DNA of 64,000 nt from an uncultured Chloroflexia bacterium (GCA_963700285.1 CAVOXA010000009.1:96001-160000), one strand, 5' to 3'. Counted from the first letter of the stretch, positions 1 through 64,000 are shown. The notes: a model not told the origin generated them from the letters alone. Program-made: numbers and translations.

Positions 1-20
1 GGAAAGGGGGGGGCTAGAGG

Positions 21-626
21 ATGGGCAAGCGGCCAAAGAGTTTACAGGTTCTGGAGTTTGTGAAATCCTATGTGCGTGAGAATCGCTATCCACCGACCTT
101 TGAGGAGATAAAGGTAGCCATCGGGCTCAGCAGCAAATCCCACGTTGACTACCATCTTCGGAGTCTGGAGGAGGGTGGATTCATCGAGCGATGGCCCTAT
201 ACCCCTCGTGGGCTGCGATTGACTGGATCTGCGGCAGACACGTTCGAAGTCAAAGTGGAGGGCGCCATTGCCGCGGGACAGCCCCTTGAACTGGCGGATG
301 GAGCGGGACAAGGGCTCGAGATTACCTCCGAACTTGCGGATCCTCGCAAAGACCTCTATGCCCTCCAGGTGCAGGGCGACTTTATGGTTGAAGACCTGGT
401 AGCTGATGGGGATCTGCTCATCGTGGAGAGGCGGCAAGAGCCCACCCGCGGCAAGATGGCCGTCATCCATTTGCGGGATCGGAACGAAGCCACGCTGAAG
501 CGAGCGTATCCGGAAGGGGAGCAGGTGCGATTGCAGCCTGCCCATCTTTCCATGTCGCCGATCTATGCGGATGCCAAGGACGTTCGCGTGCAGGGCCGGG
601 TGGTCGCGGTCATCCGGCAGTTGTAG
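21..626 (+). CDS. lexA: LexA-family repressor with catalytic Ser replaced by Phe
   Basis: N-terminal wHTH (YPPTFEEI..IGLSSKSHVDYHL..LE), Ala-Gly cleavage site (IAAGQP), S24 domain with TLKR Lys; GDFM where LexA normally has GDSM. Confidence 0.85.
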   Translation: MGKRPKSLQVLEFVKSYVRENRYPPTFEEIKVAIGLSSKSHVDYHLRSLEEGGFIERWPYTPRGLRLTGSAADTFEVKVEGAIAAGQPLELADGAGQGLEITSELADPRKDLYALQVQGDFMVEDLVADGDLLIVERRQEPTRGKMAVIHLRDRNEATLKRAYPEGEQVRLQPAHLSMSPIYADAKDVRVQGRVVAVIRQL

Positions 627-641
627 CCTGGGAGGAGTATC

Positions 642-1106
642 ATGATTCGGAAGTTGTCGGCTGTGCGCAAATCCGAGCAGTTGGTTCCCGGTACGAGTCC
701 CTGCGATCATCGCACGGTGTCCAAGGACGGCCGGATCATCTGCGCCAAGATCGTGGCAGGGGACAATGCCGTGTCCCCTGAGATCTGCTACGACTGCCCA
801 GTTCGAGCTGTCAACTGTATGTACCTGAGCTTCTCACTGGAGAAGACCTCGCCCAGCCCCCTTGTCGTGCGGTTCAATGGGCGCACCGAGGTATGGAACG
901 ACGATCCCCCGGAGATCCTTTTCGAGCAGGCTGCCTGTGCAACCCAGGTGATTCCTATACATGGCCCCCGGTCGTGTGCCGGATGTACGCTGCGCCGGCC
1001 CGTCAATGCCGCCGCTGCAAATCCAGCCCCTCGGAAACGCCGGGCAGCAGTGGCAGGTAAGGTGGTACCCTTCCCAGGTCGCCGTGCAGCAGCGGCCGCG
1101 GGCTAG
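642..1106 (+). CDS. Cys-rich hypothetical protein, putative metal-binding
   Basis: GGAGGAG RBS; CYDC..NC and CAGC motifs; lies tightly between lexA and the FtsK gene. Confidence 0.7.
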   Translation: MIRKLSAVRKSEQLVPGTSPCDHRTVSKDGRIICAKIVAGDNAVSPEICYDCPVRAVNCMYLSFSLEKTSPSPLVVRFNGRTEVWNDDPPEILFEQAACATQVIPIHGPRSCAGCTLRRPVNAAAANPAPRKRRAAVAGKVVPFPGRRAAAAAG

Positions 1107-1126
1107 GCCAGGAGGGAGATACGCTG

Positions 1127-2284
1127 ATGAAGCAGATCTTGCATTACCAGGCGGACCGCATCGAACTGGTGCTGGCCAGCCACAAGGTTCCGGGACGGGT
1201 CACCGGCGGCAAGGTCACACCGAGGATGGTACGCTACGACTTGAGCACACCCCTCGGGGTCAGGGTCAGGCAGGTGGCCAGCCTGGCCGAGGAACTGGCC
1301 CTCAGCCTGGGGGCGACTTCCTGCAGAGTATACCGTGAGGACGGCCGGGTACAGGTGGAGGTACCTCGCAGCGATGGGCAGGTGGTGAGGTTGTGGGACG
1401 TGTGTAGTCGCTTGGCAGCGCACAGGCCCAGGGCGGGAAGGCCCAGTACGGTGCCCCCGGTGACAGCAGTGCTCGGGCTGGATGGAGACGGGGTACCCAT
1501 GCTGCTCTGCCTTCCCAGCCCCAACGTCGCCCATGTGCTGCTGGCCGGCACCACCGGCTCGGGCAAGACGGCGCTGGCGCGGGCGATGATTGCCTCGCTG
1601 GCGGCATACAACAGCCAGCGACAGCTACAGTTTGTGCTGGTGGACCCCAAGGGAAGGGGTCTGATGCCTTTCGCAGGACTGCCGCATATGCTGGGACCGG
1701 TTGTGACGCGGGTGGACGAGGCGGTGGTGGTGCTGGACCGTCTGGTGGCGGAGATGGAGCAGCGGGACCTGGAAGGTCGCTCGGAGCCGAGGGTCGTGAT
1801 CGTGCTGGACGAGCTGGCGGACCTGATTCAGGTGGGCGGCCGGGCAGTGGAGGGCGCAGTGACGCGGCTGACCCAACGTGGCCGTGAGGCGGGGCTGCAT
1901 GTAGTGGCCTGCACCCAAAAGCCAGCAGCCTCGGCCATTGGCAGCCTGGTCAAGAGCAACTTTCCAGTGCGGCTGGTGGGCAGCGTGGCGAGCCCTGAGG
2001 ATGCCAAGGTAGCGACGGGACTGGCCGGGACAGGTGCGGAGCGGTTGATGGGCCAGGGGGATTTTGTGGTCGTGGCCAAGGGACAGGTGACACGGATGCA
2101 AGCAGCGTACATCGATGAGGGGCAGGTGCGAGAACTGGTGGTGAACCTGGAGAAGGGTTCGCGGCCAGGTCTGAATGCAGGGCCGCATCCAGGTGAGATG
2201 CTGCGATTGCCTGCAGCGACGGGCACAGATGGCTTGCGCCAGCGCGCCCAGAGATTGAGCGGGCACCTGAGACGCGTCAAGTAG
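1127..2284 (+). CDS. FtsK/SpoIIIE-family ATPase, motor domains only
   Basis: Alpha domain (TPRMVRYDL..GVRV..VASLAEELALSLG), Walker A GTTGSGKT, VDPKG, Walker B VIVLDELADL, GREAGLH..CTQKP, GAERLMGQGD; no TM region and no gamma domain. Confidence 0.9.
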   Translation: MKQILHYQADRIELVLASHKVPGRVTGGKVTPRMVRYDLSTPLGVRVRQVASLAEELALSLGATSCRVYREDGRVQVEVPRSDGQVVRLWDVCSRLAAHRPRAGRPSTVPPVTAVLGLDGDGVPMLLCLPSPNVAHVLLAGTTGSGKTALARAMIASLAAYNSQRQLQFVLVDPKGRGLMPFAGLPHMLGPVVTRVDEAVVVLDRLVAEMEQRDLEGRSEPRVVIVLDELADLIQVGGRAVEGAVTRLTQRGREAGLHVVACTQKPAASAIGSLVKSNFPVRLVGSVASPEDAKVATGLAGTGAERLMGQGDFVVVAKGQVTRMQAAYIDEGQVRELVVNLEKGSRPGLNAGPHPGEMLRLPAATGTDGLRQRAQRLSGHLRRVK

Positions 2285-2545
2285 TGAATGATGGAGGGCT
2301 ACAGGGTGACGGACTTGAGGTTTTGCAGCAACAAAGCAAGCAGTAACAGGGCTGCGAAAGGGTGTGGCTCCTTGCGCGGAGAGGCGATGGCAGACGGATA
2401 CGACCAATCCTTGGTTGACGCGATGCGGTCGGCAAGTGTGGCCTTTGGGGCGGCCCTCCCCGGCGCCGGGAACAGGTGTGAGATCCAGCCTATGAGTTCG
2501 GGGTATGCGCGGGAAGTGGACAGTCAGAGGTGGAGGTAATAGGCA

Positions 2546-2968
2546 ATGGATTGGGATGACCGTGGGAAGGACTCGGGTAGGTTCGGCACTGGCGTCAGGC
2601 AGGTAGCCATTGTACTGGGTACCGTATTTGCCGCGACGCTGGCCGTGGTTGTTGGCAAGCAGATGAGTTCTGAAGCGATGGCGGTGGTTGTTGGCGTTGT
2701 ATGTGGTGTAGCAGCGGGTATCCCCACCTCGTTGCTTTTGCTGGTGGTACTGACCCGGAAGGAGCAAAAGCGAGTGGATGACGTGCAGCGAGTGAGGCAG
2801 GGCAACTATCCGCCGGTGGTGGTCGTGCAAGGGGGTGGCGGAACTCATGGGCTGCCACAGGTACCGCAGGCGGGGTATTGGCCGTCACCGATGCCGGGCC
2901 CCTCGGTGGATCGACAGTTTCAGGTGGTGGGCGGGGATGGTCTATTGCTGGACGATCTAAGGTACTAG
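2546..2968 (+). CDS. Hypothetical membrane protein (2 TM helices, Pro/Gln/Gly-rich tail)
   Basis: GGAGG RBS; two hydrophobic segments. Confidence 0.75.
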   Translation: MDWDDRGKDSGRFGTGVRQVAIVLGTVFAATLAVVVGKQMSSEAMAVVVGVVCGVAAGIPTSLLLLVVLTRKEQKRVDDVQRVRQGNYPPVVVVQGGGGTHGLPQVPQAGYWPSPMPGPSVDRQFQVVGGDGLLLDDLRY

Positions 2969-3007
2969 GTTCACTGGCGCAGCACAATCAGCGAGGTTTG
3001 GAGGTGA

Positions 3008-3310
3008 ATGGTGAGTTGGAAGCTCTACGAGGAATCAGTTGAGATGCAGGGACTGCGGTACCACTTTTTGCCGCAGCTTTTCCGTTGGCGCGGGCGTTAT
3101 CATGAGGTAGACAGCGTGGATCGCTGTTGGACGGTGTCGCGGCGGAGAAGGGGAGGCCGCATGCAGCGTCGCTATTTCCAGGTACAGTGTGGAGAGGGGG
3201 TTTTTGAGTTGTACCAGGATCTTCTTACGGGTACTTGGCACCTACGGCGGGCTATGCTGGCACCAGCGCGGGCTTTTGTGGTGCGACGCTATGCCCCGGC
3301 GTGGCGATAG
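3008..3310 (+). CDS. DUF6504-like small protein (resembles the ImuB C-terminal domain)
   Basis: GGAGG RBS; P..FRWRGR..EV....W...RRYFQV....VFELYQD...G.W.L pattern. Confidence 0.65.
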   Translation: MVSWKLYEESVEMQGLRYHFLPQLFRWRGRYHEVDSVDRCWTVSRRRRGGRMQRRYFQVQCGEGVFELYQDLLTGTWHLRRAMLAPARAFVVRRYAPAWR

Positions 3311-3337
3311 AAGAGGCATGGGGATTGGAGGGCAGCC

Positions 3338-3637
3338 GTGAAAATGGAGATTGGATTGCTGTGGTACGATGATGACCCCCGGCGGAGGCTGGAAGACAAG
3401 GTGGAGCGAGCAGCGCAGCGCTACCTTGAGAAACATGGCCGATGGCCGAACACCTGCTACGTTCATTCACAGGTAGTGCTTTCTCAGGCAGAGAAGAAGC
3501 CCTATGTGATGTGTGGTTCAGTGGAGCCCCAGGACAAGATCCGCCTGGTTTCGGCGCCAAATATCCTGATGCATCACTATTGGCTGGGGGAGAGCTCCGG
3601 GAATATGGAGCGTAAGACGAGACAAGGTACCAGCTAG
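3338..3637 (+). CDS. Conserved-looking hypothetical protein
   Basis: GGAGG RBS; GLLWYDDDP...KVERAA.RY..K.G..PNTCYVH; last gene of the + strand operon, convergent with holA. Confidence 0.7.
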   Translation: MKMEIGLLWYDDDPRRRLEDKVERAAQRYLEKHGRWPNTCYVHSQVVLSQAEKKPYVMCGSVEPQDKIRLVSAPNILMHHYWLGESSGNMERKTRQGTS

Positions 3638-3647
3638 CCTGTCTTTG

Positions 3648-4682
3648 TCAGGAGCGGCTGCGCGACAGGTCTACGACGAGCAGATCCAAAGCCAGGACAT
3701 CCTCCGTTTTTCCTGTCTTGATGGACCAGTCGGCTTCAACTAGGCGCCGATGTGCTTCTTGCAGTTGTGCCTTATCAAAGTTCTGGATCTGAGCGAGCCC
3801 TTTTTTCGTCACGAAGGGATGGAGCTTGAGCCGGGTGGCAATCTCCCTTTCGTTGAGCCCCTGACCTTGCAGTTCGCTGATCTGCATTAGGATTCGTATC
3901 TGGCGGGCTATCATGGACAGCAGGTAGAGGGGGGCTGCCAGATCATCCAGCATGCGGTGGAGTAGGAGCAGCGCACGGTCGGTCTGGCAAAGACCTATCG
4001 AATCCACGAGGTCAAAGATGCTGGCCTCGCGCGCACGGCTTACTAGTGTCTTGACGTCAGTGGCAGTAATCTGCTTCCCGTCGGTGTAGAGCAGAAGCTT
4101 TTCGATCTCCTGATCGAGGAGCCGAAGGTCGCCCCCCACTAGCGCAGCCAACATGACGACAGCCTCATGGCTGATTTCCCCCTGCTTGTCCCAGGTCCGA
4201 CGACGGATCCAGTTGGGCAGGTCGCCATCCTTTGGCAGCGCAAAAGCCTTGACAAAAGCCCCATTGGGCTCTCCCGTGGCTTTGGCCAGTTTGAGGATGG
4301 GGTTGCTTGCCGGCAGTACCCTGGTTTCTACAAAGATGAGACGCGTCGTTGGAGGCAGGGTTGGCAGATAGTCGCAGAGTTCCGACAAAAACTCACGCTT
4401 CCAGGCTGGCTCCTCATCAGAATCGGGCTCTGCGCCTTTCTTTGCCCGGCGGCCGCTCGCTAGCCGGCCTAGGAGCCCGTAGACAATCACCAGTCGCCTG
4501 TCAGCCATGAAGGGGATGGTGTCACAGGCATGGCGGAGTTCGCCCGCGGTAATCTTGCGGCCATCCAGGATATTGGTGTTGAGATCGGCCATGGCCGGAT
4601 CACGCTCGGCCAGCTTTTCCCGCAACTGGGCCACGGCCTCGGCCCGGCCGAATTCATCCTCACCGTGAAAGATATAGTACAC
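3648..4682 (-). CDS. holA: DNA polymerase III delta subunit
   Basis: YIFHGEDEF, PFMADRRLVIV, GDLRLLDQEIEKL, IFDLVD, LHPFV, ADWSIKTG motifs. Confidence 0.92.
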   Translation of the reverse strand: MYYIFHGEDEFGRAEAVAQLREKLAERDPAMADLNTNILDGRKITAGELRHACDTIPFMADRRLVIVYGLLGRLASGRRAKKGAEPDSDEEPAWKREFLSELCDYLPTLPPTTRLIFVETRVLPASNPILKLAKATGEPNGAFVKAFALPKDGDLPNWIRRRTWDKQGEISHEAVVMLAALVGGDLRLLDQEIEKLLLYTDGKQITATDVKTLVSRAREASIFDLVDSIGLCQTDRALLLLHRMLDDLAAPLYLLSMIARQIRILMQISELQGQGLNEREIATRLKLHPFVTKKGLAQIQNFDKAQLQEAHRRLVEADWSIKTGKTEDVLALDLLVVDLSRSRS

Positions 4683-4685
4683 CGG

Positions 4686-5174
4686 TCATTCCCGTCCTGT
4701 CGTGACCTTGTGGGTGGTGAGCTTTCCCCGTTCCTGACGTTTAATGTTAGCGATGTACAGGCCATCAATTTCTGGCGTGGTGGTAATGTGCTCCTGGATG
4801 CTCTGAGCGACTGGCTGGGCCACAATGGCGGCCAGGGTGGCTGCGGTCAGAGCAATCGGAAGGCGGTCCAGTTTGCTGCGAGGGCGGCCCAAGGTCGCAC
4901 CGAAGGCAGCGACGCCGGCAAAGATGCCGGTGACGGCCAGATTGGTTCCACAGCGCGGATGGACTGCCAAGTGGACCTCGCCCTGCTGCAGGCGGACCAG
5001 GGCTTCGCTGACTGCGCCAGCAATCTCTTCAGTGCTCACAGCGCCAATGATGACAAAACCCGATAACGCGCTACGTCCCAACAAGCGCACGTACGGGTGG
5101 CGCTGGCTGAGCACATGCATGGTGGCATGCTCTAGCGCGTGGTTCTGACGAACGTTATTGAGGATGTCCAGCAT
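4686..5174 (-). CDS. DUF6391-like membrane protein
   Basis: RQNHALEHATMHVL and LAVHPRCGTN motifs, two TM segments; ATG at 5174 with AAAGGA RBS. Confidence 0.7.
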   Translation of the reverse strand: MLDILNNVRQNHALEHATMHVLSQRHPYVRLLGRSALSGFVIIGAVSTEEIAGAVSEALVRLQQGEVHLAVHPRCGTNLAVTGIFAGVAAFGATLGRPRSKLDRLPIALTAATLAAIVAQPVAQSIQEHITTTPEIDGLYIANIKRQERGKLTTHKVTTGRE

Positions 5175-5302
5175 GTAGGTTCCGGATCCTTTCGCCAAAG
5201 TTTGTGCGACTCTTGGTAGACCGCAACCAGGACTCGCGATGGTGGCTCTAGCGCCCAGAAGCGTCAAGTGTGCGCAATGAATCGGGTGACTGCAGTCTAG
5301 CA

Positions 5303-5331
5303 ATTATAGCATAGGTCAAGACTTGGGGCAA
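5303..5331 (-). promoter_or_regulatory. sigma70-type promoter for the DUF6391-holA genes
   Basis: TTGCCC-17 bp-TATAAT with extended TG. Confidence 0.55.
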
Positions 5332-5480
5332 TCCGATCGTGTCCAGAATTGCCCACAGCAGGTCCAGGCCTCCGCGGTTTTCCCCAAAAGCGGGCTGGGG
5401 CCGAGATGCAAGGATCCCAAAGTCACGGAAACGTACTCGGACTCCAACCAATGCCGGAATTTGTGGCAATTCTCCCGGGC

Positions 5481-5509
5481 TTGACGAAATGGACAATTGG
5501 GGGTAAGAT
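5481..5509 (+). promoter_or_regulatory. sigma70-type promoter for the amidase
   Basis: TTGACG-17 bp-TAAGAT. Confidence 0.55.
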
Positions 5510-5539
5510 TGCCCCTGTATACTCTCAGGTGAGGGAGAC

Positions 5540-6316
5540 TTGATCGGCAAAAGGATAGGCACAATCGGGCTCTTTGTTGTTGCCTTTGTGCTGGGCATTG
5601 CCTACGTGCTGTGGTTGGCGTCTGATACCAACATCGATTCAGAGGCAGCTACTGTTCCGGCGACAGCCGACCGCATTGCGGTTGGTCCGACCCGTACCTT
5701 GCGCCCAACCAGCACCCCTAGTCCTACCGAGACACCCGTACCTTCACCTTCACCATTACCCTCACCATCACCGGACCTCACGCTTCCCAGTGCCAAGATC
5801 GGGATCGTAGCCGGTCATTGGCAGAACGATGTAGGAGCGGTCTGTCCTGACGGGCTGAAGGAGGTACGCATCAACCTGGATGTCGGGTCCCAGGTTGTAT
5901 CTATCCTGCAGGATGAGGGCTATCGTGCCGAGCTTCTGCCCGAATTCTCAGAGAGGCTCGATGGCTACGAGGCGGATGCATTCGTGTCGATCCATGCAGA
6001 TTCCTGCAGCGTGTTGGATGTTTCTGGTTTCAAGGTGGCCCGGGTGGCCTCGAGCGCGATCCCGGAGGAAGATGACCGTCTGGTCGCTTGCTTGACCAGG
6101 GAGTATGGACAGGGGACCGGCCTTCCTTTTCACAAGAATAGCATCACTTTCGATATGACCGAGTATCATGCCTTCAAGGAGATCGACCCCCAGACGCCGG
6201 GAGCCATCATAGAGTTGGGTTTTATGGGAGCTGACAGAGAGTTGCTGACGGAACACAGTTCGCAAGTGGCGCAGGCCCTTGTGAAGGGGATCCTCTGCTT
6301 CCTGGAAGGCGAATGA
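5540..6316 (+). CDS. N-acetylmuramoyl-L-alanine amidase (Amidase_3), membrane-anchored
   Basis: N-terminal TM, P/T/S linker, IVAGH..E..N, SIHAD and IIELGF zinc motifs. Confidence 0.88.
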   Translation: MIGKRIGTIGLFVVAFVLGIAYVLWLASDTNIDSEAATVPATADRIAVGPTRTLRPTSTPSPTETPVPSPSPLPSPSPDLTLPSAKIGIVAGHWQNDVGAVCPDGLKEVRINLDVGSQVVSILQDEGYRAELLPEFSERLDGYEADAFVSIHADSCSVLDVSGFKVARVASSAIPEEDDRLVACLTREYGQGTGLPFHKNSITFDMTEYHAFKEIDPQTPGAIIELGFMGADRELLTEHSSQVAQALVKGILCFLEGE

Positions 6317-6439
6317 ATGCCCCCTTGAGGGTGTCTGGATCTTGTCTATGACCATCTATATTGAGGATGTCCCATCTTTTTGCTTGTATGATGAACGGGG
6401 CTGTCAGGCCACTTTTGTTAGATCTGGGGTCTTTGTGCC

Positions 6440-6811
6440 ATGAGTTCCAGTCGCGATCAGTTTGAGATGTTGGTGGCTGAGGCCCTGGATAGTCTGCCCG
6501 ACGAGATAGCGACATGGCTTGACAACGTGGTAGTCGTTGTGGGTGAGCGGCCAACCCCTGAGCAGTTGGCCCAGGCAGGGCTGGACCCTGGCGACCTTCT
6601 GTTTGGACTATACGTGGGCGTGCCCAAAACCCGGCGCGGCTTTACCTACGGTGAAATTGTGCCCGACAAGATTGTGATCTATCGGCAAGCCATCGAGCAG
6701 GTCTGCCGCACGCCAGCCCAGATACGGGAGTGTGTGCGAAAGACAGTGCTCCATGAAATTGGTCACCATTTTGGGATGGACGAGGATCAATTGCGTGCGG
6801 CGGGCGTGTGA
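6440..6811 (+). CDS. Zincin_1-family minimal metallopeptidase
   Basis: LFGLYVG.P, PDKIVIYR, HEIGHHFG. Confidence 0.88.
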   Translation: MSSSRDQFEMLVAEALDSLPDEIATWLDNVVVVVGERPTPEQLAQAGLDPGDLLFGLYVGVPKTRRGFTYGEIVPDKIVIYRQAIEQVCRTPAQIRECVRKTVLHEIGHHFGMDEDQLRAAGV

Positions 6812-6916
6812 GATAGCAACTTGCCTCCGAGCACACACGCCTTTTGAGGCGCTCGGCCTGGTTGGGGGCTGCCTCGCCCCCGCTCGGGTGTGGCCAGGGA
6901 GCGGGATGGGGTTTCC

Positions 6917-7804
6917 ATGTTTCGCTATCTGCGTGTGAAAAAGGAACCCGACAAGGTTCAATCCGACCTCGGGAAGCTATCCGGAGAGTGGCTAGTACAG
7001 AGTGCTGGCGTGCCTATCGCGCTGAGGCAGATCAATGGCCTTCCCGAGAATGCGAGACGGCGGGCCTACCGCGGCCTGCTGCCTCCCAGTCTGCTCGCGA
7101 GATTTGGAATCAATCCTATTACATGGCAAGGATCGGATGGCAACGAACATGTCGTGCTCAGAGCCGAGCCGGGCTCGGGCCTGGTCAGGATCTCGATGCA
7201 GGCTGCGGAGGGCGTTGGCCACGAGTTCCTGAACCTTGAGCTTCAAGATACTTCTCTCAATGGCATCAATCTGAATTTTCTCCAGCTCAGTGACCCATAT
7301 GGCCCCTACTTTCGCACCGACTATGGCGAGGATGGCAGGCCTACCCTATTTGGTACCGTGAATCGCAACTTGCCTGCGGAGGAGATGGCCCTAGAGGCCG
7401 GACTCGCACCCGCTCAGGTGCGGAATGGCTTGGGTGCTTCCACACTGATCCTGCAGCAGTTGGAAGCATTCTTGGCAACCTGTGGCCACAGCGCTTATTT
7501 TTTGGATCCGCTCACCTACGCATCAGCCTGGGTATTTGAGCGGCGTGGCTTTGCCTATGTGCGCGGCCACAAGCTGATGGACGAGATTCAGACAGCGTTT
7601 CAACCCGGAGGCCAGTTGTACCAGGCCCTGGATGGAAGCACTCCCTTTCGCCAGCCCGAGCAGTGGAAGAGTGTCCGCGGCCGGGCCTGGGCCATACATG
7701 ATGGTATATTGGAGGTCGTAGGCGCAACGTGGGATGGTCTGCGCATGGTCAAGCAGGTAGGGCGCCACGCGGGGGTTGAGACCTTTCCCGATGCCGTGTA
7801 CTAG
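6917..7804 (+). CDS. Conserved hypothetical protein, possibly a divergent GNAT-like fold
   Basis: Long ORF with GLAPAQVRNGLG and FERRGFAY segments reminiscent of GNAT motifs A and B; start uncertain (6890 or 6917). Confidence 0.6.
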   Translation: MFRYLRVKKEPDKVQSDLGKLSGEWLVQSAGVPIALRQINGLPENARRRAYRGLLPPSLLARFGINPITWQGSDGNEHVVLRAEPGSGLVRISMQAAEGVGHEFLNLELQDTSLNGINLNFLQLSDPYGPYFRTDYGEDGRPTLFGTVNRNLPAEEMALEAGLAPAQVRNGLGASTLILQQLEAFLATCGHSAYFLDPLTYASAWVFERRGFAYVRGHKLMDEIQTAFQPGGQLYQALDGSTPFRQPEQWKSVRGRAWAIHDGILEVVGATWDGLRMVKQVGRHAGVETFPDAVY

Positions 7805-7948
7805 GCTGAGCGGGTCACGGTCTTTGGCATACATGGACTGTATGCTCGAAGCTTTCCCACGGCCAAGACTCGCCTGTTTGAGAACCTGGTTCGCGGCCGC
7901 CGCCAGTTGTATGCAGTCGAGACATCATGCCAATGAAAGGGGTACCGA

Positions 7949-8383
7949 GTGAAGAATCAATACCAGATTACGCGAGCAGCGGAGATGGAATCACTGGCCC
8001 TGTTCCGTGCTTTCATTGACAATGCGTGCGCGCGGCATCCAGACGTCGATCAAGATGTGTGCTACGACCTAAAGCTAGCAATTGATGAGGCTTGCACCAA
8101 CATTATTACCCATGGCTACGAGGGTATGAATCCGGGCTCGATCATCCTGATCCTGAGACTTGAGCCCAGGCGGGTCGTCGTACACATTACTGATTTCGGA
8201 CACCCCTTCGAGCCCAGCGAGCCTCCAGAGCCCGACATCGAGGCCAGCCTGGAAGATGGATTCTCGGGCGGCTTTGGCTTATTCTTCATCTATCAGACCA
8301 TGGATGAGATCGGCTACCGAACTGCAGAGGATGGCAATCACCTGGAGTTTGTCAAGCGCTTTCCATCGGCCCGGAAAGGATAG
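7949..8383 (+). CDS. Anti-sigma factor / Ser kinase (RsbW-like, HATPase_c_2)
   Basis: LAIDEACTNIITHGY, DFGHPF, GGFGLFFI..MDE, GNHL. Confidence 0.9.
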   Translation: MKNQYQITRAAEMESLALFRAFIDNACARHPDVDQDVCYDLKLAIDEACTNIITHGYEGMNPGSIILILRLEPRRVVVHITDFGHPFEPSEPPEPDIEASLEDGFSGGFGLFFIYQTMDEIGYRTAEDGNHLEFVKRFPSARKG

Positions 8384-8399
8384 CCTGGGAGGCTGTGTT

Positions 8400-8738
8400 A
8401 TGGAGATTTCAGCGAGACGGGTCGAACAGGTGCTTGTCATCTCTGTCGCAGGCAGCATCGATGCGCTGACGGCTGAGGAGTTCTCTGGTTTTCTGGGCGT
8501 ACAGGTAGACCGTGGGCAGAATCAGTTTGTTCTGGACTTGGACCAGGTGGATTTCATGAGCAGCGCGGGGCTGCGCGGGATCCTGTACCTGCTCCGTGAG
8601 AGTCGCGTGCGAGGGGGCGATCTCCGCCTGGCCGCTGTTCGGCCTGGTGTGACGAGAACCTTGGAGATTTCTGGATTGCTGCGCATTGTGGACGCCTACC
8701 CGGCCGTGAACGATGCAGTCGCCAGTTTCGACTCCTAG
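8400..8738 (+). CDS. Anti-sigma factor antagonist (STAS, RsbV-like)
   Basis: GSIDA, DL.QVDFMSSAGLR phospho-Ser motif; ATG at 8400 after GGGAGG. Confidence 0.9.
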   Translation: MEISARRVEQVLVISVAGSIDALTAEEFSGFLGVQVDRGQNQFVLDLDQVDFMSSAGLRGILYLLRESRVRGGDLRLAAVRPGVTRTLEISGLLRIVDAYPAVNDAVASFDS

Positions 8739-8762
8739 GCCAGCCGATGCAGGGATGGGTTG

Positions 8763-9827
8763 TCAGCTCTGGAGTGTGAAGGGCTCGTACTCCCTGGCAC
8801 AGGGTTGGCCCAAAGTGAGATAGAGTGTACGCGCTGCGAGGTCCATGATCACCGAAGCCCGGGTGGCTGTCTGCTGCAAAGGTGGTTCACTGTGGTCGGC
8901 GTGGCGGCAGATGGCATAGGCCCCGTGGGCGTGGTCGGTGAGAATGGCGCGCATGGTCTCCTGGGAGATGCCCTCCCGGGCTGCGGCCAGCAAGCGCCGC
9001 GCTCGGGCCGCTCTGGCAACGGTGCTTCTTGAAGTACGGATCCCAGCGTCCCCCTGGCGAAGCCGCACGGATTCAAAGTGATTGGCGTGGACGAGCCACC
9101 CAGCGTCGCCGTAGACAAAGTCGGCGTCGGTGGCGGTGAGTTCCAGATCCAGGATCTCGCCCTCTGCGTGGGCGAGTGGGATGTTGGCCGCCCCGCCCCT
9201 TGGCACGCTGAGGGCGGCGTGGATCGCATCGCCCAATGCTTCGCAGCTCAACATCTGGCGCAGAATCACGTGTATGGGGAGCCCCATACCCTCGTTGGTG
9301 TGCTCCAGAAAGTTGAGACCAACCCCCAAGCCAGCGCTGTTCAGCCCAATCTTGCCGAGCTGTCCGGCTTCGGTGAGGGTCAGGATCTCCAGCCCATCGG
9401 GCTGGCAAATGTGGAGCAGGATAGGCTCTGCTTCCACGGCGGTGTACCAGTCCCAGTTCTGACCTAGCAGTACGCGGCCCTGGCTGGTAGCTTCGGGCGC
9501 CGCGATCAGGGCCGTGCACTCTGATGCCGCCAACATCAGCTCTGAGCGCGCGTTGATGAGAAGTACCTCTGTCAGGTCACAGCCGGCGCCTTCTGCTATA
9601 CCTTTCATCTCCTGCCACAGGTCGGGGGCGTGGGTTTCGATAACCGGACCAAATGCCTCGGAGGCTTGCAAGGCCGCCGCTCGCCCCAGACCACTGTGAA
9701 AGGCGAGCAGACGCAAATAGTCCTCGATGTTCTGCCGAATGGAATGAGCAACGCATGCGCCGTACTGGCGCCCGCGTTCAAGGGCTTCTCCCTGGACCTT
9801 GACGACCTGGAGTTTTCTACTGTTCAT
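8763..9827 (-). CDS. Peptidase C45 family Ntn hydrolase / acyltransferase
   Basis: ERGRQYG, INARSE, SECT nucleophile, GQNWDW, GLNSAG, HANHF; ATG at 9827 with GAGGAG RBS. Confidence 0.88.
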   Translation of the reverse strand: MNSRKLQVVKVQGEALERGRQYGACVAHSIRQNIEDYLRLLAFHSGLGRAAALQASEAFGPVIETHAPDLWQEMKGIAEGAGCDLTEVLLINARSELMLAASECTALIAAPEATSQGRVLLGQNWDWYTAVEAEPILLHICQPDGLEILTLTEAGQLGKIGLNSAGLGVGLNFLEHTNEGMGLPIHVILRQMLSCEALGDAIHAALSVPRGGAANIPLAHAEGEILDLELTATDADFVYGDAGWLVHANHFESVRLRQGDAGIRTSRSTVARAARARRLLAAAREGISQETMRAILTDHAHGAYAICRHADHSEPPLQQTATRASVIMDLAARTLYLTLGQPCAREYEPFTLQS

Positions 9828-9846
9828 AGATCTGGCGCTCCTCGAA

Positions 9847-11697
9847 CTATGCTTGACTCTCCAGTCCCAGGATTTCCAGGCGTTCCGGAGTTGGAATACC
9901 TTCGGGTGTCCAGCTCCGAGCACGGTAGTAATCCCCAAGAATCAGGTCCAGGTTGGGCAGCACGCCTTCCGCACCACCTGAGGGCCGGGGCTCGTTCAGA
10001 AATCGCTGGGGCAGGGTGTCGTCGGCTGCAGTGATGCCCAACCTCAGATTGACGAGTCGCTTGAGATTGAACAACCGCTCGCCTGCCTGTAGGATATCCT
10101 CAGCATCCCAGTCCCAGCCCATGGCGGTGTTCACCAGTGCAGCCAGGTGCCGGGGTTCGCACTTGCCCTTGGCAATGAACTTGCAGAGACCCAGCGGATT
10201 GTAGACAGCCATATAATTCTGAAAGTCGGCGGTCACGACCCCCTTGCCGGTGCTATCATGGGGATCATATTCCTCAGGATTATACCAGCCATCAAAACGG
10301 GCGCCGTAGCCTAGCCAGTAGGAAAGTGACTCCAGGTGGCAGGCGCCGCGGGAGGCTGTCGCATAGTTGGCAGACATGCTCACAAAGGCGCGCGGGTCGT
10401 GGTAGGGTACTTCCATCCCCTTGACGTGGATGGCGAAAGCTTCAGTCTCTGGTCCGATACGCGCAGCCGCAGTCCGCACACCATCGGCCAACAGAAGGCC
10501 GATGCCCTCGCGCCGGGCGATGGCGTGGATGGCCTCAGCCATTGCCTCGGCATTGCCCCAGGTGAGATCCAGACCGCCAGTCTCTTCTTGTGTGATCATC
10601 CCCTTTTCGTAGGCTTCCATGGCAAAGGCTATGGATGAGGAAGTACTGATAGTGTCCATCCCGTAGCGGTTGCAGAGGTCGTTCATGTAGGCGATGGCCT
10701 GTACGTCGTCGCACTGGCAGTTGCCGCCAAAGCCTGCCAGGGTTTCATATTCAGGCCAGTGGCCGTGAACGCCAGCATAGGGGCCATCCTCGATCTTGGC
10801 CGTCTTGCCACAGCCGATAGGGCAAGAGAAGCAACGGGTGTGCCGCTCAAAGATCGTCTCGGCCATGTGCTGCCCTGAAATACGCGCTGCCTCGTCCTTC
10901 CAGTTGCCCAGCGTCCAGTTCTTGAGGGGTAGGTCTCCGGTGAGTTCTGTGGCTGGCACACCACCTGCTGTGCCGAGCTGGGTCATTCCCAGAGAGTTCT
11001 CCTGGATGAAGCCATTCATCTCCTTGACAAGGGTACGAAAGGCATTCATGTCAGGATACTCGGGGCGATCTTTGCCACGAACGACAATGGCTTTGAGGTT
11101 CTTGGAACCCAACAGAGCCCCCATTCCGCCCCGGCCGGCGGTTCGGGCATGCTCCTGCCCACCTTGCATGACATTGGCGAATCGCACAAGCTTTTCTCCG
11201 GCGGGACCAATGCAAGAGAGTTGGGCCTTGGCGTCGGTCTCGGCGCGGAGTCTCTCAAAGGTCTCAAAATGATCCAACCCCCAGAGATGGGCGGCACTGC
11301 GGATCTCTACCTCACCGTCATGGATCCAAAGGTAGACAGGCTCTGCCGCACGACCTGTGACAATCAGCCCGTCAAAACCGGAGAAGCGCAGTTCCGCGCC
11401 CCAGTGGCCGCCCATATTGGCCTCGTTCCAGATGCCGGTCAGGGGCGACCGCCCGCACCAGGAGCTTCGACATCCGGTCGGTGCAAAAGTACCGCTCAAC
11501 AGGCCGTTGAAGGCCAGAAGCGGACTCGCAGGATCCAGCGGATCAAGGCCGGGATCCATCTCCTCGAAAAAGATCTTGGCTGCCAAGCCGCTGCCCAAAA
11601 GAAAGCGGCGTACGTCGGCGTCATCAATCGACTCAACGCGACAAACACCGCTGCTCAGATCAACTCGAACCAGTTTACCTGCATACACGTGTGGCAT
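9847..11697 (-). CDS. aor: Aldehyde:ferredoxin oxidoreductase (tungsten AOR family)
   Basis: RVDLS, SPLTG, GRGGMGA..GSKNLKAI, CFSCPIGC, PEYET, G.DTIS, HVKGME.P.HDPR, RGACH. Confidence 0.92.
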   Translation of the reverse strand: MPHVYAGKLVRVDLSSGVCRVESIDDADVRRFLLGSGLAAKIFFEEMDPGLDPLDPASPLLAFNGLLSGTFAPTGCRSSWCGRSPLTGIWNEANMGGHWGAELRFSGFDGLIVTGRAAEPVYLWIHDGEVEIRSAAHLWGLDHFETFERLRAETDAKAQLSCIGPAGEKLVRFANVMQGGQEHARTAGRGGMGALLGSKNLKAIVVRGKDRPEYPDMNAFRTLVKEMNGFIQENSLGMTQLGTAGGVPATELTGDLPLKNWTLGNWKDEAARISGQHMAETIFERHTRCFSCPIGCGKTAKIEDGPYAGVHGHWPEYETLAGFGGNCQCDDVQAIAYMNDLCNRYGMDTISTSSSIAFAMEAYEKGMITQEETGGLDLTWGNAEAMAEAIHAIARREGIGLLLADGVRTAAARIGPETEAFAIHVKGMEVPYHDPRAFVSMSANYATASRGACHLESLSYWLGYGARFDGWYNPEEYDPHDSTGKGVVTADFQNYMAVYNPLGLCKFIAKGKCEPRHLAALVNTAMGWDWDAEDILQAGERLFNLKRLVNLRLGITAADDTLPQRFLNEPRPSGGAEGVLPNLDLILGDYYRARSWTPEGIPTPERLEILGLESQA

Positions 11698-11919
11698 TCT
11701 CAGGCCTCCCACTTCAGCGTGAGTTGTGCGTGCCGGCCGCTCATTCTGAGCGCAAACCATGCCCAACCACGTGGGACCAGCACAGTAGGGGAATTATACC
11801 CGAAAACGATGGCCGTGTCCAAAAGCCACAGGCTCAAATCTTTGCTGGGCGTGCCGCGGAGGCGAGGGCTATGTGGAGACACATGAGCAACATTCTATTG
11901 CGTAATTTGACATAGTCAT

Positions 11920-11948
11920 TGGACATCTCGTGGCAAATGTGCTAGAAT
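11920..11948 (+). promoter_or_regulatory. sigma70-type promoter for the protease-inhibitor pair
   Basis: TGGACA-17 bp-TAGAAT with extended TG. Confidence 0.55.
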
Positions 11949-12067
11949 CCTTCTAGATCAGAGAATGACGCTGTTACTGGCGGCAGCCGCCAGGCGGTAG
12001 GAAGGTCAGGTAGCTTCATGCTGACCGATTCCTGGCGCCGTGGCTGTATCCCAGAAAGGAGCTTGTC

Positions 12068-13021
12068 ATGTCACAAGACGACCTTGCAGTTCTTCAACGG
12101 ACCATTGAAGGCAAAGGGCATACCTGGCGAGCCGGACCCACCTCACTGACGGCACTGCCGCCCGAGGAGCAAGAGCGGCGTTTGGGTCTGCGCCTGGAGC
12201 CTCGGGAAATGGAACGCCTTGCCTCCCTGCTGGAAGCACCAGCCGAGCGTGCGGCACAATTCCCTCCGGCCTGGGACTGGCGCGACGTAGAGGGATCCGA
12301 CTGGACCACACCGGTCCGCGATCAGCGAGGCTGCGGATCGTGCGTGGCCTTTGGGACTGTGGGCGTGATGGAAGCAATGCTCAAGCGTCACCAAAACGAC
12401 GCAGCGCTGCAGCCAGACCTGTCAGAGGCCCACCTCTTTTTCTGTGGCTGTGGTGACTGCTGCGACAAAGGCTGGTGGCCCAGCTATGCACTGAACTATG
12501 CCAAGAGCAGTGGTGTGCCAGATGAGGATTGTTTCCCCTACCAGGATTTTAACCTGCCTTGCTCGGAGGCGTGCAGTGACTGGCATGGACGAGCGGTCAA
12601 GGTAGCAAGCTGGCAGGAACTGGCTGACCTGGGGTCGCGAAAGGAGTGGCTGGCCAATAGGGGCCCTGTCATCGGCTGCCTGTCAGTCTATAGGGATTTC
12701 TTTAGCTATACCGGTGGTGTGTACCGTCATGCTACGGGCGATCTGGCTGGCTACCACGCCGTCTGCGTCGTTGGCTACTCGGAGGCGGAGCAGGCGTGGA
12801 TCTGCAAAAACAGTTGGGGCACCGACTGGGGTGATGCGGGCTGGTTCAAGATTGGCTATGGGGAAAGTGGGATGGATACCGAGTTCGCCATGTATGGTGT
12901 TGAGGAGGTTGTACCGCCAGGTACGGATCCGGAACCCGAGCCAGACCCTGAGCCCGCGCCCGGCGGTGGGTGCAACCTCGTAGCGCGCCTCGCACGTGTT
13001 TTCCAGAGCAAAGGAGGGTAG
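12068..13021 (+). CDS. Papain-family (C1A) cysteine protease
   Basis: DWR, DQRGCGSCVAF (oxyanion Gln and catalytic Cys), LSE, YHAVCVVGY (His), KNSWG..WG..G (Asn). Confidence 0.93.
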   Translation: MSQDDLAVLQRTIEGKGHTWRAGPTSLTALPPEEQERRLGLRLEPREMERLASLLEAPAERAAQFPPAWDWRDVEGSDWTTPVRDQRGCGSCVAFGTVGVMEAMLKRHQNDAALQPDLSEAHLFFCGCGDCCDKGWWPSYALNYAKSSGVPDEDCFPYQDFNLPCSEACSDWHGRAVKVASWQELADLGSRKEWLANRGPVIGCLSVYRDFFSYTGGVYRHATGDLAGYHAVCVVGYSEAEQAWICKNSWGTDWGDAGWFKIGYGESGMDTEFAMYGVEEVVPPGTDPEPEPDPEPAPGGGCNLVARLARVFQSKGG

Positions 13022-13047
13022 CGGGGCAAGAAGACCAGGAGGAATCC

Positions 13048-13359
13048 GTGCAACGATTTGATAATCCTGCGGGGCCAATCCAGGTTGGGGCAAAAGAGCA
13101 ATTTGCCATTGCCCTGGCGGGCAACCCTACAACCGGCTACGAATGGCAGGCCAGCGTGGATCCCAGCTACCTCGAGTTGGGGATGTCGGCCTTTGAGTCA
13201 GAGGGAAAAGCCGTGGGTTGCGGCGGGCGAGAGGTATTCCAGTTCAAGGCTCTACGCGTGGGTGAGACCGAGGTTGCCTTTGAGTACCGGCGGTCTTGGG
13301 AAAGAGCGCCGTTGGAAACGAGGCGCTGTAAGCTAGTGATAGTAGATAGAGGCCGTTGA
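13048..13359 (+). CDS. Chagasin-family (I42) cysteine protease inhibitor
   Basis: NPTTGYEW, G.GG and Y.R.WE loops; GTG at 13048 after AGGAGG. Confidence 0.9.
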   Translation: MQRFDNPAGPIQVGAKEQFAIALAGNPTTGYEWQASVDPSYLELGMSAFESEGKAVGCGGREVFQFKALRVGETEVAFEYRRSWERAPLETRRCKLVIVDRGR

Positions 13360-13433
13360 GCTGGCTTCTGGTTTGGCAAATCCTGGGCGATACATGCAGA
13401 TACCCGCCTCGCGCCGGATGCCTGCACATTTGC

Positions 13434-14243
13434 TTAGCCGCAGAGCGCCAGCGCGACAATGTCTTCTCCGCCGTCGACAGGAAGGATATGACCTGTCATC
13501 CAAGCAGTGCCGGGCTGCGCCAGGGTCACCAGTGCCTGGGCAACATCCTCGGGGACGGTCATCCGGCCATAGGGATGGCACGTCATCGCAATCTCGATGG
13601 CGGTCTCGTGGCCGGGAATCTGGCGTAGAGCCGGGGTATCGGTAATGCCGGCCTGGATGGCATTGCACTTGATGTTGCGCGGGGCAAGCTCCATCGCGAG
13701 CTGCCGCACGTGGCTCTCCAGAGATGCCTTGGCCGCGCTGACAGCGCCGTAGGAAGGAAAGACGCGGTGGCTGCCGGCGCTGGTCATGGCATAGATACGG
13801 GCATCATCGGCGAACTGATTCCGCCAGACAAGATCCTGGGTCCAGTAAACCAGGCTGTGGGCCATCACGTCCAAGGTCATCTCCATCTGGACTTTGCTCA
13901 GGCTTTCGTCAGCGTTTTCCGCGATAAAGGGCCGAAGAGAACCAAAGGCCAGGGTGTGCAGGAGGAGTTTTACCTGGCCTTCACCAATTTCAGCACGGAC
14001 CTGGTCAAGAGTCTTCCGCCGTCGCTTTTCATCGGCGGCGTTGACGTTGAAAAAGAGGGCCTGCTGCTGGTTGGCCTCTACATCAGCCAGCACGGCCTTG
14101 GCACGTGACAGCGTTGCCTTGGTGTCCAGGTGAATGCCAATGATGTCCATGCCCGCTGCTGACAAGGCGCGACTGCAAGCCGCGCCAAACCCGCTTGAAG
14201 CACCCAAGATCAACGCCCAACCCGAAAGAGTCTTTTCGCTCAA
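13434..14243 (-). CDS. SDR oxidoreductase, FabL-like enoyl-ACP reductase
   Basis: LILGASSGFG, YGAVSAAK (Yx6K), TDTPAL, VDGG; TTG at 14243 after GGAGG. Confidence 0.78.
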   Translation of the reverse strand: MSEKTLSGWALILGASSGFGAACSRALSAAGMDIIGIHLDTKATLSRAKAVLADVEANQQQALFFNVNAADEKRRRKTLDQVRAEIGEGQVKLLLHTLAFGSLRPFIAENADESLSKVQMEMTLDVMAHSLVYWTQDLVWRNQFADDARIYAMTSAGSHRVFPSYGAVSAAKASLESHVRQLAMELAPRNIKCNAIQAGITDTPALRQIPGHETAIEIAMTCHPYGRMTVPEDVAQALVTLAQPGTAWMTGHILPVDGGEDIVALALCG

Positions 14244-14259
14244 GATCTTGCCTCCGTGC

Positions 14260-15984
14260 TCAGTAGGGATCTTCCAGGATGAGGTCCTTTGCCTCAATAG
14301 GAGCCGGATCACTGGCCTGTAGCATTGCCATCCTGCCGCGGAACTTGGGCAGCGTCTCGGCTATGTAGATCCGGGCCAGCCCTCGCTTTCGATCGGATGA
14401 ACGCGCCTGCTGCAGGGTCAGCCACGAGGTAAGTACATAGATGGCCATGTCGGCCAGATCGGCCGCATAGTAGTCGACCAGAGCGCGATTATCCTGTTCT
14501 TTCATGTGATCGATGGAGCGGCTGAGCAACTCGGTGGCTTCTTCAACCTGGTCCTTCAGCCCTGCCAGCTCCGGCCCATAGTCCTGGTCTGCCCATTCCT
14601 TCAACAATCTATCCAGCGAATGGCCTAGCAGCCCCCCGGTGGCGGCCACGATCTGAAGCTGGCTCGTGCCCTCGTAGATGCTGGTAACGCGGACGTCGCG
14701 GAAGTGACGCTCTACGTTGAACTCTTGCATGTAGCCGGTGCCGCCATGAACCTGCATGGCCTGGTAGCAGACCCGGTTGCCCATTTCTGTGGAGTGGTAC
14801 TTGGCCAGAGGCGTAAGCACCGCTGCCAGACGATCGGCCTCCTTGAGCAGCAGGTGTTGCTCTTTGCTGAGTTTGCCTCGCGCTTTGAGGCGCTCGTACG
14901 TGTTTTTTCGATCAACCCAATGACCAGCCTCAAGGACCAACGCCCGTGTTGCCTGGATCTCGGCCCGCATCGATAGGAGCATGCGATAGACAGCCGGAAA
15001 GTCATCAATTGACTGGCCAAACTGGATGCGCTTCTGAGCGTACTGGTATGCCTCGCGATAGGCGGCCTCAGCGATGCCGACCGCCTGGGCTGATACCCCA
15101 AGCCGGGCTCCGTTCATCAGCGCCCAGGTATATCGAATCAGGCCGTACCGGCGCTTGCCCACCAAGCGCGCCGGTGTGTCGCAGAACTGAATCTCGCAGG
15201 TAGGGGAGCCATGGAGGCCCATTTTGTTCTCGGTGCGGCGGATGTGTACCGTCTCATCGGCTTCCACCTCAAACAAGCTGAGACCACGAGCGTCGGTGGA
15301 ACCTTGCTCGGAACGGGCCAGGACCAACAGAACGTCGGCGTTGCCGTTGGTGATGAAGCGCTTGACACCATTGAGCCGCCACTCGCCTGTCTGCTCGTCC
15401 AGCGTGGCACGCGTCTGGACTGCGCCTAAATCTGACCCGGCGTCTGGTTCGGTAAGGACCATCGCCCCAGTCACCTCACCCCGGCCGAATCGGGGCAGAA
15501 TCCGGTCCTTCATCTCGTCGTCGCCATATTCGGCAATGATGGCCGAGACTTCTTGCAGGCCAAAGATCGACATCAACGCCGCATCTGCCCGTCCCAGAAT
15601 CTCGATCATCATCTGGAAAACGCTCTCCGGCAGGTTCAGCCCTCCATATTCCCAAGGCAGCATCGCGCCCATCAGCTCTGCCTGGCGCAAGAGACTGAGT
15701 CCATCCCGGATGGCTGCGGAGTAGACTACGTGCCCGTCTTCAATGTGCACGCCCTCTTCATCTGCTTCGGCTGCCCGTGGAGCGATCTGATTGGCGCAGA
15801 TATCGCCCAGTACTTCCAGGATCAACCTGTAGTTGTCCTTTGCATCCGCATAATTACGGGGTGCACCCGGGTAGTCGGTATGGTAGCGGTACCCGTCTTC
15901 AAGAACCTCAACGATTTCCTCCAGGTGCATTGAATCCAGGTGATACTGCAGATCGAGATTGTCGCTGAAAAAGTTGTCTGTCAT
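14260..15984 (-). CDS. Acyl-CoA dehydrogenase (long ETF-associated type)
   Basis: LTEPDAGSD, NGVKRFITNG, KMGLHGSPT, RIQFG, QVHGGTGY, IYEGTSQLQ. Confidence 0.93.
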   Translation of the reverse strand: MTDNFFSDNLDLQYHLDSMHLEEIVEVLEDGYRYHTDYPGAPRNYADAKDNYRLILEVLGDICANQIAPRAAEADEEGVHIEDGHVVYSAAIRDGLSLLRQAELMGAMLPWEYGGLNLPESVFQMMIEILGRADAALMSIFGLQEVSAIIAEYGDDEMKDRILPRFGRGEVTGAMVLTEPDAGSDLGAVQTRATLDEQTGEWRLNGVKRFITNGNADVLLVLARSEQGSTDARGLSLFEVEADETVHIRRTENKMGLHGSPTCEIQFCDTPARLVGKRRYGLIRYTWALMNGARLGVSAQAVGIAEAAYREAYQYAQKRIQFGQSIDDFPAVYRMLLSMRAEIQATRALVLEAGHWVDRKNTYERLKARGKLSKEQHLLLKEADRLAAVLTPLAKYHSTEMGNRVCYQAMQVHGGTGYMQEFNVERHFRDVRVTSIYEGTSQLQIVAATGGLLGHSLDRLLKEWADQDYGPELAGLKDQVEEATELLSRSIDHMKEQDNRALVDYYAADLADMAIYVLTSWLTLQQARSSDRKRGLARIYIAETLPKFRGRMAMLQASDPAPIEAKDLILEDPY

Positions 15985-17030
15985 TCAGTTTTTTCCTGCA
16001 CTCTGTCCTCGCGATAAACGCGGATCATCTGGGGGATGACAATTCTTAGATCGCCCACAATCCGATAGTCAGCGATTTCGAAAATTGGAGCATTGGGGTC
16101 GGTGTTGATGGCAATGATCTTGCTGGCTTGATCCATGCCAGCGCGATGCTGTACGGCTCCAGAAATGCCACAGGCAATGTACAATCGAGGGCGCACAGTG
16201 ACACCAGTTTGCCCAACTTGGTGTTCCTGAGAGACAAAGCCGGCGTCCACGGCTGCACGGGAAGCTGCTACCTCCCCGCCAAGCACGCTGGCAAGCTCAA
16301 AGATAAGGGCAAAGTTCTCCTTGCTGCCAACCCCCATGCCCCCGGCGACAATGACCGCCGCATTCTTGAGATCAACGCTGGGAAGCCGGATCTCTCGCTT
16401 GAGCACCCGCAGTGCCAGATCACGCTCTGCAAAGTGGGGCGTGATTTTTTCGATCACGCCCTGGCGCTTCTTGTCAGGATCGTTCAGCTTCATCACACCT
16501 TCACGCACGGTGGCCATCTGAGGATGCATCTCGGGGTTGACGATGGTGGCGATGATGTTGCCACCAAAGGCCGGTCGAATCTGGTACAAAAGATCCTTGT
16601 AGATCTCGCCCCTACGCTCAAAGTCACCGATCTCGAGATCGGTGCAGTCGGCTGTCAGACCGGCTCCGGTGGCGCTGGCGATCCGCGGGGCCAGGTCACG
16701 CCCGATGGGCGTGGCACCCAACAGGATGATGTAGGGTTGCTGCTCCTCTACCAGGCCTGTAGCGACCCGGGCATATGGCATGGTGCGATACGTGGCCAGT
16801 TCAGGGTGATCGGCGACGAGCACGCGGTCCGCACCATAGTGAATGGCCTGCTGTGGCAGTTCGGCGATTTCGTGGCCCAGCAGAAGGGCCGTGACCTTGC
16901 CATCAAGCTCCTCGGCCAGCTCGCGTGCCTTTCCCAGCAGCTCCAGGCTGACGGGTGCAACCTTGCCCTCTTCCTGTTCGATAAAGACCCAGATGTCTCG
17001 CGTCACTGTCATCGCTGCATCCTGCCTCAC
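15981..17030 (-). CDS. etfA: Electron transfer flavoprotein alpha subunit
   Basis: [34 protein letters not shown]; alternative start at 17012. Confidence 0.93.
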
Positions 17031-17929
17031 AAGATATAGTCCTGAACCAGTTCATGAACCAATTCAGAGAGGCCGGCTTGGCTAGCCTCAAATTCCTTGC
17101 TCCCGTCACCTTCCAGGACAACATAATTGACCTTGAGCACCTTTGTCGGAGAACCATCCAATCCGACTCTGCTGTAATCAGCACCTACATCGGCGCCATT
17201 CCACACCGTGATTCTAAGGTCGCGTTCGCCAAGGTACTGGTCCAGCGCCTCTTCTGTCCCAAACTCTGGCCACGTCTGGAGGAGCGCAGAGTATTCAAGC
17301 GGTGTGGCGGCAAGCTTGTGGGTAATCATGCGCCGGACCGAGGGGGGGCGGGGCTGGTTTGCCGTGCTAACCACCGTCAGCAGACAGGGCAAGCTGCATT
17401 CGACGACTTCGATACCCAGAGGGAAGGCTCTCTGCACGACGATCTTTTGATCTTGCAAGGACTCGATGGATTCTGCATAAGTTATCTGTGGCAGATCCAG
17501 CTTTTCCGCCACCTGAGGACCGACCTGAGCGGTGTCGCCATCTATGGCCTGCCGTCCGCAGAATAGGAGGTCGTAGCCACCCAATCGGTCGCCGATGCGT
17601 TCGACGGCGCACTTGAGGACGTAGGAGGTGGCCAGCGTATCTGAGCCCGCCGTCTTGCGATCCGTGAGCAGGATCACCTGGTCTGCGCCACGATATAGCG
17701 CCTCGCGCAAGACGGCAGCGGCGCGCGGTGGTCCCATGGTCACGACCGTGACATGACCGCCGTAGCGGTCCTTCACCTGAAGGGCCATCTCCAGGGCATT
17801 TAGATCCTCTGGGTTGAGGATGGCGGGCAAGGCGGCACGGTTGACCGTGCCATCGTCTTTCATCGCTTTGCCTGTGATATTGGCTGTGTCGGGTACCTGT
17901 TTGACCAATACCACGCAGTTATACGGCAT
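17027..17929 (-). CDS. etfB: Electron transfer flavoprotein beta subunit
   Basis: VKQVPD, NPED..ALE, TMGPP, GRQAIDGDTAQVGP, GL.GSPT.V. Confidence 0.93.
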   Translation of the reverse strand: MPYNCVVLVKQVPDTANITGKAMKDDGTVNRAALPAILNPEDLNALEMALQVKDRYGGHVTVVTMGPPRAAAVLREALYRGADQVILLTDRKTAGSDTLATSYVLKCAVERIGDRLGGYDLLFCGRQAIDGDTAQVGPQVAEKLDLPQITYAESIESLQDQKIVVQRAFPLGIEVVECSLPCLLTVVSTANQPRPPSVRRMITHKLAATPLEYSALLQTWPEFGTEEALDQYLGERDLRITVWNGADVGADYSRVGLDGSPTKVLKVNYVVLEGDGSKEFEASQAGLSELVHELVQDYIL

Positions 17930-18746
17930 CGTGTCCTCCAAATTGCATGTCGCCGGCGAAAGACCGAGGATGAAGGAAGGTCATAAACTCTTCCTGAGAG
18001 ACCCCGCACCGCTCCAAATCCTCAAACTGGCGGATGAATTGACCGCCGATGGAGCGTACGGGATGGCCAAAGCTGACTCCGGTGACTACAGTGGCTCGAT
18101 CGTGTGCTCTGACGATCCGCTGCTTATAGTTCGCATGGACCGGGCATTCGGTGGTACAGATGAATCGCGTGCCCATCTGGATGCCCGCCGCTCCCAGAGC
18201 CAGGGCCGCCGCCAACCCCCGCCCGTCGGCGATCCCGCCAGCAGCGATGACGGGCAGGTCTACGGCATCCACTACCTGGGAGACCAAGGTCATTGTCGCA
18301 ACGTCACCGACATGGCCGCCCGACTCCATTCCCTCGGCGATGAGCGCATCCACTCCCAGGCGCGACATCCTCCGGGCGAGGGCAACCGAGGCAACGACCG
18401 GGATAACGCGAATGCCCGCTCGCTGCAGTGGCGGCAGGTAGGGCCCTGCGTTTCCGCCTCCAACGGTGACTACTGACACGCCCTCGTCGATAAATACCTG
18501 GAGGATTTCCTCCACCCCGGCTGCGAAGAGTGGGACGTTGGCTCCAAAGGGCCGATCGGCCAGTGAGCGTACGTGCCGCAACTCGCGGCGGACAATGTCG
18601 ATGGGGGAATCGCCTGCACCCACAACGCCCAGCCCGCCGGCGTTGGAGACGGCTGCGGCCAACTCTGCTGATGCCGCCCAGGCCATACCGCCCTGCAGGA
18701 TGGGGTGTTCGATGCCCAACAGGTCACACAACGATGTCCAGATCAT
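17919..18746 (-). CDS. fabK: FabK / nitronate monooxygenase-family flavoenzyme, apparently C-terminally truncated
   Basis: PILQGGM, AVSNAGGLG, EG.ESGGH, PVIAAGGIADGRG, GTRF; ends at 275 aa without the usual G..AGQ tail. Confidence 0.7.
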   Translation of the reverse strand: MIWTSLCDLLGIEHPILQGGMAWAASAELAAAVSNAGGLGVVGAGDSPIDIVRRELRHVRSLADRPFGANVPLFAAGVEEILQVFIDEGVSVVTVGGGNAGPYLPPLQRAGIRVIPVVASVALARRMSRLGVDALIAEGMESGGHVGDVATMTLVSQVVDAVDLPVIAAGGIADGRGLAAALALGAAGIQMGTRFICTTECPVHANYKQRIVRAHDRATVVTGVSFGHPVRSIGGQFIRQFEDLERCGVSQEEFMTFLHPRSFAGDMQFGGHDAV

Positions 18747-18922
18747 CCATTCTCCCGTCGGCTGTCCTTGGAATAGAACACGACCTGCGGATAGAAGTTA
18801 CGCTGCTTCCTAGCGCATCTTTTCTCTCTGCCGGGTGTTCTATGAACATGGATTCGAGGGAATAATACCGAGACGTATGGTAGTGCCAAGACGCATGGAT
18901 AGGTTTACGGTGAGGTGGAATT

Positions 18923-20167
18923 ATGCGCAAACGAGTTGTGATCACGGGTTTGGGTGCCGTGACCCCTATTGGCAACGATGTGCCCACTTTTTGGGAGGGC
19001 CTCGTCGCTGGGCGTTCGGGTGGAGCACCTATTACTGCCTATGATGCCTCCGATCAGGCTGTCCAGATCGCTGCGGAGGTGAAAGGCTTTGACCCATTGG
19101 CCCATCTTGACCGCAGGCTGATCAATCGAACGGATCGATTCACCCAATTGGTGATGGTTGCAGCCGATGAGGCCATTACCGATTCGGGCCTGGCTTTTGA
19201 CCAAAACGGCGAAAACTGGGACGTGGGCGTCATTGTCGGCACGGGCATCGGTGGAATCGGCACGCTCATTGAAAACATGGATGTGATGCAAGAGCGGGGT
19301 CCCAAGCGGGTCAGCGCTCTGATGGTGCCGATGATGATGCCCAATGCCGGGGCGGGCCAGATTGCCATCCAGTATGGATTGCATGGCATTGCCATGTCAG
19401 TGGCTTCGGCCTGCGCAACCGGCAACAATGCCATTGGCGAGAGCGCTGAGCATATCCGGCGAGGCGCTGCCGAGGTGATGATCTGTGGTGGCGGCGAATC
19501 GGTGATGCACCCACTGACGCTGGCGGCTTTGAGCAATATGGGCGCGGTGTCGCGGCGCAACGATGAGCCGGAACGGGCCAGTCGCCCTTTTGATGCCAAC
19601 CGTGATGGTTTCTGTGATGGGCGAGGGGGCAGGCGTACTGGTCCTGGAGAGCCTGGAACACGCCCAAAAGCGCGGTGCGCACATCCATGCCGAGTTGGTC
19701 GGCTACGGTTCCAGCTGCGATGCCTTCCACATCACCGCTCCCGACGAGAATGGTACCGGCGCTGCCCTGTCGATGCGCGCTGCCCTGCACGATGCGGGCC
19801 TCGGCCCGAGGAGATCGACTATATCAACGCCCACGGCACCAGCACGCCACTCAACGACCCAATCGAGACCCGGGCCATCCACACCGCTTTTGGCGAGCAC
19901 GCCTACAAACTGGCTGTCAGCTCCACCAAGTCGATGATCGGCCACCTGATGGGCGCCGCCGGTGCGGTGGAGGCCATCGCCTGCGTAAGAATGCTGCAGA
20001 CGGGTGTGGTCCATCCGACGATCAACTATGAGACGCCCGACCCAGAGTGCGACCTGGACTATGTGCCCAACGAGGCGCGGGAGATCAACCCCCGGACCAT
20101 CCTGTCCAATTCTTTTGGGTTTGGTGGACATAACGCCACGCTTATCTTTTCCAAGTGGGAAGGCTAG
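18923..20167 (+). CDS. fabF: 3-oxoacyl-ACP synthase II (compensated frameshift at ~19611-19806)
   Basis: [37 protein letters not shown]; the MGEGAG..LESLEHA segment is in an alternative frame. Confidence 0.9.
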
Positions 20168-20174
20168 GCGAATT

Positions 20175-21344
20175 TTGGCTTCTCAACAGAATTCAAGCCA
20201 CCGCCACGCCCACATCGTCGGTTGGGGCAAGGCCGTCCCTGACCGCGTGCTGACCAATCGACGAGCTGGCGACGATGGTGGATACCTCGGACGAGTGGAT
20301 CCGCCAGCGGACCGGCATGGCTGAGCGGCGCATCGCCGGCGAGGGCGAGACGACGTTCACGCTGAGCCTTCAGGCCGCCCAGGCTGCCCTGGAGGTGGCC
20401 GATCTGGATCCTGCTCACCTGGACCTGATCATCGTCGCCACGGTCACCCCCGACTACCCTTTTCCGTCCACGGCTTGCCTGCTGCAGGATGCGCTGGGGG
20501 CTGACAAGGCTGCTGCCTTTGACCTGTCGGCGGGTTGCTCCGGCTTTGTCTATGGCCTGAGCGTGGCCGCTGACTCTGCTGGCGGCCGGGACCTACGATC
20601 GAGCCCTGGTCGTCGGCGCCGAGACACTGTCGCGCATCACCGACTGGACCGACCGGAACACCTGTGTTCTGTTTGGCGATGGGGCCGGGGCCGTGGTGCT
20701 CCAGGCCAGCGAGGCGCCGGGCGGAATTCTTGTCGTCGGTGCTGGGCGCCGATGGCTCGGGCGGCGACCTGCTGATGCTGCCGGCCGGTGGCAGCGCCCA
20801 GCCCGCCACGATCGAGACGGTGGCTGCGCGGCAGCATTACATCCAGATGCAGGGCCGGCAGGTCTTTCGTTTTGCCACGCGCATCATGCCCGAAGCCTCG
20901 CGACAGGTGCTCGACGCAGGCCGGTCTGGACGGTTGAGGACGTGGCCCTGTTCGTACCCCACCAGGCCAACGACCGCATCCTCCAAGCGGCGGCCAAGGG
21001 CCTGGGCGTCCCCGGAGAGCGATGTTCTCCAACCTGGCGCGCTATGGCAATACCTCGTCGGCTTCGATCCCCATCGCCCTGTGCGAGGCCATCGAGCAGG
21101 GTCTGGTCAACCGGGACGACGTGATCGTCTGCGTCGGCTTTGGCGCGGGGCTGACCTGGGCGGCGTCGGCCATCCGCTGGAGCTTGCCGCTGCCGGTGCC
21201 GGCGCCCTCGCGGCGGATGACATTCTGGCGACGGCTGCGCTACCGCTGGGCGAAGATGCGCTCCTCGTGGCGGCGGCTGTGGCGGCGGGTGGATGCCCGG
21301 CTGTTCCAGATCCTGTACGACCGGGACGGAAACGGAAGCGGTGA
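20175..21344 (+). CDS. fabH: 3-oxoacyl-ACP synthase III, broken by several indels (probably sequence errors)
   Basis: Fragments in different frames: [51 protein letters not shown]. Confidence 0.85.
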
Positions 21345-21387
21345 TCATCCTGTCTTCTTTCCAACGAACAGGACAAAAAGACCGAGA

Positions 21388-22917
21388 ATGAGTAGAGCAG
21401 CGATCGAACGGTTACGGGATCTGGAGGCGCAGGCGCGGCTGGGGGGTGGACTGGCGCGCATCGAGCAGCAGCACGCCAAGGGCAAGTACACGGCCCGCGA
21501 GCGGCTGGAAATCCTGCTCGACCCCGGTACCTTCCAGGAGATCGATGCCTTTGTCCGCGAGAACCAAGACGACGCCCTGGGCGACAGCGTGGTCACCGGC
21601 TGGGGGCGATCGATGGCCGAGCCGTCTATGTCTTTGCCCAGGATTTCACCGTGTTGGGCGGCTCGGTGGGCGCGGCCCACGGGCGCAAAATCTGCAAGGT
21701 GATGGACCTGGCCCTGGCCAATGGCGCGCCCCTGATCGGCCTGAACGACTCGGGCGGGGCGCGCATCCAGGAGGGCGTCGACGCCCTGGCAGCCTATGGC
21801 GAGATTTTTTATCCGCAATACCATCGCTTCAGGCGTCATCCCCCAGATTTCGGTCATCCTGGGACCGTGCGCCGGGGGCGCGGTCTATAGCCCGGCCATC
21901 ACCGATTTTACCTTCATGGTGCAGGCAAACAGCCACATGTTCATCACCGGGCCGGATGTGGTGCGGGCAGTGACCCGCGAGGAGGTCAGCTTTGAGGCGT
22001 TGGGTGGCGCGGAGGTCCACGGTCAAAAGAGCGGCGTGGCCCACTTTGTCTGTGAGGACGAGGAGCCGACCCTGGCACGAGGTGCGGCGGCTGCTGGGCT
22101 TTCTGCCGGGCAACAACGCCGACGATCCACCCTGGCGCGAGCCCTCCGATCCGCCCGACCGCCTGGCGCCTGAACTGGACGATGCTGGTGCCGGAGGCAC
22201 CCGATCGGGCCTACGACATGCGACGGGTGATCCAGGCGGTGGTGGACGATGGCGATTTCATGGAGGTGCATGCCGGATTCGCGCCCAACCTGCTGGTGGG
22301 CTTTGCCCGGCTGGGTGGGTACCCGGTGGGTATTGTCGCCCAGCAGCCCGAGACGCTGGCCGGGGTGCTGGACATCGACGCCAGCGACAAGGGGGCGCGT
22401 TTTATCCGCTTCTGCGACTGTTTTAACGTCCCGCTGGTGACGCTGACCGATACGCCCGGTTTCTTGCCCGGCGTGGCGCAGGAGCACGGCGGCATCATCC
22501 GCCACGGGGCCAAGATGATTTTCGCCTACGCCGAGGCGACGGTGCCCAAGCTGGCGGTGGTCACTCGCAAGGCCTACGGCGGGGCCTATATTGTGATGAG
22601 TTCAAAGCACCTGCGCGGCGACGTGAACCTGGCCTGGCCCGGCGCCGAGATCGCGGTCATGGGGCCCGAGGGTGCAGTCAATATCCTTCATCGGAAAGAG
22701 CTTGCGGAGAGCCGACGATCCAGCGCTTCTGCGGTCCGAACTGATCGCCGACTACCGGAGGCAGTTTGCCAATCCCTACGTCGCAGCGGCGCGGGGTTAC
22801 CTGGATGCGGTCATTGTCCCGCGGGAGACGCGGCCCCGGCTGATCGCCGCGCTCAAGACATTGAGTGGCAAGCGCGCTTCGCTACCGATGAAGAAACACA
22901 GCAATATTCCGCTTTGA
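21388..22917 (+). CDS. Acyl-CoA carboxylase carboxyltransferase (PccB/MmdA type), broken by several indels
   Basis: [61 protein letters not shown] across frames. Confidence 0.88.
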
Positions 22918-22943
22918 ACCTACCGTAAACTGGAGGGTGGTAA

Positions 22944-23162
22944 GTGATACGTTCGAATATGATGAAAACGTCGATGAGGGCAGAGCAGGTACAGGTAAAG
23001 GACAGTTTGGATGACGGGGCAATGCTGGCGGCCGTGCTGGCAGCGGCACTGGTAGAGTATGGGAGATACTTGGAAAGGTCCAATCGGCATAACGGTGTAC
23101 AAGACGCTGCGGGCAACTGGCGAATACTCGCTCACCTGGATCGCCTACAGGGAAGGGCATGA
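22944..23162 (+). CDS. Small acyl-CoA carboxylase epsilon/delta-like subunit
   Basis: AAVLAAAL helix then a NWR motif; lies between the carboxyltransferase and biotin carrier genes. Confidence 0.55.
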   Translation: MIRSNMMKTSMRAEQVQVKDSLDDGAMLAAVLAAALVEYGRYLERSNRHNGVQDAAGNWRILAHLDRLQGRA

Positions 23163-23662
23163 AGTACTCTGTTACAGTTGGTGGGCAGTCTTTTGATGTC
23201 GAAGTTGATCACGACCGCTTGGTGTGGGTTAACGGCCGCCCGCTTAACGTAGAATTGGAACAGGTTGGGGGATTGCCGGTCTATTCCCTGGCGCTGGACG
23301 ACGCCGGCTATGTGCTCTTTGTCGAAAAGAAGCGAGAAGAGTACCTGGTAGAGGTACAGGGCCAGCTCTATCCGGTCGAGGTCCAGTTGCAGCGACCGCA
23401 GCTGGGAACCCGGCGTGACAGTTGTCCAGATGGTGACGGGGCCTGCTTGACGATCAGCGCGCCACTGCCGGGACGTTTGATCTCGTTGCCCGTCGCGATT
23501 GGAGACCAGGTTGAGACGGGGCAGGTGGTGGCTGAAGTTGAGTCCATGAAGATGCAGATGGAACTGAAGGCTCCCTTGGCAGGTGTGGTGGAGGTAGTCC
23601 ACGGGCCAGTGGACAGGGATGTGGATCAGGGTGAAGAACTGGTCGCCCTCCGGCCACTGTAG
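23159..23662 (+). CDS. Biotin carboxyl carrier protein
   Basis: APLPG...GDQV..GQ....ESMKMQ.E..AP..G; ATGA overlap with the upstream gene. Confidence 0.9.
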   Translation: MKYSVTVGGQSFDVEVDHDRLVWVNGRPLNVELEQVGGLPVYSLALDDAGYVLFVEKKREEYLVEVQGQLYPVEVQLQRPQLGTRRDSCPDGDGACLTISAPLPGRLISLPVAIGDQVETGQVVAEVESMKMQMELKAPLAGVVEVVHGPVDRDVDQGEELVALRPL

Positions 23663-23724
23663 CGACCGCCAAGCCGGCTGCAGTTTTGTGGACGGAGAAT
23701 CAAGGCTGATCAACAGGGAAAGCC

Positions 23725-24219
23725 ATGGAAACTGAACGAGAGGTTGGGGCTCTGCTGGCTGCATTGGGCTTGACCCTTGCCACGGCTGAATCGTGTACGG
23801 GCGGTCTGCTGGCTCACCGCATCACGAACGTGCCGGGTAGTTCGGCCTACTATGTGGGGGGGCTTGTTGCGTATGCGAATGAAATGAAAGAAGCATGCCT
23901 GGATGTGCGGCCCGAGACTCTCTTGGCCCATGGCGCCGTCAGTGAGGAGACGGTACTGGAGATGGCCCGGGGCGCCCGAGCGCGGATGGGGGCTGACGTG
24001 GCCCTCGCCACCACAGGCATAGCCGGGCCTGGTGGGGGCACAGCGGAAAAGCCTGTAGGCTTGGTCTATGTGGCTCTGTCGGCGGGTGATATGGAACGAT
24101 GCGAGCAGCACGTTTGGTCAAGTGACGGCTTTGTTGATGAGCGTTTGGCCAACAAGGAGAAATCGGTTGACGCAGTCCTGGGACTACTCCTTGATTACTT
24201 GCGGGGACCAGGGAAATGA
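23725..24219 (+). CDS. cinA: CinA C-terminal domain / NMN deamidase (PncC)
   Basis: AESCTGG, PGSS, Y.NE.K, HGAVS, TGIAGP.GG..KPVG. Confidence 0.9.
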   Translation: METEREVGALLAALGLTLATAESCTGGLLAHRITNVPGSSAYYVGGLVAYANEMKEACLDVRPETLLAHGAVSEETVLEMARGARARMGADVALATTGIAGPGGGTAEKPVGLVYVALSAGDMERCEQHVWSSDGFVDERLANKEKSVDAVLGLLLDYLRGPGK

Positions 24220-24485
24220 AGGCCCAGTTTGTGAATGAGGCAGTCAGCGTGGAAGTCACGCCTTGCCGGGCAGGGGAGAGCCGTCCGCTGGAATTTGTTT
24301 GGGGGGGAAGGCGGCTGCAAATCGAATCGTGGGGCCGAGAAGGCGCGACAACCCTGGGGGACCGTGCCGTGCACTGCCACCTGGTCCAGACGGCTGGCCC
24401 CGAAACCTGGGAACTGTGTCAGGACATAGAAACGGCCCAGTGGACGCTTGTACGTCACTGGGCCCGAAACGATCCGGTTGCCTGA
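24216..24485 (+). CDS. Second DUF6504-like small protein
   Basis: ATGA overlap with cinA; P..FVWGGR..I..WG...H.VQT....WEL..D....W.L pattern. Confidence 0.55.
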   Translation: MKAQFVNEAVSVEVTPCRAGESRPLEFVWGGRRLQIESWGREGATTLGDRAVHCHLVQTAGPETWELCQDIETAQWTLVRHWARNDPVA

Positions 24486-24488
24486 GGA

Positions 24489-24959
24489 CTAGTTTGCTTT
24501 ACTGGCTACCCGTTCGCTAAAACTCTGCACGTTGATTATCGCTCTCTGGTGCACGCCGTCCCCCACGAGTTCACGCGCGCCTTCGGAGCTATTGGGTGGT
24601 CCCTCGTACACTCTGACGCGGAAGCTCAATCTCCTCCCCTGAACCTCCACCAACTCGGAAGTAGCGATAACCTGCCAACCCAAGGCTGTTGGGGCCAGAT
24701 GTCGAATGTCCAGACTGGCGCCGACAGTGCGGTATCCCTCCGGTAGAAGGTGATCCACCGCGGCCACACTCGCTTGCTCCATCAGGAGGACCATCTGCGG
24801 CGTGGCCAGCACTTCTACTGCGCCACTTCCCAGGTGCTGAGCGGTGTGCTCCGACGCAACAATGAGCTTGACCTCGCCCTGCAGCCCAGGTTGGATGGCG
24901 GCAAAGCAATCACTTGCTTTGGATACAGTTGGGGGCTCGGGCCTTTCAGCACGGGTCAT
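24489..24959 (-). CDS. Hotdog thioesterase (FlK-like)
   Basis: GSG..VLATP.M...ME, TVG....HLAPT, G.HQR. Confidence 0.88.
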   Translation of the reverse strand: MTRAERPEPPTVSKASDCFAAIQPGLQGEVKLIVASEHTAQHLGSGAVEVLATPQMVLLMEQASVAAVDHLLPEGYRTVGASLDIRHLAPTALGWQVIATSELVEVQGRRLSFRVRVYEGPPNSSEGARELVGDGVHQRAIINVQSFSERVASKAN

Positions 24960-25345
24960 GCTTCGGGTTCGGGATCCGCCTCTGGATCTTTCGCAGCCGG
25001 TGCCTTGGATTCTATGGAGGCGAGGAACCTTGAAATGCCTTTGTTCAATTCACTGAGGCCGGTGACCAATCCACGCTCAAACTCATCGGCCAGATCACTC
25101 TCACGAGCGCGGTCTACGGCCTCTTTGACCTGGCCACTGAACTGCTTGGCTGTTTCGCTTTCCTGGGCTGTAGAGATTGCTGCGTTGACCTGCTGGCCCA
25201 GCTCCATGACTCCAGCACCAATCTCTTGCCGTAGCTTGCGGCTGTCTTCGCTCTCCCACATGGCCTTTACCGCTGTACTCAGTTGCTGGCCCAAGGCGTG
25301 GAATTCCTCCAACAGTCCGCTGTCTGACTTTTTCTCTTCAGTCAT
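24956..25345 (-). CDS. Hypothetical helical / coiled-coil protein
   Basis: ATG at 25345 with AGGAGG RBS; ATGA overlap with the thioesterase. Confidence 0.7.
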   Translation of the reverse strand: MTEEKKSDSGLLEEFHALGQQLSTAVKAMWESEDSRKLRQEIGAGVMELGQQVNAAISTAQESETAKQFSGQVKEAVDRARESDLADEFERGLVTGLSELNKGISRFLASIESKAPAAKDPEADPEPEA

Positions 25346-25450
25346 TGCCGCTTCCTCCTTGTAGGATGGGAATCTATTCTGGGCCCGTTTGGGCAATCGC
25401 CCATACCCCTGATTGTCATCCTCTATACGCAACAAATACAAAAAGGTTCT

Positions 25451-25567
25451 TCTGGCAACGACCTACTCTCCCAGGGACCTTCGTCCCAAGTACCATCGGC
25501 GCTGGAGGGCTTAACTGCCTGGTTCGGTATGGAGCAGGGTGTTTCCCCTCCGCTCAAGTCACCAGAA
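25451..25567 (-). rRNA. rrf: 5S rRNA
   Basis: Conserved 5S segments (GCCGATGGTACT, GAGAGTAGGTCG); terminal stem extended by flanking inverted repeats. Confidence 0.95.
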
Positions 25568-25676
25568 GAACCTTTTATGCTATTGTTGACGGCAACGAAG
25601 GACTGAGTTCGTTGCACACGATCTGACACCTTCAAAACTGAACAGGATGCTCGGCATAGACGCCGATTCACGCTAG

Positions 25677-28703
<3,027 letters not shown>

Positions 28704-28997
28704 CGTGAATTTGCGTTGATACGCTTTACATCCTGTTCAGTTTTTAAGGTGCCAGACCTTTTCTATCCTAGCGATTCGCTGCTAGCCGCTGGAGACTGGG
28801 TCTCCACTCATCCTCCAGCGGTCAGAGGCGAATCAGCGATTCTACCTGGGCCTCACGTTGGGCGCAAAAAGAGCCCGGCATATGCCAGGCTCCTCGCCTC
28901 GTCATATGTCCTACTGTTACCGGTATTCGATTACGTCTCCAACGTTTTCTATCTTCAGTCGACCCGATCTCCAGCGGATCATGCTGCGCAACTGCTC

Positions 28998-29074
28998 TGG
29001 TGGGCCATTCTGGACTTGAACCAGAGACCTTTCCCTTATCAGAGGAATGCTCTAGCCGACTGAGCTAATGGCCC
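28998..29074 (-). tRNA. tRNA-Ile (GAT) in the ITS
   Basis: GGGCCATTAGCTCAG...CTGATAA...GGTTCAAGTCC...GGCCCACCA cloverleaf. Confidence 0.95.
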
Positions 29075-29185
29075 ATGATGGTAAGCGACCTTAACAACTG
29101 AAAAGTGATAGGAAGACGGCTTTACTTTGGGTACAACCGATGGAGGTAGACGCTCGACCTGTCGGCCGAGCAGTCAAATCTCCCT

Positions 29186-30689
<1,504 letters not shown>

Positions 30690-30791
30690 TCACTCTCAAA
30701 GTTTTAAGCCCAAACTATGTTTGGGGCCCAAAGTTGTCGCGCACCTTCCTATCACTCTTCAGTTGTTAAAGTCCATCTCACGCGAAGACAA

Positions 30792-31237
30792 ACTATACCA
30801 CATTCGCATTCGACTGTCAAATGCTGGCTCTACCGTGTCCGGCGAACCGTCTGTCTCCCCGCTGGCTTGTCAAAGTCCGTTGCCACCCGCACAGCCAGAA
30901 ACTGCTGCCAGCAACAAGGCGCGATTCTATCACACTCGCGAAAGCCTGTCAAACGCGGACCACACTGTGTCCAGCGGCCCGCCTGTCCTCTGCCGACTTG
31001 TCAAGGCCCGTTACTGCCACCCGCACGACCAAGAATCGCTGCCAGCAACGAGGCGCGATTCTATCATACTCGCGAAACCCTGTCAAATTAGGAACTGAAT
31101 GAGGAGGCACAATGGAACCAGCAGATCTCAGCCTAACGACCTGCTGATCATTACCGCAGCGTATTCTCTCCGCTGGCCACATAGTGTTTAAGGTACGATG
31201 ATAAATCTATTGTATCAGAGGATCCGGCGATTGTCAA
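30792..31237 (-). promoter_or_regulatory. Four tandem sigma70 rrn promoters
   Basis: TTGACA-17 bp-TATAGT (30792-30820), -TAGAAT (30924-30952), -TAGAAT (31058-31086), -TACAAT (31209-31237), all with extended TG. Confidence 0.8.
30815..31086. repeat. Imperfect tandem duplication, ~133 bp x2
   Basis: Shared blocks tgtgtcc/cgtgtcc, cttgtcaa, tgccacccgcac and gctgccagcaac.aggcgcgattctatca.actcgcgaaa.cctgtcaaa recur 132-134 bp apart. Confidence 0.85.
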
Positions 31238-31399
31238 GTCCTCGAACGTTAAAAACACGATAAATTCCCACCCAATTGTCGCCATGTCTTCAACCAAACC
31301 AGGCAAACAGGGCCCGTAGCCGAAGAACCTACACTCTATCCGAGGATGCTCTGGATCCCGTTGGGAGCTGGGGGACGGAGCGAGTCTGTGGATAGATAC

Positions 31400-31615
31400 C
31401 TAACCGATGATAAAGACCAATACGATCAGAAGCACCAGGAGTGCCACGGCAATGAGGGCAATGCGCCGAAGGTCCTCGAGGACGTAGTGATACTCTTCCG
31501 AGAAGTTGATCTCCTTGGCAGGGCCCTCAGTTTGGGGGCGTGCCGGCCGGGAGACACGTACTGGTTGGGCTACAGTAGAAGCCTGACGACGGGCTCGACG
31601 CGATTTCTTTGCCAT
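31400..31615 (-). CDS. Small basic protein with C-terminal TM helix
   Basis: MAKKSRRARR...FSEEYHYVLEDLRRI followed by a hydrophobic tail; GAGG RBS. Confidence 0.75.
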   Translation of the reverse strand: MAKKSRRARRQASTVAQPVRVSRPARPQTEGPAKEINFSEEYHYVLEDLRRIALIAVALLVLLIVLVFIIG

Positions 31616-31712
31616 ACTGAATTCTAACCTCTGCAAATGGATTCGGTTCTTGGGTGGGCCTGGTGGTTCGCAGGTCTACCCCATCAGGGCCCATTATAGC
31701 CAATACTGGCGG

Positions 31713-33320
31713 CTAGTCAAGGTTTGATCGTGCCAATCTCCGCCGGACCAAGTCGCGTATGAGCTGGGCCTCGTGCACACCGAGCAAGTTGATCAGTACC
31801 AGGTAGGCAAGGAACCCGACTACTCCTACGACACCGACTGTGACCAGGCCGGCGACAATCCCACCGGTGGGTTCGAGCCCACTTGCGCCCACCAGCCGGG
31901 TTATGCCGGCCAGCGCAAGTGCCATAAAGCCCACCATCACGCCACTGGCTAGCAGAGATTTCACCAAGGTCCTGCCCAGGTGCTGGCCGGCCAGGCCCTT
32001 GACCTGGCGTTGGGTCAGGATCAGCATCACCGTGACATGACCAAAGTGCTTGGCCGAGTCGGCGAGGACAAGGCCTAGAAAACCCAGAGGACCGATCAGC
32101 GTCAGGGCCACAACCAGATAGACGCCTACGCTGAATATGCCGACCAAGGCTGGCGTGAGGGTATCTTGCCGGGCAAAGAAGGCGTAATTCAACGGCCAGT
32201 CTATGGCCGCAAAGACGAGTCCCGCCAGGTACAAGCGGAGTGCCCATGCCGTCCAGTAGGTGTCGTGGGCAGTGAACTTGCCGTGCTGGAACAACAAGGC
32301 TACGATGGGCTGGGCCAGTACCAAAAGGCCCAGCGTGGCCGGCACGACGAGCACCAAAACCAGCCGCAACCCCATGCCCAAGGTTTGGCGGAATCCACTC
32401 CAATCACTTTGAGTACTCAATCTTGACAGAGTGGGCAGCACGGCCAATGAGATGGCTACGGCCACCAAGCCATGGGGCATTTGAACCAGCGTTGTCGCCC
32501 GGTCCATCCACGCGATGCTGCTTTCCCCGGTGGATGAGGCCAGCCGCCGGTCAATGGCGATCTGTATGTTGCTGACAAGCAGGCCGAATGCTATGGGCAA
32601 ATAGAGGCGCAGAATACGTCGCAGGGCAGGATTGGCGAGGTCGATGCGAAACTGAAAGCGCACGTCGCGCAGGTCAGGGATCTGAATGAGGAGCTGCAGC
32701 ACCGAGCCCAGAACAACGCCTACGGCCAGACTGAAAGCATCTAGTCGGCCGGACAACAAGGGGACGGCAACGATGACGCCCAGGTTAAAGACCGCTGCGC
32801 CAAAGGCGGGATAGGTGAAGCGCTTGAGGGTGTAGAGAAGGCCGGTCACCACCCCTGACAGGCCAAAGAAGAGCATGGCCGGGGCGATGATGCGGAGCAT
32901 GGTTGCCAGCGCAGCCTGCAGTTCGGGCTCAAAGCCGCCACCGAGCAGCCAGGCTACCTGCGGGGCAAAGACCTCCAGCAGCATTACGATCGCGGCCAGC
33001 ACCAGGGCGGCCAAACTCGCCAGGCGACTGAACAGCGCCCACAGGGCAGCGCGTCCCTCCAATTCTTCCACTTGGCTAAAGACAGGAACCAGTGCTGCGC
33101 TGAGCATGCCCCCAATGAGCATCTCGTATATCATCTTGGGGACGATGGCCGCAATGCCAAAGGCGCTGACCAGGCCACTCGCCCCAAAATAGTAGGCGAT
33201 GATCTGCTCCCGGGCCAGACCAAGCACCCGGCTGGCGATATTGCCTATGGCGATGATGCCTGCCGCCTGAGCAATATCTCCCTGCTCAGTTGTCGAAGGT
33301 TGGGTAGAGGCTTGACTCAC
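31713..33320 (-). CDS. murJ: Lipid II flippase MurJ (MviN)
   Basis: SRVLGLARE, GMLSAALVPVF, many TM segments, F..G.F...DT, FFARQDT.TP. Confidence 0.92.
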   Translation of the reverse strand: MSQASTQPSTTEQGDIAQAAGIIAIGNIASRVLGLAREQIIAYYFGASGLVSAFGIAAIVPKMIYEMLIGGMLSAALVPVFSQVEELEGRAALWALFSRLASLAALVLAAIVMLLEVFAPQVAWLLGGGFEPELQAALATMLRIIAPAMLFFGLSGVVTGLLYTLKRFTYPAFGAAVFNLGVIVAVPLLSGRLDAFSLAVGVVLGSVLQLLIQIPDLRDVRFQFRIDLANPALRRILRLYLPIAFGLLVSNIQIAIDRRLASSTGESSIAWMDRATTLVQMPHGLVAVAISLAVLPTLSRLSTQSDWSGFRQTLGMGLRLVLVLVVPATLGLLVLAQPIVALLFQHGKFTAHDTYWTAWALRLYLAGLVFAAIDWPLNYAFFARQDTLTPALVGIFSVGVYLVVALTLIGPLGFLGLVLADSAKHFGHVTVMLILTQRQVKGLAGQHLGRTLVKSLLASGVMVGFMALALAGITRLVGASGLEPTGGIVAGLVTVGVVGVVGFLAYLVLINLLGVHEAQLIRDLVRRRLARSNLD

Positions 33321-33337
33321 GAGCGTCCAAGCCGCGC

Positions 33338-34087
33338 TTAGCGCTGGACGGTGATCGTCACCCGGCAGGGCTCTGGGTAATTGCCCGTTTGGTCGACTAC
33401 CACCAGTCGGAGGGTATAGGTACCTGGAGCGTATGCTCCACTGTTAAAGGTCTCCAGCACGCCGCCTGCCACTGCGTTGCGGTGCAACTGTCCGACGACG
33501 TTCCATTCTTGATCCCTGGGATTGGATCCCGGGCCGACTTCGACCTTGTAGTATTGGAAGCTAGCTCCGCCGGCTATGCCTCGAATGGGCACGTTGCCCT
33601 GCACTACCTGGTTGAGACCGGGTGCGGTGATGCGCACGTTGGGGTTGGGGCATGCTGGAGGAGCAACTGCTGGCGCGTCTGTAGCGACCGCTTCAGGCGT
33701 ATCAGATGGCATGACAGGGCGGGTGGGGCGAACCAGGGTGGCCGTAGCCGTGGGCGTTATGGTGGCAGGCGCTGCTGTGGATGTCAAAGTCGGCGCGGCG
33801 AGCAGGCCTGCAGTCGCCGTTGGCATTGGCTGTTGGGGCTCTTCCATTTTGGGTCGCAGGTAGTTGGTTGCGCCGAATACAGCTCCCATCATGACCAGTA
33901 CAAGAGCTGCCAGCAGCACGCTACGGCCGTAGCGCCCGCGGGCTTGTTCCTGCTCCAATTTGAATATCGAACGGACACTCTCGCGGCGTGCAAGGATCGC
34001 ACGCCGCAAGTAGAAGAGCAAGATAAGTCCAAAGAGTCCATAGATCCACCACTGATATTCGACAATCAGCTGCAGGACCTGTTCCAT
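33338..34087 (-). CDS. Membrane protein with 2 TM helices, P/T linker and C-terminal Ig-like domain
   Basis: Two hydrophobic helices, PT-rich spacer, IT.P....V.G.V.I.G.A....YKV....W.....G.L.......G.Y.LRL.V beta-sandwich. Confidence 0.75.
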   Translation of the reverse strand: MEQVLQLIVEYQWWIYGLFGLILLFYLRRAILARRESVRSIFKLEQEQARGRYGRSVLLAALVLVMMGAVFGATNYLRPKMEEPQQPMPTATAGLLAAPTLTSTAAPATITPTATATLVRPTRPVMPSDTPEAVATDAPAVAPPACPNPNVRITAPGLNQVVQGNVPIRGIAGGASFQYYKVEVGPGSNPRDQEWNVVGQLHRNAVAGGVLETFNSGAYAPGTYTLRLVVVDQTGNYPEPCRVTITVQR

Positions 34088-34221
34088 GTATCACTCCACG
34101 CTGGGCAAGATTCCGCTTGCGCGGCACTTTACCACAGAAGCCCAATTCCGGCAACCTCGCCAGCGATAATTGGCAGTGGCTGAGAATGGGATTTGAGATT
34201 TGCTGCGGGGATGCAGTTGTG

Positions 34222-35079
34222 TCATGCCTTTGCCATACGGTCCAGTACACCGAGGATCAGCGAAATCAATCGTGGGACGATCTGCTGTCCAGTAGCCAGG
34301 ACCTCTTCATGGCTTGTGACCTGGTCAGCGGTGGGCTCGGCCAGAGCGATGTTGCTGATGCCGGATATGCCCAACACCCTAATTCCTCCATGGCGCGCTA
34401 CAATCACCTCTGGCACGGTAGACATGCCCACCGCATCGGCGCCTATCAGCCGCAAGAAGCGAATATCGGCTGGAGTCTCAAAGGATGGCCCCGAAAGCGA
34501 GACGTAGACCCCTTCACGTAATGGGATTTCTCGTTCTTGGGCGACCTCGCGGGCAATGCGACGCAGTTCGCGATCGTAGGCCTGGGACATGTCAGGGAAG
34601 CGCGGTCCAAGCGTCGGATCGTTCGGCCCGAAAAGGGGATTGGCGCCGGCCATGCCGATCAAATTGATGTGGTCGCTGATGAGCATCAAGTCACCGGCGT
34701 CAAAGGCTGGGTCAAGTCCTCCCGCAGCGTTCGTCACGATCAAGGCCTGTATGCCCAAGACCTGCATCACGCGTACAGGGAAGACTACCTGTTGTATGGG
34801 GTAGCCTTCATAAAAGTGTACGCGGCCCTGCATGATCATGACGGTGGATTCTCCCAATCGTCCCAAAACCAGCTTTCCGGCGTGACCCTCTACCGTTGGT
34901 TTTGGAAAGCCTGGAATCGACTCGAAAGGCAATGAATCGGCGTCTTCCACTGCTTGGGCCAGGGGACTCAGCCCTGAGCCCAGGATCATACCCACCCGTG
35001 GGCGGTGGCGTGTCTGGCCCGCAATGTATTCAGCGGCTGCTTCGTATTCCTCACGCGTGTAATAGTGTGCCATCACCAA
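34222..35079 (-). CDS. punA: Purine nucleoside phosphorylase (trimeric type)
   Basis: ILGSGL, V.GH.G, QGRVHFYEG, TNAAGG, GPSFETPA, VGMSTVPE. Confidence 0.93.
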   Translation of the reverse strand: MVMAHYYTREEYEAAAEYIAGQTRHRPRVGMILGSGLSPLAQAVEDADSLPFESIPGFPKPTVEGHAGKLVLGRLGESTVMIMQGRVHFYEGYPIQQVVFPVRVMQVLGIQALIVTNAAGGLDPAFDAGDLMLISDHINLIGMAGANPLFGPNDPTLGPRFPDMSQAYDRELRRIAREVAQEREIPLREGVYVSLSGPSFETPADIRFLRLIGADAVGMSTVPEVIVARHGGIRVLGISGISNIALAEPTADQVTSHEEVLATGQQIVPRLISLILGVLDRMAKA

Positions 35080-35364
35080 TCCTCGGGTGCGCGATGCTCA
35101 AATATCCTGCAGAAGGGGCAGCGGCTATTTTCAGCCGGCCCTCCAAGTACGATTCACGTTGACGAGGCGGCCCCTTCCATCGTAACTCTGCCAATTGGGC
35201 TGCGCCGGCCGGCACGGGAACCTTGGTCCGTTACGGTCTCTGCTTCACGGGGTTTTGGCGGTCGGCCCAGCCTGCCAGGTGTGTCTAGGCTTGGTGATGC
35301 GTTGGAAAACGTTCGCTGCCGATCCGCCCAGCTAGCATCTGCGATGTTGGCAGAGAGCGACTGC

Positions 35365-36243
35365 CTACGTTGCGCTCTCTCCAGTCGTCTCTTCCCCACT
35401 GACCTGGACGTACACCTGAGTGGTGGAAATGTTGGCATGCCCCAGCAGTTCTTGCACGTATTCCAGATCTGCCCTTTGGTCGAGAAGGTGGGTGGCAAAG
35501 GTGTGGCGCAAAGTGTGGGGCGTCACATCTTCCTGAATGCCTACTTCACGCACATAGTGTTTGACGATCAACCACAGGCCCTGGCGGGTCAGCCGCTGCC
35601 CACGGTGGTTGAGAAAGAGCGCGTGCTCTTCTGGGTCCCGGAGCAACTGCACCCGTCCCCGTTCCAGATAGTTTCTCAAGGGCTCGAGCGCGCGGTGGTG
35701 TACTGGAACAAGCCGATCTCGATTGTCCTTGGGGTGCACCACTCGGACGGTTTCGGATGCCAGATTGGCGTCCTCAACGTTGAGCGAGACCAGTTCGGTG
35801 ACGCGCAGTCCGGTGGCGTACAGTACTTCCAGCAAAGCCCGGTCCCGTAGGGCCTTGGGCGTGTCTTCCCGAGCCGCCTCTTTCAGCAACCGCTCCATGT
35901 CCTCTTGTGAGATGGCTTTGGGCAGGCGCTTGCGGACCTTGGGCGAGTCAAGGGTTGCGGTTGGGTCGTCCTGGATCTTCCCACGGTCGGCCAGGTAATG
36001 GAAAAACGACTTGATCGCAGCTACCTTGCGGGCGACAGTGGATGAAGCATATTCTTGCTCGCCCTTCATGAACATGACATAGTCCAAGATTGTGTCCTGA
36101 TCCACCTGGTCCCAGCCAGAGGCGCGGGGCTCAACATAAGTGCAGAACTGTGACAAGTCATTGCGATAAGCAGCCAGAGTATTCTCAGAATAGCCCTTGT
36201 CCACGGTCAGGAATTCCAGGAACTCTTTGATTTGCTCTCTCAT
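35365..36243 (-). CDS. xerD: Tyrosine recombinase XerD
   Basis: S.NT..AYR.DL, TGLRVTEL, LTRQG.W, TPHTLRHTFATHLL, VQELLGHANISTTQVY. Confidence 0.88.
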   Translation of the reverse strand: MREQIKEFLEFLTVDKGYSENTLAAYRNDLSQFCTYVEPRASGWDQVDQDTILDYVMFMKGEQEYASSTVARKVAAIKSFFHYLADRGKIQDDPTATLDSPKVRKRLPKAISQEDMERLLKEAAREDTPKALRDRALLEVLYATGLRVTELVSLNVEDANLASETVRVVHPKDNRDRLVPVHHRALEPLRNYLERGRVQLLRDPEEHALFLNHRGQRLTRQGLWLIVKHYVREVGIQEDVTPHTLRHTFATHLLDQRADLEYVQELLGHANISTTQVYVQVSGEETTGESAT

Positions 36244-36738
36244 TCATTTCCCCCTTCGGTCCGATAGTGCAGGCTACGTACGCATCCCATATCATCCAGC
36301 AGTCTCGGCTCTTGGTACGAAGCAGGACCACCGGCACTTTTGCCAGTTTTCCTGGCTCGTTTATGATATGACAGGTGTCTGCGCAGGATAGAACTGACAG
36401 ATCCCCTCAATGCGTTTGCCGCAGGCATGTCAAGTCTATCGGTGACCTTCCAAGATGAACTCACGCAACAGTTACATTCTACCATAACTTTTCATAAAGC
36501 CCAAACGGAGGGCTGGACACGTCAAACTTGCTCCGTGCCGAGTCCCATCACCTCTGACAGGAGCCTGCCCAGGGGTGGCAGAAGGCAATACCATATGTAG
36601 TAGTGCACCTGAAAGTGAGCCCTAGATGTTGGTGTGTGTGCTGGCCTGGATAGTCTAGCTGCGGCGGGGATGGAACCTGTGTGCAATCTGAACGGCAGGC
36701 AGCGATTGTTGGCACGCGTTCTGCGGCCAAGAAATTGA

Positions 36739-37608
36739 TCAGGGATGGGAGGGTGGCAGCGCCTCCTCGCTCTTGAGATATGCTTCCACCTGCTGCCGGA
36801 ATGGAATGGCTGTCACGCCTCGCCCCTCAATCGAATAGGATGCCGCGACGTTGGCAAATCCAGCTGCTTGACATGGATCGCCCGTCTCGGCCAGGCAGAA
36901 AAGGAAGGCTGCGGCGAACACATCGCCAGCGCCAGTAAGGTCTGCCTCCAGAGCGGGCCGGGCCGGGTAGTGACAATGCTCGTTCCCTTGGTAGACAGTG
37001 GCGCCGCGCTCGGCGCGGGTGATCACGAGGATCTCAACCAAGTGCCTCCATTCCCGAACTAGAGCATCTGGGTCAGGCACATCCATTTCGCTGAGAACCA
37101 GCACATTGATCCGCCGGAGCAATGCCTCGGGTGGAGACCACTCGGTGAAGGAGATCAGTCCTGTTTCGTCCCAGCGGCGGAAAAAGCCCTGAGGCATCAG
37201 ACAGATCAGGGATTCATCGGAGAAGCAGAAAAATACTTCCGGTTCGATCTCTCGATCAATCGAACCCAAGTAGACCATAGGTGCTGAGCGCCACGGGAGA
37301 GGAATGTCGCAGCACCTGATCACGTCGGCTCGCTGGTGAATGTATTGCGTTCGCTCTCCGTCGTGATAGATGTTCTCAAACTCTGTGGTGACGGGAGAAT
37401 CGCGGCGGACCGACTGGACGTTTGGTAGTGCCTGATCCAGATCCAGGTCTGGGCCAGTACTGGTGACGACGCCCACGCGGCAGCCCATCCTGAGCGCTGT
37501 TGTGGCTGCGTAGGAAACCGAGCCACCGAGGCTCAGGCCGCCGTCGGGCATACGGTCCTGACAGATGTGGCCTATGACAAGGAATTCGGGAAGGTCCGGC
37601 GTGCTCAA
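36739..37608 (-). CDS. PfkB-family carbohydrate / nucleoside kinase
   Basis: GGSVSYAA, DLTGAGDVFAAAF; TTG start overlaps the upstream stop (TTGA). Confidence 0.85.
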   Translation of the reverse strand: MSTPDLPEFLVIGHICQDRMPDGGLSLGGSVSYAATTALRMGCRVGVVTSTGPDLDLDQALPNVQSVRRDSPVTTEFENIYHDGERTQYIHQRADVIRCCDIPLPWRSAPMVYLGSIDREIEPEVFFCFSDESLICLMPQGFFRRWDETGLISFTEWSPPEALLRRINVLVLSEMDVPDPDALVREWRHLVEILVITRAERGATVYQGNEHCHYPARPALEADLTGAGDVFAAAFLFCLAETGDPCQAAGFANVAASYSIEGRGVTAIPFRQQVEAYLKSEEALPPSHP

Positions 37609-39377
37609 TTGATCACCATGTCTCTTTGGGCCCGGGGCCGTATGCGCCTTATCATCTGTCCAACAAAGAACCCGGCTGCGCTCAGCAGGTTTAGCTTTAG
37701 ACCACGAAGGGGGACGTTGAGCTCGGCTTTGTCGCAAACCGTGGACAAATTGGCGTCATCGACCTGGGGTTTGATGGCACGCAGAAGCTTTGCCCGGCGC
37801 TCGGCGTCTTGGATACTCACAATGTCGTCCACTTGAGCTATGAGGCGCCGCGCTTTCAAGATGCGTGTTTCTGTTTGCTCTGCTTGGGTGGGGTCCACCA
37901 AGCCATAGTGGGCCTTCAGGCGATTCAGCCTCAGCCCCGCTTCATAAGTGCTGTCAACGATCTGATCCCGGTTCATCCATTCCGTCTCATAGTTGAGAAC
38001 GTACTTCCAACTGGGCTGTACCAGCGCCTGACGGTGTTCCTCCAACGTACGGGCAAAGAATCGATAGCCGTATCTTTCCGGGTTTTCGAAGACAGGACTG
38101 CCTGGATCCAGGAAGGGGGCCAGGGGTGAGATGAAGGGGATGAGGCGGCGGGTTGGCCCTGTGTCCAGCTCACTCATCAGGTACTCGCAATAGTCCACGG
38201 TGTCCATAACAGACTGATAGTCCTGTTTGGGCAGGCCGACCATGAAAAAGACGTCGAGGCGCTGTACACCGGCTTCCAGTGCGTAGCGCATGGTATCTTC
38301 GATGGGGGCATTCTTGTAGGACCGGCCAAAGGCGGCCCGTACCTCTTCGCTATGGCTCTCCAGGGAGATCTCTAGCGTCCAATTGGGCATGGCCGCCGCC
38401 AAACGCTGGATAAAGTCGCGGTCGGCGGCGCCAAAGAGTTCGACGATGACCGGCCCCTGATAGCCTTGGATGGCTCGCAGGAATCGGTCAGCATATTCTT
38501 CCCCGGGCTGGCGGATGTCACCCAGAATGAATACCGGGCCCCTGCTAAAGCGGGCGATGTTGCGGATGTCTTGGGCCAGCGCTTCGGGATCGCGGTATGC
38601 AGGGCGGCGGCGGTTATGCAGCGCCGAAAACGTGGTCGCCGAGCCACCGCATGTGCGGCAGTTGTGGCTGCAACCTCGTACGCTGAGGGCGGCGGTAATC
38701 GGATAGCCCAACCAGCCCTTGAAAGGAACAAAACTCGCCAGATCGCGATAGCGCGCCACAGCTTTGACCACGTAGCTATAGTCGATCAACACGTGGTCCA
38801 GGGAAGTTGGGCTGTAGGTCAGCTCATTGATCTGACTAGTGCCGTCCGGCTGGCACCAGGTCAGATTGGGGATTTCTTCCAATGGTAGAGCGTCGGGGTG
38901 GCCAGTCAGGTGCTGCATTAGTTGCAGCATGGGTTCCTCGGTCGAGTCACCCCGCACGACAAAATCCACCTCTGGCCGGCGGATCAGGTCTTTGTGATAG
39001 TAGGTTGAGGAAAAGCCGCCAAAGATGACCGGGATATCTGGGTGGAGTTTCTTGCATAATCGCGCCACCTCGATCGCCCCGTGGGCGTGGGGCATCCAGT
39101 GCAGATCGATGCCAAATGCCGTTGGCCGCAGCTTTTTTAGAAACTTTTCCGGATCAAAGCGGTCACTGTTCAGCATGCGGACGGCCAGGTTGACGATGCG
39201 GACCTGTATCCCGTGACGCTCCAGGTACTCGGCGATCGTGGTCAAGCCAATGGGGTACATCTCAAAGACCGGCGTACTGGGCACCAGGTCGCTCACCGGT
39301 CCATACAGTATCGATTCTTTTCGAAAGTCGTACACGCTGGGAGCGTGCAACAGTACCAAGTCTGCTTGGGGCATCAA
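37605..39377 (-). CDS. B12-binding radical SAM protein (TIGR04190 / Ta0216-like)
   Basis: LLHAPSVYDFR..STPVFEMYP.G, IDLHW..H.HG, RGCSHNCRTCGGS (CxxxCxxC), PFLDPGS. Confidence 0.85.
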   Translation of the reverse strand: MMPQADLVLLHAPSVYDFRKESILYGPVSDLVPSTPVFEMYPIGLTTIAEYLERHGIQVRIVNLAVRMLNSDRFDPEKFLKKLRPTAFGIDLHWMPHAHGAIEVARLCKKLHPDIPVIFGGFSSTYYHKDLIRRPEVDFVVRGDSTEEPMLQLMQHLTGHPDALPLEEIPNLTWCQPDGTSQINELTYSPTSLDHVLIDYSYVVKAVARYRDLASFVPFKGWLGYPITAALSVRGCSHNCRTCGGSATTFSALHNRRRPAYRDPEALAQDIRNIARFSRGPVFILGDIRQPGEEYADRFLRAIQGYQGPVIVELFGAADRDFIQRLAAAMPNWTLEISLESHSEEVRAAFGRSYKNAPIEDTMRYALEAGVQRLDVFFMVGLPKQDYQSVMDTVDYCEYLMSELDTGPTRRLIPFISPLAPFLDPGSPVFENPERYGYRFFARTLEEHRQALVQPSWKYVLNYETEWMNRDQIVDSTYEAGLRLNRLKAHYGLVDPTQAEQTETRILKARRLIAQVDDIVSIQDAERRAKLLRAIKPQVDDANLSTVCDKAELNVPLRGLKLNLLSAAGFFVGQMIRRIRPRAQRDMVIN

Positions 39378-39518
39378 GTGGTCTCCGTAAAAGAGAGTTC
39401 AATATACAATGCGTACTTGGCATGGTACATTGTTGTTATCTTTCGTTCTTGCTCCGCTGCCTGCGTATCCTGCCATTCTTCCAGGTGTGGGTTCGCAGGC
39501 GCGTTCGTCTGCAGAATG

Positions 39519-40472
39519 CTACCTTGCCTGCACTCGCGCGCCTGGTACGGGAATGCTGTCCAAAATCTCCTGGATCACGGCCCGGGGATCTACATTCTTG
39601 ATACGGGCCGAAGGGCTGATAATCAGCCGGTGAGCCAGGGTCTCCGGCGCCAGGGCTTTGACATCGTCTGGAATGACATACTCGCGGCCCAAGATAGCGG
39701 CTCGGGCTTGGCCTGTCTTGTACAGGGCCAAGCTGCCCCGCGGACTGGCGCCCAGATAAACGTCGGGGTGCTTGCGCGTGGCTCTTACCAGCCCAACAAT
39801 ATATTCCTTGACCAGATCGTCGATATACACTTCCTTGACGCGCTTTTGGGCCGTGACCAATTCATCTGAGGAGACTACCTGCTCGACCTGATCAACGGGG
39901 TGGGAGTGCTGTTGGCGGACCAAGACGGTGATCTCATCGCCAGCGCTGGGATAGCCCAATCCAATGCGCATCATGAAACGGTCGAGTTGGGCCTCGGGCA
40001 AAGGGAATGTGCCCTCGTACTCGATAGGGTTCTGGGTGGCCAAAACCAGGAACGGCTGTTCCATGGGATAGGTCACGCCATCTACTGTGATCTGCCGTTC
40101 TTCCATCGCCTCCAGAAGGGCCGACTGGGTCTTGGGAGTGGCGCGGTTGATCTCATCAGTAAGCACAATCTGGGCCATCACCGGGCCTGGACGGAACTCG
40201 AACTCCAGGGTCTTTTGGTTGAACACCGAGACGCCGGTCACGTCGCTGGGCAGCATGTCGGGCGTGAACTGGATCCTCCGGAACTCGCAGCCTAGCGAAC
40301 GGGCGACCGATTTGGCCAGCATCGTCTTGCCCGTACCGGGGACGTCCTCAATAAGCAGGTGCCCCTCGCACAGCAAGGCAATGACGGTGAGCTGCACGGC
40401 CAGGCGCTTGCCGATGATAACTTGTTCTACGTTGTCGATAACCTTCTGAGCGATCGCTTGAACGTCTTCCAT
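39519..40472 (-). CDS. MoxR-family AAA+ ATPase
   Basis: [60 protein letters not shown]. Confidence 0.93.
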
Positions 40473-40602
40473 AAACCGTTTCCTCCGGTCCAGGGATCTG
40501 GATGGTCAACCGGTAGCCTTGACCCTGCGTTGCGGCCGCCGCGACAGCCGCAGGATTATACCAGGTTTTCTGGGAAAAGGGTAGTTGGCGAAGGTCTGTC
40601 GG

Positions 40603-41793
40603 TCAGACCGCGCCGTTCGAATGAAGCAGCGCGATCTGTTCATCTGAATATCGAAGAACCGATTTGAGGATGGCTGTAGTATCGGCTCCCAGTGCAGGTG
40701 CGGGGCGCTTGTGTTGGGCAGCTCCCTGGACTTTTATGGCCGTGCGCACCTGCTTGAGGGTTCCAAAATCAGGATGCTCCACCTCAACGAGCATGTCACG
40801 TTCCAGGATCTGTCTCTCCTGCAGGGCTTCTTCTACACTGTTTACTGGCGCGCAAGGGACCTGGCCGCTCATGCGCGCCAACCACTCATTGGTGGTGCGC
40901 TCGGCGAAACGCCCTTTCAGGTCGGAGATCAGAGCATCTCGGTGCTCATACCTGCTTGCAAAGGAGGCAAAACGAGGGTCGGCAGCCAGTTCGGGTGCCT
41001 CCAGCGCTGTGGTCAGCGCCCGCCAGAACTTCTCTTTGAAGCACAGGACTACCAGATAGCCATCCTGAGTCTGGAATACTTGGGCGGGAACGAGCGAAGC
41101 ATGGGCCGAGTCCGCCAGCCTCACCGGATGGTATTCGCGGTTGAGGGTCCAGATGGCGACATAGTTCAGCATGCTGATGGCCGAGTCGAGCAAGCTGACG
41201 TCCACGTCGCAGCCCTGGCCGGTTCTTTGGGCGTCGAGCAATCCCGCCAGAAGCCCAACCATGGCCACGGCTCCGGCGGAAAAGTCAACCATAGAGAGAC
41301 CGCTCTTGGCAGGCATCGTGCCAGGGTCGCCGGTCAGACTCATCCAACCGGCCATGCCCTGGATTAGGTAGTCGTAGGCCGGCTCGGAACGACGGGGCCC
41401 GGTGGTCCCAAAGCCGCTCAACGAACAGCAGACGATCCGGGGATTTGTAGCCTTGAGCTGCTCATAGGTCAGACCCAATGCCTCCGGCTGGTCGCCGCGC
41501 AGGTTGGAAAAAACGGCGTCCGACACCTGTACCAGGTCGCGGAATACCCGCTGCCCGTCAGGGTGCTTTAGATCCAGGGTCATGCTGAGTTTGTTACGAT
41601 TCAGGGACTGGAAATAGAGGCTGTCACCGGGTATCGTGTAGGGGGGGACCGTGCGGGCCACATCGCCTCCAGCCCTGGGGTTCTCTATTTTGATCACCTC
41701 CGCGCCCAGATCCGCGAGGTGCAGCGTGCCAAAAGGTCCTGCCCCAAACTGGGATACGGCCAGCACGCGGTAGCCGCTCAAGAGATCCTTCAT
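40603..41793 (-). CDS. Family III CoA transferase (CaiB/BaiF)
   Basis: AGP....LADLGAEVIKIE, NRNK.S..LDLK, SGFG.TGP, AYD. Confidence 0.92.
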   Translation of the reverse strand: MKDLLSGYRVLAVSQFGAGPFGTLHLADLGAEVIKIENPRAGGDVARTVPPYTIPGDSLYFQSLNRNKLSMTLDLKHPDGQRVFRDLVQVSDAVFSNLRGDQPEALGLTYEQLKATNPRIVCCSLSGFGTTGPRRSEPAYDYLIQGMAGWMSLTGDPGTMPAKSGLSMVDFSAGAVAMVGLLAGLLDAQRTGQGCDVDVSLLDSAISMLNYVAIWTLNREYHPVRLADSAHASLVPAQVFQTQDGYLVVLCFKEKFWRALTTALEAPELAADPRFASFASRYEHRDALISDLKGRFAERTTNEWLARMSGQVPCAPVNSVEEALQERQILERDMLVEVEHPDFGTLKQVRTAIKVQGAAQHKRPAPALGADTTAILKSVLRYSDEQIALLHSNGAV

Positions 41794-42305
41794 GATGGGA
41801 CTCCTGCTGGCTGTGGCTCATCTGCGGGAGGGAAAGGACCCGCAGCCGCGGGGCCGGCTTGGCGCTTGGGTACCAGCACCGCGCGCTGGAAAGACAGAAT
41901 CCTCTCTGCCCGCTGGTTAAACGCTTCCGTGTTGACCCAAACGATGCCGCGATCTGGTTTGCTCCGTGACTCGCGTACCTTCAAGATCGTTGTCTGAGCG
42001 TAGACCGTGTCTCCATGAAACGTGGGGGCGTGGTGCTTGACTTGGGTGTATTCCAGGTTGGCGATGGCGTGTCCCGAGATATCCGGCACGGTCATGCCCA
42101 CGACCAGGCTGAAGATCAGGGTGCCCACTACCAGTGGGCGGCCGTGTTGGGTATGGGCGGCAAAATTGGCGTCGATGTGAAGCGGGTTGTGGTTCATGGT
42201 CAGCATGCAAAATAGCATGTCGTCGGCCTGCGTGATGGTACGGCCAGGATAGTGTTTAATGGTCTCCCCGGGGAAAAAATCCTCATAATAACGACCAAAT
42301 GCCAT
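41790..42305 (-). CDS. MaoC-family (R)-hydratase
   Basis: GRYYEDF, GRTIT..D...F...TMN.NPLH.D, PTFHGDT. Confidence 0.9.
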   Translation of the reverse strand: MAFGRYYEDFFPGETIKHYPGRTITQADDMLFCMLTMNHNPLHIDANFAAHTQHGRPLVVGTLIFSLVVGMTVPDISGHAIANLEYTQVKHHAPTFHGDTVYAQTTILKVRESRSKPDRGIVWVNTEAFNQRAERILSFQRAVLVPKRQAGPAAAGPFPPADEPQPAGVPS

Positions 42306-42368
42306 CTTTGCTCTCCTTTGAGATCACTCGGAAGTTGGCTGATGGGCAGTTGACAGGCTGACCGCCTC

Positions 42369-44099
42369 TCAAATCCCTACCGCGGTACTCATCTTGTACG
42401 GTTCAACGCCGCTGCGCAAGGTGCCATTCTCGCGATCGACGAGTATTCCATTGGGCCGGGCAAAGTAAGAGCTGAGAAAGGTCTCTTCTCTCAGTACGAC
42501 TTCGTGCCCGACATGGCGCAGTGCCTGGATCACATCGGCAGGCAGACGCACGTCAGCGTGGAGCGGGCCTGTTTCGACGTGGATGCGTGGGGCGCTGATG
42601 GCGGCCTGCATGCCCAGGCCGTGGTCGAGCACATTGAGCATGACTTGCAGCACAGCGCTGATGACCTTGCGGCCACCAGGCGCCCCCAAGGCCATGAGTG
42701 GCCCCTGCTCATCAAAAACCAGCGCTGGCGTGGCAGCGCTCATAGAACGTTTTCCGGGTCCGATGGAGTTCACATTCCCCGGCTCAGGGTCAAACCACAT
42801 CGTGCCATTGTTGAGCAGGACGCCGGTACCGGGTACGACCACGCCTGACCCGAACAACTGGCCCAATGTGGCTGTTAGCGCGACCATGTTGCGATGGCGG
42901 TCAATGACGCTCAAGTGGGTTGTGTGTCCTTCGGGGGGCTGGCGATTCTCAGGCATCGCCGGGTTGGCAGGCCGCCCTCCCGGCTGGTGGGCCCAGGGAT
43001 CTCCGATAGGCTGGCGCAGCGGTCCGCGCTCCATTTTAATCTGGCTGCGGCGCACGGCTGCGTAGGCCTTGGACTGCAGGCCTTCCAGCGGGATCGCTGC
43101 AGCCGCTGTGTCGCCCAGATGGGTGAAGCGATCGGCGAAAGCCATGCGAAGGGTTTCGGCCACCACGTGGAGGGAGGCTGCACTGTTGAGTCCCAGCGAA
43201 GCCAGATCAAAGCCTTCCAGGATGTTCAGCGCCTCGGCCACGGTGGGACCTCCGGTGTTTTCGGGGACCATGGCCACCTGTTTGTCCCGATAGTCCACCC
43301 ACAGGGGATCTCTAACGTGGAGGCGATAACCTGCCAGATCCTGCTCGCTGAGAATTCCGCCGTGGGCCTGGATGTGACCGGCGATGGCCCTGGCGATCTC
43401 GCCTTTGTAGAAACCATCCGGCCCCTGCTCGGCGATGCGCCGCAGCGTGTTGGCCAGGTCAGATTGGCGCAGCCGGTCGGGGGTACGGTTGTCGTCGTGA
43501 TTCGCCGGGCGAAAAGGTGTGCCATCAGGGCGATAGAAGACCGACATTGTTTCGGGGAATCGTCGCAGGCGGCCCATTGCCGAAGCAGAGTTGGCAAAGA
43601 CGTACCAGTCTAGCAGGAAACCGTCGGAGGCCAAACGGATGGCCGGGGCCATCACCTGATGCAGGGACATGGTGCCAAATTCGTCCAGCAACCGGGTATA
43701 GGCGGCTACGGCTCCAGGCACTGCGGGCGTACGGTAGCCGCTCTCCGCGGCTTCATCTTTGGTCGCTCGCCAATCATAGACGCCTGAGCCCCTTGCTGGC
43801 GGTTCCACCAGCTCAAACATGTCCTCGCGGGCCGCCTGAGGGAGTACAGCGCTGCCGTCGAAGGCTGCCGTCCGGCCAGTGCCTGCATGATGGACCACGA
43901 TGTAGGCCAGGCCGCCCAAGCCGCTCATGAATGGTTCGACGACGCCGATGGCAAACGCAGTTGCGACAGCTGCATCAGCAGCGTTGCCACCCTGGCAAAG
44001 GATCTCTGCCCCTGCCTCCGCGGCCAGTGGGTGCATGGCGGTTACGATCCCACCGTCGGTCACGACTTCTGTCTTGTCGATGATTTGCTTGCTTCTCAC
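42369..44099 (-). CDS. ggt: Gamma-glutamyltransferase family Ntn hydrolase
   Basis: GGNAADAAVA, EP..SGLGG, HTTHLSVID (Thr nucleophile), FGSG, PGKR, GAPGG; GTG at 44099 after AAAGGAG. Confidence 0.9.
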   Translation of the reverse strand: MRSKQIIDKTEVVTDGGIVTAMHPLAAEAGAEILCQGGNAADAAVATAFAIGVVEPFMSGLGGLAYIVVHHAGTGRTAAFDGSAVLPQAAREDMFELVEPPARGSGVYDWRATKDEAAESGYRTPAVPGAVAAYTRLLDEFGTMSLHQVMAPAIRLASDGFLLDWYVFANSASAMGRLRRFPETMSVFYRPDGTPFRPANHDDNRTPDRLRQSDLANTLRRIAEQGPDGFYKGEIARAIAGHIQAHGGILSEQDLAGYRLHVRDPLWVDYRDKQVAMVPENTGGPTVAEALNILEGFDLASLGLNSAASLHVVAETLRMAFADRFTHLGDTAAAAIPLEGLQSKAYAAVRRSQIKMERGPLRQPIGDPWAHQPGGRPANPAMPENRQPPEGHTTHLSVIDRHRNMVALTATLGQLFGSGVVVPGTGVLLNNGTMWFDPEPGNVNSIGPGKRSMSAATPALVFDEQGPLMALGAPGGRKVISAVLQVMLNVLDHGLGMQAAISAPRIHVETGPLHADVRLPADVIQALRHVGHEVVLREETFLSSYFARPNGILVDRENGTLRSGVEPYKMSTAVGI

Positions 44100-44293
44100 G
44101 TCAGCCTCTCTCTCCTTTGAGACAATCAGCAGCTTAGATCTTGCAAAGTATGTCAGGACAATGATGATACCACAGGACCCACCGCCCACCAAATTGAGTG
44201 TGACTGACAGGCTGCCTGACCAAGTTCTTGTATTGCCCATCACGCAGGTTTTATGCCAACACTACCAACTTCTTCTATATTCTAGTTGATTGC

Positions 44294-44323
44294 TTGACAT
44301 TTTAGCCATATGTCTGGTATAAT
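44294..44323 (+). promoter_or_regulatory. sigma70 promoter of the glycosylation operon
   Basis: TTGACA-18 bp-TATAAT with extended TG; argues against the ORF-track start at 44310. Confidence 0.7.
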
Positions 44324-44423
44324 GAAGCCGCACAGACAAGCTAGCTGGTGCTGTGGTCACGGATGTCTGAGGAGGCGCTGGATTGCTGCCAGCCCAATGC
44401 AGACAGCCCAGGGAGGAAAGAAC

Positions 44424-45272
44424 ATGGGGGGGCATCAAAGGGGTACGGCTAATGCCTGGGAGATGGGGAAGGTCTTGGTTGTCATCCCCGCCTACAACGA
44501 AGAGGAATCAATACGAAGGGTTGTGGAGGGCGTAAACAAACACATCCCTCTGGCGGACGTTCTCGTCGTGGATGATGGCTCATCGGATGACACAAGCCTC
44601 CGGGTTCAAGAATCTGGCGCCGAGTTGCTTCGATTACCACGCAACTTGGGTGTTGGCGCGGCGCTAGAGGTGGCACTGCGGTATGCCGAGGATCTGGGCT
44701 ATTCTTATGCCCTGCGGGTGGACGCGGATGGGCAGCACGATCCACAAGACGCCCTTCGCCTGCTGGAGGCCGTCAGGCGAGGTGAAGCTGACGTGTTGAT
44801 CGGTTCCCGCTTCCTCGATGCTGGCTCCGCTGAGAGGCTGGGGGCACGGACGCCCAAGTGGCGGCATCAGACAACTCCGGTTCGGGCTGTGGGTATCAAG
44901 GTCTTTGCCTGGCTGGTGTCGCTCCTCATTGGCCAACAGATCTCGGATCCGACCTGTGGGCTGCGCTGCTTCAATCGCCAGGCCATGTGCTACCTCGCCC
45001 GGAACCATCCCCAGGATTACCCGGAGGTCGAGTCCATGGTCGTCCTGCACCGCGCAGGCTTTCGGCTGAAGGAATTGCCGGTGGAAATCTATCCGCGCAC
45101 TGGTGGCGTGAGTTCTATCAGTGCCTGGAAAGCGGTTTACTACGTCTTTCGGGTAATGCTGGCAGCCTCAATCGCTGCCGTAAGGAGCTTGCCAAACGGG
45201 AAACCTTTAGAGGTTGAATGGAGGCCAATGGAGCCCGAAAAGATCCCGGAGGAGGAACTCCATGTCGCCTAG
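44424..45272 (+). CDS. GT2 polyprenyl-phosphate glycosyltransferase (DPM1/PpgS-like)
   Basis: VIPAYNEE, VVDDGSSD, NLGVG.A, DADGQH, GSRF, ISDPTCG.R; GGAGG RBS. Confidence 0.9.
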   Translation: MGGHQRGTANAWEMGKVLVVIPAYNEEESIRRVVEGVNKHIPLADVLVVDDGSSDDTSLRVQESGAELLRLPRNLGVGAALEVALRYAEDLGYSYALRVDADGQHDPQDALRLLEAVRRGEADVLIGSRFLDAGSAERLGARTPKWRHQTTPVRAVGIKVFAWLVSLLIGQQISDPTCGLRCFNRQAMCYLARNHPQDYPEVESMVVLHRAGFRLKELPVEIYPRTGGVSSISAWKAVYYVFRVMLAASIAAVRSLPNGKPLEVEWRPMEPEKIPEEELHVA

Positions 45273-45717
45273 AACCCAAGTGATTGGCGTTGTCATTATC
45301 GTCCTGGCACTGGTTCTCATCATGGAATTGGTTCGTCGCCGGCGGCTGCGTACCGGGTACTCGCTGCTATGGCTGTTCACCGGCCTTGTCGTGCTGGTCC
45401 TGGCCATGTGGACAGGCTTGGTAGAGTACCTGACGCAGTTTCTAGGCGTCCGGTCTCCTGGATCGATGCTATTTGCAGCCGGTATCCTGTTTACCCTTCT
45501 TCTTCTGCTGGAGCACAGCCTTTCCCTTAGCACCCTGTGGCAAGATAACAAGTGCCTGACCCAAGAAGTAGCACTCCTGGAGTGGCGAATTCGCCAGCTT
45601 GAGGCATCCCTTGAGGGTGAGCCCGTGATTCCGCCTGCAGCCTCTCGAATGGAAGGGCAACCCGATGGTGAGGGGCTTCCCAACCTGGAGGAGGAGGTCT
45701 TTGAGCTTGCCAGGTAG
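45262..45717 (+). CDS. DUF2304 membrane protein
   Basis: ELVRRRRL...YSLLW, LGV, three TM segments, LTQEVALL coiled tail; overlaps the GT2 gene. Confidence 0.85.
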   Translation: MSPRTQVIGVVIIVLALVLIMELVRRRRLRTGYSLLWLFTGLVVLVLAMWTGLVEYLTQFLGVRSPGSMLFAAGILFTLLLLLEHSLSLSTLWQDNKCLTQEVALLEWRIRQLEASLEGEPVIPPAASRMEGQPDGEGLPNLEEEVFELAR

Positions 45718-47392
45718 CAAGGTCATGGTCATCGGGTTGGATGGGGCCACGTTTGACCTGATCGAGCCCTGGGCCCAAGCACGCCATCTACCGACCTTTC
45801 AGCGCCTCATGGCGCAGGGAGCCTATGGCTCGTTGCACAGTACGATTCCCCCCATGACCGCCCCTGCCTGGACATCCTTTATGACCGGCAAGAACCCCGG
45901 GAAGCATGGCCTCTACGACTGGATCTACCGCTGTGACGATAGCTACGGCGTTTCCCCGGTGACAGCTGCGCGCTGCCATGAGCCAACTCTCTGGTCGCTC
46001 CTGAGCAATGCAGGACGGCGGGTCTGTGTTATAAATGTACCCATGACATTCCCGCCCACGAGGGTGAACGGAGCAATGATCTCTGGCTTGCCTGCCCCTT
46101 CCACCCGAGTGACCATCACCTACCCGCCTGATCTCTTGGAGGAGATCGAGGATAAAGTCGGCGAGTATCTGCTGTATCCCGATCCTGGCCAAGCCTATTC
46201 GGACAGCGGAGTGGATGCCTTTCTGGACAACCTGTACCGTACGACCGAAACCCGCCTGCGCGTGCTGGACTACCTGCGCGCCGGGGAAGATTGGGATTTT
46301 TTGATGCTGGTTCTCAATGGTACCGACACGGTCCAGCATGCCATGTGGAAATACATGAGTGCCGATCATCCACAGCACCAACCGGGCAAGCGAGAGAAGT
46401 ATGGCGATGCCATTCTGCGCTACTTTCAGTATGTGGATCGGGTTTTGGACCGGATCGTCGCCAGTCTGGACGACAGCACCACGTTGGTCATCATGTCCGA
46501 TCATGGCTTTGGGCCCTTTCACAAGTTCATACATCTCAACAATTGGCTGCGCCATGAGGGGTGGCTTCAGATCAAGGGCAGCCCTTGGGCATCCGTCAAG
46601 TCTGGTTTATTTGGCCTGGGGCTTACACCTATGGGGGTTTACAATCTGCTTATGCGCTTGGGCATGGGGGCATTCAAGCGCGAGGTAGTGCGCGGCAGGG
46701 GCCAAGGGCTTCTGAGAAAACTGTTTCTCTCCTTCGATGATGTGGATTGGCAGCATACGGCGGCATACTCGCTGGGCAATGTCGGCCAGATCTGCCTCAA
46801 TGTCCGGGGACGTGAGCCGCAAGGCTGCGTGGAGCCTGGGAGGCAGTATGAGGCCATACGCAGTGAGATCATGGACCATCTACGCCAACTGCGGGATCCA
46901 CAGACGGGCGAGCGGGTCGTGGAAGTAGTCTATCGACGTGAGGAGGTCTACTGGGGTCAAAATGTCGAGATGGCTGCTGACATTGTCTTTATCCCGACGC
47001 GATTGGAGTATTTTGGATTCGGTGAGTACGAGTTTGGTTCCAACGAGATCATTGAGAGCGTGGAACGCGGTATTTCTGGGACCCACCGGCTCAACGGGAT
47101 GGTGCTGCTTTGGGGAGCGGCAGCTTCCGCAGGCGCACATCTCAGAGATGCCCAAATCATTGACCTGGCACCTACTATCCTGCGTATTCTGGGCGAAGCG
47201 GCGCCTGATGATATGGATGGCCAGGTATTGACGCAAGCTCTCAACTCAGAGTACGCTGGCCAGTGGCCCACTGGAGGTCCTCCAGCACCCGAGTCCACCT
47301 TTCCAGCATCCGTTGCTGTGGCCGAGTACCTGACAGATGAGGACAAGGAACTCATTGCCGATCGATTGCGCGGCCTGGGCTATGTTGGATAG
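45701..47392 (+). CDS. Alkaline-phosphatase-superfamily (NPP/phosphodiesterase-type) enzyme
   Basis: IGLDGA, STIPPMTAPAW..F.TG.NPGKHG, D.VQH, MSDHGFG, SGTH, DLAPTIL, MDG, RLRGLGY. Confidence 0.88.
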   Translation: MSLPGSKVMVIGLDGATFDLIEPWAQARHLPTFQRLMAQGAYGSLHSTIPPMTAPAWTSFMTGKNPGKHGLYDWIYRCDDSYGVSPVTAARCHEPTLWSLLSNAGRRVCVINVPMTFPPTRVNGAMISGLPAPSTRVTITYPPDLLEEIEDKVGEYLLYPDPGQAYSDSGVDAFLDNLYRTTETRLRVLDYLRAGEDWDFLMLVLNGTDTVQHAMWKYMSADHPQHQPGKREKYGDAILRYFQYVDRVLDRIVASLDDSTTLVIMSDHGFGPFHKFIHLNNWLRHEGWLQIKGSPWASVKSGLFGLGLTPMGVYNLLMRLGMGAFKREVVRGRGQGLLRKLFLSFDDVDWQHTAAYSLGNVGQICLNVRGREPQGCVEPGRQYEAIRSEIMDHLRQLRDPQTGERVVEVVYRREEVYWGQNVEMAADIVFIPTRLEYFGFGEYEFGSNEIIESVERGISGTHRLNGMVLLWGAAASAGAHLRDAQIIDLAPTILRILGEAAPDDMDGQVLTQALNSEYAGQWPTGGPPAPESTFPASVAVAEYLTDEDKELIADRLRGLGYVG

Positions 47393-47407
47393 AGGTCGCG
47401 AACCGCG

Positions 47408-48274
47408 ATGATTCATAATGGCTTCACTGTCGATTTGGAGGACTGGTTCCAGGGCCTCACCAGCACGAACCCCTACCCAGAAAAATGGGCGGACTACGAG
47501 GCGCGTCTGGAAGGCAATACGGAACGTTTGCTCGCCCTGCTGGAGCGATATGGTGTCCATGCTACTTTTTTTGTCCTGGGCCACGTAGCGGACCAGTATC
47601 CAGCGTTGATCCGCCGCATCGACGCTGCGGGTCACGAGATCGGTGTGCACGGCTACTGGCACGACATGGTTCACCGCCTCACACCTGAGCAATTCTCGCT
47701 GCAGCTGGAACGGGCGTTTGAGGCATTGGAACCCCTGGTAAGCCAGCCGATTTTGGGGCACCGCGCACCCTACTTTTCCATAAACCGGCATGCGCTCTGG
47801 GCGCTGGAGGTGCTGGCAGACAAGGGGTTCACCTACGACAGCAGTTTCTTTCCCACGCGCAATACGCTCTATGGTTATCCCGAGGCTCCCCGATTTCCCT
47901 GCCGGCTGGCAACCGCCGGCGCAGCCGGGGCTACCCGGAATGGCAATGCTAGCTCTCGTCTGGTGGAGTTCCCGGTGTCCACTGCCCGCTGGCTGGGCGT
48001 TAACTGGCCAATCGGGGGGGGCTTTTACGTTCGAGCCCTGCCCTATGCCATCATCCGTGCGGGGATCCACCAGCTCAACCATCAGGGTCAACCAGCGATC
48101 ATGTACATGCATCCCTGGGAGTTGGACGTAGGGCAGCGCTTCGACAAAGTGACATTGCGCGAGCGGGTGACCCACTACTATGGCCGGCGAGGCCTGATGA
48201 AGAAGCTAGACCAGATGTTTCAGGACTTTGCCTTTGTACCGCTGGGGCGGTTGCTTGACTTTGTGCCCGCGTGA
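47408..48274 (+). CDS. Polysaccharide deacetylase (CE4, DUF3473-type)
   Basis: TVDLEDWF, ATFFVLG, HEIGVHG..H, G.RAP.FS, YDSS, GGG.Y.R, HPWE.D. Confidence 0.9.
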   Translation: MIHNGFTVDLEDWFQGLTSTNPYPEKWADYEARLEGNTERLLALLERYGVHATFFVLGHVADQYPALIRRIDAAGHEIGVHGYWHDMVHRLTPEQFSLQLERAFEALEPLVSQPILGHRAPYFSINRHALWALEVLADKGFTYDSSFFPTRNTLYGYPEAPRFPCRLATAGAAGATRNGNASSRLVEFPVSTARWLGVNWPIGGGFYVRALPYAIIRAGIHQLNHQGQPAIMYMHPWELDVGQRFDKVTLRERVTHYYGRRGLMKKLDQMFQDFAFVPLGRLLDFVPA

Positions 48275-48313
48275 GATACCGTAGGGCAGTTCGATCGAGT
48301 CCAGGGGGACAGC

Positions 48314-51300
48314 TTGGCTAACGTGGAACGGCGAGCGATGGGCCTCGCCATGGACGTGCAGCCTGGCACGGTTGTTCCAGGCTGGGGCGCCAGCCTGGCA
48401 GGCTTGTTTATCGTGCTCAGTCTGATAGCGGCCTTTCTGGCTGTGGGCCTCGGCCTACCAGCCCATCTGCCCCTGCAAGCAGCGAGCTGGCTCACCTTCC
48501 TCGCGGTCGTGATTGCCCCCGGCTATATCCTGGGTGAGATTGTCACCTGGCGCCTTGACCTGGACCTGCTCGAGCGGCTGGCGATGGCCATGCCTCTGGG
48601 GGTGGTTGTGATGGTGGCACCGGGCCTGGTAGCGATGCTGGGACATCTGGTGATCGAAGACCTGGCAGTGGGCTGGACGCTGACGGTAGGCTGCCTGATC
48701 GCGCTGTGGTTCATCCATAGGCTGCTGCTACGCAACGATTCCCGTCGTTCCATCAGTCCGCCGTGGCGCTGGTCCGACGTTGCCATGCTCCTGCTGCTGG
48801 CTGCGGCCTTTGTCTATGTGTTTCCCACACTCTCCTTGTACAAGATGGATGGGGATGCTTATGGCGTCGCTACCTTTACCGCCGACGCACTGACGGGCCG
48901 CCCACTGAACGCCACCGAACCGATCCTGGGTACTGGCAGGAGCATGGGCACCATCCGTATGGGGATGAACCAGTTGCTGCCTGTCTTTCACTTGTGGGCC
49001 TATTTCTCTCGAGCGGACCACATAGAATTGCTGGGTACCGCCTCACGGTCAATGCTGGCATTGTGGGCAATTCTGGCGTCCTACATGCTGGGCAAGGCAG
49101 CCGGACGCGGCAGCCGGCGCGTGGGATTCCTAACGGCCTCCATCCAGATGCTCGTATACCTGGCCGCGCCCTTTGTCCGTGTGGATCATGTGAGCATCTT
49201 TTTCTTTGAGCGAACCAACGCCGACAAGTTCACCGTCACAGTCACCATGCTGCCGGTGGTTGCTGCTCTGGCGATCCGCTATGTAGGTACGGGGCGTCGG
49301 GATACGTGGATCGCGCGCGCCACGTGGCTGGCGGCTGCCCTGGCCGCCTTTGCGGTATCCAGCATTCACGCACTCATCGCCGCCATGCTAGCTCTGGCCC
49401 TAAGCGCCTTTGGTGGTCTGCACCTCCTCGTCAATCTACGACGGCGCGAGGCGTGGATCCGTGTCGGTGGGCTTGCCCTCCTGACGGTGATTGTGATGAT
49501 CATGCCGCTGATCCAGCTCTTCGAGGCGCGCAGCGGAGAGGCCATGGCTCCCACGTACCCCTCCAGCTTTCAGGGCTGGTCCATTGAGGAGAGGCTGATG
49601 CCCATTCTGCCCTCGGCCCTCTCCTCCCGCTTTCACTCTATCATACCCTCATACCAGATACCAGGCCTGGATGTGTACGGCCCCCTCCCCGATCTGGCCT
49701 ACCTGGACGCGGAACAGGTCAACACTTCCACCAATCCCTTTCTGATCTGGCGCTTTGCAGTCAACATGCGTCGACAACGCATCATCGTGTTCGACCTGGA
49801 GCGTTACATTTCGGATCCGACCCTGATCCTGGAGCCTCCCTATCTGCTTGCTTTGCTCCTTCTGCCATTCCTCTTGTGGCGGCTACGTTCCGACCCTGGC
49901 GTCCAGTTCTGCTTGAGTACCTCTTTGGCCGTGCTGTTTGTCCTATTCAACCCAATCCTGACGCCCATCCTTGGCTCGCTGGTCATGCCCTGGATCCTGT
50001 GGCGGTTTGTCTGGCTGCTGCCCTATGCGCTCATCATTGCCCTGGTGTTCGACAGGTTGTTGGCTGCCTTCGTCTGGCCTCTGACCCGCTGGCCCAGGCT
50101 CAAGCCGGTCAGAGCCGCATTGGTGGCCATTGGTTCTCTGGGCTTTGTCGTTCTTGCTGCCCTGTTTTTGCGGCAGAATGTTGCGACAAATATCGAAGAA
50201 ATACAGGCACGAGGGGCAGCCCCTTTGGTCTATGCTACCCCAGACAAAATCCTGGCTCGTCTACGACGAGAGACTGCCCGGGATGGCCCGGTCATGGTCT
50301 TGGCTGACAGCAACCTCAGCGTGACGATTCCAGCGTTCGCTGGCAATGCAGACGTGGTGGCCCATCGCATTCTTGGAACGGCCGAGATGTTTCCCGCAGA
50401 TCAGCAGGACCTGGCGCTGCAGCGTCACATCGACCAATACGAGTTCCTCAACACAGCTCTGCTAACACCCCTACACATCGAAATACTGGAGCGGTATGAC
50501 GTTCGCTATGTCGTAGTGCCTGTCGGTACAAGCCTGGAGACGCAACTGCGACTCTCGCCGCAGTGGTTCGAGTGGTTGGTAGCCGATGAGGGCTATAGCC
50601 TGTACGCTGTGCATCAGCGTCCCAGTGTCACCGAGAGTGTGCTGGGAAACGCTGCTTTTCTCGAGCGCCGCTGGGAGGCGGCGTCAACCCACTACCAAAA
50701 CGCACTTGATCAAGATGTAAGTCCTGGCGCAGCCAGTACCGCAGGCGACAGCGGGTCCGGCATGCTGGCCCTGCTGGGACAGGCCGATATTTATCGCGTC
50801 AATGGCCAATTTGACCGCGCTCTCCTGACTCTCCGGCAGGCATTGGCCCAGGCGGAAACTGGCTCCACGGCAGATGGCAGGGAGGCTCCTGCATTGCATT
50901 ACCGCATGGGGCAGGTCTACGCAGACATGGGACAGCTGGAAGGGAGCATCGAGGAGTTCGATCTGGCTCAGCGAGGAGATCCCTCAAGCTTTGCATACCA
51001 CATGGCCCTGGGCGACGCTTGCCTGAGCGCCAGGCAAAGTGAATGCGCGCAAGAGCAGTTCAGGGCTGCAGTAGAACCATTGGGTCTGGCAGACGAAGCC
51101 CAGCGCCTCATGCTGCTGGGCAGCATCTGGCAGCAAAGGGCAGATGATGGCCTGGCGCTAGCCCTCTATGAACAGGCTGCAGTGGAGAGACCTGGCGAAC
51201 AGACCCAACTTGCGCTGGCAGACATGCACCGGAACGCGGCGCAGTTTGATAGGGCTGAAGCGTTGCTCCTTGCACTGCGCCAGAGGTATCCTCTCTGGGT

Positions 51301-54300
51301 CAAGCCCGACGCACATCTGCGCATTCTCTCGGCCCTGGCCCGCCTGCGAGCGGACGAAGGGAGAGTCGATGAGGCTGTTGCCTTGTTCCAATCCATCATT
51401 GGGTTGCAGGAGCAGCTGGCACAAGATACGCGTTCTACCCGCCTTGTTCTGGCTCAGACCCTGTTGGATGCCAGCGTAGACGCTCCGGACAGCGACGCAT
51501 ATCGTTTTGACAGGGTGCGTGAGGAAATAGAGCGGGTGCTGAGCCTGCAACCCCATAGCGCCGCGGCTTACATCTTGCTCGGGAATCTGTATCGCGCCCA
51601 GTACGAGCCCAGGCTAGCCATGGAGGCATACCGGTACGCACTGCGGCTGGATCCCACAGAGGCGGCAGCGTACACCTCTCTTAGCGACCAGCACAGGCAG
51701 CAGGCAACTCCTCCCGATGAAACGCTGGCCCTCATGCAGTCGGCGGTAGCGTTCAATCCCGAGCAGGCGATCTTGGCTATCTCTCTGGCGGACCAGTTCC
51801 GGCGCATGGGCGACGTCGATATGGCCATCACCACTTACCAACGTGCCCTGGGTTGGTTCGATTTGGGAAGCGCCGCGGTGGCGCCAGGCAGCAGCAGCGG
51901 ACCACAGCCGACTGGGCGCATCCGCTCCCTATCCTATTCGCGATTGGCGGCGCTGTATGAAGACCTTGGCCAGGTAGACACCGCCATGAATTACTATCGA
52001 GCGGCTGTGACGGCCGCTCCAGAACAGGCCTGGAGTTGGGTGACCTTGGGTGATGCTCTGCGACGACGCAACCGGGCTTCTGCGGCAGAGGAAGCCTATC
52101 GCACGGCAATTCAGGAAGATCCAGCACAAGTCGACGCCTATTTACACCTGGCCAGTCTGACGAGTGACCGCGGTGATTCGTCCGGGGCCTCAGAACTGTC
52201 CGAGCAGGCTCTGCAGATCGCGCTGGATGGGTCCAATCTTGCTCAAACCTCCAGAGCTTGGCTGGCCTTGGGCAGCTACTACAGCCAGTCGCCCCAGGAA
52301 CAGATCGAATTTGGTTCCGACGGGGATTTCTTCACCGGCGATGATTCCACGAGCCCAGTCACTGCCAGAGCCATGGTGGCCTATCACCAGGCGCTGGAGG
52401 CAGAAGAGAGTGTGGCTGGTGTTCGGGCGCTGGCCAGTCTCTATCAAGACTCGGGCCAGACCGAGGAGGCCATCTCTCTGTACAAGCAGCGGATCCAGGC
52501 AGGGGAGCGTGACAGGTGGGTCCCCTCCCTGCTGGCCCAATATTACGTGGGTTTGGGTGACGCCTATCTTGACGGGCGGCAACTGGAGAAAGCGATGGCG
52601 GCCTTTGCGCAGGCTGTGGACCTGGATGGCTGGTGGTCAGGTGCGCGCTTGGCTCTGGCACGGGGCTACTCTGAGCAAGGGGACCAGAGAAGGGCGCTGG
52701 CCGAGATCCTGCGTGCCACAGAGATTTCCCCAGGGGCTGCTGAGGCGCAGCTATCGCTGGCCGGTGCCCTTGATGAGCAAGAGGACAGCGAGCAAGCACT
52801 GGCCATCTACCAGGCCACTGCGCAGGCTCATCCCGGCAGCTCGCCCGCGAACCTTGCCCTCGCACGTGCCTGGCTGGATCGCTATCACTGGGACATGGCC
52901 GAGCAGAGCTACCGCCAGGCCATGGCCATGGTACCGGGTGACACCGAAGCCTACCTGGGGCTGGCCAGCCTCTACATTCTGCGGGCGCGCGCCGATGAAG
53001 CTGAGGTCTTGCTCAACAAAGCCATGGAGATTGATCGCAGCAATCCGGAAACCTACCTTCGGCTGGGGGCCTTACTGGCGCGCCGGGCCCGCCACGCCGA
53101 GGCCCTGGATGCTTATCGGCAAGCCGTGCAGATGAGCGGGCCCTGGCAGGAACCTCGGGGCGCTGACCTGGCTCAGACTGCGATCTATGCCGGGCTGGCT
53201 GGAGTCCAGCGAGCCCTGGGTGAATTCGGGCAAGCTGAGGAGAGCCTCAAAAGGGCTGTCGAGGTGAATAAAGCCAGCACCGCGTCTGGGACTGTTGCAG
53301 CCCCTTTGCTCCAATTGGCTGGTCTGTATAGAGAACAGAATCAGCCTGACAAGGTGGAGCAGACATTGCTCCTGGCTCTGGATATGCTCCTTGATGACGC
53401 CGCAAGCGACAGCCGGGGATCTCCTTCTGGCGCCTCTCAGTCAATGCTGCGCGTTCGCCTGGCATTGGCCGAGTTCTACCAGTCCATGGCACAGAGTGAC
53501 AAAGCCTTAGAAACGCTGCACCTTGCCGTGGAAGAAAACCCGGACTCGATGGCGGCGCTGACTGGCTATGCTAGCCAACTGCGTCTCATGGGGCGCGTCG
53601 AGGAGGCCGATCTGCTCTACCTGCAGGCTCAGGATGCGGCGGAGCCCACAGGGGCGGGATACCAGGCGTTGGCAGCTGCATACCAGGCTCAGGGGCAGGA
53701 GTCAGTGGCCATGGCGCTACTGAATGAGGCCACTATCCGCGATCCCAGGGACGTGGGGGCCTGGATCCAAAAGGGCCGGCTACAAATGCAGCTTGACCAG
53801 CAGTCGGGAGAATTGGAGATTGAGAACCCATCCTCGGCTTGGGTGGCGGCATTGGAGCAGGCCACCGAACTCGAGCCAGCACAGGGCCGGACCTGGAATG
53901 CTCTGGGCAATACACTGCTGGCAGCGGTGAATGACGGTGGCGACGAAGGGGCTGGAACTGGGTACTCTGCCGGCTGGGACAGGGGGACGGCGGCGCTTAA
54001 GCAGGCTATTGCCGTTGAGCCCATGTACCTGCCGGCTTATGGCGCCCTGCTGGAGGCATACCGCGAACCATCGCCTTCGAGTTCGAGCCCGTCAATGCCT
54101 TGGCGGAGCGAACAGGCGTTGGAGATTGTAGAAATGGTCAGGCTGACAGCTCCTGGTAGCCATCTGGGTCACCTCTATGAGGCGCGCGTCCAGGAGGACC
54201 TGCAACGGTGGGCTCAGGCCCGGGAAGCCTTAAAGCTGGCCATGATCCAGGCGCCGGGCCTGCCCGAGGCCTACGTCGCGATGGGCCAGCTAGAGCAGCT

Positions 54301-57300
54301 GCAGGGCAACAACGAAGCGGCGGCGAACTGGTACCGGCAAGCCAATGACCTGCGCCCAGGTGAGCGGGCGGCTTATCTGAACCTGATAGATCTATTGCTC
54401 AGCCAGGGCGAAAACCTGGAAGCTCTGAGAATAGCCCAGAAAGCTATCGGAAACCGGCCTGGGGACAGCGAGCTGCTTCTTCGCCAGGGCCGCATCCAGC
54501 GGATCCTGGGAAGGTATGCCGACGCCGAGCCGGCGCTGCTGCAGGCTGCCCATCTAGATCCCTTTAACGACAGCATTCCAGCCGAATTGGCGGCCGTCTA
54601 CGAGGCGCAGGGCAAGTTGGAAAAAGCCATTGTTGCCTACGATGATGCGGTTTCACTCAATCCTGAACAAGGAGCTTATTACGTGGCCCTGGGCCGGCTT
54701 TGGTCCGCACGAGGGCGACCGGAGCACGCGCTCTCTCTGCTTGAGAGCGCTCTGCTCCAGGTGTCCCGCCCGACGCCCCTGTATGTTGCCATGTCTGACC
54801 TCTATCTGCGTCGTGGTGAGCCCAGGCTGGCCCGGGAGATCCTCGAAGAAGGCATCGAAGCGTTGGGCGAGGACGCCCTGCTCCGGCAAGCCCTGGGCGC
54901 CTACTACCGGTCCCAGGCCGAGTTCGATCGAGCCGAAGAGACCTATCGTGACGCGGTGATCCAGCAGCCTGATGAGTATGCAGCAGATGCAAGCCAGGGG
55001 CATCTGGCCCTGGGGGGGTTTTACCTGAGCCGCGGACGTGTCGAAGAGGCGCTGACTGAGTATGAACAGGCCGCGGCTTCCGGCGCCGTGGCCGCTGCCG
55101 GTGGCGAGGCGCGCGCACTCCTGGCCCTGGGCAATGCCTACCGGGCCATGGGACGAACGGAGCAGAGCATTGATGCCTATTCCCGGGCGACTGAATTGGC
55201 TCCCAGGTCGGAAGACGCCTACAGTGGTTTGGCATCTGTGTATCGCAGCCAGGCTCGATGGCAGGACGCCCGAAGGACGCTGCAGAGTGGGCTGGCGGTT
55301 GTACCTACTTCGGGCCGGCTATTGATGGATCTCAGTGACCTGCTCCTGCAGCGGGGGGAGGTGGATGGAGCCCTTGATCTCTTGGATCAAGCGGTTCAGC
55401 TCTCGGCCAGCGCCAGGACTTATGTGGCCAGGGCCGCTCTGTACCGCGTGCTGGGACGGCCCGATGACGCGGTGCGCGACTTGGAGATGGCGCGCCAGAT
55501 CGAGCCTGGCTCTGTCGAAGCACTGGTTGCCCTGGGCAGTTTGTACCGGTCGCTGGGTGATGTCGCAGGGGCAAAAGAGGCATACAGGCTGGTTCTTTCG
55601 CTGGTACCTGGCACGGCGGCGTCTCACCTGGGCCTCGCAGAACTGGCCCTCGACCAGGGCCAACTACATGAAGCTTGGTGGCAGTTTGATGCTGCCCAGA
55701 AGGTCGAACCGGCTTCATCCGCCCCATTGTTGGGCCTGGCCGCGGCGCGTTCCAGGCAGAATAACTGGGATGAGGCCGAAGCGGCCTACCGTCAAGCGGC
55801 GGAGTTGGCTCCTGGAGCGACTGCGCCTTATATTGGTCTGGCCGACCTTGCCCAACGCCGTACGGGCAGCACGGCGGATGCCTTGGCCGTGCTCGAGCAG
55901 ATTGATGGCCCAGGACCGAGTCGTGGTACTGTCCAGCGTGCGATGGCCGGGATCTGCCGTAGCTCTTCAGCTTCTGCCAAGTGCCAGCCAGACCTCGTGG
56001 CTGAAGCCCTGCTCGAGGCGGCTCGATTGGAACCGGACAGGCCGGAAGCATATCTTTCCCTGGCGGATCTCTATCTGGCCGAGGGGCGCCCCCTCGAAGC
56101 CGGGCCCAATGTCTCCCTGGCTGAGGAGATCGCCCCGTGCGATCCTGCTGTCCATGTTGCTCAAGGCAACGTCCATCATGCGCTTGGCGATCCAGCGGCG
56201 GCTGAAAGTAGCTACCGGGAAGCCATCAGACTGGATGCCACGCGAATGGATGGACACGTGGCCCTGGCGCGATTCTATGTGGTAGAAGAAAACTATGCCG
56301 AGGCTGTAGCCGCATACCAGGAGGGCATTCGGCGGTTTCCCCTGGAGTGGTCGCTCTGGCTTTCGCTGGGCAATGTGTATCTAGCCATGGAATCGTATGC
56401 CGATGCCCTTTCTGCGTTCCAGCAGGCAGCCAAGATGAATCCTAATGCTCCCGAGCCGTGGCTGGGCCAGGGCGACGCGCAGATGGCCAGGGAAAAGTGG
56501 GAGGCAGCCCAGGAGGCCTACGAGCAGGCGCAGCGCTTGGACCTACAGCAGGCTGAAGCCTTGCTGCGCCTGGCCAGTCTCGCAGAGGAGCAAAAGAAGG
56601 CAGACAAGGCCATCCAGTATGCACGCCAGGCTGTGAAAGTCGATCCCACTCTGGCCGCTGGCTATGTAGCCCTGGGTCGCTTGCTGCAGGAGAAGGAACA
56701 GATCGGTGAAGCGGCAGATGCCTTTCTGTCGGCCATCCAACTCGATCCCCGCCGGCATGCAGCCTACAACCGTTGGATGTGGTGCTATATGGACATAAAG
56801 CGCGTGCCCTACAGTGTGGACAGGAGCCGCCTGGAGGCCGAGTTGGCCAAGATAGCCAATGGAGATCAATTGGAGACCGTATGGGCCCAGACACTCTTGG
56901 GGTTGGGCTACCTGACCCTGGAGGAGGACATCGAGCGGGCCATACAGCATCTGGAGAAGGCAGCCGAGATGGATCCCACCTATGCTGAGCTGTACCAGGA
57001 TCTGGCTCTGGCTAACGAGGAGGGCCGAGATGGCCCGCGCGCGCTGGAATGGTGGCAGAGATATCTGTATGCAGCACGCCCGAGTACGGACACCAGCGAG
57101 GCACAGAAGCACATCGACAATCTGAAACTGGTTTCTATCGAGCAGCCAGCGACTGGCGATCGGGTATCTGGAAAGGTGAAAATAGTCGGTACAGCCAAGG
57201 GTAGGATGGTCCAGTCCTACAAGTTAGTATTCCGGGCCGTGGGTTCGGAAGAGTGGTCATCAATTGGTACCGGGGCTGAACGGATCGAGAGTGGACTGTT

Positions 57301-57424
57301 GGCTACGTGGGATACCATTGGACTCTCACCAGGTGAATATCAGCTCCGGCTCGACGTGGTCAGGTCGGATGAAGATGTCAGGCCCTATGATGAGATCACG
57401 GTCATAGTCCAGCCATCGAACTGA
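48314..57424 (+). CDS. Giant 3036-aa protein: GT-C-like polytopic membrane domain, very long TPR array, C-terminal Ig-like domain
   Basis: Uninterrupted 9.1 kb ORF; many TM helices to ~50170; YDVRYVVV extracytoplasmic domain; repeated A...LG..Y...G...A...Y..A...P from ~50640 to ~57110; beta-sandwich 57125-57424. Confidence 0.8.
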   Translation: MANVERRAMGLAMDVQPGTVVPGWGASLAGLFIVLSLIAAFLAVGLGLPAHLPLQAASWLTFLAVVIAPGYILGEIVTWRLDLDLLERLAMAMPLGVVVMVAPGLVAMLGHLVIEDLAVGWTLTVGCLIALWFIHRLLLRNDSRRSISPPWRWSDVAMLLLLAAAFVYVFPTLSLYKMDGDAYGVATFTADALTGRPLNATEPILGTGRSMGTIRMGMNQLLPVFHLWAYFSRADHIELLGTASRSMLALWAILASYMLGKAAGRGSRRVGFLTASIQMLVYLAAPFVRVDHVSIFFFERTNADKFTVTVTMLPVVAALAIRYVGTGRRDTWIARATWLAAALAAFAVSSIHALIAAMLALALSAFGGLHLLVNLRRREAWIRVGGLALLTVIVMIMPLIQLFEARSGEAMAPTYPSSFQGWSIEERLMPILPSALSSRFHSIIPSYQIPGLDVYGPLPDLAYLDAEQVNTSTNPFLIWRFAVNMRRQRIIVFDLERYISDPTLILEPPYLLALLLLPFLLWRLRSDPGVQFCLSTSLAVLFVLFNPILTPILGSLVMPWILWRFVWLLPYALIIALVFDRLLAAFVWPLTRWPRLKPVRAALVAIGSLGFVVLAALFLRQNVATNIEEIQARGAAPLVYATPDKILARLRRETARDGPVMVLADSNLSVTIPAFAGNADVVAHRILGTAEMFPADQQDLALQRHIDQYEFLNTALLTPLHIEILERYDVRYVVVPVGTSLETQLRLSPQWFEWLVADEGYSLYAVHQRPSVTESVLGNAAFLERRWEAASTHYQNALDQDVSPGAASTAGDSGSGMLALLGQADIYRVNGQFDRALLTLRQALAQAETGSTADGREAPALHYRMGQVYADMGQLEGSIEEFDLAQRGDPSSFAYHMALGDACLSARQSECAQEQFRAAVEPLGLADEAQRLMLLGSIWQQRADDGLALALYEQAAVERPGEQTQLALADMHRNAAQFDRAEALLLALRQRYPLWVKPDAHLRILSALARLRADEGRVDEAVALFQSIIGLQEQLAQDTRSTRLVLAQTLLDASVDAPDSDAYRFDRVREEIERVLSLQPHSAAAYILLGNLYRAQYEPRLAMEAYRYALRLDPTEAAAYTSLSDQHRQQATPPDETLALMQSAVAFNPEQAILAISLADQFRRMGDVDMAITTYQRALGWFDLGSAAVAPGSSSGPQPTGRIRSLSYSRLAALYEDLGQVDTAMNYYRAAVTAAPEQAWSWVTLGDALRRRNRASAAEEAYRTAIQEDPAQVDAYLHLASLTSDRGDSSGASELSEQALQIALDGSNLAQTSRAWLALGSYYSQSPQEQIEFGSDGDFFTGDDSTSPVTARAMVAYHQALEAEESVAGVRALASLYQDSGQTEEAISLYKQRIQAGERDRWVPSLLAQYYVGLGDAYLDGRQLEKAMAAFAQAVDLDGWWSGARLALARGYSEQGDQRRALAEILRATEISPGAAEAQLSLAGALDEQEDSEQALAIYQATAQAHPGSSPANLALARAWLDRYHWDMAEQSYRQAMAMVPGDTEAYLGLASLYILRARADEAEVLLNKAMEIDRSNPETYLRLGALLARRARHAEALDAYRQAVQMSGPWQEPRGADLAQTAIYAGLAGVQRALGEFGQAEESLKRAVEVNKASTASGTVAAPLLQLAGLYREQNQPDKVEQTLLLALDMLLDDAASDSRGSPSGASQSMLRVRLALAEFYQSMAQSDKALETLHLAVEENPDSMAALTGYASQLRLMGRVEEADLLYLQAQDAAEPTGAGYQALAAAYQAQGQESVAMALLNEATIRDPRDVGAWIQKGRLQMQLDQQSGELEIENPSSAWVAALEQATELEPAQGRTWNALGNTLLAAVNDGGDEGAGTGYSAGWDRGTAALKQAIAVEPMYLPAYGALLEAYREPSPSSSSPSMPWRSEQALEIVEMVRLTAPGSHLGHLYEARVQEDLQRWAQAREALKLAMIQAPGLPEAYVAMGQLEQLQGNNEAAANWYRQANDLRPGERAAYLNLIDLLLSQGENLEALRIAQKAIGNRPGDSELLLRQGRIQRILGRYADAEPALLQAAHLDPFNDSIPAELAAVYEAQGKLEKAIVAYDDAVSLNPEQGAYYVALGRLWSARGRPEHALSLLESALLQVSRPTPLYVAMSDLYLRRGEPRLAREILEEGIEALGEDALLRQALGAYYRSQAEFDRAEETYRDAVIQQPDEYAADASQGHLALGGFYLSRGRVEEALTEYEQAAASGAVAAAGGEARALLALGNAYRAMGRTEQSIDAYSRATELAPRSEDAYSGLASVYRSQARWQDARRTLQSGLAVVPTSGRLLMDLSDLLLQRGEVDGALDLLDQAVQLSASARTYVARAALYRVLGRPDDAVRDLEMARQIEPGSVEALVALGSLYRSLGDVAGAKEAYRLVLSLVPGTAASHLGLAELALDQGQLHEAWWQFDAAQKVEPASSAPLLGLAAARSRQNNWDEAEAAYRQAAELAPGATAPYIGLADLAQRRTGSTADALAVLEQIDGPGPSRGTVQRAMAGICRSSSASAKCQPDLVAEALLEAARLEPDRPEAYLSLADLYLAEGRPLEAGPNVSLAEEIAPCDPAVHVAQGNVHHALGDPAAAESSYREAIRLDATRMDGHVALARFYVVEENYAEAVAAYQEGIRRFPLEWSLWLSLGNVYLAMESYADALSAFQQAAKMNPNAPEPWLGQGDAQMAREKWEAAQEAYEQAQRLDLQQAEALLRLASLAEEQKKADKAIQYARQAVKVDPTLAAGYVALGRLLQEKEQIGEAADAFLSAIQLDPRRHAAYNRWMWCYMDIKRVPYSVDRSRLEAELAKIANGDQLETVWAQTLLGLGYLTLEEDIERAIQHLEKAAEMDPTYAELYQDLALANEEGRDGPRALEWWQRYLYAARPSTDTSEAQKHIDNLKLVSIEQPATGDRVSGKVKIVGTAKGRMVQSYKLVFRAVGSEEWSSIGTGAERIESGLLATWDTIGLSPGEYQLRLDVVRSDEDVRPYDEITVIVQPSN

Positions 57425-57449
57425 ATCCGCAGCTCGCAGAGGAGATCGC

Positions 57450-58598
57450 ATGACAGAACAATCCAGCCCTGACCTTGTTGACCAGGTCAGCCCTGAGTAC
57501 GCCGAACGGGCTTGGGAGATCGGTACATATCAGGAGGACGACAAGGTCGGAGTCCTGGATCTTGTCCGGGACGAGTACGGTGAAACCGATCTTGCGGATG
57601 GAGATTACTTTGACTGGCTGAGACTGGCCTGTCCTCCAGACGTCGGCCAATGGGTCGTCAGAGAAAAGGGGACCGGCCGGGTAGTCAGCGCCGCTACAAT
57701 GGTTGGCGTTCAGGCCATTTGGAAGGGAAATGAGATCAAGGCTCTCCTGGGCTTTAACTTTCTTGTTGCCCCCGAGTACCAGCGCCAGGGGATCCACACC
57801 GCGTTCACCAGGCAGACAAGAGAGGACATACGACGGGCTGGCTACTGCTTCACCACCCTATTTCCGAATCCCAAATCCATGCCGCAACTGGTCCGTTCAG
57901 AGAACTATCACCATGTTTCCCAGGTGCCGCTGCTTGTGCGTCCTCTGAACATGCGCGCGCTGGCCGAGGCGAGGGTCAAGAACCAGCTTCTCGTTTGGGC
58001 AAGCTCCCTGGGTTGGGGCTTCGCAGGTCGCGTCATCTGGCGTGAGCCAGGCCCCCCTCATGTCGACCCACCTCTGCATATTTCGGAAGACCTCGTACTT
58101 GACGAAGGCTACGACCGCTTTTGGCGTCAGGTGCAGACCAAGTACGATCTCATGCTGGTTCGTGACCGGGCATTCCTGACGTGGCGCTTTCTCGATATCC
58201 CAACGCGAGAGTACCAGATCCTATCGGCGCGGCAGGGTGATGGGGTTCTGGGTTACATCGTGCTGCGCCAGGCAGATGCCCGGGGGACCATGTCTGGGAT
58301 CATTGCTGATTTCCTGGTCCTGCCCGGGGAGCAAGGAACCTGGGCAGGACGGCATTTGCTACACGAGGCTCTGCGGCAGTTTAGGGAAGCACAGATGCCC
58401 TTAGCCGGGGGGCTGGTACTGCCGCATACGCACGAGTATACACTCATGCGCGACGCGGGGTTCCTGAGCGTTCCGGAACCTGTTGCACCCCAGCCTTTCA
58501 ATCTGTTTGTCCGGAGTCACAGTGATGACCCTCCGCTGGAGGCGCTCACCTGCCCTGAAACCTGGTACGTTTCCATCGCCGATCATGACGCCGTCTAG
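57450..58598 (+). CDS. Tandem GNAT-fold acyltransferase
   Basis: V.PEYQRQGI motif A, FPNP.S, RDRAFL.WRF. Confidence 0.8.
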   Translation: MTEQSSPDLVDQVSPEYAERAWEIGTYQEDDKVGVLDLVRDEYGETDLADGDYFDWLRLACPPDVGQWVVREKGTGRVVSAATMVGVQAIWKGNEIKALLGFNFLVAPEYQRQGIHTAFTRQTREDIRRAGYCFTTLFPNPKSMPQLVRSENYHHVSQVPLLVRPLNMRALAEARVKNQLLVWASSLGWGFAGRVIWREPGPPHVDPPLHISEDLVLDEGYDRFWRQVQTKYDLMLVRDRAFLTWRFLDIPTREYQILSARQGDGVLGYIVLRQADARGTMSGIIADFLVLPGEQGTWAGRHLLHEALRQFREAQMPLAGGLVLPHTHEYTLMRDAGFLSVPEPVAPQPFNLFVRSHSDDPPLEALTCPETWYVSIADHDAV

Positions 58599-58661
58599 AC
58601 TCCGAAGAGGCTCAATCCTGAGCGGATCCGTGGCCTGGCTTCCTCTGGGGGACGTGATTAG

Positions 58662-59846
58662 ATGAGCTTGTCATTCGGCCGCGCTGTGTTGTTCTTGGTG
58701 GCTACCTGCCTTCTTGGTCAGGCCGTGACCGGCTTTTCCTGCGCTGAGGCGCCAGGTGCCCAGTCCGGCCAAGGCAAGGCGACTACGCCCCCGCGAAAAA
58801 ACGGTGAGGCCATCTACCGGATTGCGGCAGCCTATCCTTTCTGGCGAGCAGCCTCCTTGCCGGTGGACGAGATCCCATTCAAGTATTTGGACCAAATCGA
58901 CCACTTCTCTGTCCATCCAGGTACCCACGGCATGTTGGATGTCCCGAATGGCTTTATGATGCCTACGTTGGTCAAGCAGGCCCACCTCGCAGAGAAACGC
59001 ATTATTCTGGTTGTTGGCGGCGCGAAGGACTATGGCGCCTTCGCTGCCATGGTCGCGGAGCCGAGTGATAGGACATCCTTTGTCCGGAACCTGGTTGCCT
59101 TCGTGATGGAGCACGGCTATGATGGTGTAAACATCGACTGGGAATTCCCGCAGACGTCTGCTGACCGGCAGAACCTGAGCGTCCTGATGGCCGAGTTGAG
59201 AGCCGGCCTTGATGCCACAGGCCGGGATCTTGAACTGAGCATTGCAGTGACTTCCAACGAAAAGCGAGGTGAGTGGGTCGATGCTGAGGCCATTGCCCCC
59301 CTGGTGAGCCATTTTGTGGTGATGACCTTTGGCTACTATGGCGCTTGGGGATCCGAGTCTGGGCACAATGCCCCGCTGTATCCAGTGCCGGTTGCCAGTG
59401 ATTCTCGCTGTGTGGACCAGAGTCTGAGCTACTGGGCGGAGGCCCGAGGCGTGCCCTGGTCCAAGCTCTACATGGGTATCGCGTCCTTTGGGCTTGAGTT
59501 CGACAGCGAGGGCCTCTACCAACCCCTTCCCGATAACCCAGTGGTGTCCAAGGCGAACTACCAAGACATCAAGCCACTGATCGGTGCTGGATATACCCGC
59601 CACTGGGACAGCGCGGCCCAGGTGCCCTATCTCACCCTGGACGACGGCCCAGGAGTGTGGAGCTATGATGATCCTCAGTCCATTGGTCTCAAACGCGAGT
59701 ATGCTCTGGCCAAAGGTATGGGGGGCGTTGCCGTCTGGGATGTAACCATGGATCGCGTTGATGGCGAGCACGAGTTGCTGCAAGTGCTGGCCCACACACC
59801 GGCTCCGCACAGGGCTTTTGTCCCCCTGGTACTGAGAGGCAAGTAA
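58662..59846 (+). CDS. Secreted GH18 glycoside hydrolase
   Basis: Signal peptide; VGG, YDGVNIDWEFP, M..GY.G.W...GH.APLY, SYDD..S...K..Y.....GG...W. Confidence 0.9.
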   Translation: MSLSFGRAVLFLVATCLLGQAVTGFSCAEAPGAQSGQGKATTPPRKNGEAIYRIAAAYPFWRAASLPVDEIPFKYLDQIDHFSVHPGTHGMLDVPNGFMMPTLVKQAHLAEKRIILVVGGAKDYGAFAAMVAEPSDRTSFVRNLVAFVMEHGYDGVNIDWEFPQTSADRQNLSVLMAELRAGLDATGRDLELSIAVTSNEKRGEWVDAEAIAPLVSHFVVMTFGYYGAWGSESGHNAPLYPVPVASDSRCVDQSLSYWAEARGVPWSKLYMGIASFGLEFDSEGLYQPLPDNPVVSKANYQDIKPLIGAGYTRHWDSAAQVPYLTLDDGPGVWSYDDPQSIGLKREYALAKGMGGVAVWDVTMDRVDGEHELLQVLAHTPAPHRAFVPLVLRGK

Positions 59847-59910
59847 ATGGAAATCGCTGTGTCAATGACAAGACTGGGACCGAGCTTCTAACCGCTGCCC
59901 TTACAAAGGA

Positions 59911-61059
59911 GTGAAGATGAACCTACGAATCAACCAAAGACAAACTCGGCGCCCTCGTGCCAGCAGCACTGTGCGGTGTATGGCCCGGAAGGCTATTCTG
60001 GTCGTGGCGTTGCTTGTTGTCTCATTGCCTGCCGCTTTGTCGCCTGGTGGCGTGGCGGCGCAGCAGCCAGACTTGTCTCAACTGCCCATCAGTTTCCCGG
60101 TGCACGCACCAGAGGTCGCAGCCTACTTTAACGAGATGGCCCGTCCTGGCGATTCCGCATCCGTTCTGCCGGATCGCCACTTTCTGCTTTCCCAAACCGA
60201 GGTAGGAGAAAAGATGTTGGCCTTTCGCTCGTGGAGTGAAGCGGAATTGCAGCTCGAGAGCTTGGCCGAGCCGGTGGAGTGGATCATGTACAATCCCGAG
60301 CACTGGGAGTTCACGCCGGAGGATGAGCAGCAGGACCTGGCGACCATCGTCCAAGAGTTTGCTGAGGCGGTCCATGCCCGCGATATGAAGTTCATGTTCA
60401 CGCCGGACCGCCAATACGCGGAACTCTATCTCGGCCAGGTGGCGCCTCACGTGGATGCCGTGATGCTCCAAGGCCAGCGCCTGCAGCACGATCCGCAGAC
60501 CTTTGCCGCTTGGGTGCTGGGCATGGCTGACGTGGCGCACAAAGCCAATGAGGATATCCAGGTCTACGTTCAGGTGGGAGCGACGCGAGGCACCGCGGAG
60601 GAGATGTACGCTGCAATCGAGACGGTGGCCGGCGATATCGATGGGATCGCCGTCTGGTCCATGCCCCGGACGCTGGAAATCTTGCAGGAGTTTGTGACTT
60701 TGGTTCGCGGGGATCTGCCGGAAGTTCCTGCTACGGCGCAAGCTACCGCTGTACCATCTGCGGTTCCCACTGTTACGCCAACTGTGGCTGTCCCGACGGA
60801 AACCGCAACGACGCTGCCCCCGTCGCCTACGCCGGCAGTTACCCCGACCATGGAGCCCTCACCAACCAGCCAGGCTGAGGTGCACCCAGCCGAAATCGCA
60901 GCATCTCCAGCCATGCCAGCCGAGGCGCCGGCAAGCCAGGCGGGAGGCACGGAACCGCTAGGGGGTTGGGTGACGAGCCTCTTGCTGTTCGTCGGTGGCA
61001 TGGGAGTCGGCCTCGTGTTGGGCTTTGTGCTGGGCTGGAGCCTGAGGCGTGGTGCGTAG
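59911..61059 (+). CDS. Exported protein with a putative TIM-barrel glycanase-like domain, P/T linker and C-terminal TM anchor
   Basis: Signal peptide, YNPEHWEFTPEDEQ motif with alternating alpha/beta pattern, PT-rich stalk, TM plus RR tail; start could be 59917 or 59980. Confidence 0.6.
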   Translation: MKMNLRINQRQTRRPRASSTVRCMARKAILVVALLVVSLPAALSPGGVAAQQPDLSQLPISFPVHAPEVAAYFNEMARPGDSASVLPDRHFLLSQTEVGEKMLAFRSWSEAELQLESLAEPVEWIMYNPEHWEFTPEDEQQDLATIVQEFAEAVHARDMKFMFTPDRQYAELYLGQVAPHVDAVMLQGQRLQHDPQTFAAWVLGMADVAHKANEDIQVYVQVGATRGTAEEMYAAIETVAGDIDGIAVWSMPRTLEILQEFVTLVRGDLPEVPATAQATAVPSAVPTVTPTVAVPTETATTLPPSPTPAVTPTMEPSPTSQAEVHPAEIAASPAMPAEAPASQAGGTEPLGGWVTSLLLFVGGMGVGLVLGFVLGWSLRRGA

Positions 61060-62305
61060 GATCGAAACCCCACCCCCGGCAGATCCGGCTTCCCGAAACT
61101 GGGTGCCGATGGCACCGGCGCTCCGCTCACGCAACTTTCGTCTCTTCTGGATCGGGCAGAGCGTGTCGACTATGGGCACCTTTCTGCAGGTGGTCGCCGA
61201 AAGCTGGCTCATCTACCAACTCACCGGCTCAACACTTTGGCTCGGTGTGTTAGGCGTGGTTGGCCTGCTGCCCGTGGTACCCATTGCGTTCCTGGGCGGC
61301 GCGCTGGCCGACCGCGTCCCCCGACGGAAGCTGATCATGGTTACCCAGATCGGTCTCTTGGCCCAGGCCGCGGTCTTTGGTTTGTTGGTTGCCACGGACA
61401 ATATCAGCGTCTGGAGCATCATCATCCTGGACTTTGTGATGGGCGCCTTCTATGCCATTGACCAGCCCGCCCGCCAGGCATTTCTGCCAGAGCTTGTCGC
61501 CGAGGCTGATCTGCCCAATGCAGTGGCTCTCAACTCGGCTGTTTTTCAGCTCTCACGTGTGCTTGGCCAGGCCGCCGCGGGTGTACTCATCACGACGATC
61601 GGGGCAGGGGGTACCATGCTCCTCAACGCGGCCACGTTTCTGGCGCCCGTTGTCGCCCTGGCCATGATTCGGGTCAAGGACGTGCGGGCTGATGCTGTGC
61701 CTGCCTCACTCGGATCGGCGCTCTCTGAAGGCGTCATCAGCCTGTACCGGCAACCGACTCTTGTGGGTACCATCAGCTTGATGGTCACTGTTGGGGGGCT
61801 GCCGCTGGCAATCTCCTTGATGATGCCGGCCTTTGCAACGGAGGTTACCCAGACCGACGCTATGGGCCTGGGCTTGCTCCTGGCTGCGGGGGCTGTGGGC
61901 GCGGTGCTCAGTACCTTCGTGGTGACCAAGATCCACCAAGGACAGCGGGGCCATGCGGTGCTCGTGTCCAGCCTTCTTTTGCCTCTCTCTATGATAGCAT
62001 TCTCAGCCTCTCGCAGCATGCCCGTAGCGTGCCTCATTCTGCTGTGTGTGGGCTTGATCCAGTCCGTACTATATGCCGAATCAACTACACTGGTACAGAT
62101 GGGTGTCCCAGACAGGGTGAGAGGGCGCGTGATGAGTCTGTATGGCATGCTGATCATCGGCGTACCCAAGCTGACGGGCATGCTGATCGGTGGGCTGGCC
62201 GAACGTACCGGCCTGCCACTGATCATCGCTCTCTCCAGCGCCCTTGGCCTGCTGTATGTGCTGGGTCTGCACCTACTGATGCCCTCCGTCCGCAAACAGG
62301 CTTGA
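61049..62305 (+). CDS. MFS transporter (EntS/DUF894-like)
   Basis: RNFRLFW.GQ..S..G, GALADR..RRK, D.PARQA, VPD..RGRVMS; ~12 TM segments. Confidence 0.9.
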   Translation: MVRRIETPPPADPASRNWVPMAPALRSRNFRLFWIGQSVSTMGTFLQVVAESWLIYQLTGSTLWLGVLGVVGLLPVVPIAFLGGALADRVPRRKLIMVTQIGLLAQAAVFGLLVATDNISVWSIIILDFVMGAFYAIDQPARQAFLPELVAEADLPNAVALNSAVFQLSRVLGQAAAGVLITTIGAGGTMLLNAATFLAPVVALAMIRVKDVRADAVPASLGSALSEGVISLYRQPTLVGTISLMVTVGGLPLAISLMMPAFATEVTQTDAMGLGLLLAAGAVGAVLSTFVVTKIHQGQRGHAVLVSSLLLPLSMIAFSASRSMPVACLILLCVGLIQSVLYAESTTLVQMGVPDRVRGRVMSLYGMLIIGVPKLTGMLIGGLAERTGLPLIIALSSALGLLYVLGLHLLMPSVRKQA

Positions 62306-62524
62306 GAGAACGAGGGGCGAGGGTACTTGTAGGCCTTTGCCTGCACAGCGACTGTCCAGATCGATGCCTGCCAGCCGGAATTGGCCAAAATCGTTGTCCT
62401 GAGGTAGAATTCAGGAGAGGCGACGCGCCTGCTGCCCAGTAGTTGCATGCGGGTCACGGATGCCCCAATCGGCAGTGGGTAGGCTGCCTCCGAATGATCG
62501 CGAGAATACCAATGGAGTGAGTCG

Positions 62525-63634
62525 ATGATGACCCAGCAAACAGAAATCCTCTTTTCTCCCGCCAGGCTTGGGAGCCTGGAACTGAGAAACCGGCTGGTAC
62601 GTTCGGCTACAGCAGAACAACTGGCGACAGAGCCTGTAGGGCGGGCTACCCCCGCTTTGGCCGCGCTCTACCGCGATCTGGCGCGGGGCGGAGTAGGGCT
62701 GATAATCACGGGCCATGCCTACGTGTCCCCATCAGGCAAGGCGCATCCCGAGATGCTTGGCGTGCACTGCGATGAATTGATCCCCGGTCTGAAAACGCTG
62801 GCTGATGCCGTACATGCCGAGGGGGGCGCGATTGCCATTCAGATCCAGCATGGTGGGCGCCAGTCCACTGAGCATGTTGTACCGGAAACGATAGCTCCCT
62901 CGGCTGTGCCGATGCATTCCGGATCCACACCCCGCGAGATGACACAGGCTGAGATCGTGGAGACCATCGATGCCTTTGGGCAGGCTGCCCGGCGTGCCGA
63001 GCTGGCCGGGATAGATGCCGTACAGGTCCACGCTGCGCACGGCTACTTGATCAGCGAGTTTCTGTCGCCGCATACTAACCACCGTACCGACGTCTGGGGG
63101 GGCGATTTCGAGCGGCGGCTAGCTTTTTTGGGCGCCGTGTGCGAGGCCGTGCGGGGCCAGGTGGGCGCCGATTATCCAATATTCATCAAGCTGGGCATGA
63201 TGGACAACATAGACCAGGTGCCGGATGGATTGACCCCAGAAGACGGTGCCCGCATCGTTGCCCGCCTGGACGATTTCGGGCTGGACGGCGTGGAGGTGAG
63301 CGGCGCCTACGATGGTCCGGGCCGTTTCAACGTCCAGATGGGAGTCGGGACGAAAATCCCAGAAGCCTATTTCCGACCTCTGGCGCGACGCGCCAAAGCG
63401 GCCACAGATCTACCCGTGATGCTTGTAGGAGGACTCCGAAGCCGGAAGGTAATGGATGATGTGCTGGCTTCGGGCGATGCAGATTTCATTTCCCTTTGCC
63501 GCCCCCTTATCCGCGAGCCACACCTGCCGAACCGGCTACGTGCCGGTGAGGCGACGGTGGCTGCCTGCATATCTGGCGGGCGCTGCTGGCCCGAAGGGCT
63601 AGGCCAGGGCATACGCTGCCGGTGTGAGGCATAG
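62525..63634 (+). CDS. NADH:flavin oxidoreductase (old yellow enzyme family)
   Basis: LRNRLVRSAT, QIQHGG, VHAAHGYLISEFLSP..N.R.D.WGG, VGG.R, RPLIREP, C-terminal C...C..C. Confidence 0.92.
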   Translation: MMTQQTEILFSPARLGSLELRNRLVRSATAEQLATEPVGRATPALAALYRDLARGGVGLIITGHAYVSPSGKAHPEMLGVHCDELIPGLKTLADAVHAEGGAIAIQIQHGGRQSTEHVVPETIAPSAVPMHSGSTPREMTQAEIVETIDAFGQAARRAELAGIDAVQVHAAHGYLISEFLSPHTNHRTDVWGGDFERRLAFLGAVCEAVRGQVGADYPIFIKLGMMDNIDQVPDGLTPEDGARIVARLDDFGLDGVEVSGAYDGPGRFNVQMGVGTKIPEAYFRPLARRAKAATDLPVMLVGGLRSRKVMDDVLASGDADFISLCRPLIREPHLPNRLRAGEATVAACISGGRCWPEGLGQGIRCRCEA

Positions 63635-63674
63635 GTCGTGTGCTTTTCCCTGTTTGCGTACGTTTTTCAGCGAA

Positions 63675-63703
63675 TTGACAAGGCGGGGAAATGCGAGTAT
63701 AAT
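63675..63703 (+). promoter_or_regulatory. Consensus sigma70 promoter of tRNA-Leu
   Basis: TTGACA-17 bp-TATAAT. Confidence 0.85.
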
Positions 63704-63714
63704 AGTGCCTGCTA

Positions 63715-63800
63715 GCCCCCGTGGCGGAACTGGCATACGCGGCAGGTTGAGGACCTGTGCTCGCAAGGGCGTGGAGGTTCAAATCCTCTCGGGGGCACCA
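63715..63800 (+). tRNA. tRNA-Leu (GAG)
   Basis: GCCCCCG/CGGGGGC acceptor stem, anticodon loop TTGAGGA, long variable arm, GGTTCAAATCC, encoded CCA. Confidence 0.95.
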
Positions 63801-63815
63801 GCGTATTCCGAACAG

Positions 63816-63848
63816 AGTCTCAGGATCCCTCCTGAGGCTTTGTTTTTT
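63816..63848 (+). terminator. Intrinsic terminator after tRNA-Leu
   Basis: AGTCTCAGGA-tccc-TCCTGAGGCT hairpin followed by TTGTTTTTT. Confidence 0.75.
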
Positions 63849-63999
63849 GGTCCAGATCCATTCCGGCCTCGTAGGTTTCTTTTCGAGCGAGGGCCAACCG
63901 GCTACGCGTGGCATGGTTGCAGATCAAAAGGATGAAGGAGGCCATGAACAGCAGGACTGGTATGGTAAGGACAAAGCACAGGGCGATGATCACGGAAAG
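63820..63999 (-). CDS. 3' end of a membrane protein, truncated by the window edge
   Basis: Open frame LSVIIALCFVLTIPVLLFMASFILLIC...QEGS* running off the window. Confidence 0.5.
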   Translation of the reverse strand, partial: LSVIIALCFVLTIPVLLFMASFILLICNHATRSRLALARKETYEAGMDLDQKTKPQEGS

Positions 64000-64000
64000 C

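Follow-up and report, generated by a model that had tools for sequence, protein, structure and literature searches.

A giant reading frame in a conserved operon

We analysed a stretch of 64,000 nucleotides (the window) from an uncultured Chloroflexia bacterium (GCA_963700285.1 CAVOXA010000009.1:96001-160000). It holds a giant open reading frame (48314-57424, + strand) with same-strand neighbors; the five domains of the giant are listed in place.

44310-45272, +: GT2, predicted polyprenyl-phosphate HexNAc synthase (PpgS/GacI-like); NCBIfam; 39/39 informative loci
45262-45717, +: DUF2304 three-helix membrane partner (GacJ/Rv3632-like); PF10066, E 7.9e-24, over cut-off; 39/39 loci
45665-47392, +: AlkP-superfamily (Phosphodiest) enzyme; PF01663, E 7e-45; 42/42 loci
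47408-48274, +: XrtA-type NodB deacetylase; TIGR03006, 266.6 bits against a cut-off of 276.2; 43/43 loci
48314-48754, +: giant, four extra N-terminal membrane helices (aa 1-147) ahead of the GT-C core; AlphaFold model
48755-50200, +: giant, predicted 11-helix GT-C core (aa 148-629); Foldseek, VIA, conserved residues
50201-50623, +: giant, extracytoplasmic alpha/beta domain (aa 630-770) resembling the AglB/STT3 C-terminal domain, without WWDYG
50624-56983, +: giant, ~53 TPRs (aa 771-2890); repeat profile, Pfam TPR families
57083-57424, +: giant, Ig-like cap (aa ~2924-3036); Pfam Big_7, cap profile
57450-58598, +: GNAT acyltransferase, lineage-specific; 1/36 loci, also in genome G002
58662-59846, +: GH18 hydrolase with N-terminal hydrophobic segment, lineage-specific; PF00704, E 5e-55
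59911-61059, +: anchored TIM-barrel protein; AlphaFold pLDDT 93.9, TIM-barrel fold matches; 40/40 loci
61049-62305, +: MFS transporter, candidate flippase/exporter from context only; PF05977; 38/40 loci

The giant frame opens with TTG and encodes 3036 residues with no internal stop; the intact frame, its TPRs and its C-terminal Ig-like cap agree with a preliminary description of this DNA. A G-rich Shine-Dalgarno-like run lies immediately 5' of it. We located 134 full-length fused relatives (at least 1669 aa), and the transferase-TPR fusion is therefore no assembly accident. Split gene copies occur in seven relatives (L011, L018, L039, L053, L055, L057, and L059) but were not accepted as genuine splits; at L011, L053, L057, and L059 other genes also shift frame, which suggests sequencing indels. 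Alignment A2 leaves out six frame-broken loci (L018, L039, L053, L055, L057, and L059). Internal tandem duplication was rejected as the source of the extra length of the giant (masked self-matches score at most 145, with ~30-41% identity). A plasmid search gave no match for the locus. The operon is covered piecewise by contigs from three DNA runs, and no RNA data set is listed with it.

The conserved operon had not featured in the preliminary description. Genes for GT2, DUF2304, AlkP, deacetylase, FemAB-like acylase, TIM-barrel, MFS, and DegT proteins are found in nearly all informative loci. The GT2 has no clear membrane helix, and its best NCBIfam model is PpgS (99.7 bits against a cut-off of 370); because it lies far under this cut-off, the HexNAc identity of the sugar stays predicted. 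The AlkP-superfamily enzyme has no hydrophobic segment. The deacetylase also has none and is therefore likely cytoplasmic, with a lipid- or nucleotide-linked sugar as predicted substrate. A search for a FemAB-like gene found no match in the genome carrying our giant, and the GNAT enzyme may stand in for it. The TIM-barrel protein comprises an N-terminal hydrophobic segment, a predicted barrel with a conserved (N)-x-E after strand 4 (the Asn is replaced by Gly in a distant clade), a Pro/Thr-rich linker, and a C-terminal membrane anchor. In these neighbors the linker has a median Ser/Thr content of 20% and the anchor is present in 30/33; a Pro/Ser/Thr linker is retained even where the protein is a lipoprotein. 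Pfam and PDB sequence searches with the TIM-barrel protein returned no match, the Atlas lead was GH56 at 0.82 only, and fold matches were tied between hydrolases and unrelated enzymes; it is possibly a glycoside hydrolase or a glycan binder. Among gene clusters present in at least three loci (window and close loci), none for a polymerase, an ABC exporter, or Wzx recurs near the operon, and no GtrA- or Wzx-type flippase recurs in the close operon. The operon likely makes a lipid-linked amino sugar.

The membrane domain and its predicted GT-C fold

Sequence searches with aa 1-779 gave no match in Pfam, NCBIfam, or PDB, and TPR matches swamped the output when the alignment A2 profile was compared with PDB. 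An AlphaFold model of the same region (pLDDT 93.7) returned exclusively GT-C enzymes at Foldseek ranks 1-29, and the first non-GT-C match has an E-value of 0.05 and a TM score of 0.09. This ranking bears out the earlier assignment as a GT-C enzyme and rules out a transporter fold. By VIA, the best match is yeast STT3 (Z-score 19.4, r.m.s.d. 5.0, 453 aligned residues), with AglB at 17.0, ArnT at 15.7, and AftA at 14.2; AftA yields the longest alignment (508 residues). The modeled multi-helix core superposes on known GT-C structures, and we place the N-domain in this superfamily on that predicted fold. Alignments to GT-C enzymes begin around aa 148, solely AftA and Emb extending back to aa 75-79; the extra helices of the model span aa 24-45, 54-77, 85-109, and 114-142. 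The alpha/beta domain, which contains a conserved H684-R685 and the ILERYDVRYVVV stretch at aa 724, matches 3vu0 (Z-score 9.8, r.m.s.d. 2.8, 112 aligned).

WWDYG is the motif of the oligosaccharyltransferase (OST) C-terminal domain. A pattern search of the first 900 residues found no motif of this type in 267/267 proteins. Neither aa 1-779 nor the core produced any Pfam match, DUF1736 included, at E-values up to 10; a genome-wide search with PF08409 was empty, its controls being likewise silent. No TMTC appears among the Foldseek and VIA matches listed. The Atlas gave DUF6077 (PF19554) and DUF6541 (PF20176) as nearest sequence families (feature score 0.99). The giant itself matches neither Pfam model, distant relatives pass the cut-off, and five close relatives show PF19554 or PF20176 among precomputed matches inspected by eye. 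The giant is a remote DUF6077/DUF6541 relative and appears to be neither a TMTC (no DUF1736) nor an OST (no WWDYG). Through it these two unstudied families, on which a full-text literature search returned no paper, gain a predicted enzyme class.

An acidic DGD motif had been noted at the first large loop. It does lie in that loop (aa 179-181), following helix 5, and only its last residue is invariant: D181, K305, and R564 are found in 117/117 aligned rows and in 49/49 distant rows, where D304 (48/49), H352 (47/49), and R300 (44/49) are also conserved and D179 is kept in 7/49 only. From sequence conservation, D181 rather than D179 is the catalytic candidate. D181 supplies the acidic residue that GT-C enzymes typically carry in their first outer loop, behind core helix 1, and R300, D304, K305, H352, and R564 the charged residues in later outer loops; together they likely form the active site. 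D181, D304, K305, and R564 fall in the outer loops in which catalytic residues of GT-C enzymes sit, according to the accessible portion of PMC6801728.

The Kyte-Doolittle profile shows 13 hydrophobic segments; model and hydropathy together suggest 15 helices. Lys/Arg residues number 18 inside versus 6 outside, the bias having the same direction in 136/136 relatives. The predicted 15-helix topology places the TPRs outside, as previously expected, and a conserved Cys903/Cys911 pair in the TPR region, likely a disulfide, supports this.

The TPR arm, its cap, and their distribution

Using a profile built from the giant family's own repeats, we counted 46 ungapped 34-residue TPRs and 50-56 with insertions allowed (53 at threshold 8), in line with an earlier estimate of 50-60; shuffled controls gave none in 12/12 at threshold 8 and at most one across 50 ungapped shuffles. 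Repeat-number variation among homologs, proposed earlier as a check, is pronounced: relatives have about 25 to 64 TPRs, the number changes by blocks of about 8-13 repeats, and conservation is position-specific. A conserved polar/aromatic patch comprises aa 1204-1269 and 1431-1440. Among the 120 relatives listed, 96 are 1900-2099 aa long; the ~2000-residue form lacks blocks equivalent to aa ~1575-2000 and ~2470-3036 of the giant.

The Ig-like cap (aa ~2930-3036 in this search) matches Big_7 with an E-value of 0.0023, under the Big_7 cut-off, and a profile made from 12 caps matches 17/272 proteins scanned. It is confined to forms of at least 2586 aa, and the commonest form has none. A recent single origin of the capped long form was rejected (p-AU 1e-77 with 12 capped rows forced into one clade), in a test on 28/272 rows chosen by hand, with the group defined after a quick tree had been seen.

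The giant occurs in 18/61 and 12/61 genomes of two carrier families (center genome and weak matches counted) and in 2/300 genomes phylum-wide, many of these genomes being incomplete. Records labeled Litorilinea carry the gene at L044, L048, and L051. Around distant giants, whose N-domains are about 25-33% identical, a matching gene set is found in G014, G015, and G021; in G017 the giant is present and DUF2304 was not matched. A MurJ-like gene lies directly downstream in 4/5 distant loci encoding ~3000-residue forms (G003, G015, G017, and G021, two genera only). At the two loci read further, G015 and G017, the same strand continues with genes for Wzy_C, GT4, epimerase, WecG, and Wzz.

Proposed function and comparison with known systems

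The giant is a Chloroflexota membrane protein joining a predicted GT-C sugar-transferase fold to ~53 TPRs. We lean towards a role in which it decorates a cell-surface glycan using a lipid-linked amino sugar, aided by its unusually long arm; such decoration is likely because the protein sits in a conserved operon that probably produces this sugar. The operon gives a hint of the donor and favors a glycan acceptor. From the linked GT2 and DUF2304 genes we infer a polyprenol-phosphate-linked donor: the two proteins would put a HexNAc-type sugar onto polyprenyl phosphate, the deacetylase and GNAT enzyme (FemAB-like and DegT proteins in relatives) would tailor its amino group (compare ArnA/B/D), and the MFS protein may flip the lipid-linked sugar. 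The GT-C core would transfer it via D181, D304/K305, and R564, and the arm could guide or select the acceptor, with the anchored TIM-barrel protein as a possible docking partner. In the available parts of the sources, the DUF2304 proteins GacJ and Rv3632 stimulate polyprenyl-P-HexNAc synthases and their GT-C partners GacL and Rv3779 work on wall glycans (10.1101/180810, PMC9671496, PMC3485146), while PgaA, PelB, and BcsC are TPR scaffolds binding a polymer and its deacetylase or hydrolase (PMC9384988). Since no polymerase or exporter recurs near the close operon, a polymer would be made elsewhere.

Shared donor chemistry could also serve O-glycosylation of extracytoplasmic proteins, the arm picking clients; we judge this unlikely, yet a serious contender. 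Targets would be folded domains (as for TMTC/TMEM260) or Ser/Thr-rich linkers (as for PgfM1/PgtC2), a possible client being the anchored TIM-barrel protein. The architecture is that of TMTC and TMEM260, the GT-C plus TPR enzymes of tested function, which glycosylate proteins, and the top structural scores go to the protein-acting STT3/AglB. Streptococcal GT2 plus GT-C systems are described, in the portion of PMC12041528 available, as glycosylating Ser/Thr-rich linkers of membrane proteins, to which the linker of the TIM-barrel neighbor is akin. Missing DUF1736 and WWDYG signatures speak against a protein acceptor, as do the function-tested DUF2304 systems, which in the accessible accounts act on glycans, and the Wzy/Wzz/MurJ clusters adjoining distant giants. 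Pro/Thr linkers are common among Chloroflexota surface proteins, and the linker is thus weak evidence for such an acceptor. It appears improbable that the GT-C core is itself a polymerase adding amino-sugar units singly from the lipid donor, with the TPR groove leading the chain outward and setting its length, and the TIM-barrel and GH18 proteins trimming or releasing it. The close operon does hold two outer hydrolase-like genes and no recurrent separate polymerase, repeats vary in position-conserved blocks, and AftA aligns over the greatest length; mycobacterial Aft/Emb/Mpt enzymes build chains. However, Wzy_C and Wzz beside distant giants would already polymerize and size a chain, and processivity has no direct support.

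Similarly doubtful is a one-protein polymerase and track, with polymer fed along a 25-45 nm TPR superhelix, and we would be surprised if block-wise repeat number set how long the chain grows or how high it is delivered in the Chloroflexota envelope, layered and free of an outer membrane; if true, polymerase plus track would mean that bacteria have a further, new way to make and export surface glycans. The arm had been proposed as a ruler, conduit, or scaffold, and of these the ruler is weakened. A superhelix spacing envelope layers as ruler or strut, its Ig cap bound to the outer layer and transferase activity secondary, is very improbable. By the measure of AlgK, in which 9.5 TPRs span 70 Å in the part of PMC9384988 available, a straight arm of ~53 repeats would be roughly 40 nm long. 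Most of the relatives listed fall in one length class (1900-2099 aa), and the envelope of Litorilinea is built of inner, outer, and protein layers, their make-up undescribed in the accessible text of PMC13319060. Patchy distribution and variable repeat number argue against a fixed ruler, as do the uncapped commonest form and the invariant catalytic residues.

Glycan decoration would make this a nine-gene surface-glycosylation operon, defined here in a phylum with undescribed envelope-layer composition, as far as PMC13319060 was accessible. A literature search, with most subscription papers and supplements outside its coverage, found no description of the giant-plus-operon system. Arm length varies naturally while repeats are conserved by position, and it can thus be tested whether TPR length sets client choice, chain length, or reach.

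Multi-component transmembrane glycosylation combines a GT-A enzyme making polyprenyl-P-sugar, a GtrA- or Wzx-type flippase, and transfer to a surface polymer outside the membrane (PMC8035078, in part). By gene family and linkage only, the GT2 and DUF2304 pair (39/39 loci) corresponds to the GT-A enzyme and membrane partner; the flippase might be the MFS protein (38/40 loci) or, in 4/5 distant loci, the MurJ-like protein. In the accounts accessible, PpgS (Rv3631)-Rv3632-Rv3779 and Streptococcus pyogenes GacI-GacJ-GacK-GacL likewise unite a soluble GT2, a DUF2304 partner, and a GT-C enzyme, and the mycobacterial/corynebacterial galactosamine pathway of the former is expected to include deacetylation, as here. 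Rv3779 is presumably a DUF6541 member, and DUF6541 was detected in Corynebacterium glutamicum. Unlike those systems, our GT-C protein bears tens of TPRs and an Ig cap, the GT2 is under the PpgS cut-off, and the operon adds AlkP, FemAB-like/GNAT, DegT, MFS (not Wzx/GtrA), and anchored TIM-barrel proteins. The Arn pathway (ArnB-ArnA-ArnC-ArnD-ArnEF-ArnT) shares aminotransferase, acylation, GT2, NodB-type deacylase, flippase, and GT-C steps (PMC7911091, in part), and ArnT matches the N-domain structurally; however, the operon neighbors are far under Arn family cut-offs, ArnT lacks TPRs, and LPS genes are absent from Chloroflexota, which rules out lipid A as acceptor.

The preliminary likening to TMTCs holds as architectural analogy only. 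TMTC1-4 (GT105) and TMEM260 also have 11 core GT-C helices and luminal or outside TPRs, about 10 directly following the helices in TMTCs, whereas the giant has 15 predicted helices, four of them extra, an AglB-type globular domain before ~53 TPRs, and DUF6077/DUF6541 kinship. OSTs (STT3/AglB/PglB, GT66) are the best structural match, with core and C-terminal globular domain; they differ in the donor, which for OSTs is a pyrophosphate oligosaccharide and here, going by the linked GT2, would be a monosaccharide on a monophosphate. Many DUF6077/DUF6541 members, unlike the giant, are short and have few TPRs or none. PgaA, PelB, BcsC, and AlgK have a long outside TPR arm encoded with deacetylase and hydrolase-like genes; in the material available they carry 9.5-19 repeats, an outer-membrane porin, and processive GT2 synthases, whereas here an inner-membrane GT-C protein carries the arm as a fusion, and the phylum lacks a standard outer membrane. 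TMTCs have about 10 repeats and BcsC/PelB are given 19 in those partial accounts; the arm, at about 25-64, far exceeds both.

Architecture and predicted fold of the putative transferase

With 3036 open codons, the predicted transferase gene is the second longest reading frame in the 7.05-Mb assembly, in which its N-domain (residues 1–779) occurs only once. The window features are as follows.

48314–57424 (+), TPR-armed predicted GT-C sugar transferase
44310–62305, operon genes in one direction, with gaps of at most 64 bases
59911–61059 (+), anchored protein, predicted TIM barrel
25450–30688 (-), complete rRNA operon (16S, tRNA, 23S, 5S)
63715–63797, tRNA just past the operon region

The longer frame (4533 codons) lies on contig C14 near 311616 (-), and contig C1 carries near 907447 (+) a 1252-codon frame with ~9 hydrophobic segments and 8 TPRs. 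We located DGD at residue 179, ILERYDVRYVVV at residue 724, the TPRs and an Ig-like end (final ~110 residues), in agreement with the preliminary description. A profile made from repeats of the protein's own family finds 46 ungapped TPRs, 50–56 if insertions are permitted and 53 at threshold 8 (0 repeats in 12 shuffles), which fits the room for roughly 50–60 repeats noted earlier.

The membrane part has no match in Pfam (DUF1736 included), NCBIfam or PDB sequence searches. The ESM Atlas lead is DUF6077/DUF6541 (score 0.99), which appears, among the families displayed, in 12 of 36 distant matches scanned from at least 131 new ones; TPRs in these 12 number from 0 to dozens. The genome has two further genes over the DUF6541 cut-off and two weak ones, of which the two scanned received no NCBIfam name (L061, 838–3303 (-); L062, 703–3399 (+); L063; L064).

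An AlphaFold model of the N-domain (117-row alignment, pLDDT 93.7, pTM 0.93) returns GT-C enzymes at Foldseek ranks 1–29. The best structural comparison by VIA is with yeast STT3 (residues 148–773, Z 19.4, r.m.s.d. 5.0, 453 residues), followed by AglB (Z 17.0), ArnT (15.7), AftA (14.2), and Pmt4 (13.7), in support of the GT-C fold proposed earlier. Because the alignment covers residues 148–773, the core would start at helix 5, behind four extra helices. In the model, DGD is the first-outer-loop motif of GT-C enzymes as outlined in an excerpt of PMC6801728; the earlier assignment thus stands for the motif, but Asp-179 is kept in only 7/49 distant rows and the core begins at helix 5. Asp-181, Lys-305, and Arg-564 are invariant. 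Residues 630–770 resemble the AglB C-terminal domain; WWDYG was not found there, and we did not class the protein as an OST. Nor did we class it as a TMTC, since DUF1736 is absent; the TMTC-like label suggested previously would apply as an analogy of architecture.

On a topology of 15 helices, assigned by hand from the secondary structure of the model, 18 Lys/Arg lie inside and 6 outside, and this inside-positive bias is common to 136/136 relatives. The C-terminus, and hence the TPR arm (residues 771–2890), is predicted to be on the outer side, as anticipated; a conserved Cys-903/Cys-911 pair in the arm is consistent with this placement.

Repeat number and distribution

We found 134 fused relatives; among 120 listed, 96 have 1900–2099 residues and 10 at least 2500. 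All 50 genome loci found are labelled as Chloroflexota. Repeat number varies among homologs, as had been asked: 44 proteins contain 25 to 63 ungapped repeats, mostly 30–33, and a distant giant (a ~3000-residue relative) reaches 64. Repeats at matching places are ~40–58% conserved versus ~30–35% elsewhere, two blocks of our protein are missing from the ~2000-residue form, and relative P0008 and the giant of genome G014 contain internal 340-residue (ten-repeat) duplications. The ~2000-residue forms group as one clade in N-domain trees (support 100/99), with several Ig-capped long forms as neighbors; giants bearing the cap turn up again in distant clades. The capped long form is thus probably the older one, from which the common form would have been shortened. 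Presence is patchy (10/40 relatives, 2/300 phylum genomes; 18/61 and 12/61 genomes in two other families), in counts that include incomplete genomes and rest on a single query protein.

Conservation of the operon

Gene presence at informative loci. The 50 loci are kin, so counts are not independent; informative loci have enough flank or a match, a rule slightly favoring matches.
GT2, 39/39
DUF2304, 39/39
AlkP enzyme, 42/42
Deacetylase, 43/43
FemAB-like, 42/44
TIM-barrel protein, 40/40
MFS, 38/40 (one miss is a flank ending earlier)
DegT, 36/38

The AlkP gene is the operon's most constant partner. Stronger evidence than counts in kin loci comes from the giants of G014, G015, and G021, whose N-domains are only ~25–33% identical to ours and which have AlkP, GT2, DUF2304, deacetylase, FemAB-like, and DegT genes nearby. 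In our genome, where no FemAB-like gene or clear DegT ortholog was found, GNAT and GH18 genes are inserted in their place, likewise in G002. Some distant loci have two to three tandem AlkP/Phosphodiest copies and others sulfotransferases at nearby positions (L067, 12973–18069; L069, 4038–9169; L068, 12013–12912; L081, 7558–9365), so the glycan may carry sulfate or phosphate groups. Further loci contain two other fusions of a membrane glycosyltransferase with TPRs, each beside a family member (L066, L070), and two groups of upstream genes (L075, L079)

L066, 2–2338 (-), PMT_2 plus TPR fusion adjoining the G015 giant
L070, 12710–17017 (+), Wzy_C plus TPR fusion adjoining a DUF6077 gene in G001
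L075, 6869–8635 (-), by eye phosphoheptose isomerase-like and sugar kinase-like genes just upstream of the G015 operon
L079, 4478–8138 (-), genes of acyltransferase and ketosynthase type, upstream of the cluster that contains the G017 giant

In the predicted TIM barrel, strand 4 is followed by a conserved Glu, a position at which several clans of glycoside hydrolases typically have one; its fold scores point to no one clan. The barrel occurs in 7/23 genomes of the order, and each of these 7 belongs to the 10 in which a GT-C relative is present. This family without a name is linked to the operon; the window copy is anchored C-terminally, and the G014 protein takes the form of a lipoprotein whose Pro/Thr linker is N-terminal.

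Acceptor and donor

The component parts belong to known kinds; for their combination, repeat number and operon, we found no description among the open-licence papers listed by our searches. We slightly favor modification of a glycan by the GT-C enzyme, during which the TPR arm would serve as scaffold; excerpts of PMC9384988 describe TPR arms of up to 19 repeats to which a polymer binds together with the enzymes that modify it. The acceptor leans to glycan because MurJ-like genes lie downstream of 4/5 distant giants examined and Wzy_C, GT4, epimerase, WecG, and Wzz genes follow the giants of G015 and G017. These neighbors speak against protein glycosylation, to which we give about one chance in four in spite of the STT3 top scores, the TMTC/TMEM260 precedent of acting on proteins (PMC7801869 and PMC10214176, in part), and glycosylated streptococcal linkers (PMC12041528, in part). 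A polymerase does not recur in the close operon, which counts against a glycan acceptor. That the GT-C enzyme is itself a polymerase with a TPR track seems improbable, and an arm acting as structural ruler very improbable.

The operon's GT2 and DUF2304 would supply a polyprenyl-monophosphate HexNAc donor: they are the same kind of pair as GacI-GacJ and PpgS-Rv3632, which make this donor for a GT-C according to portions of 10.1101/180810, PMC9671496, and PMC3485146. G017 has no DUF2304 match, so its donor may differ. Since no hydrophobic segment was found in the deacetylase, acylase, AlkP enzyme or aminotransferase, these likely act inside, tailoring the donor, as do enzymes of the Arn pathway (excerpt of PMC7911091). 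The operon fits the multi-component transmembrane glycosylation systems presented in passages of PMC8035078.
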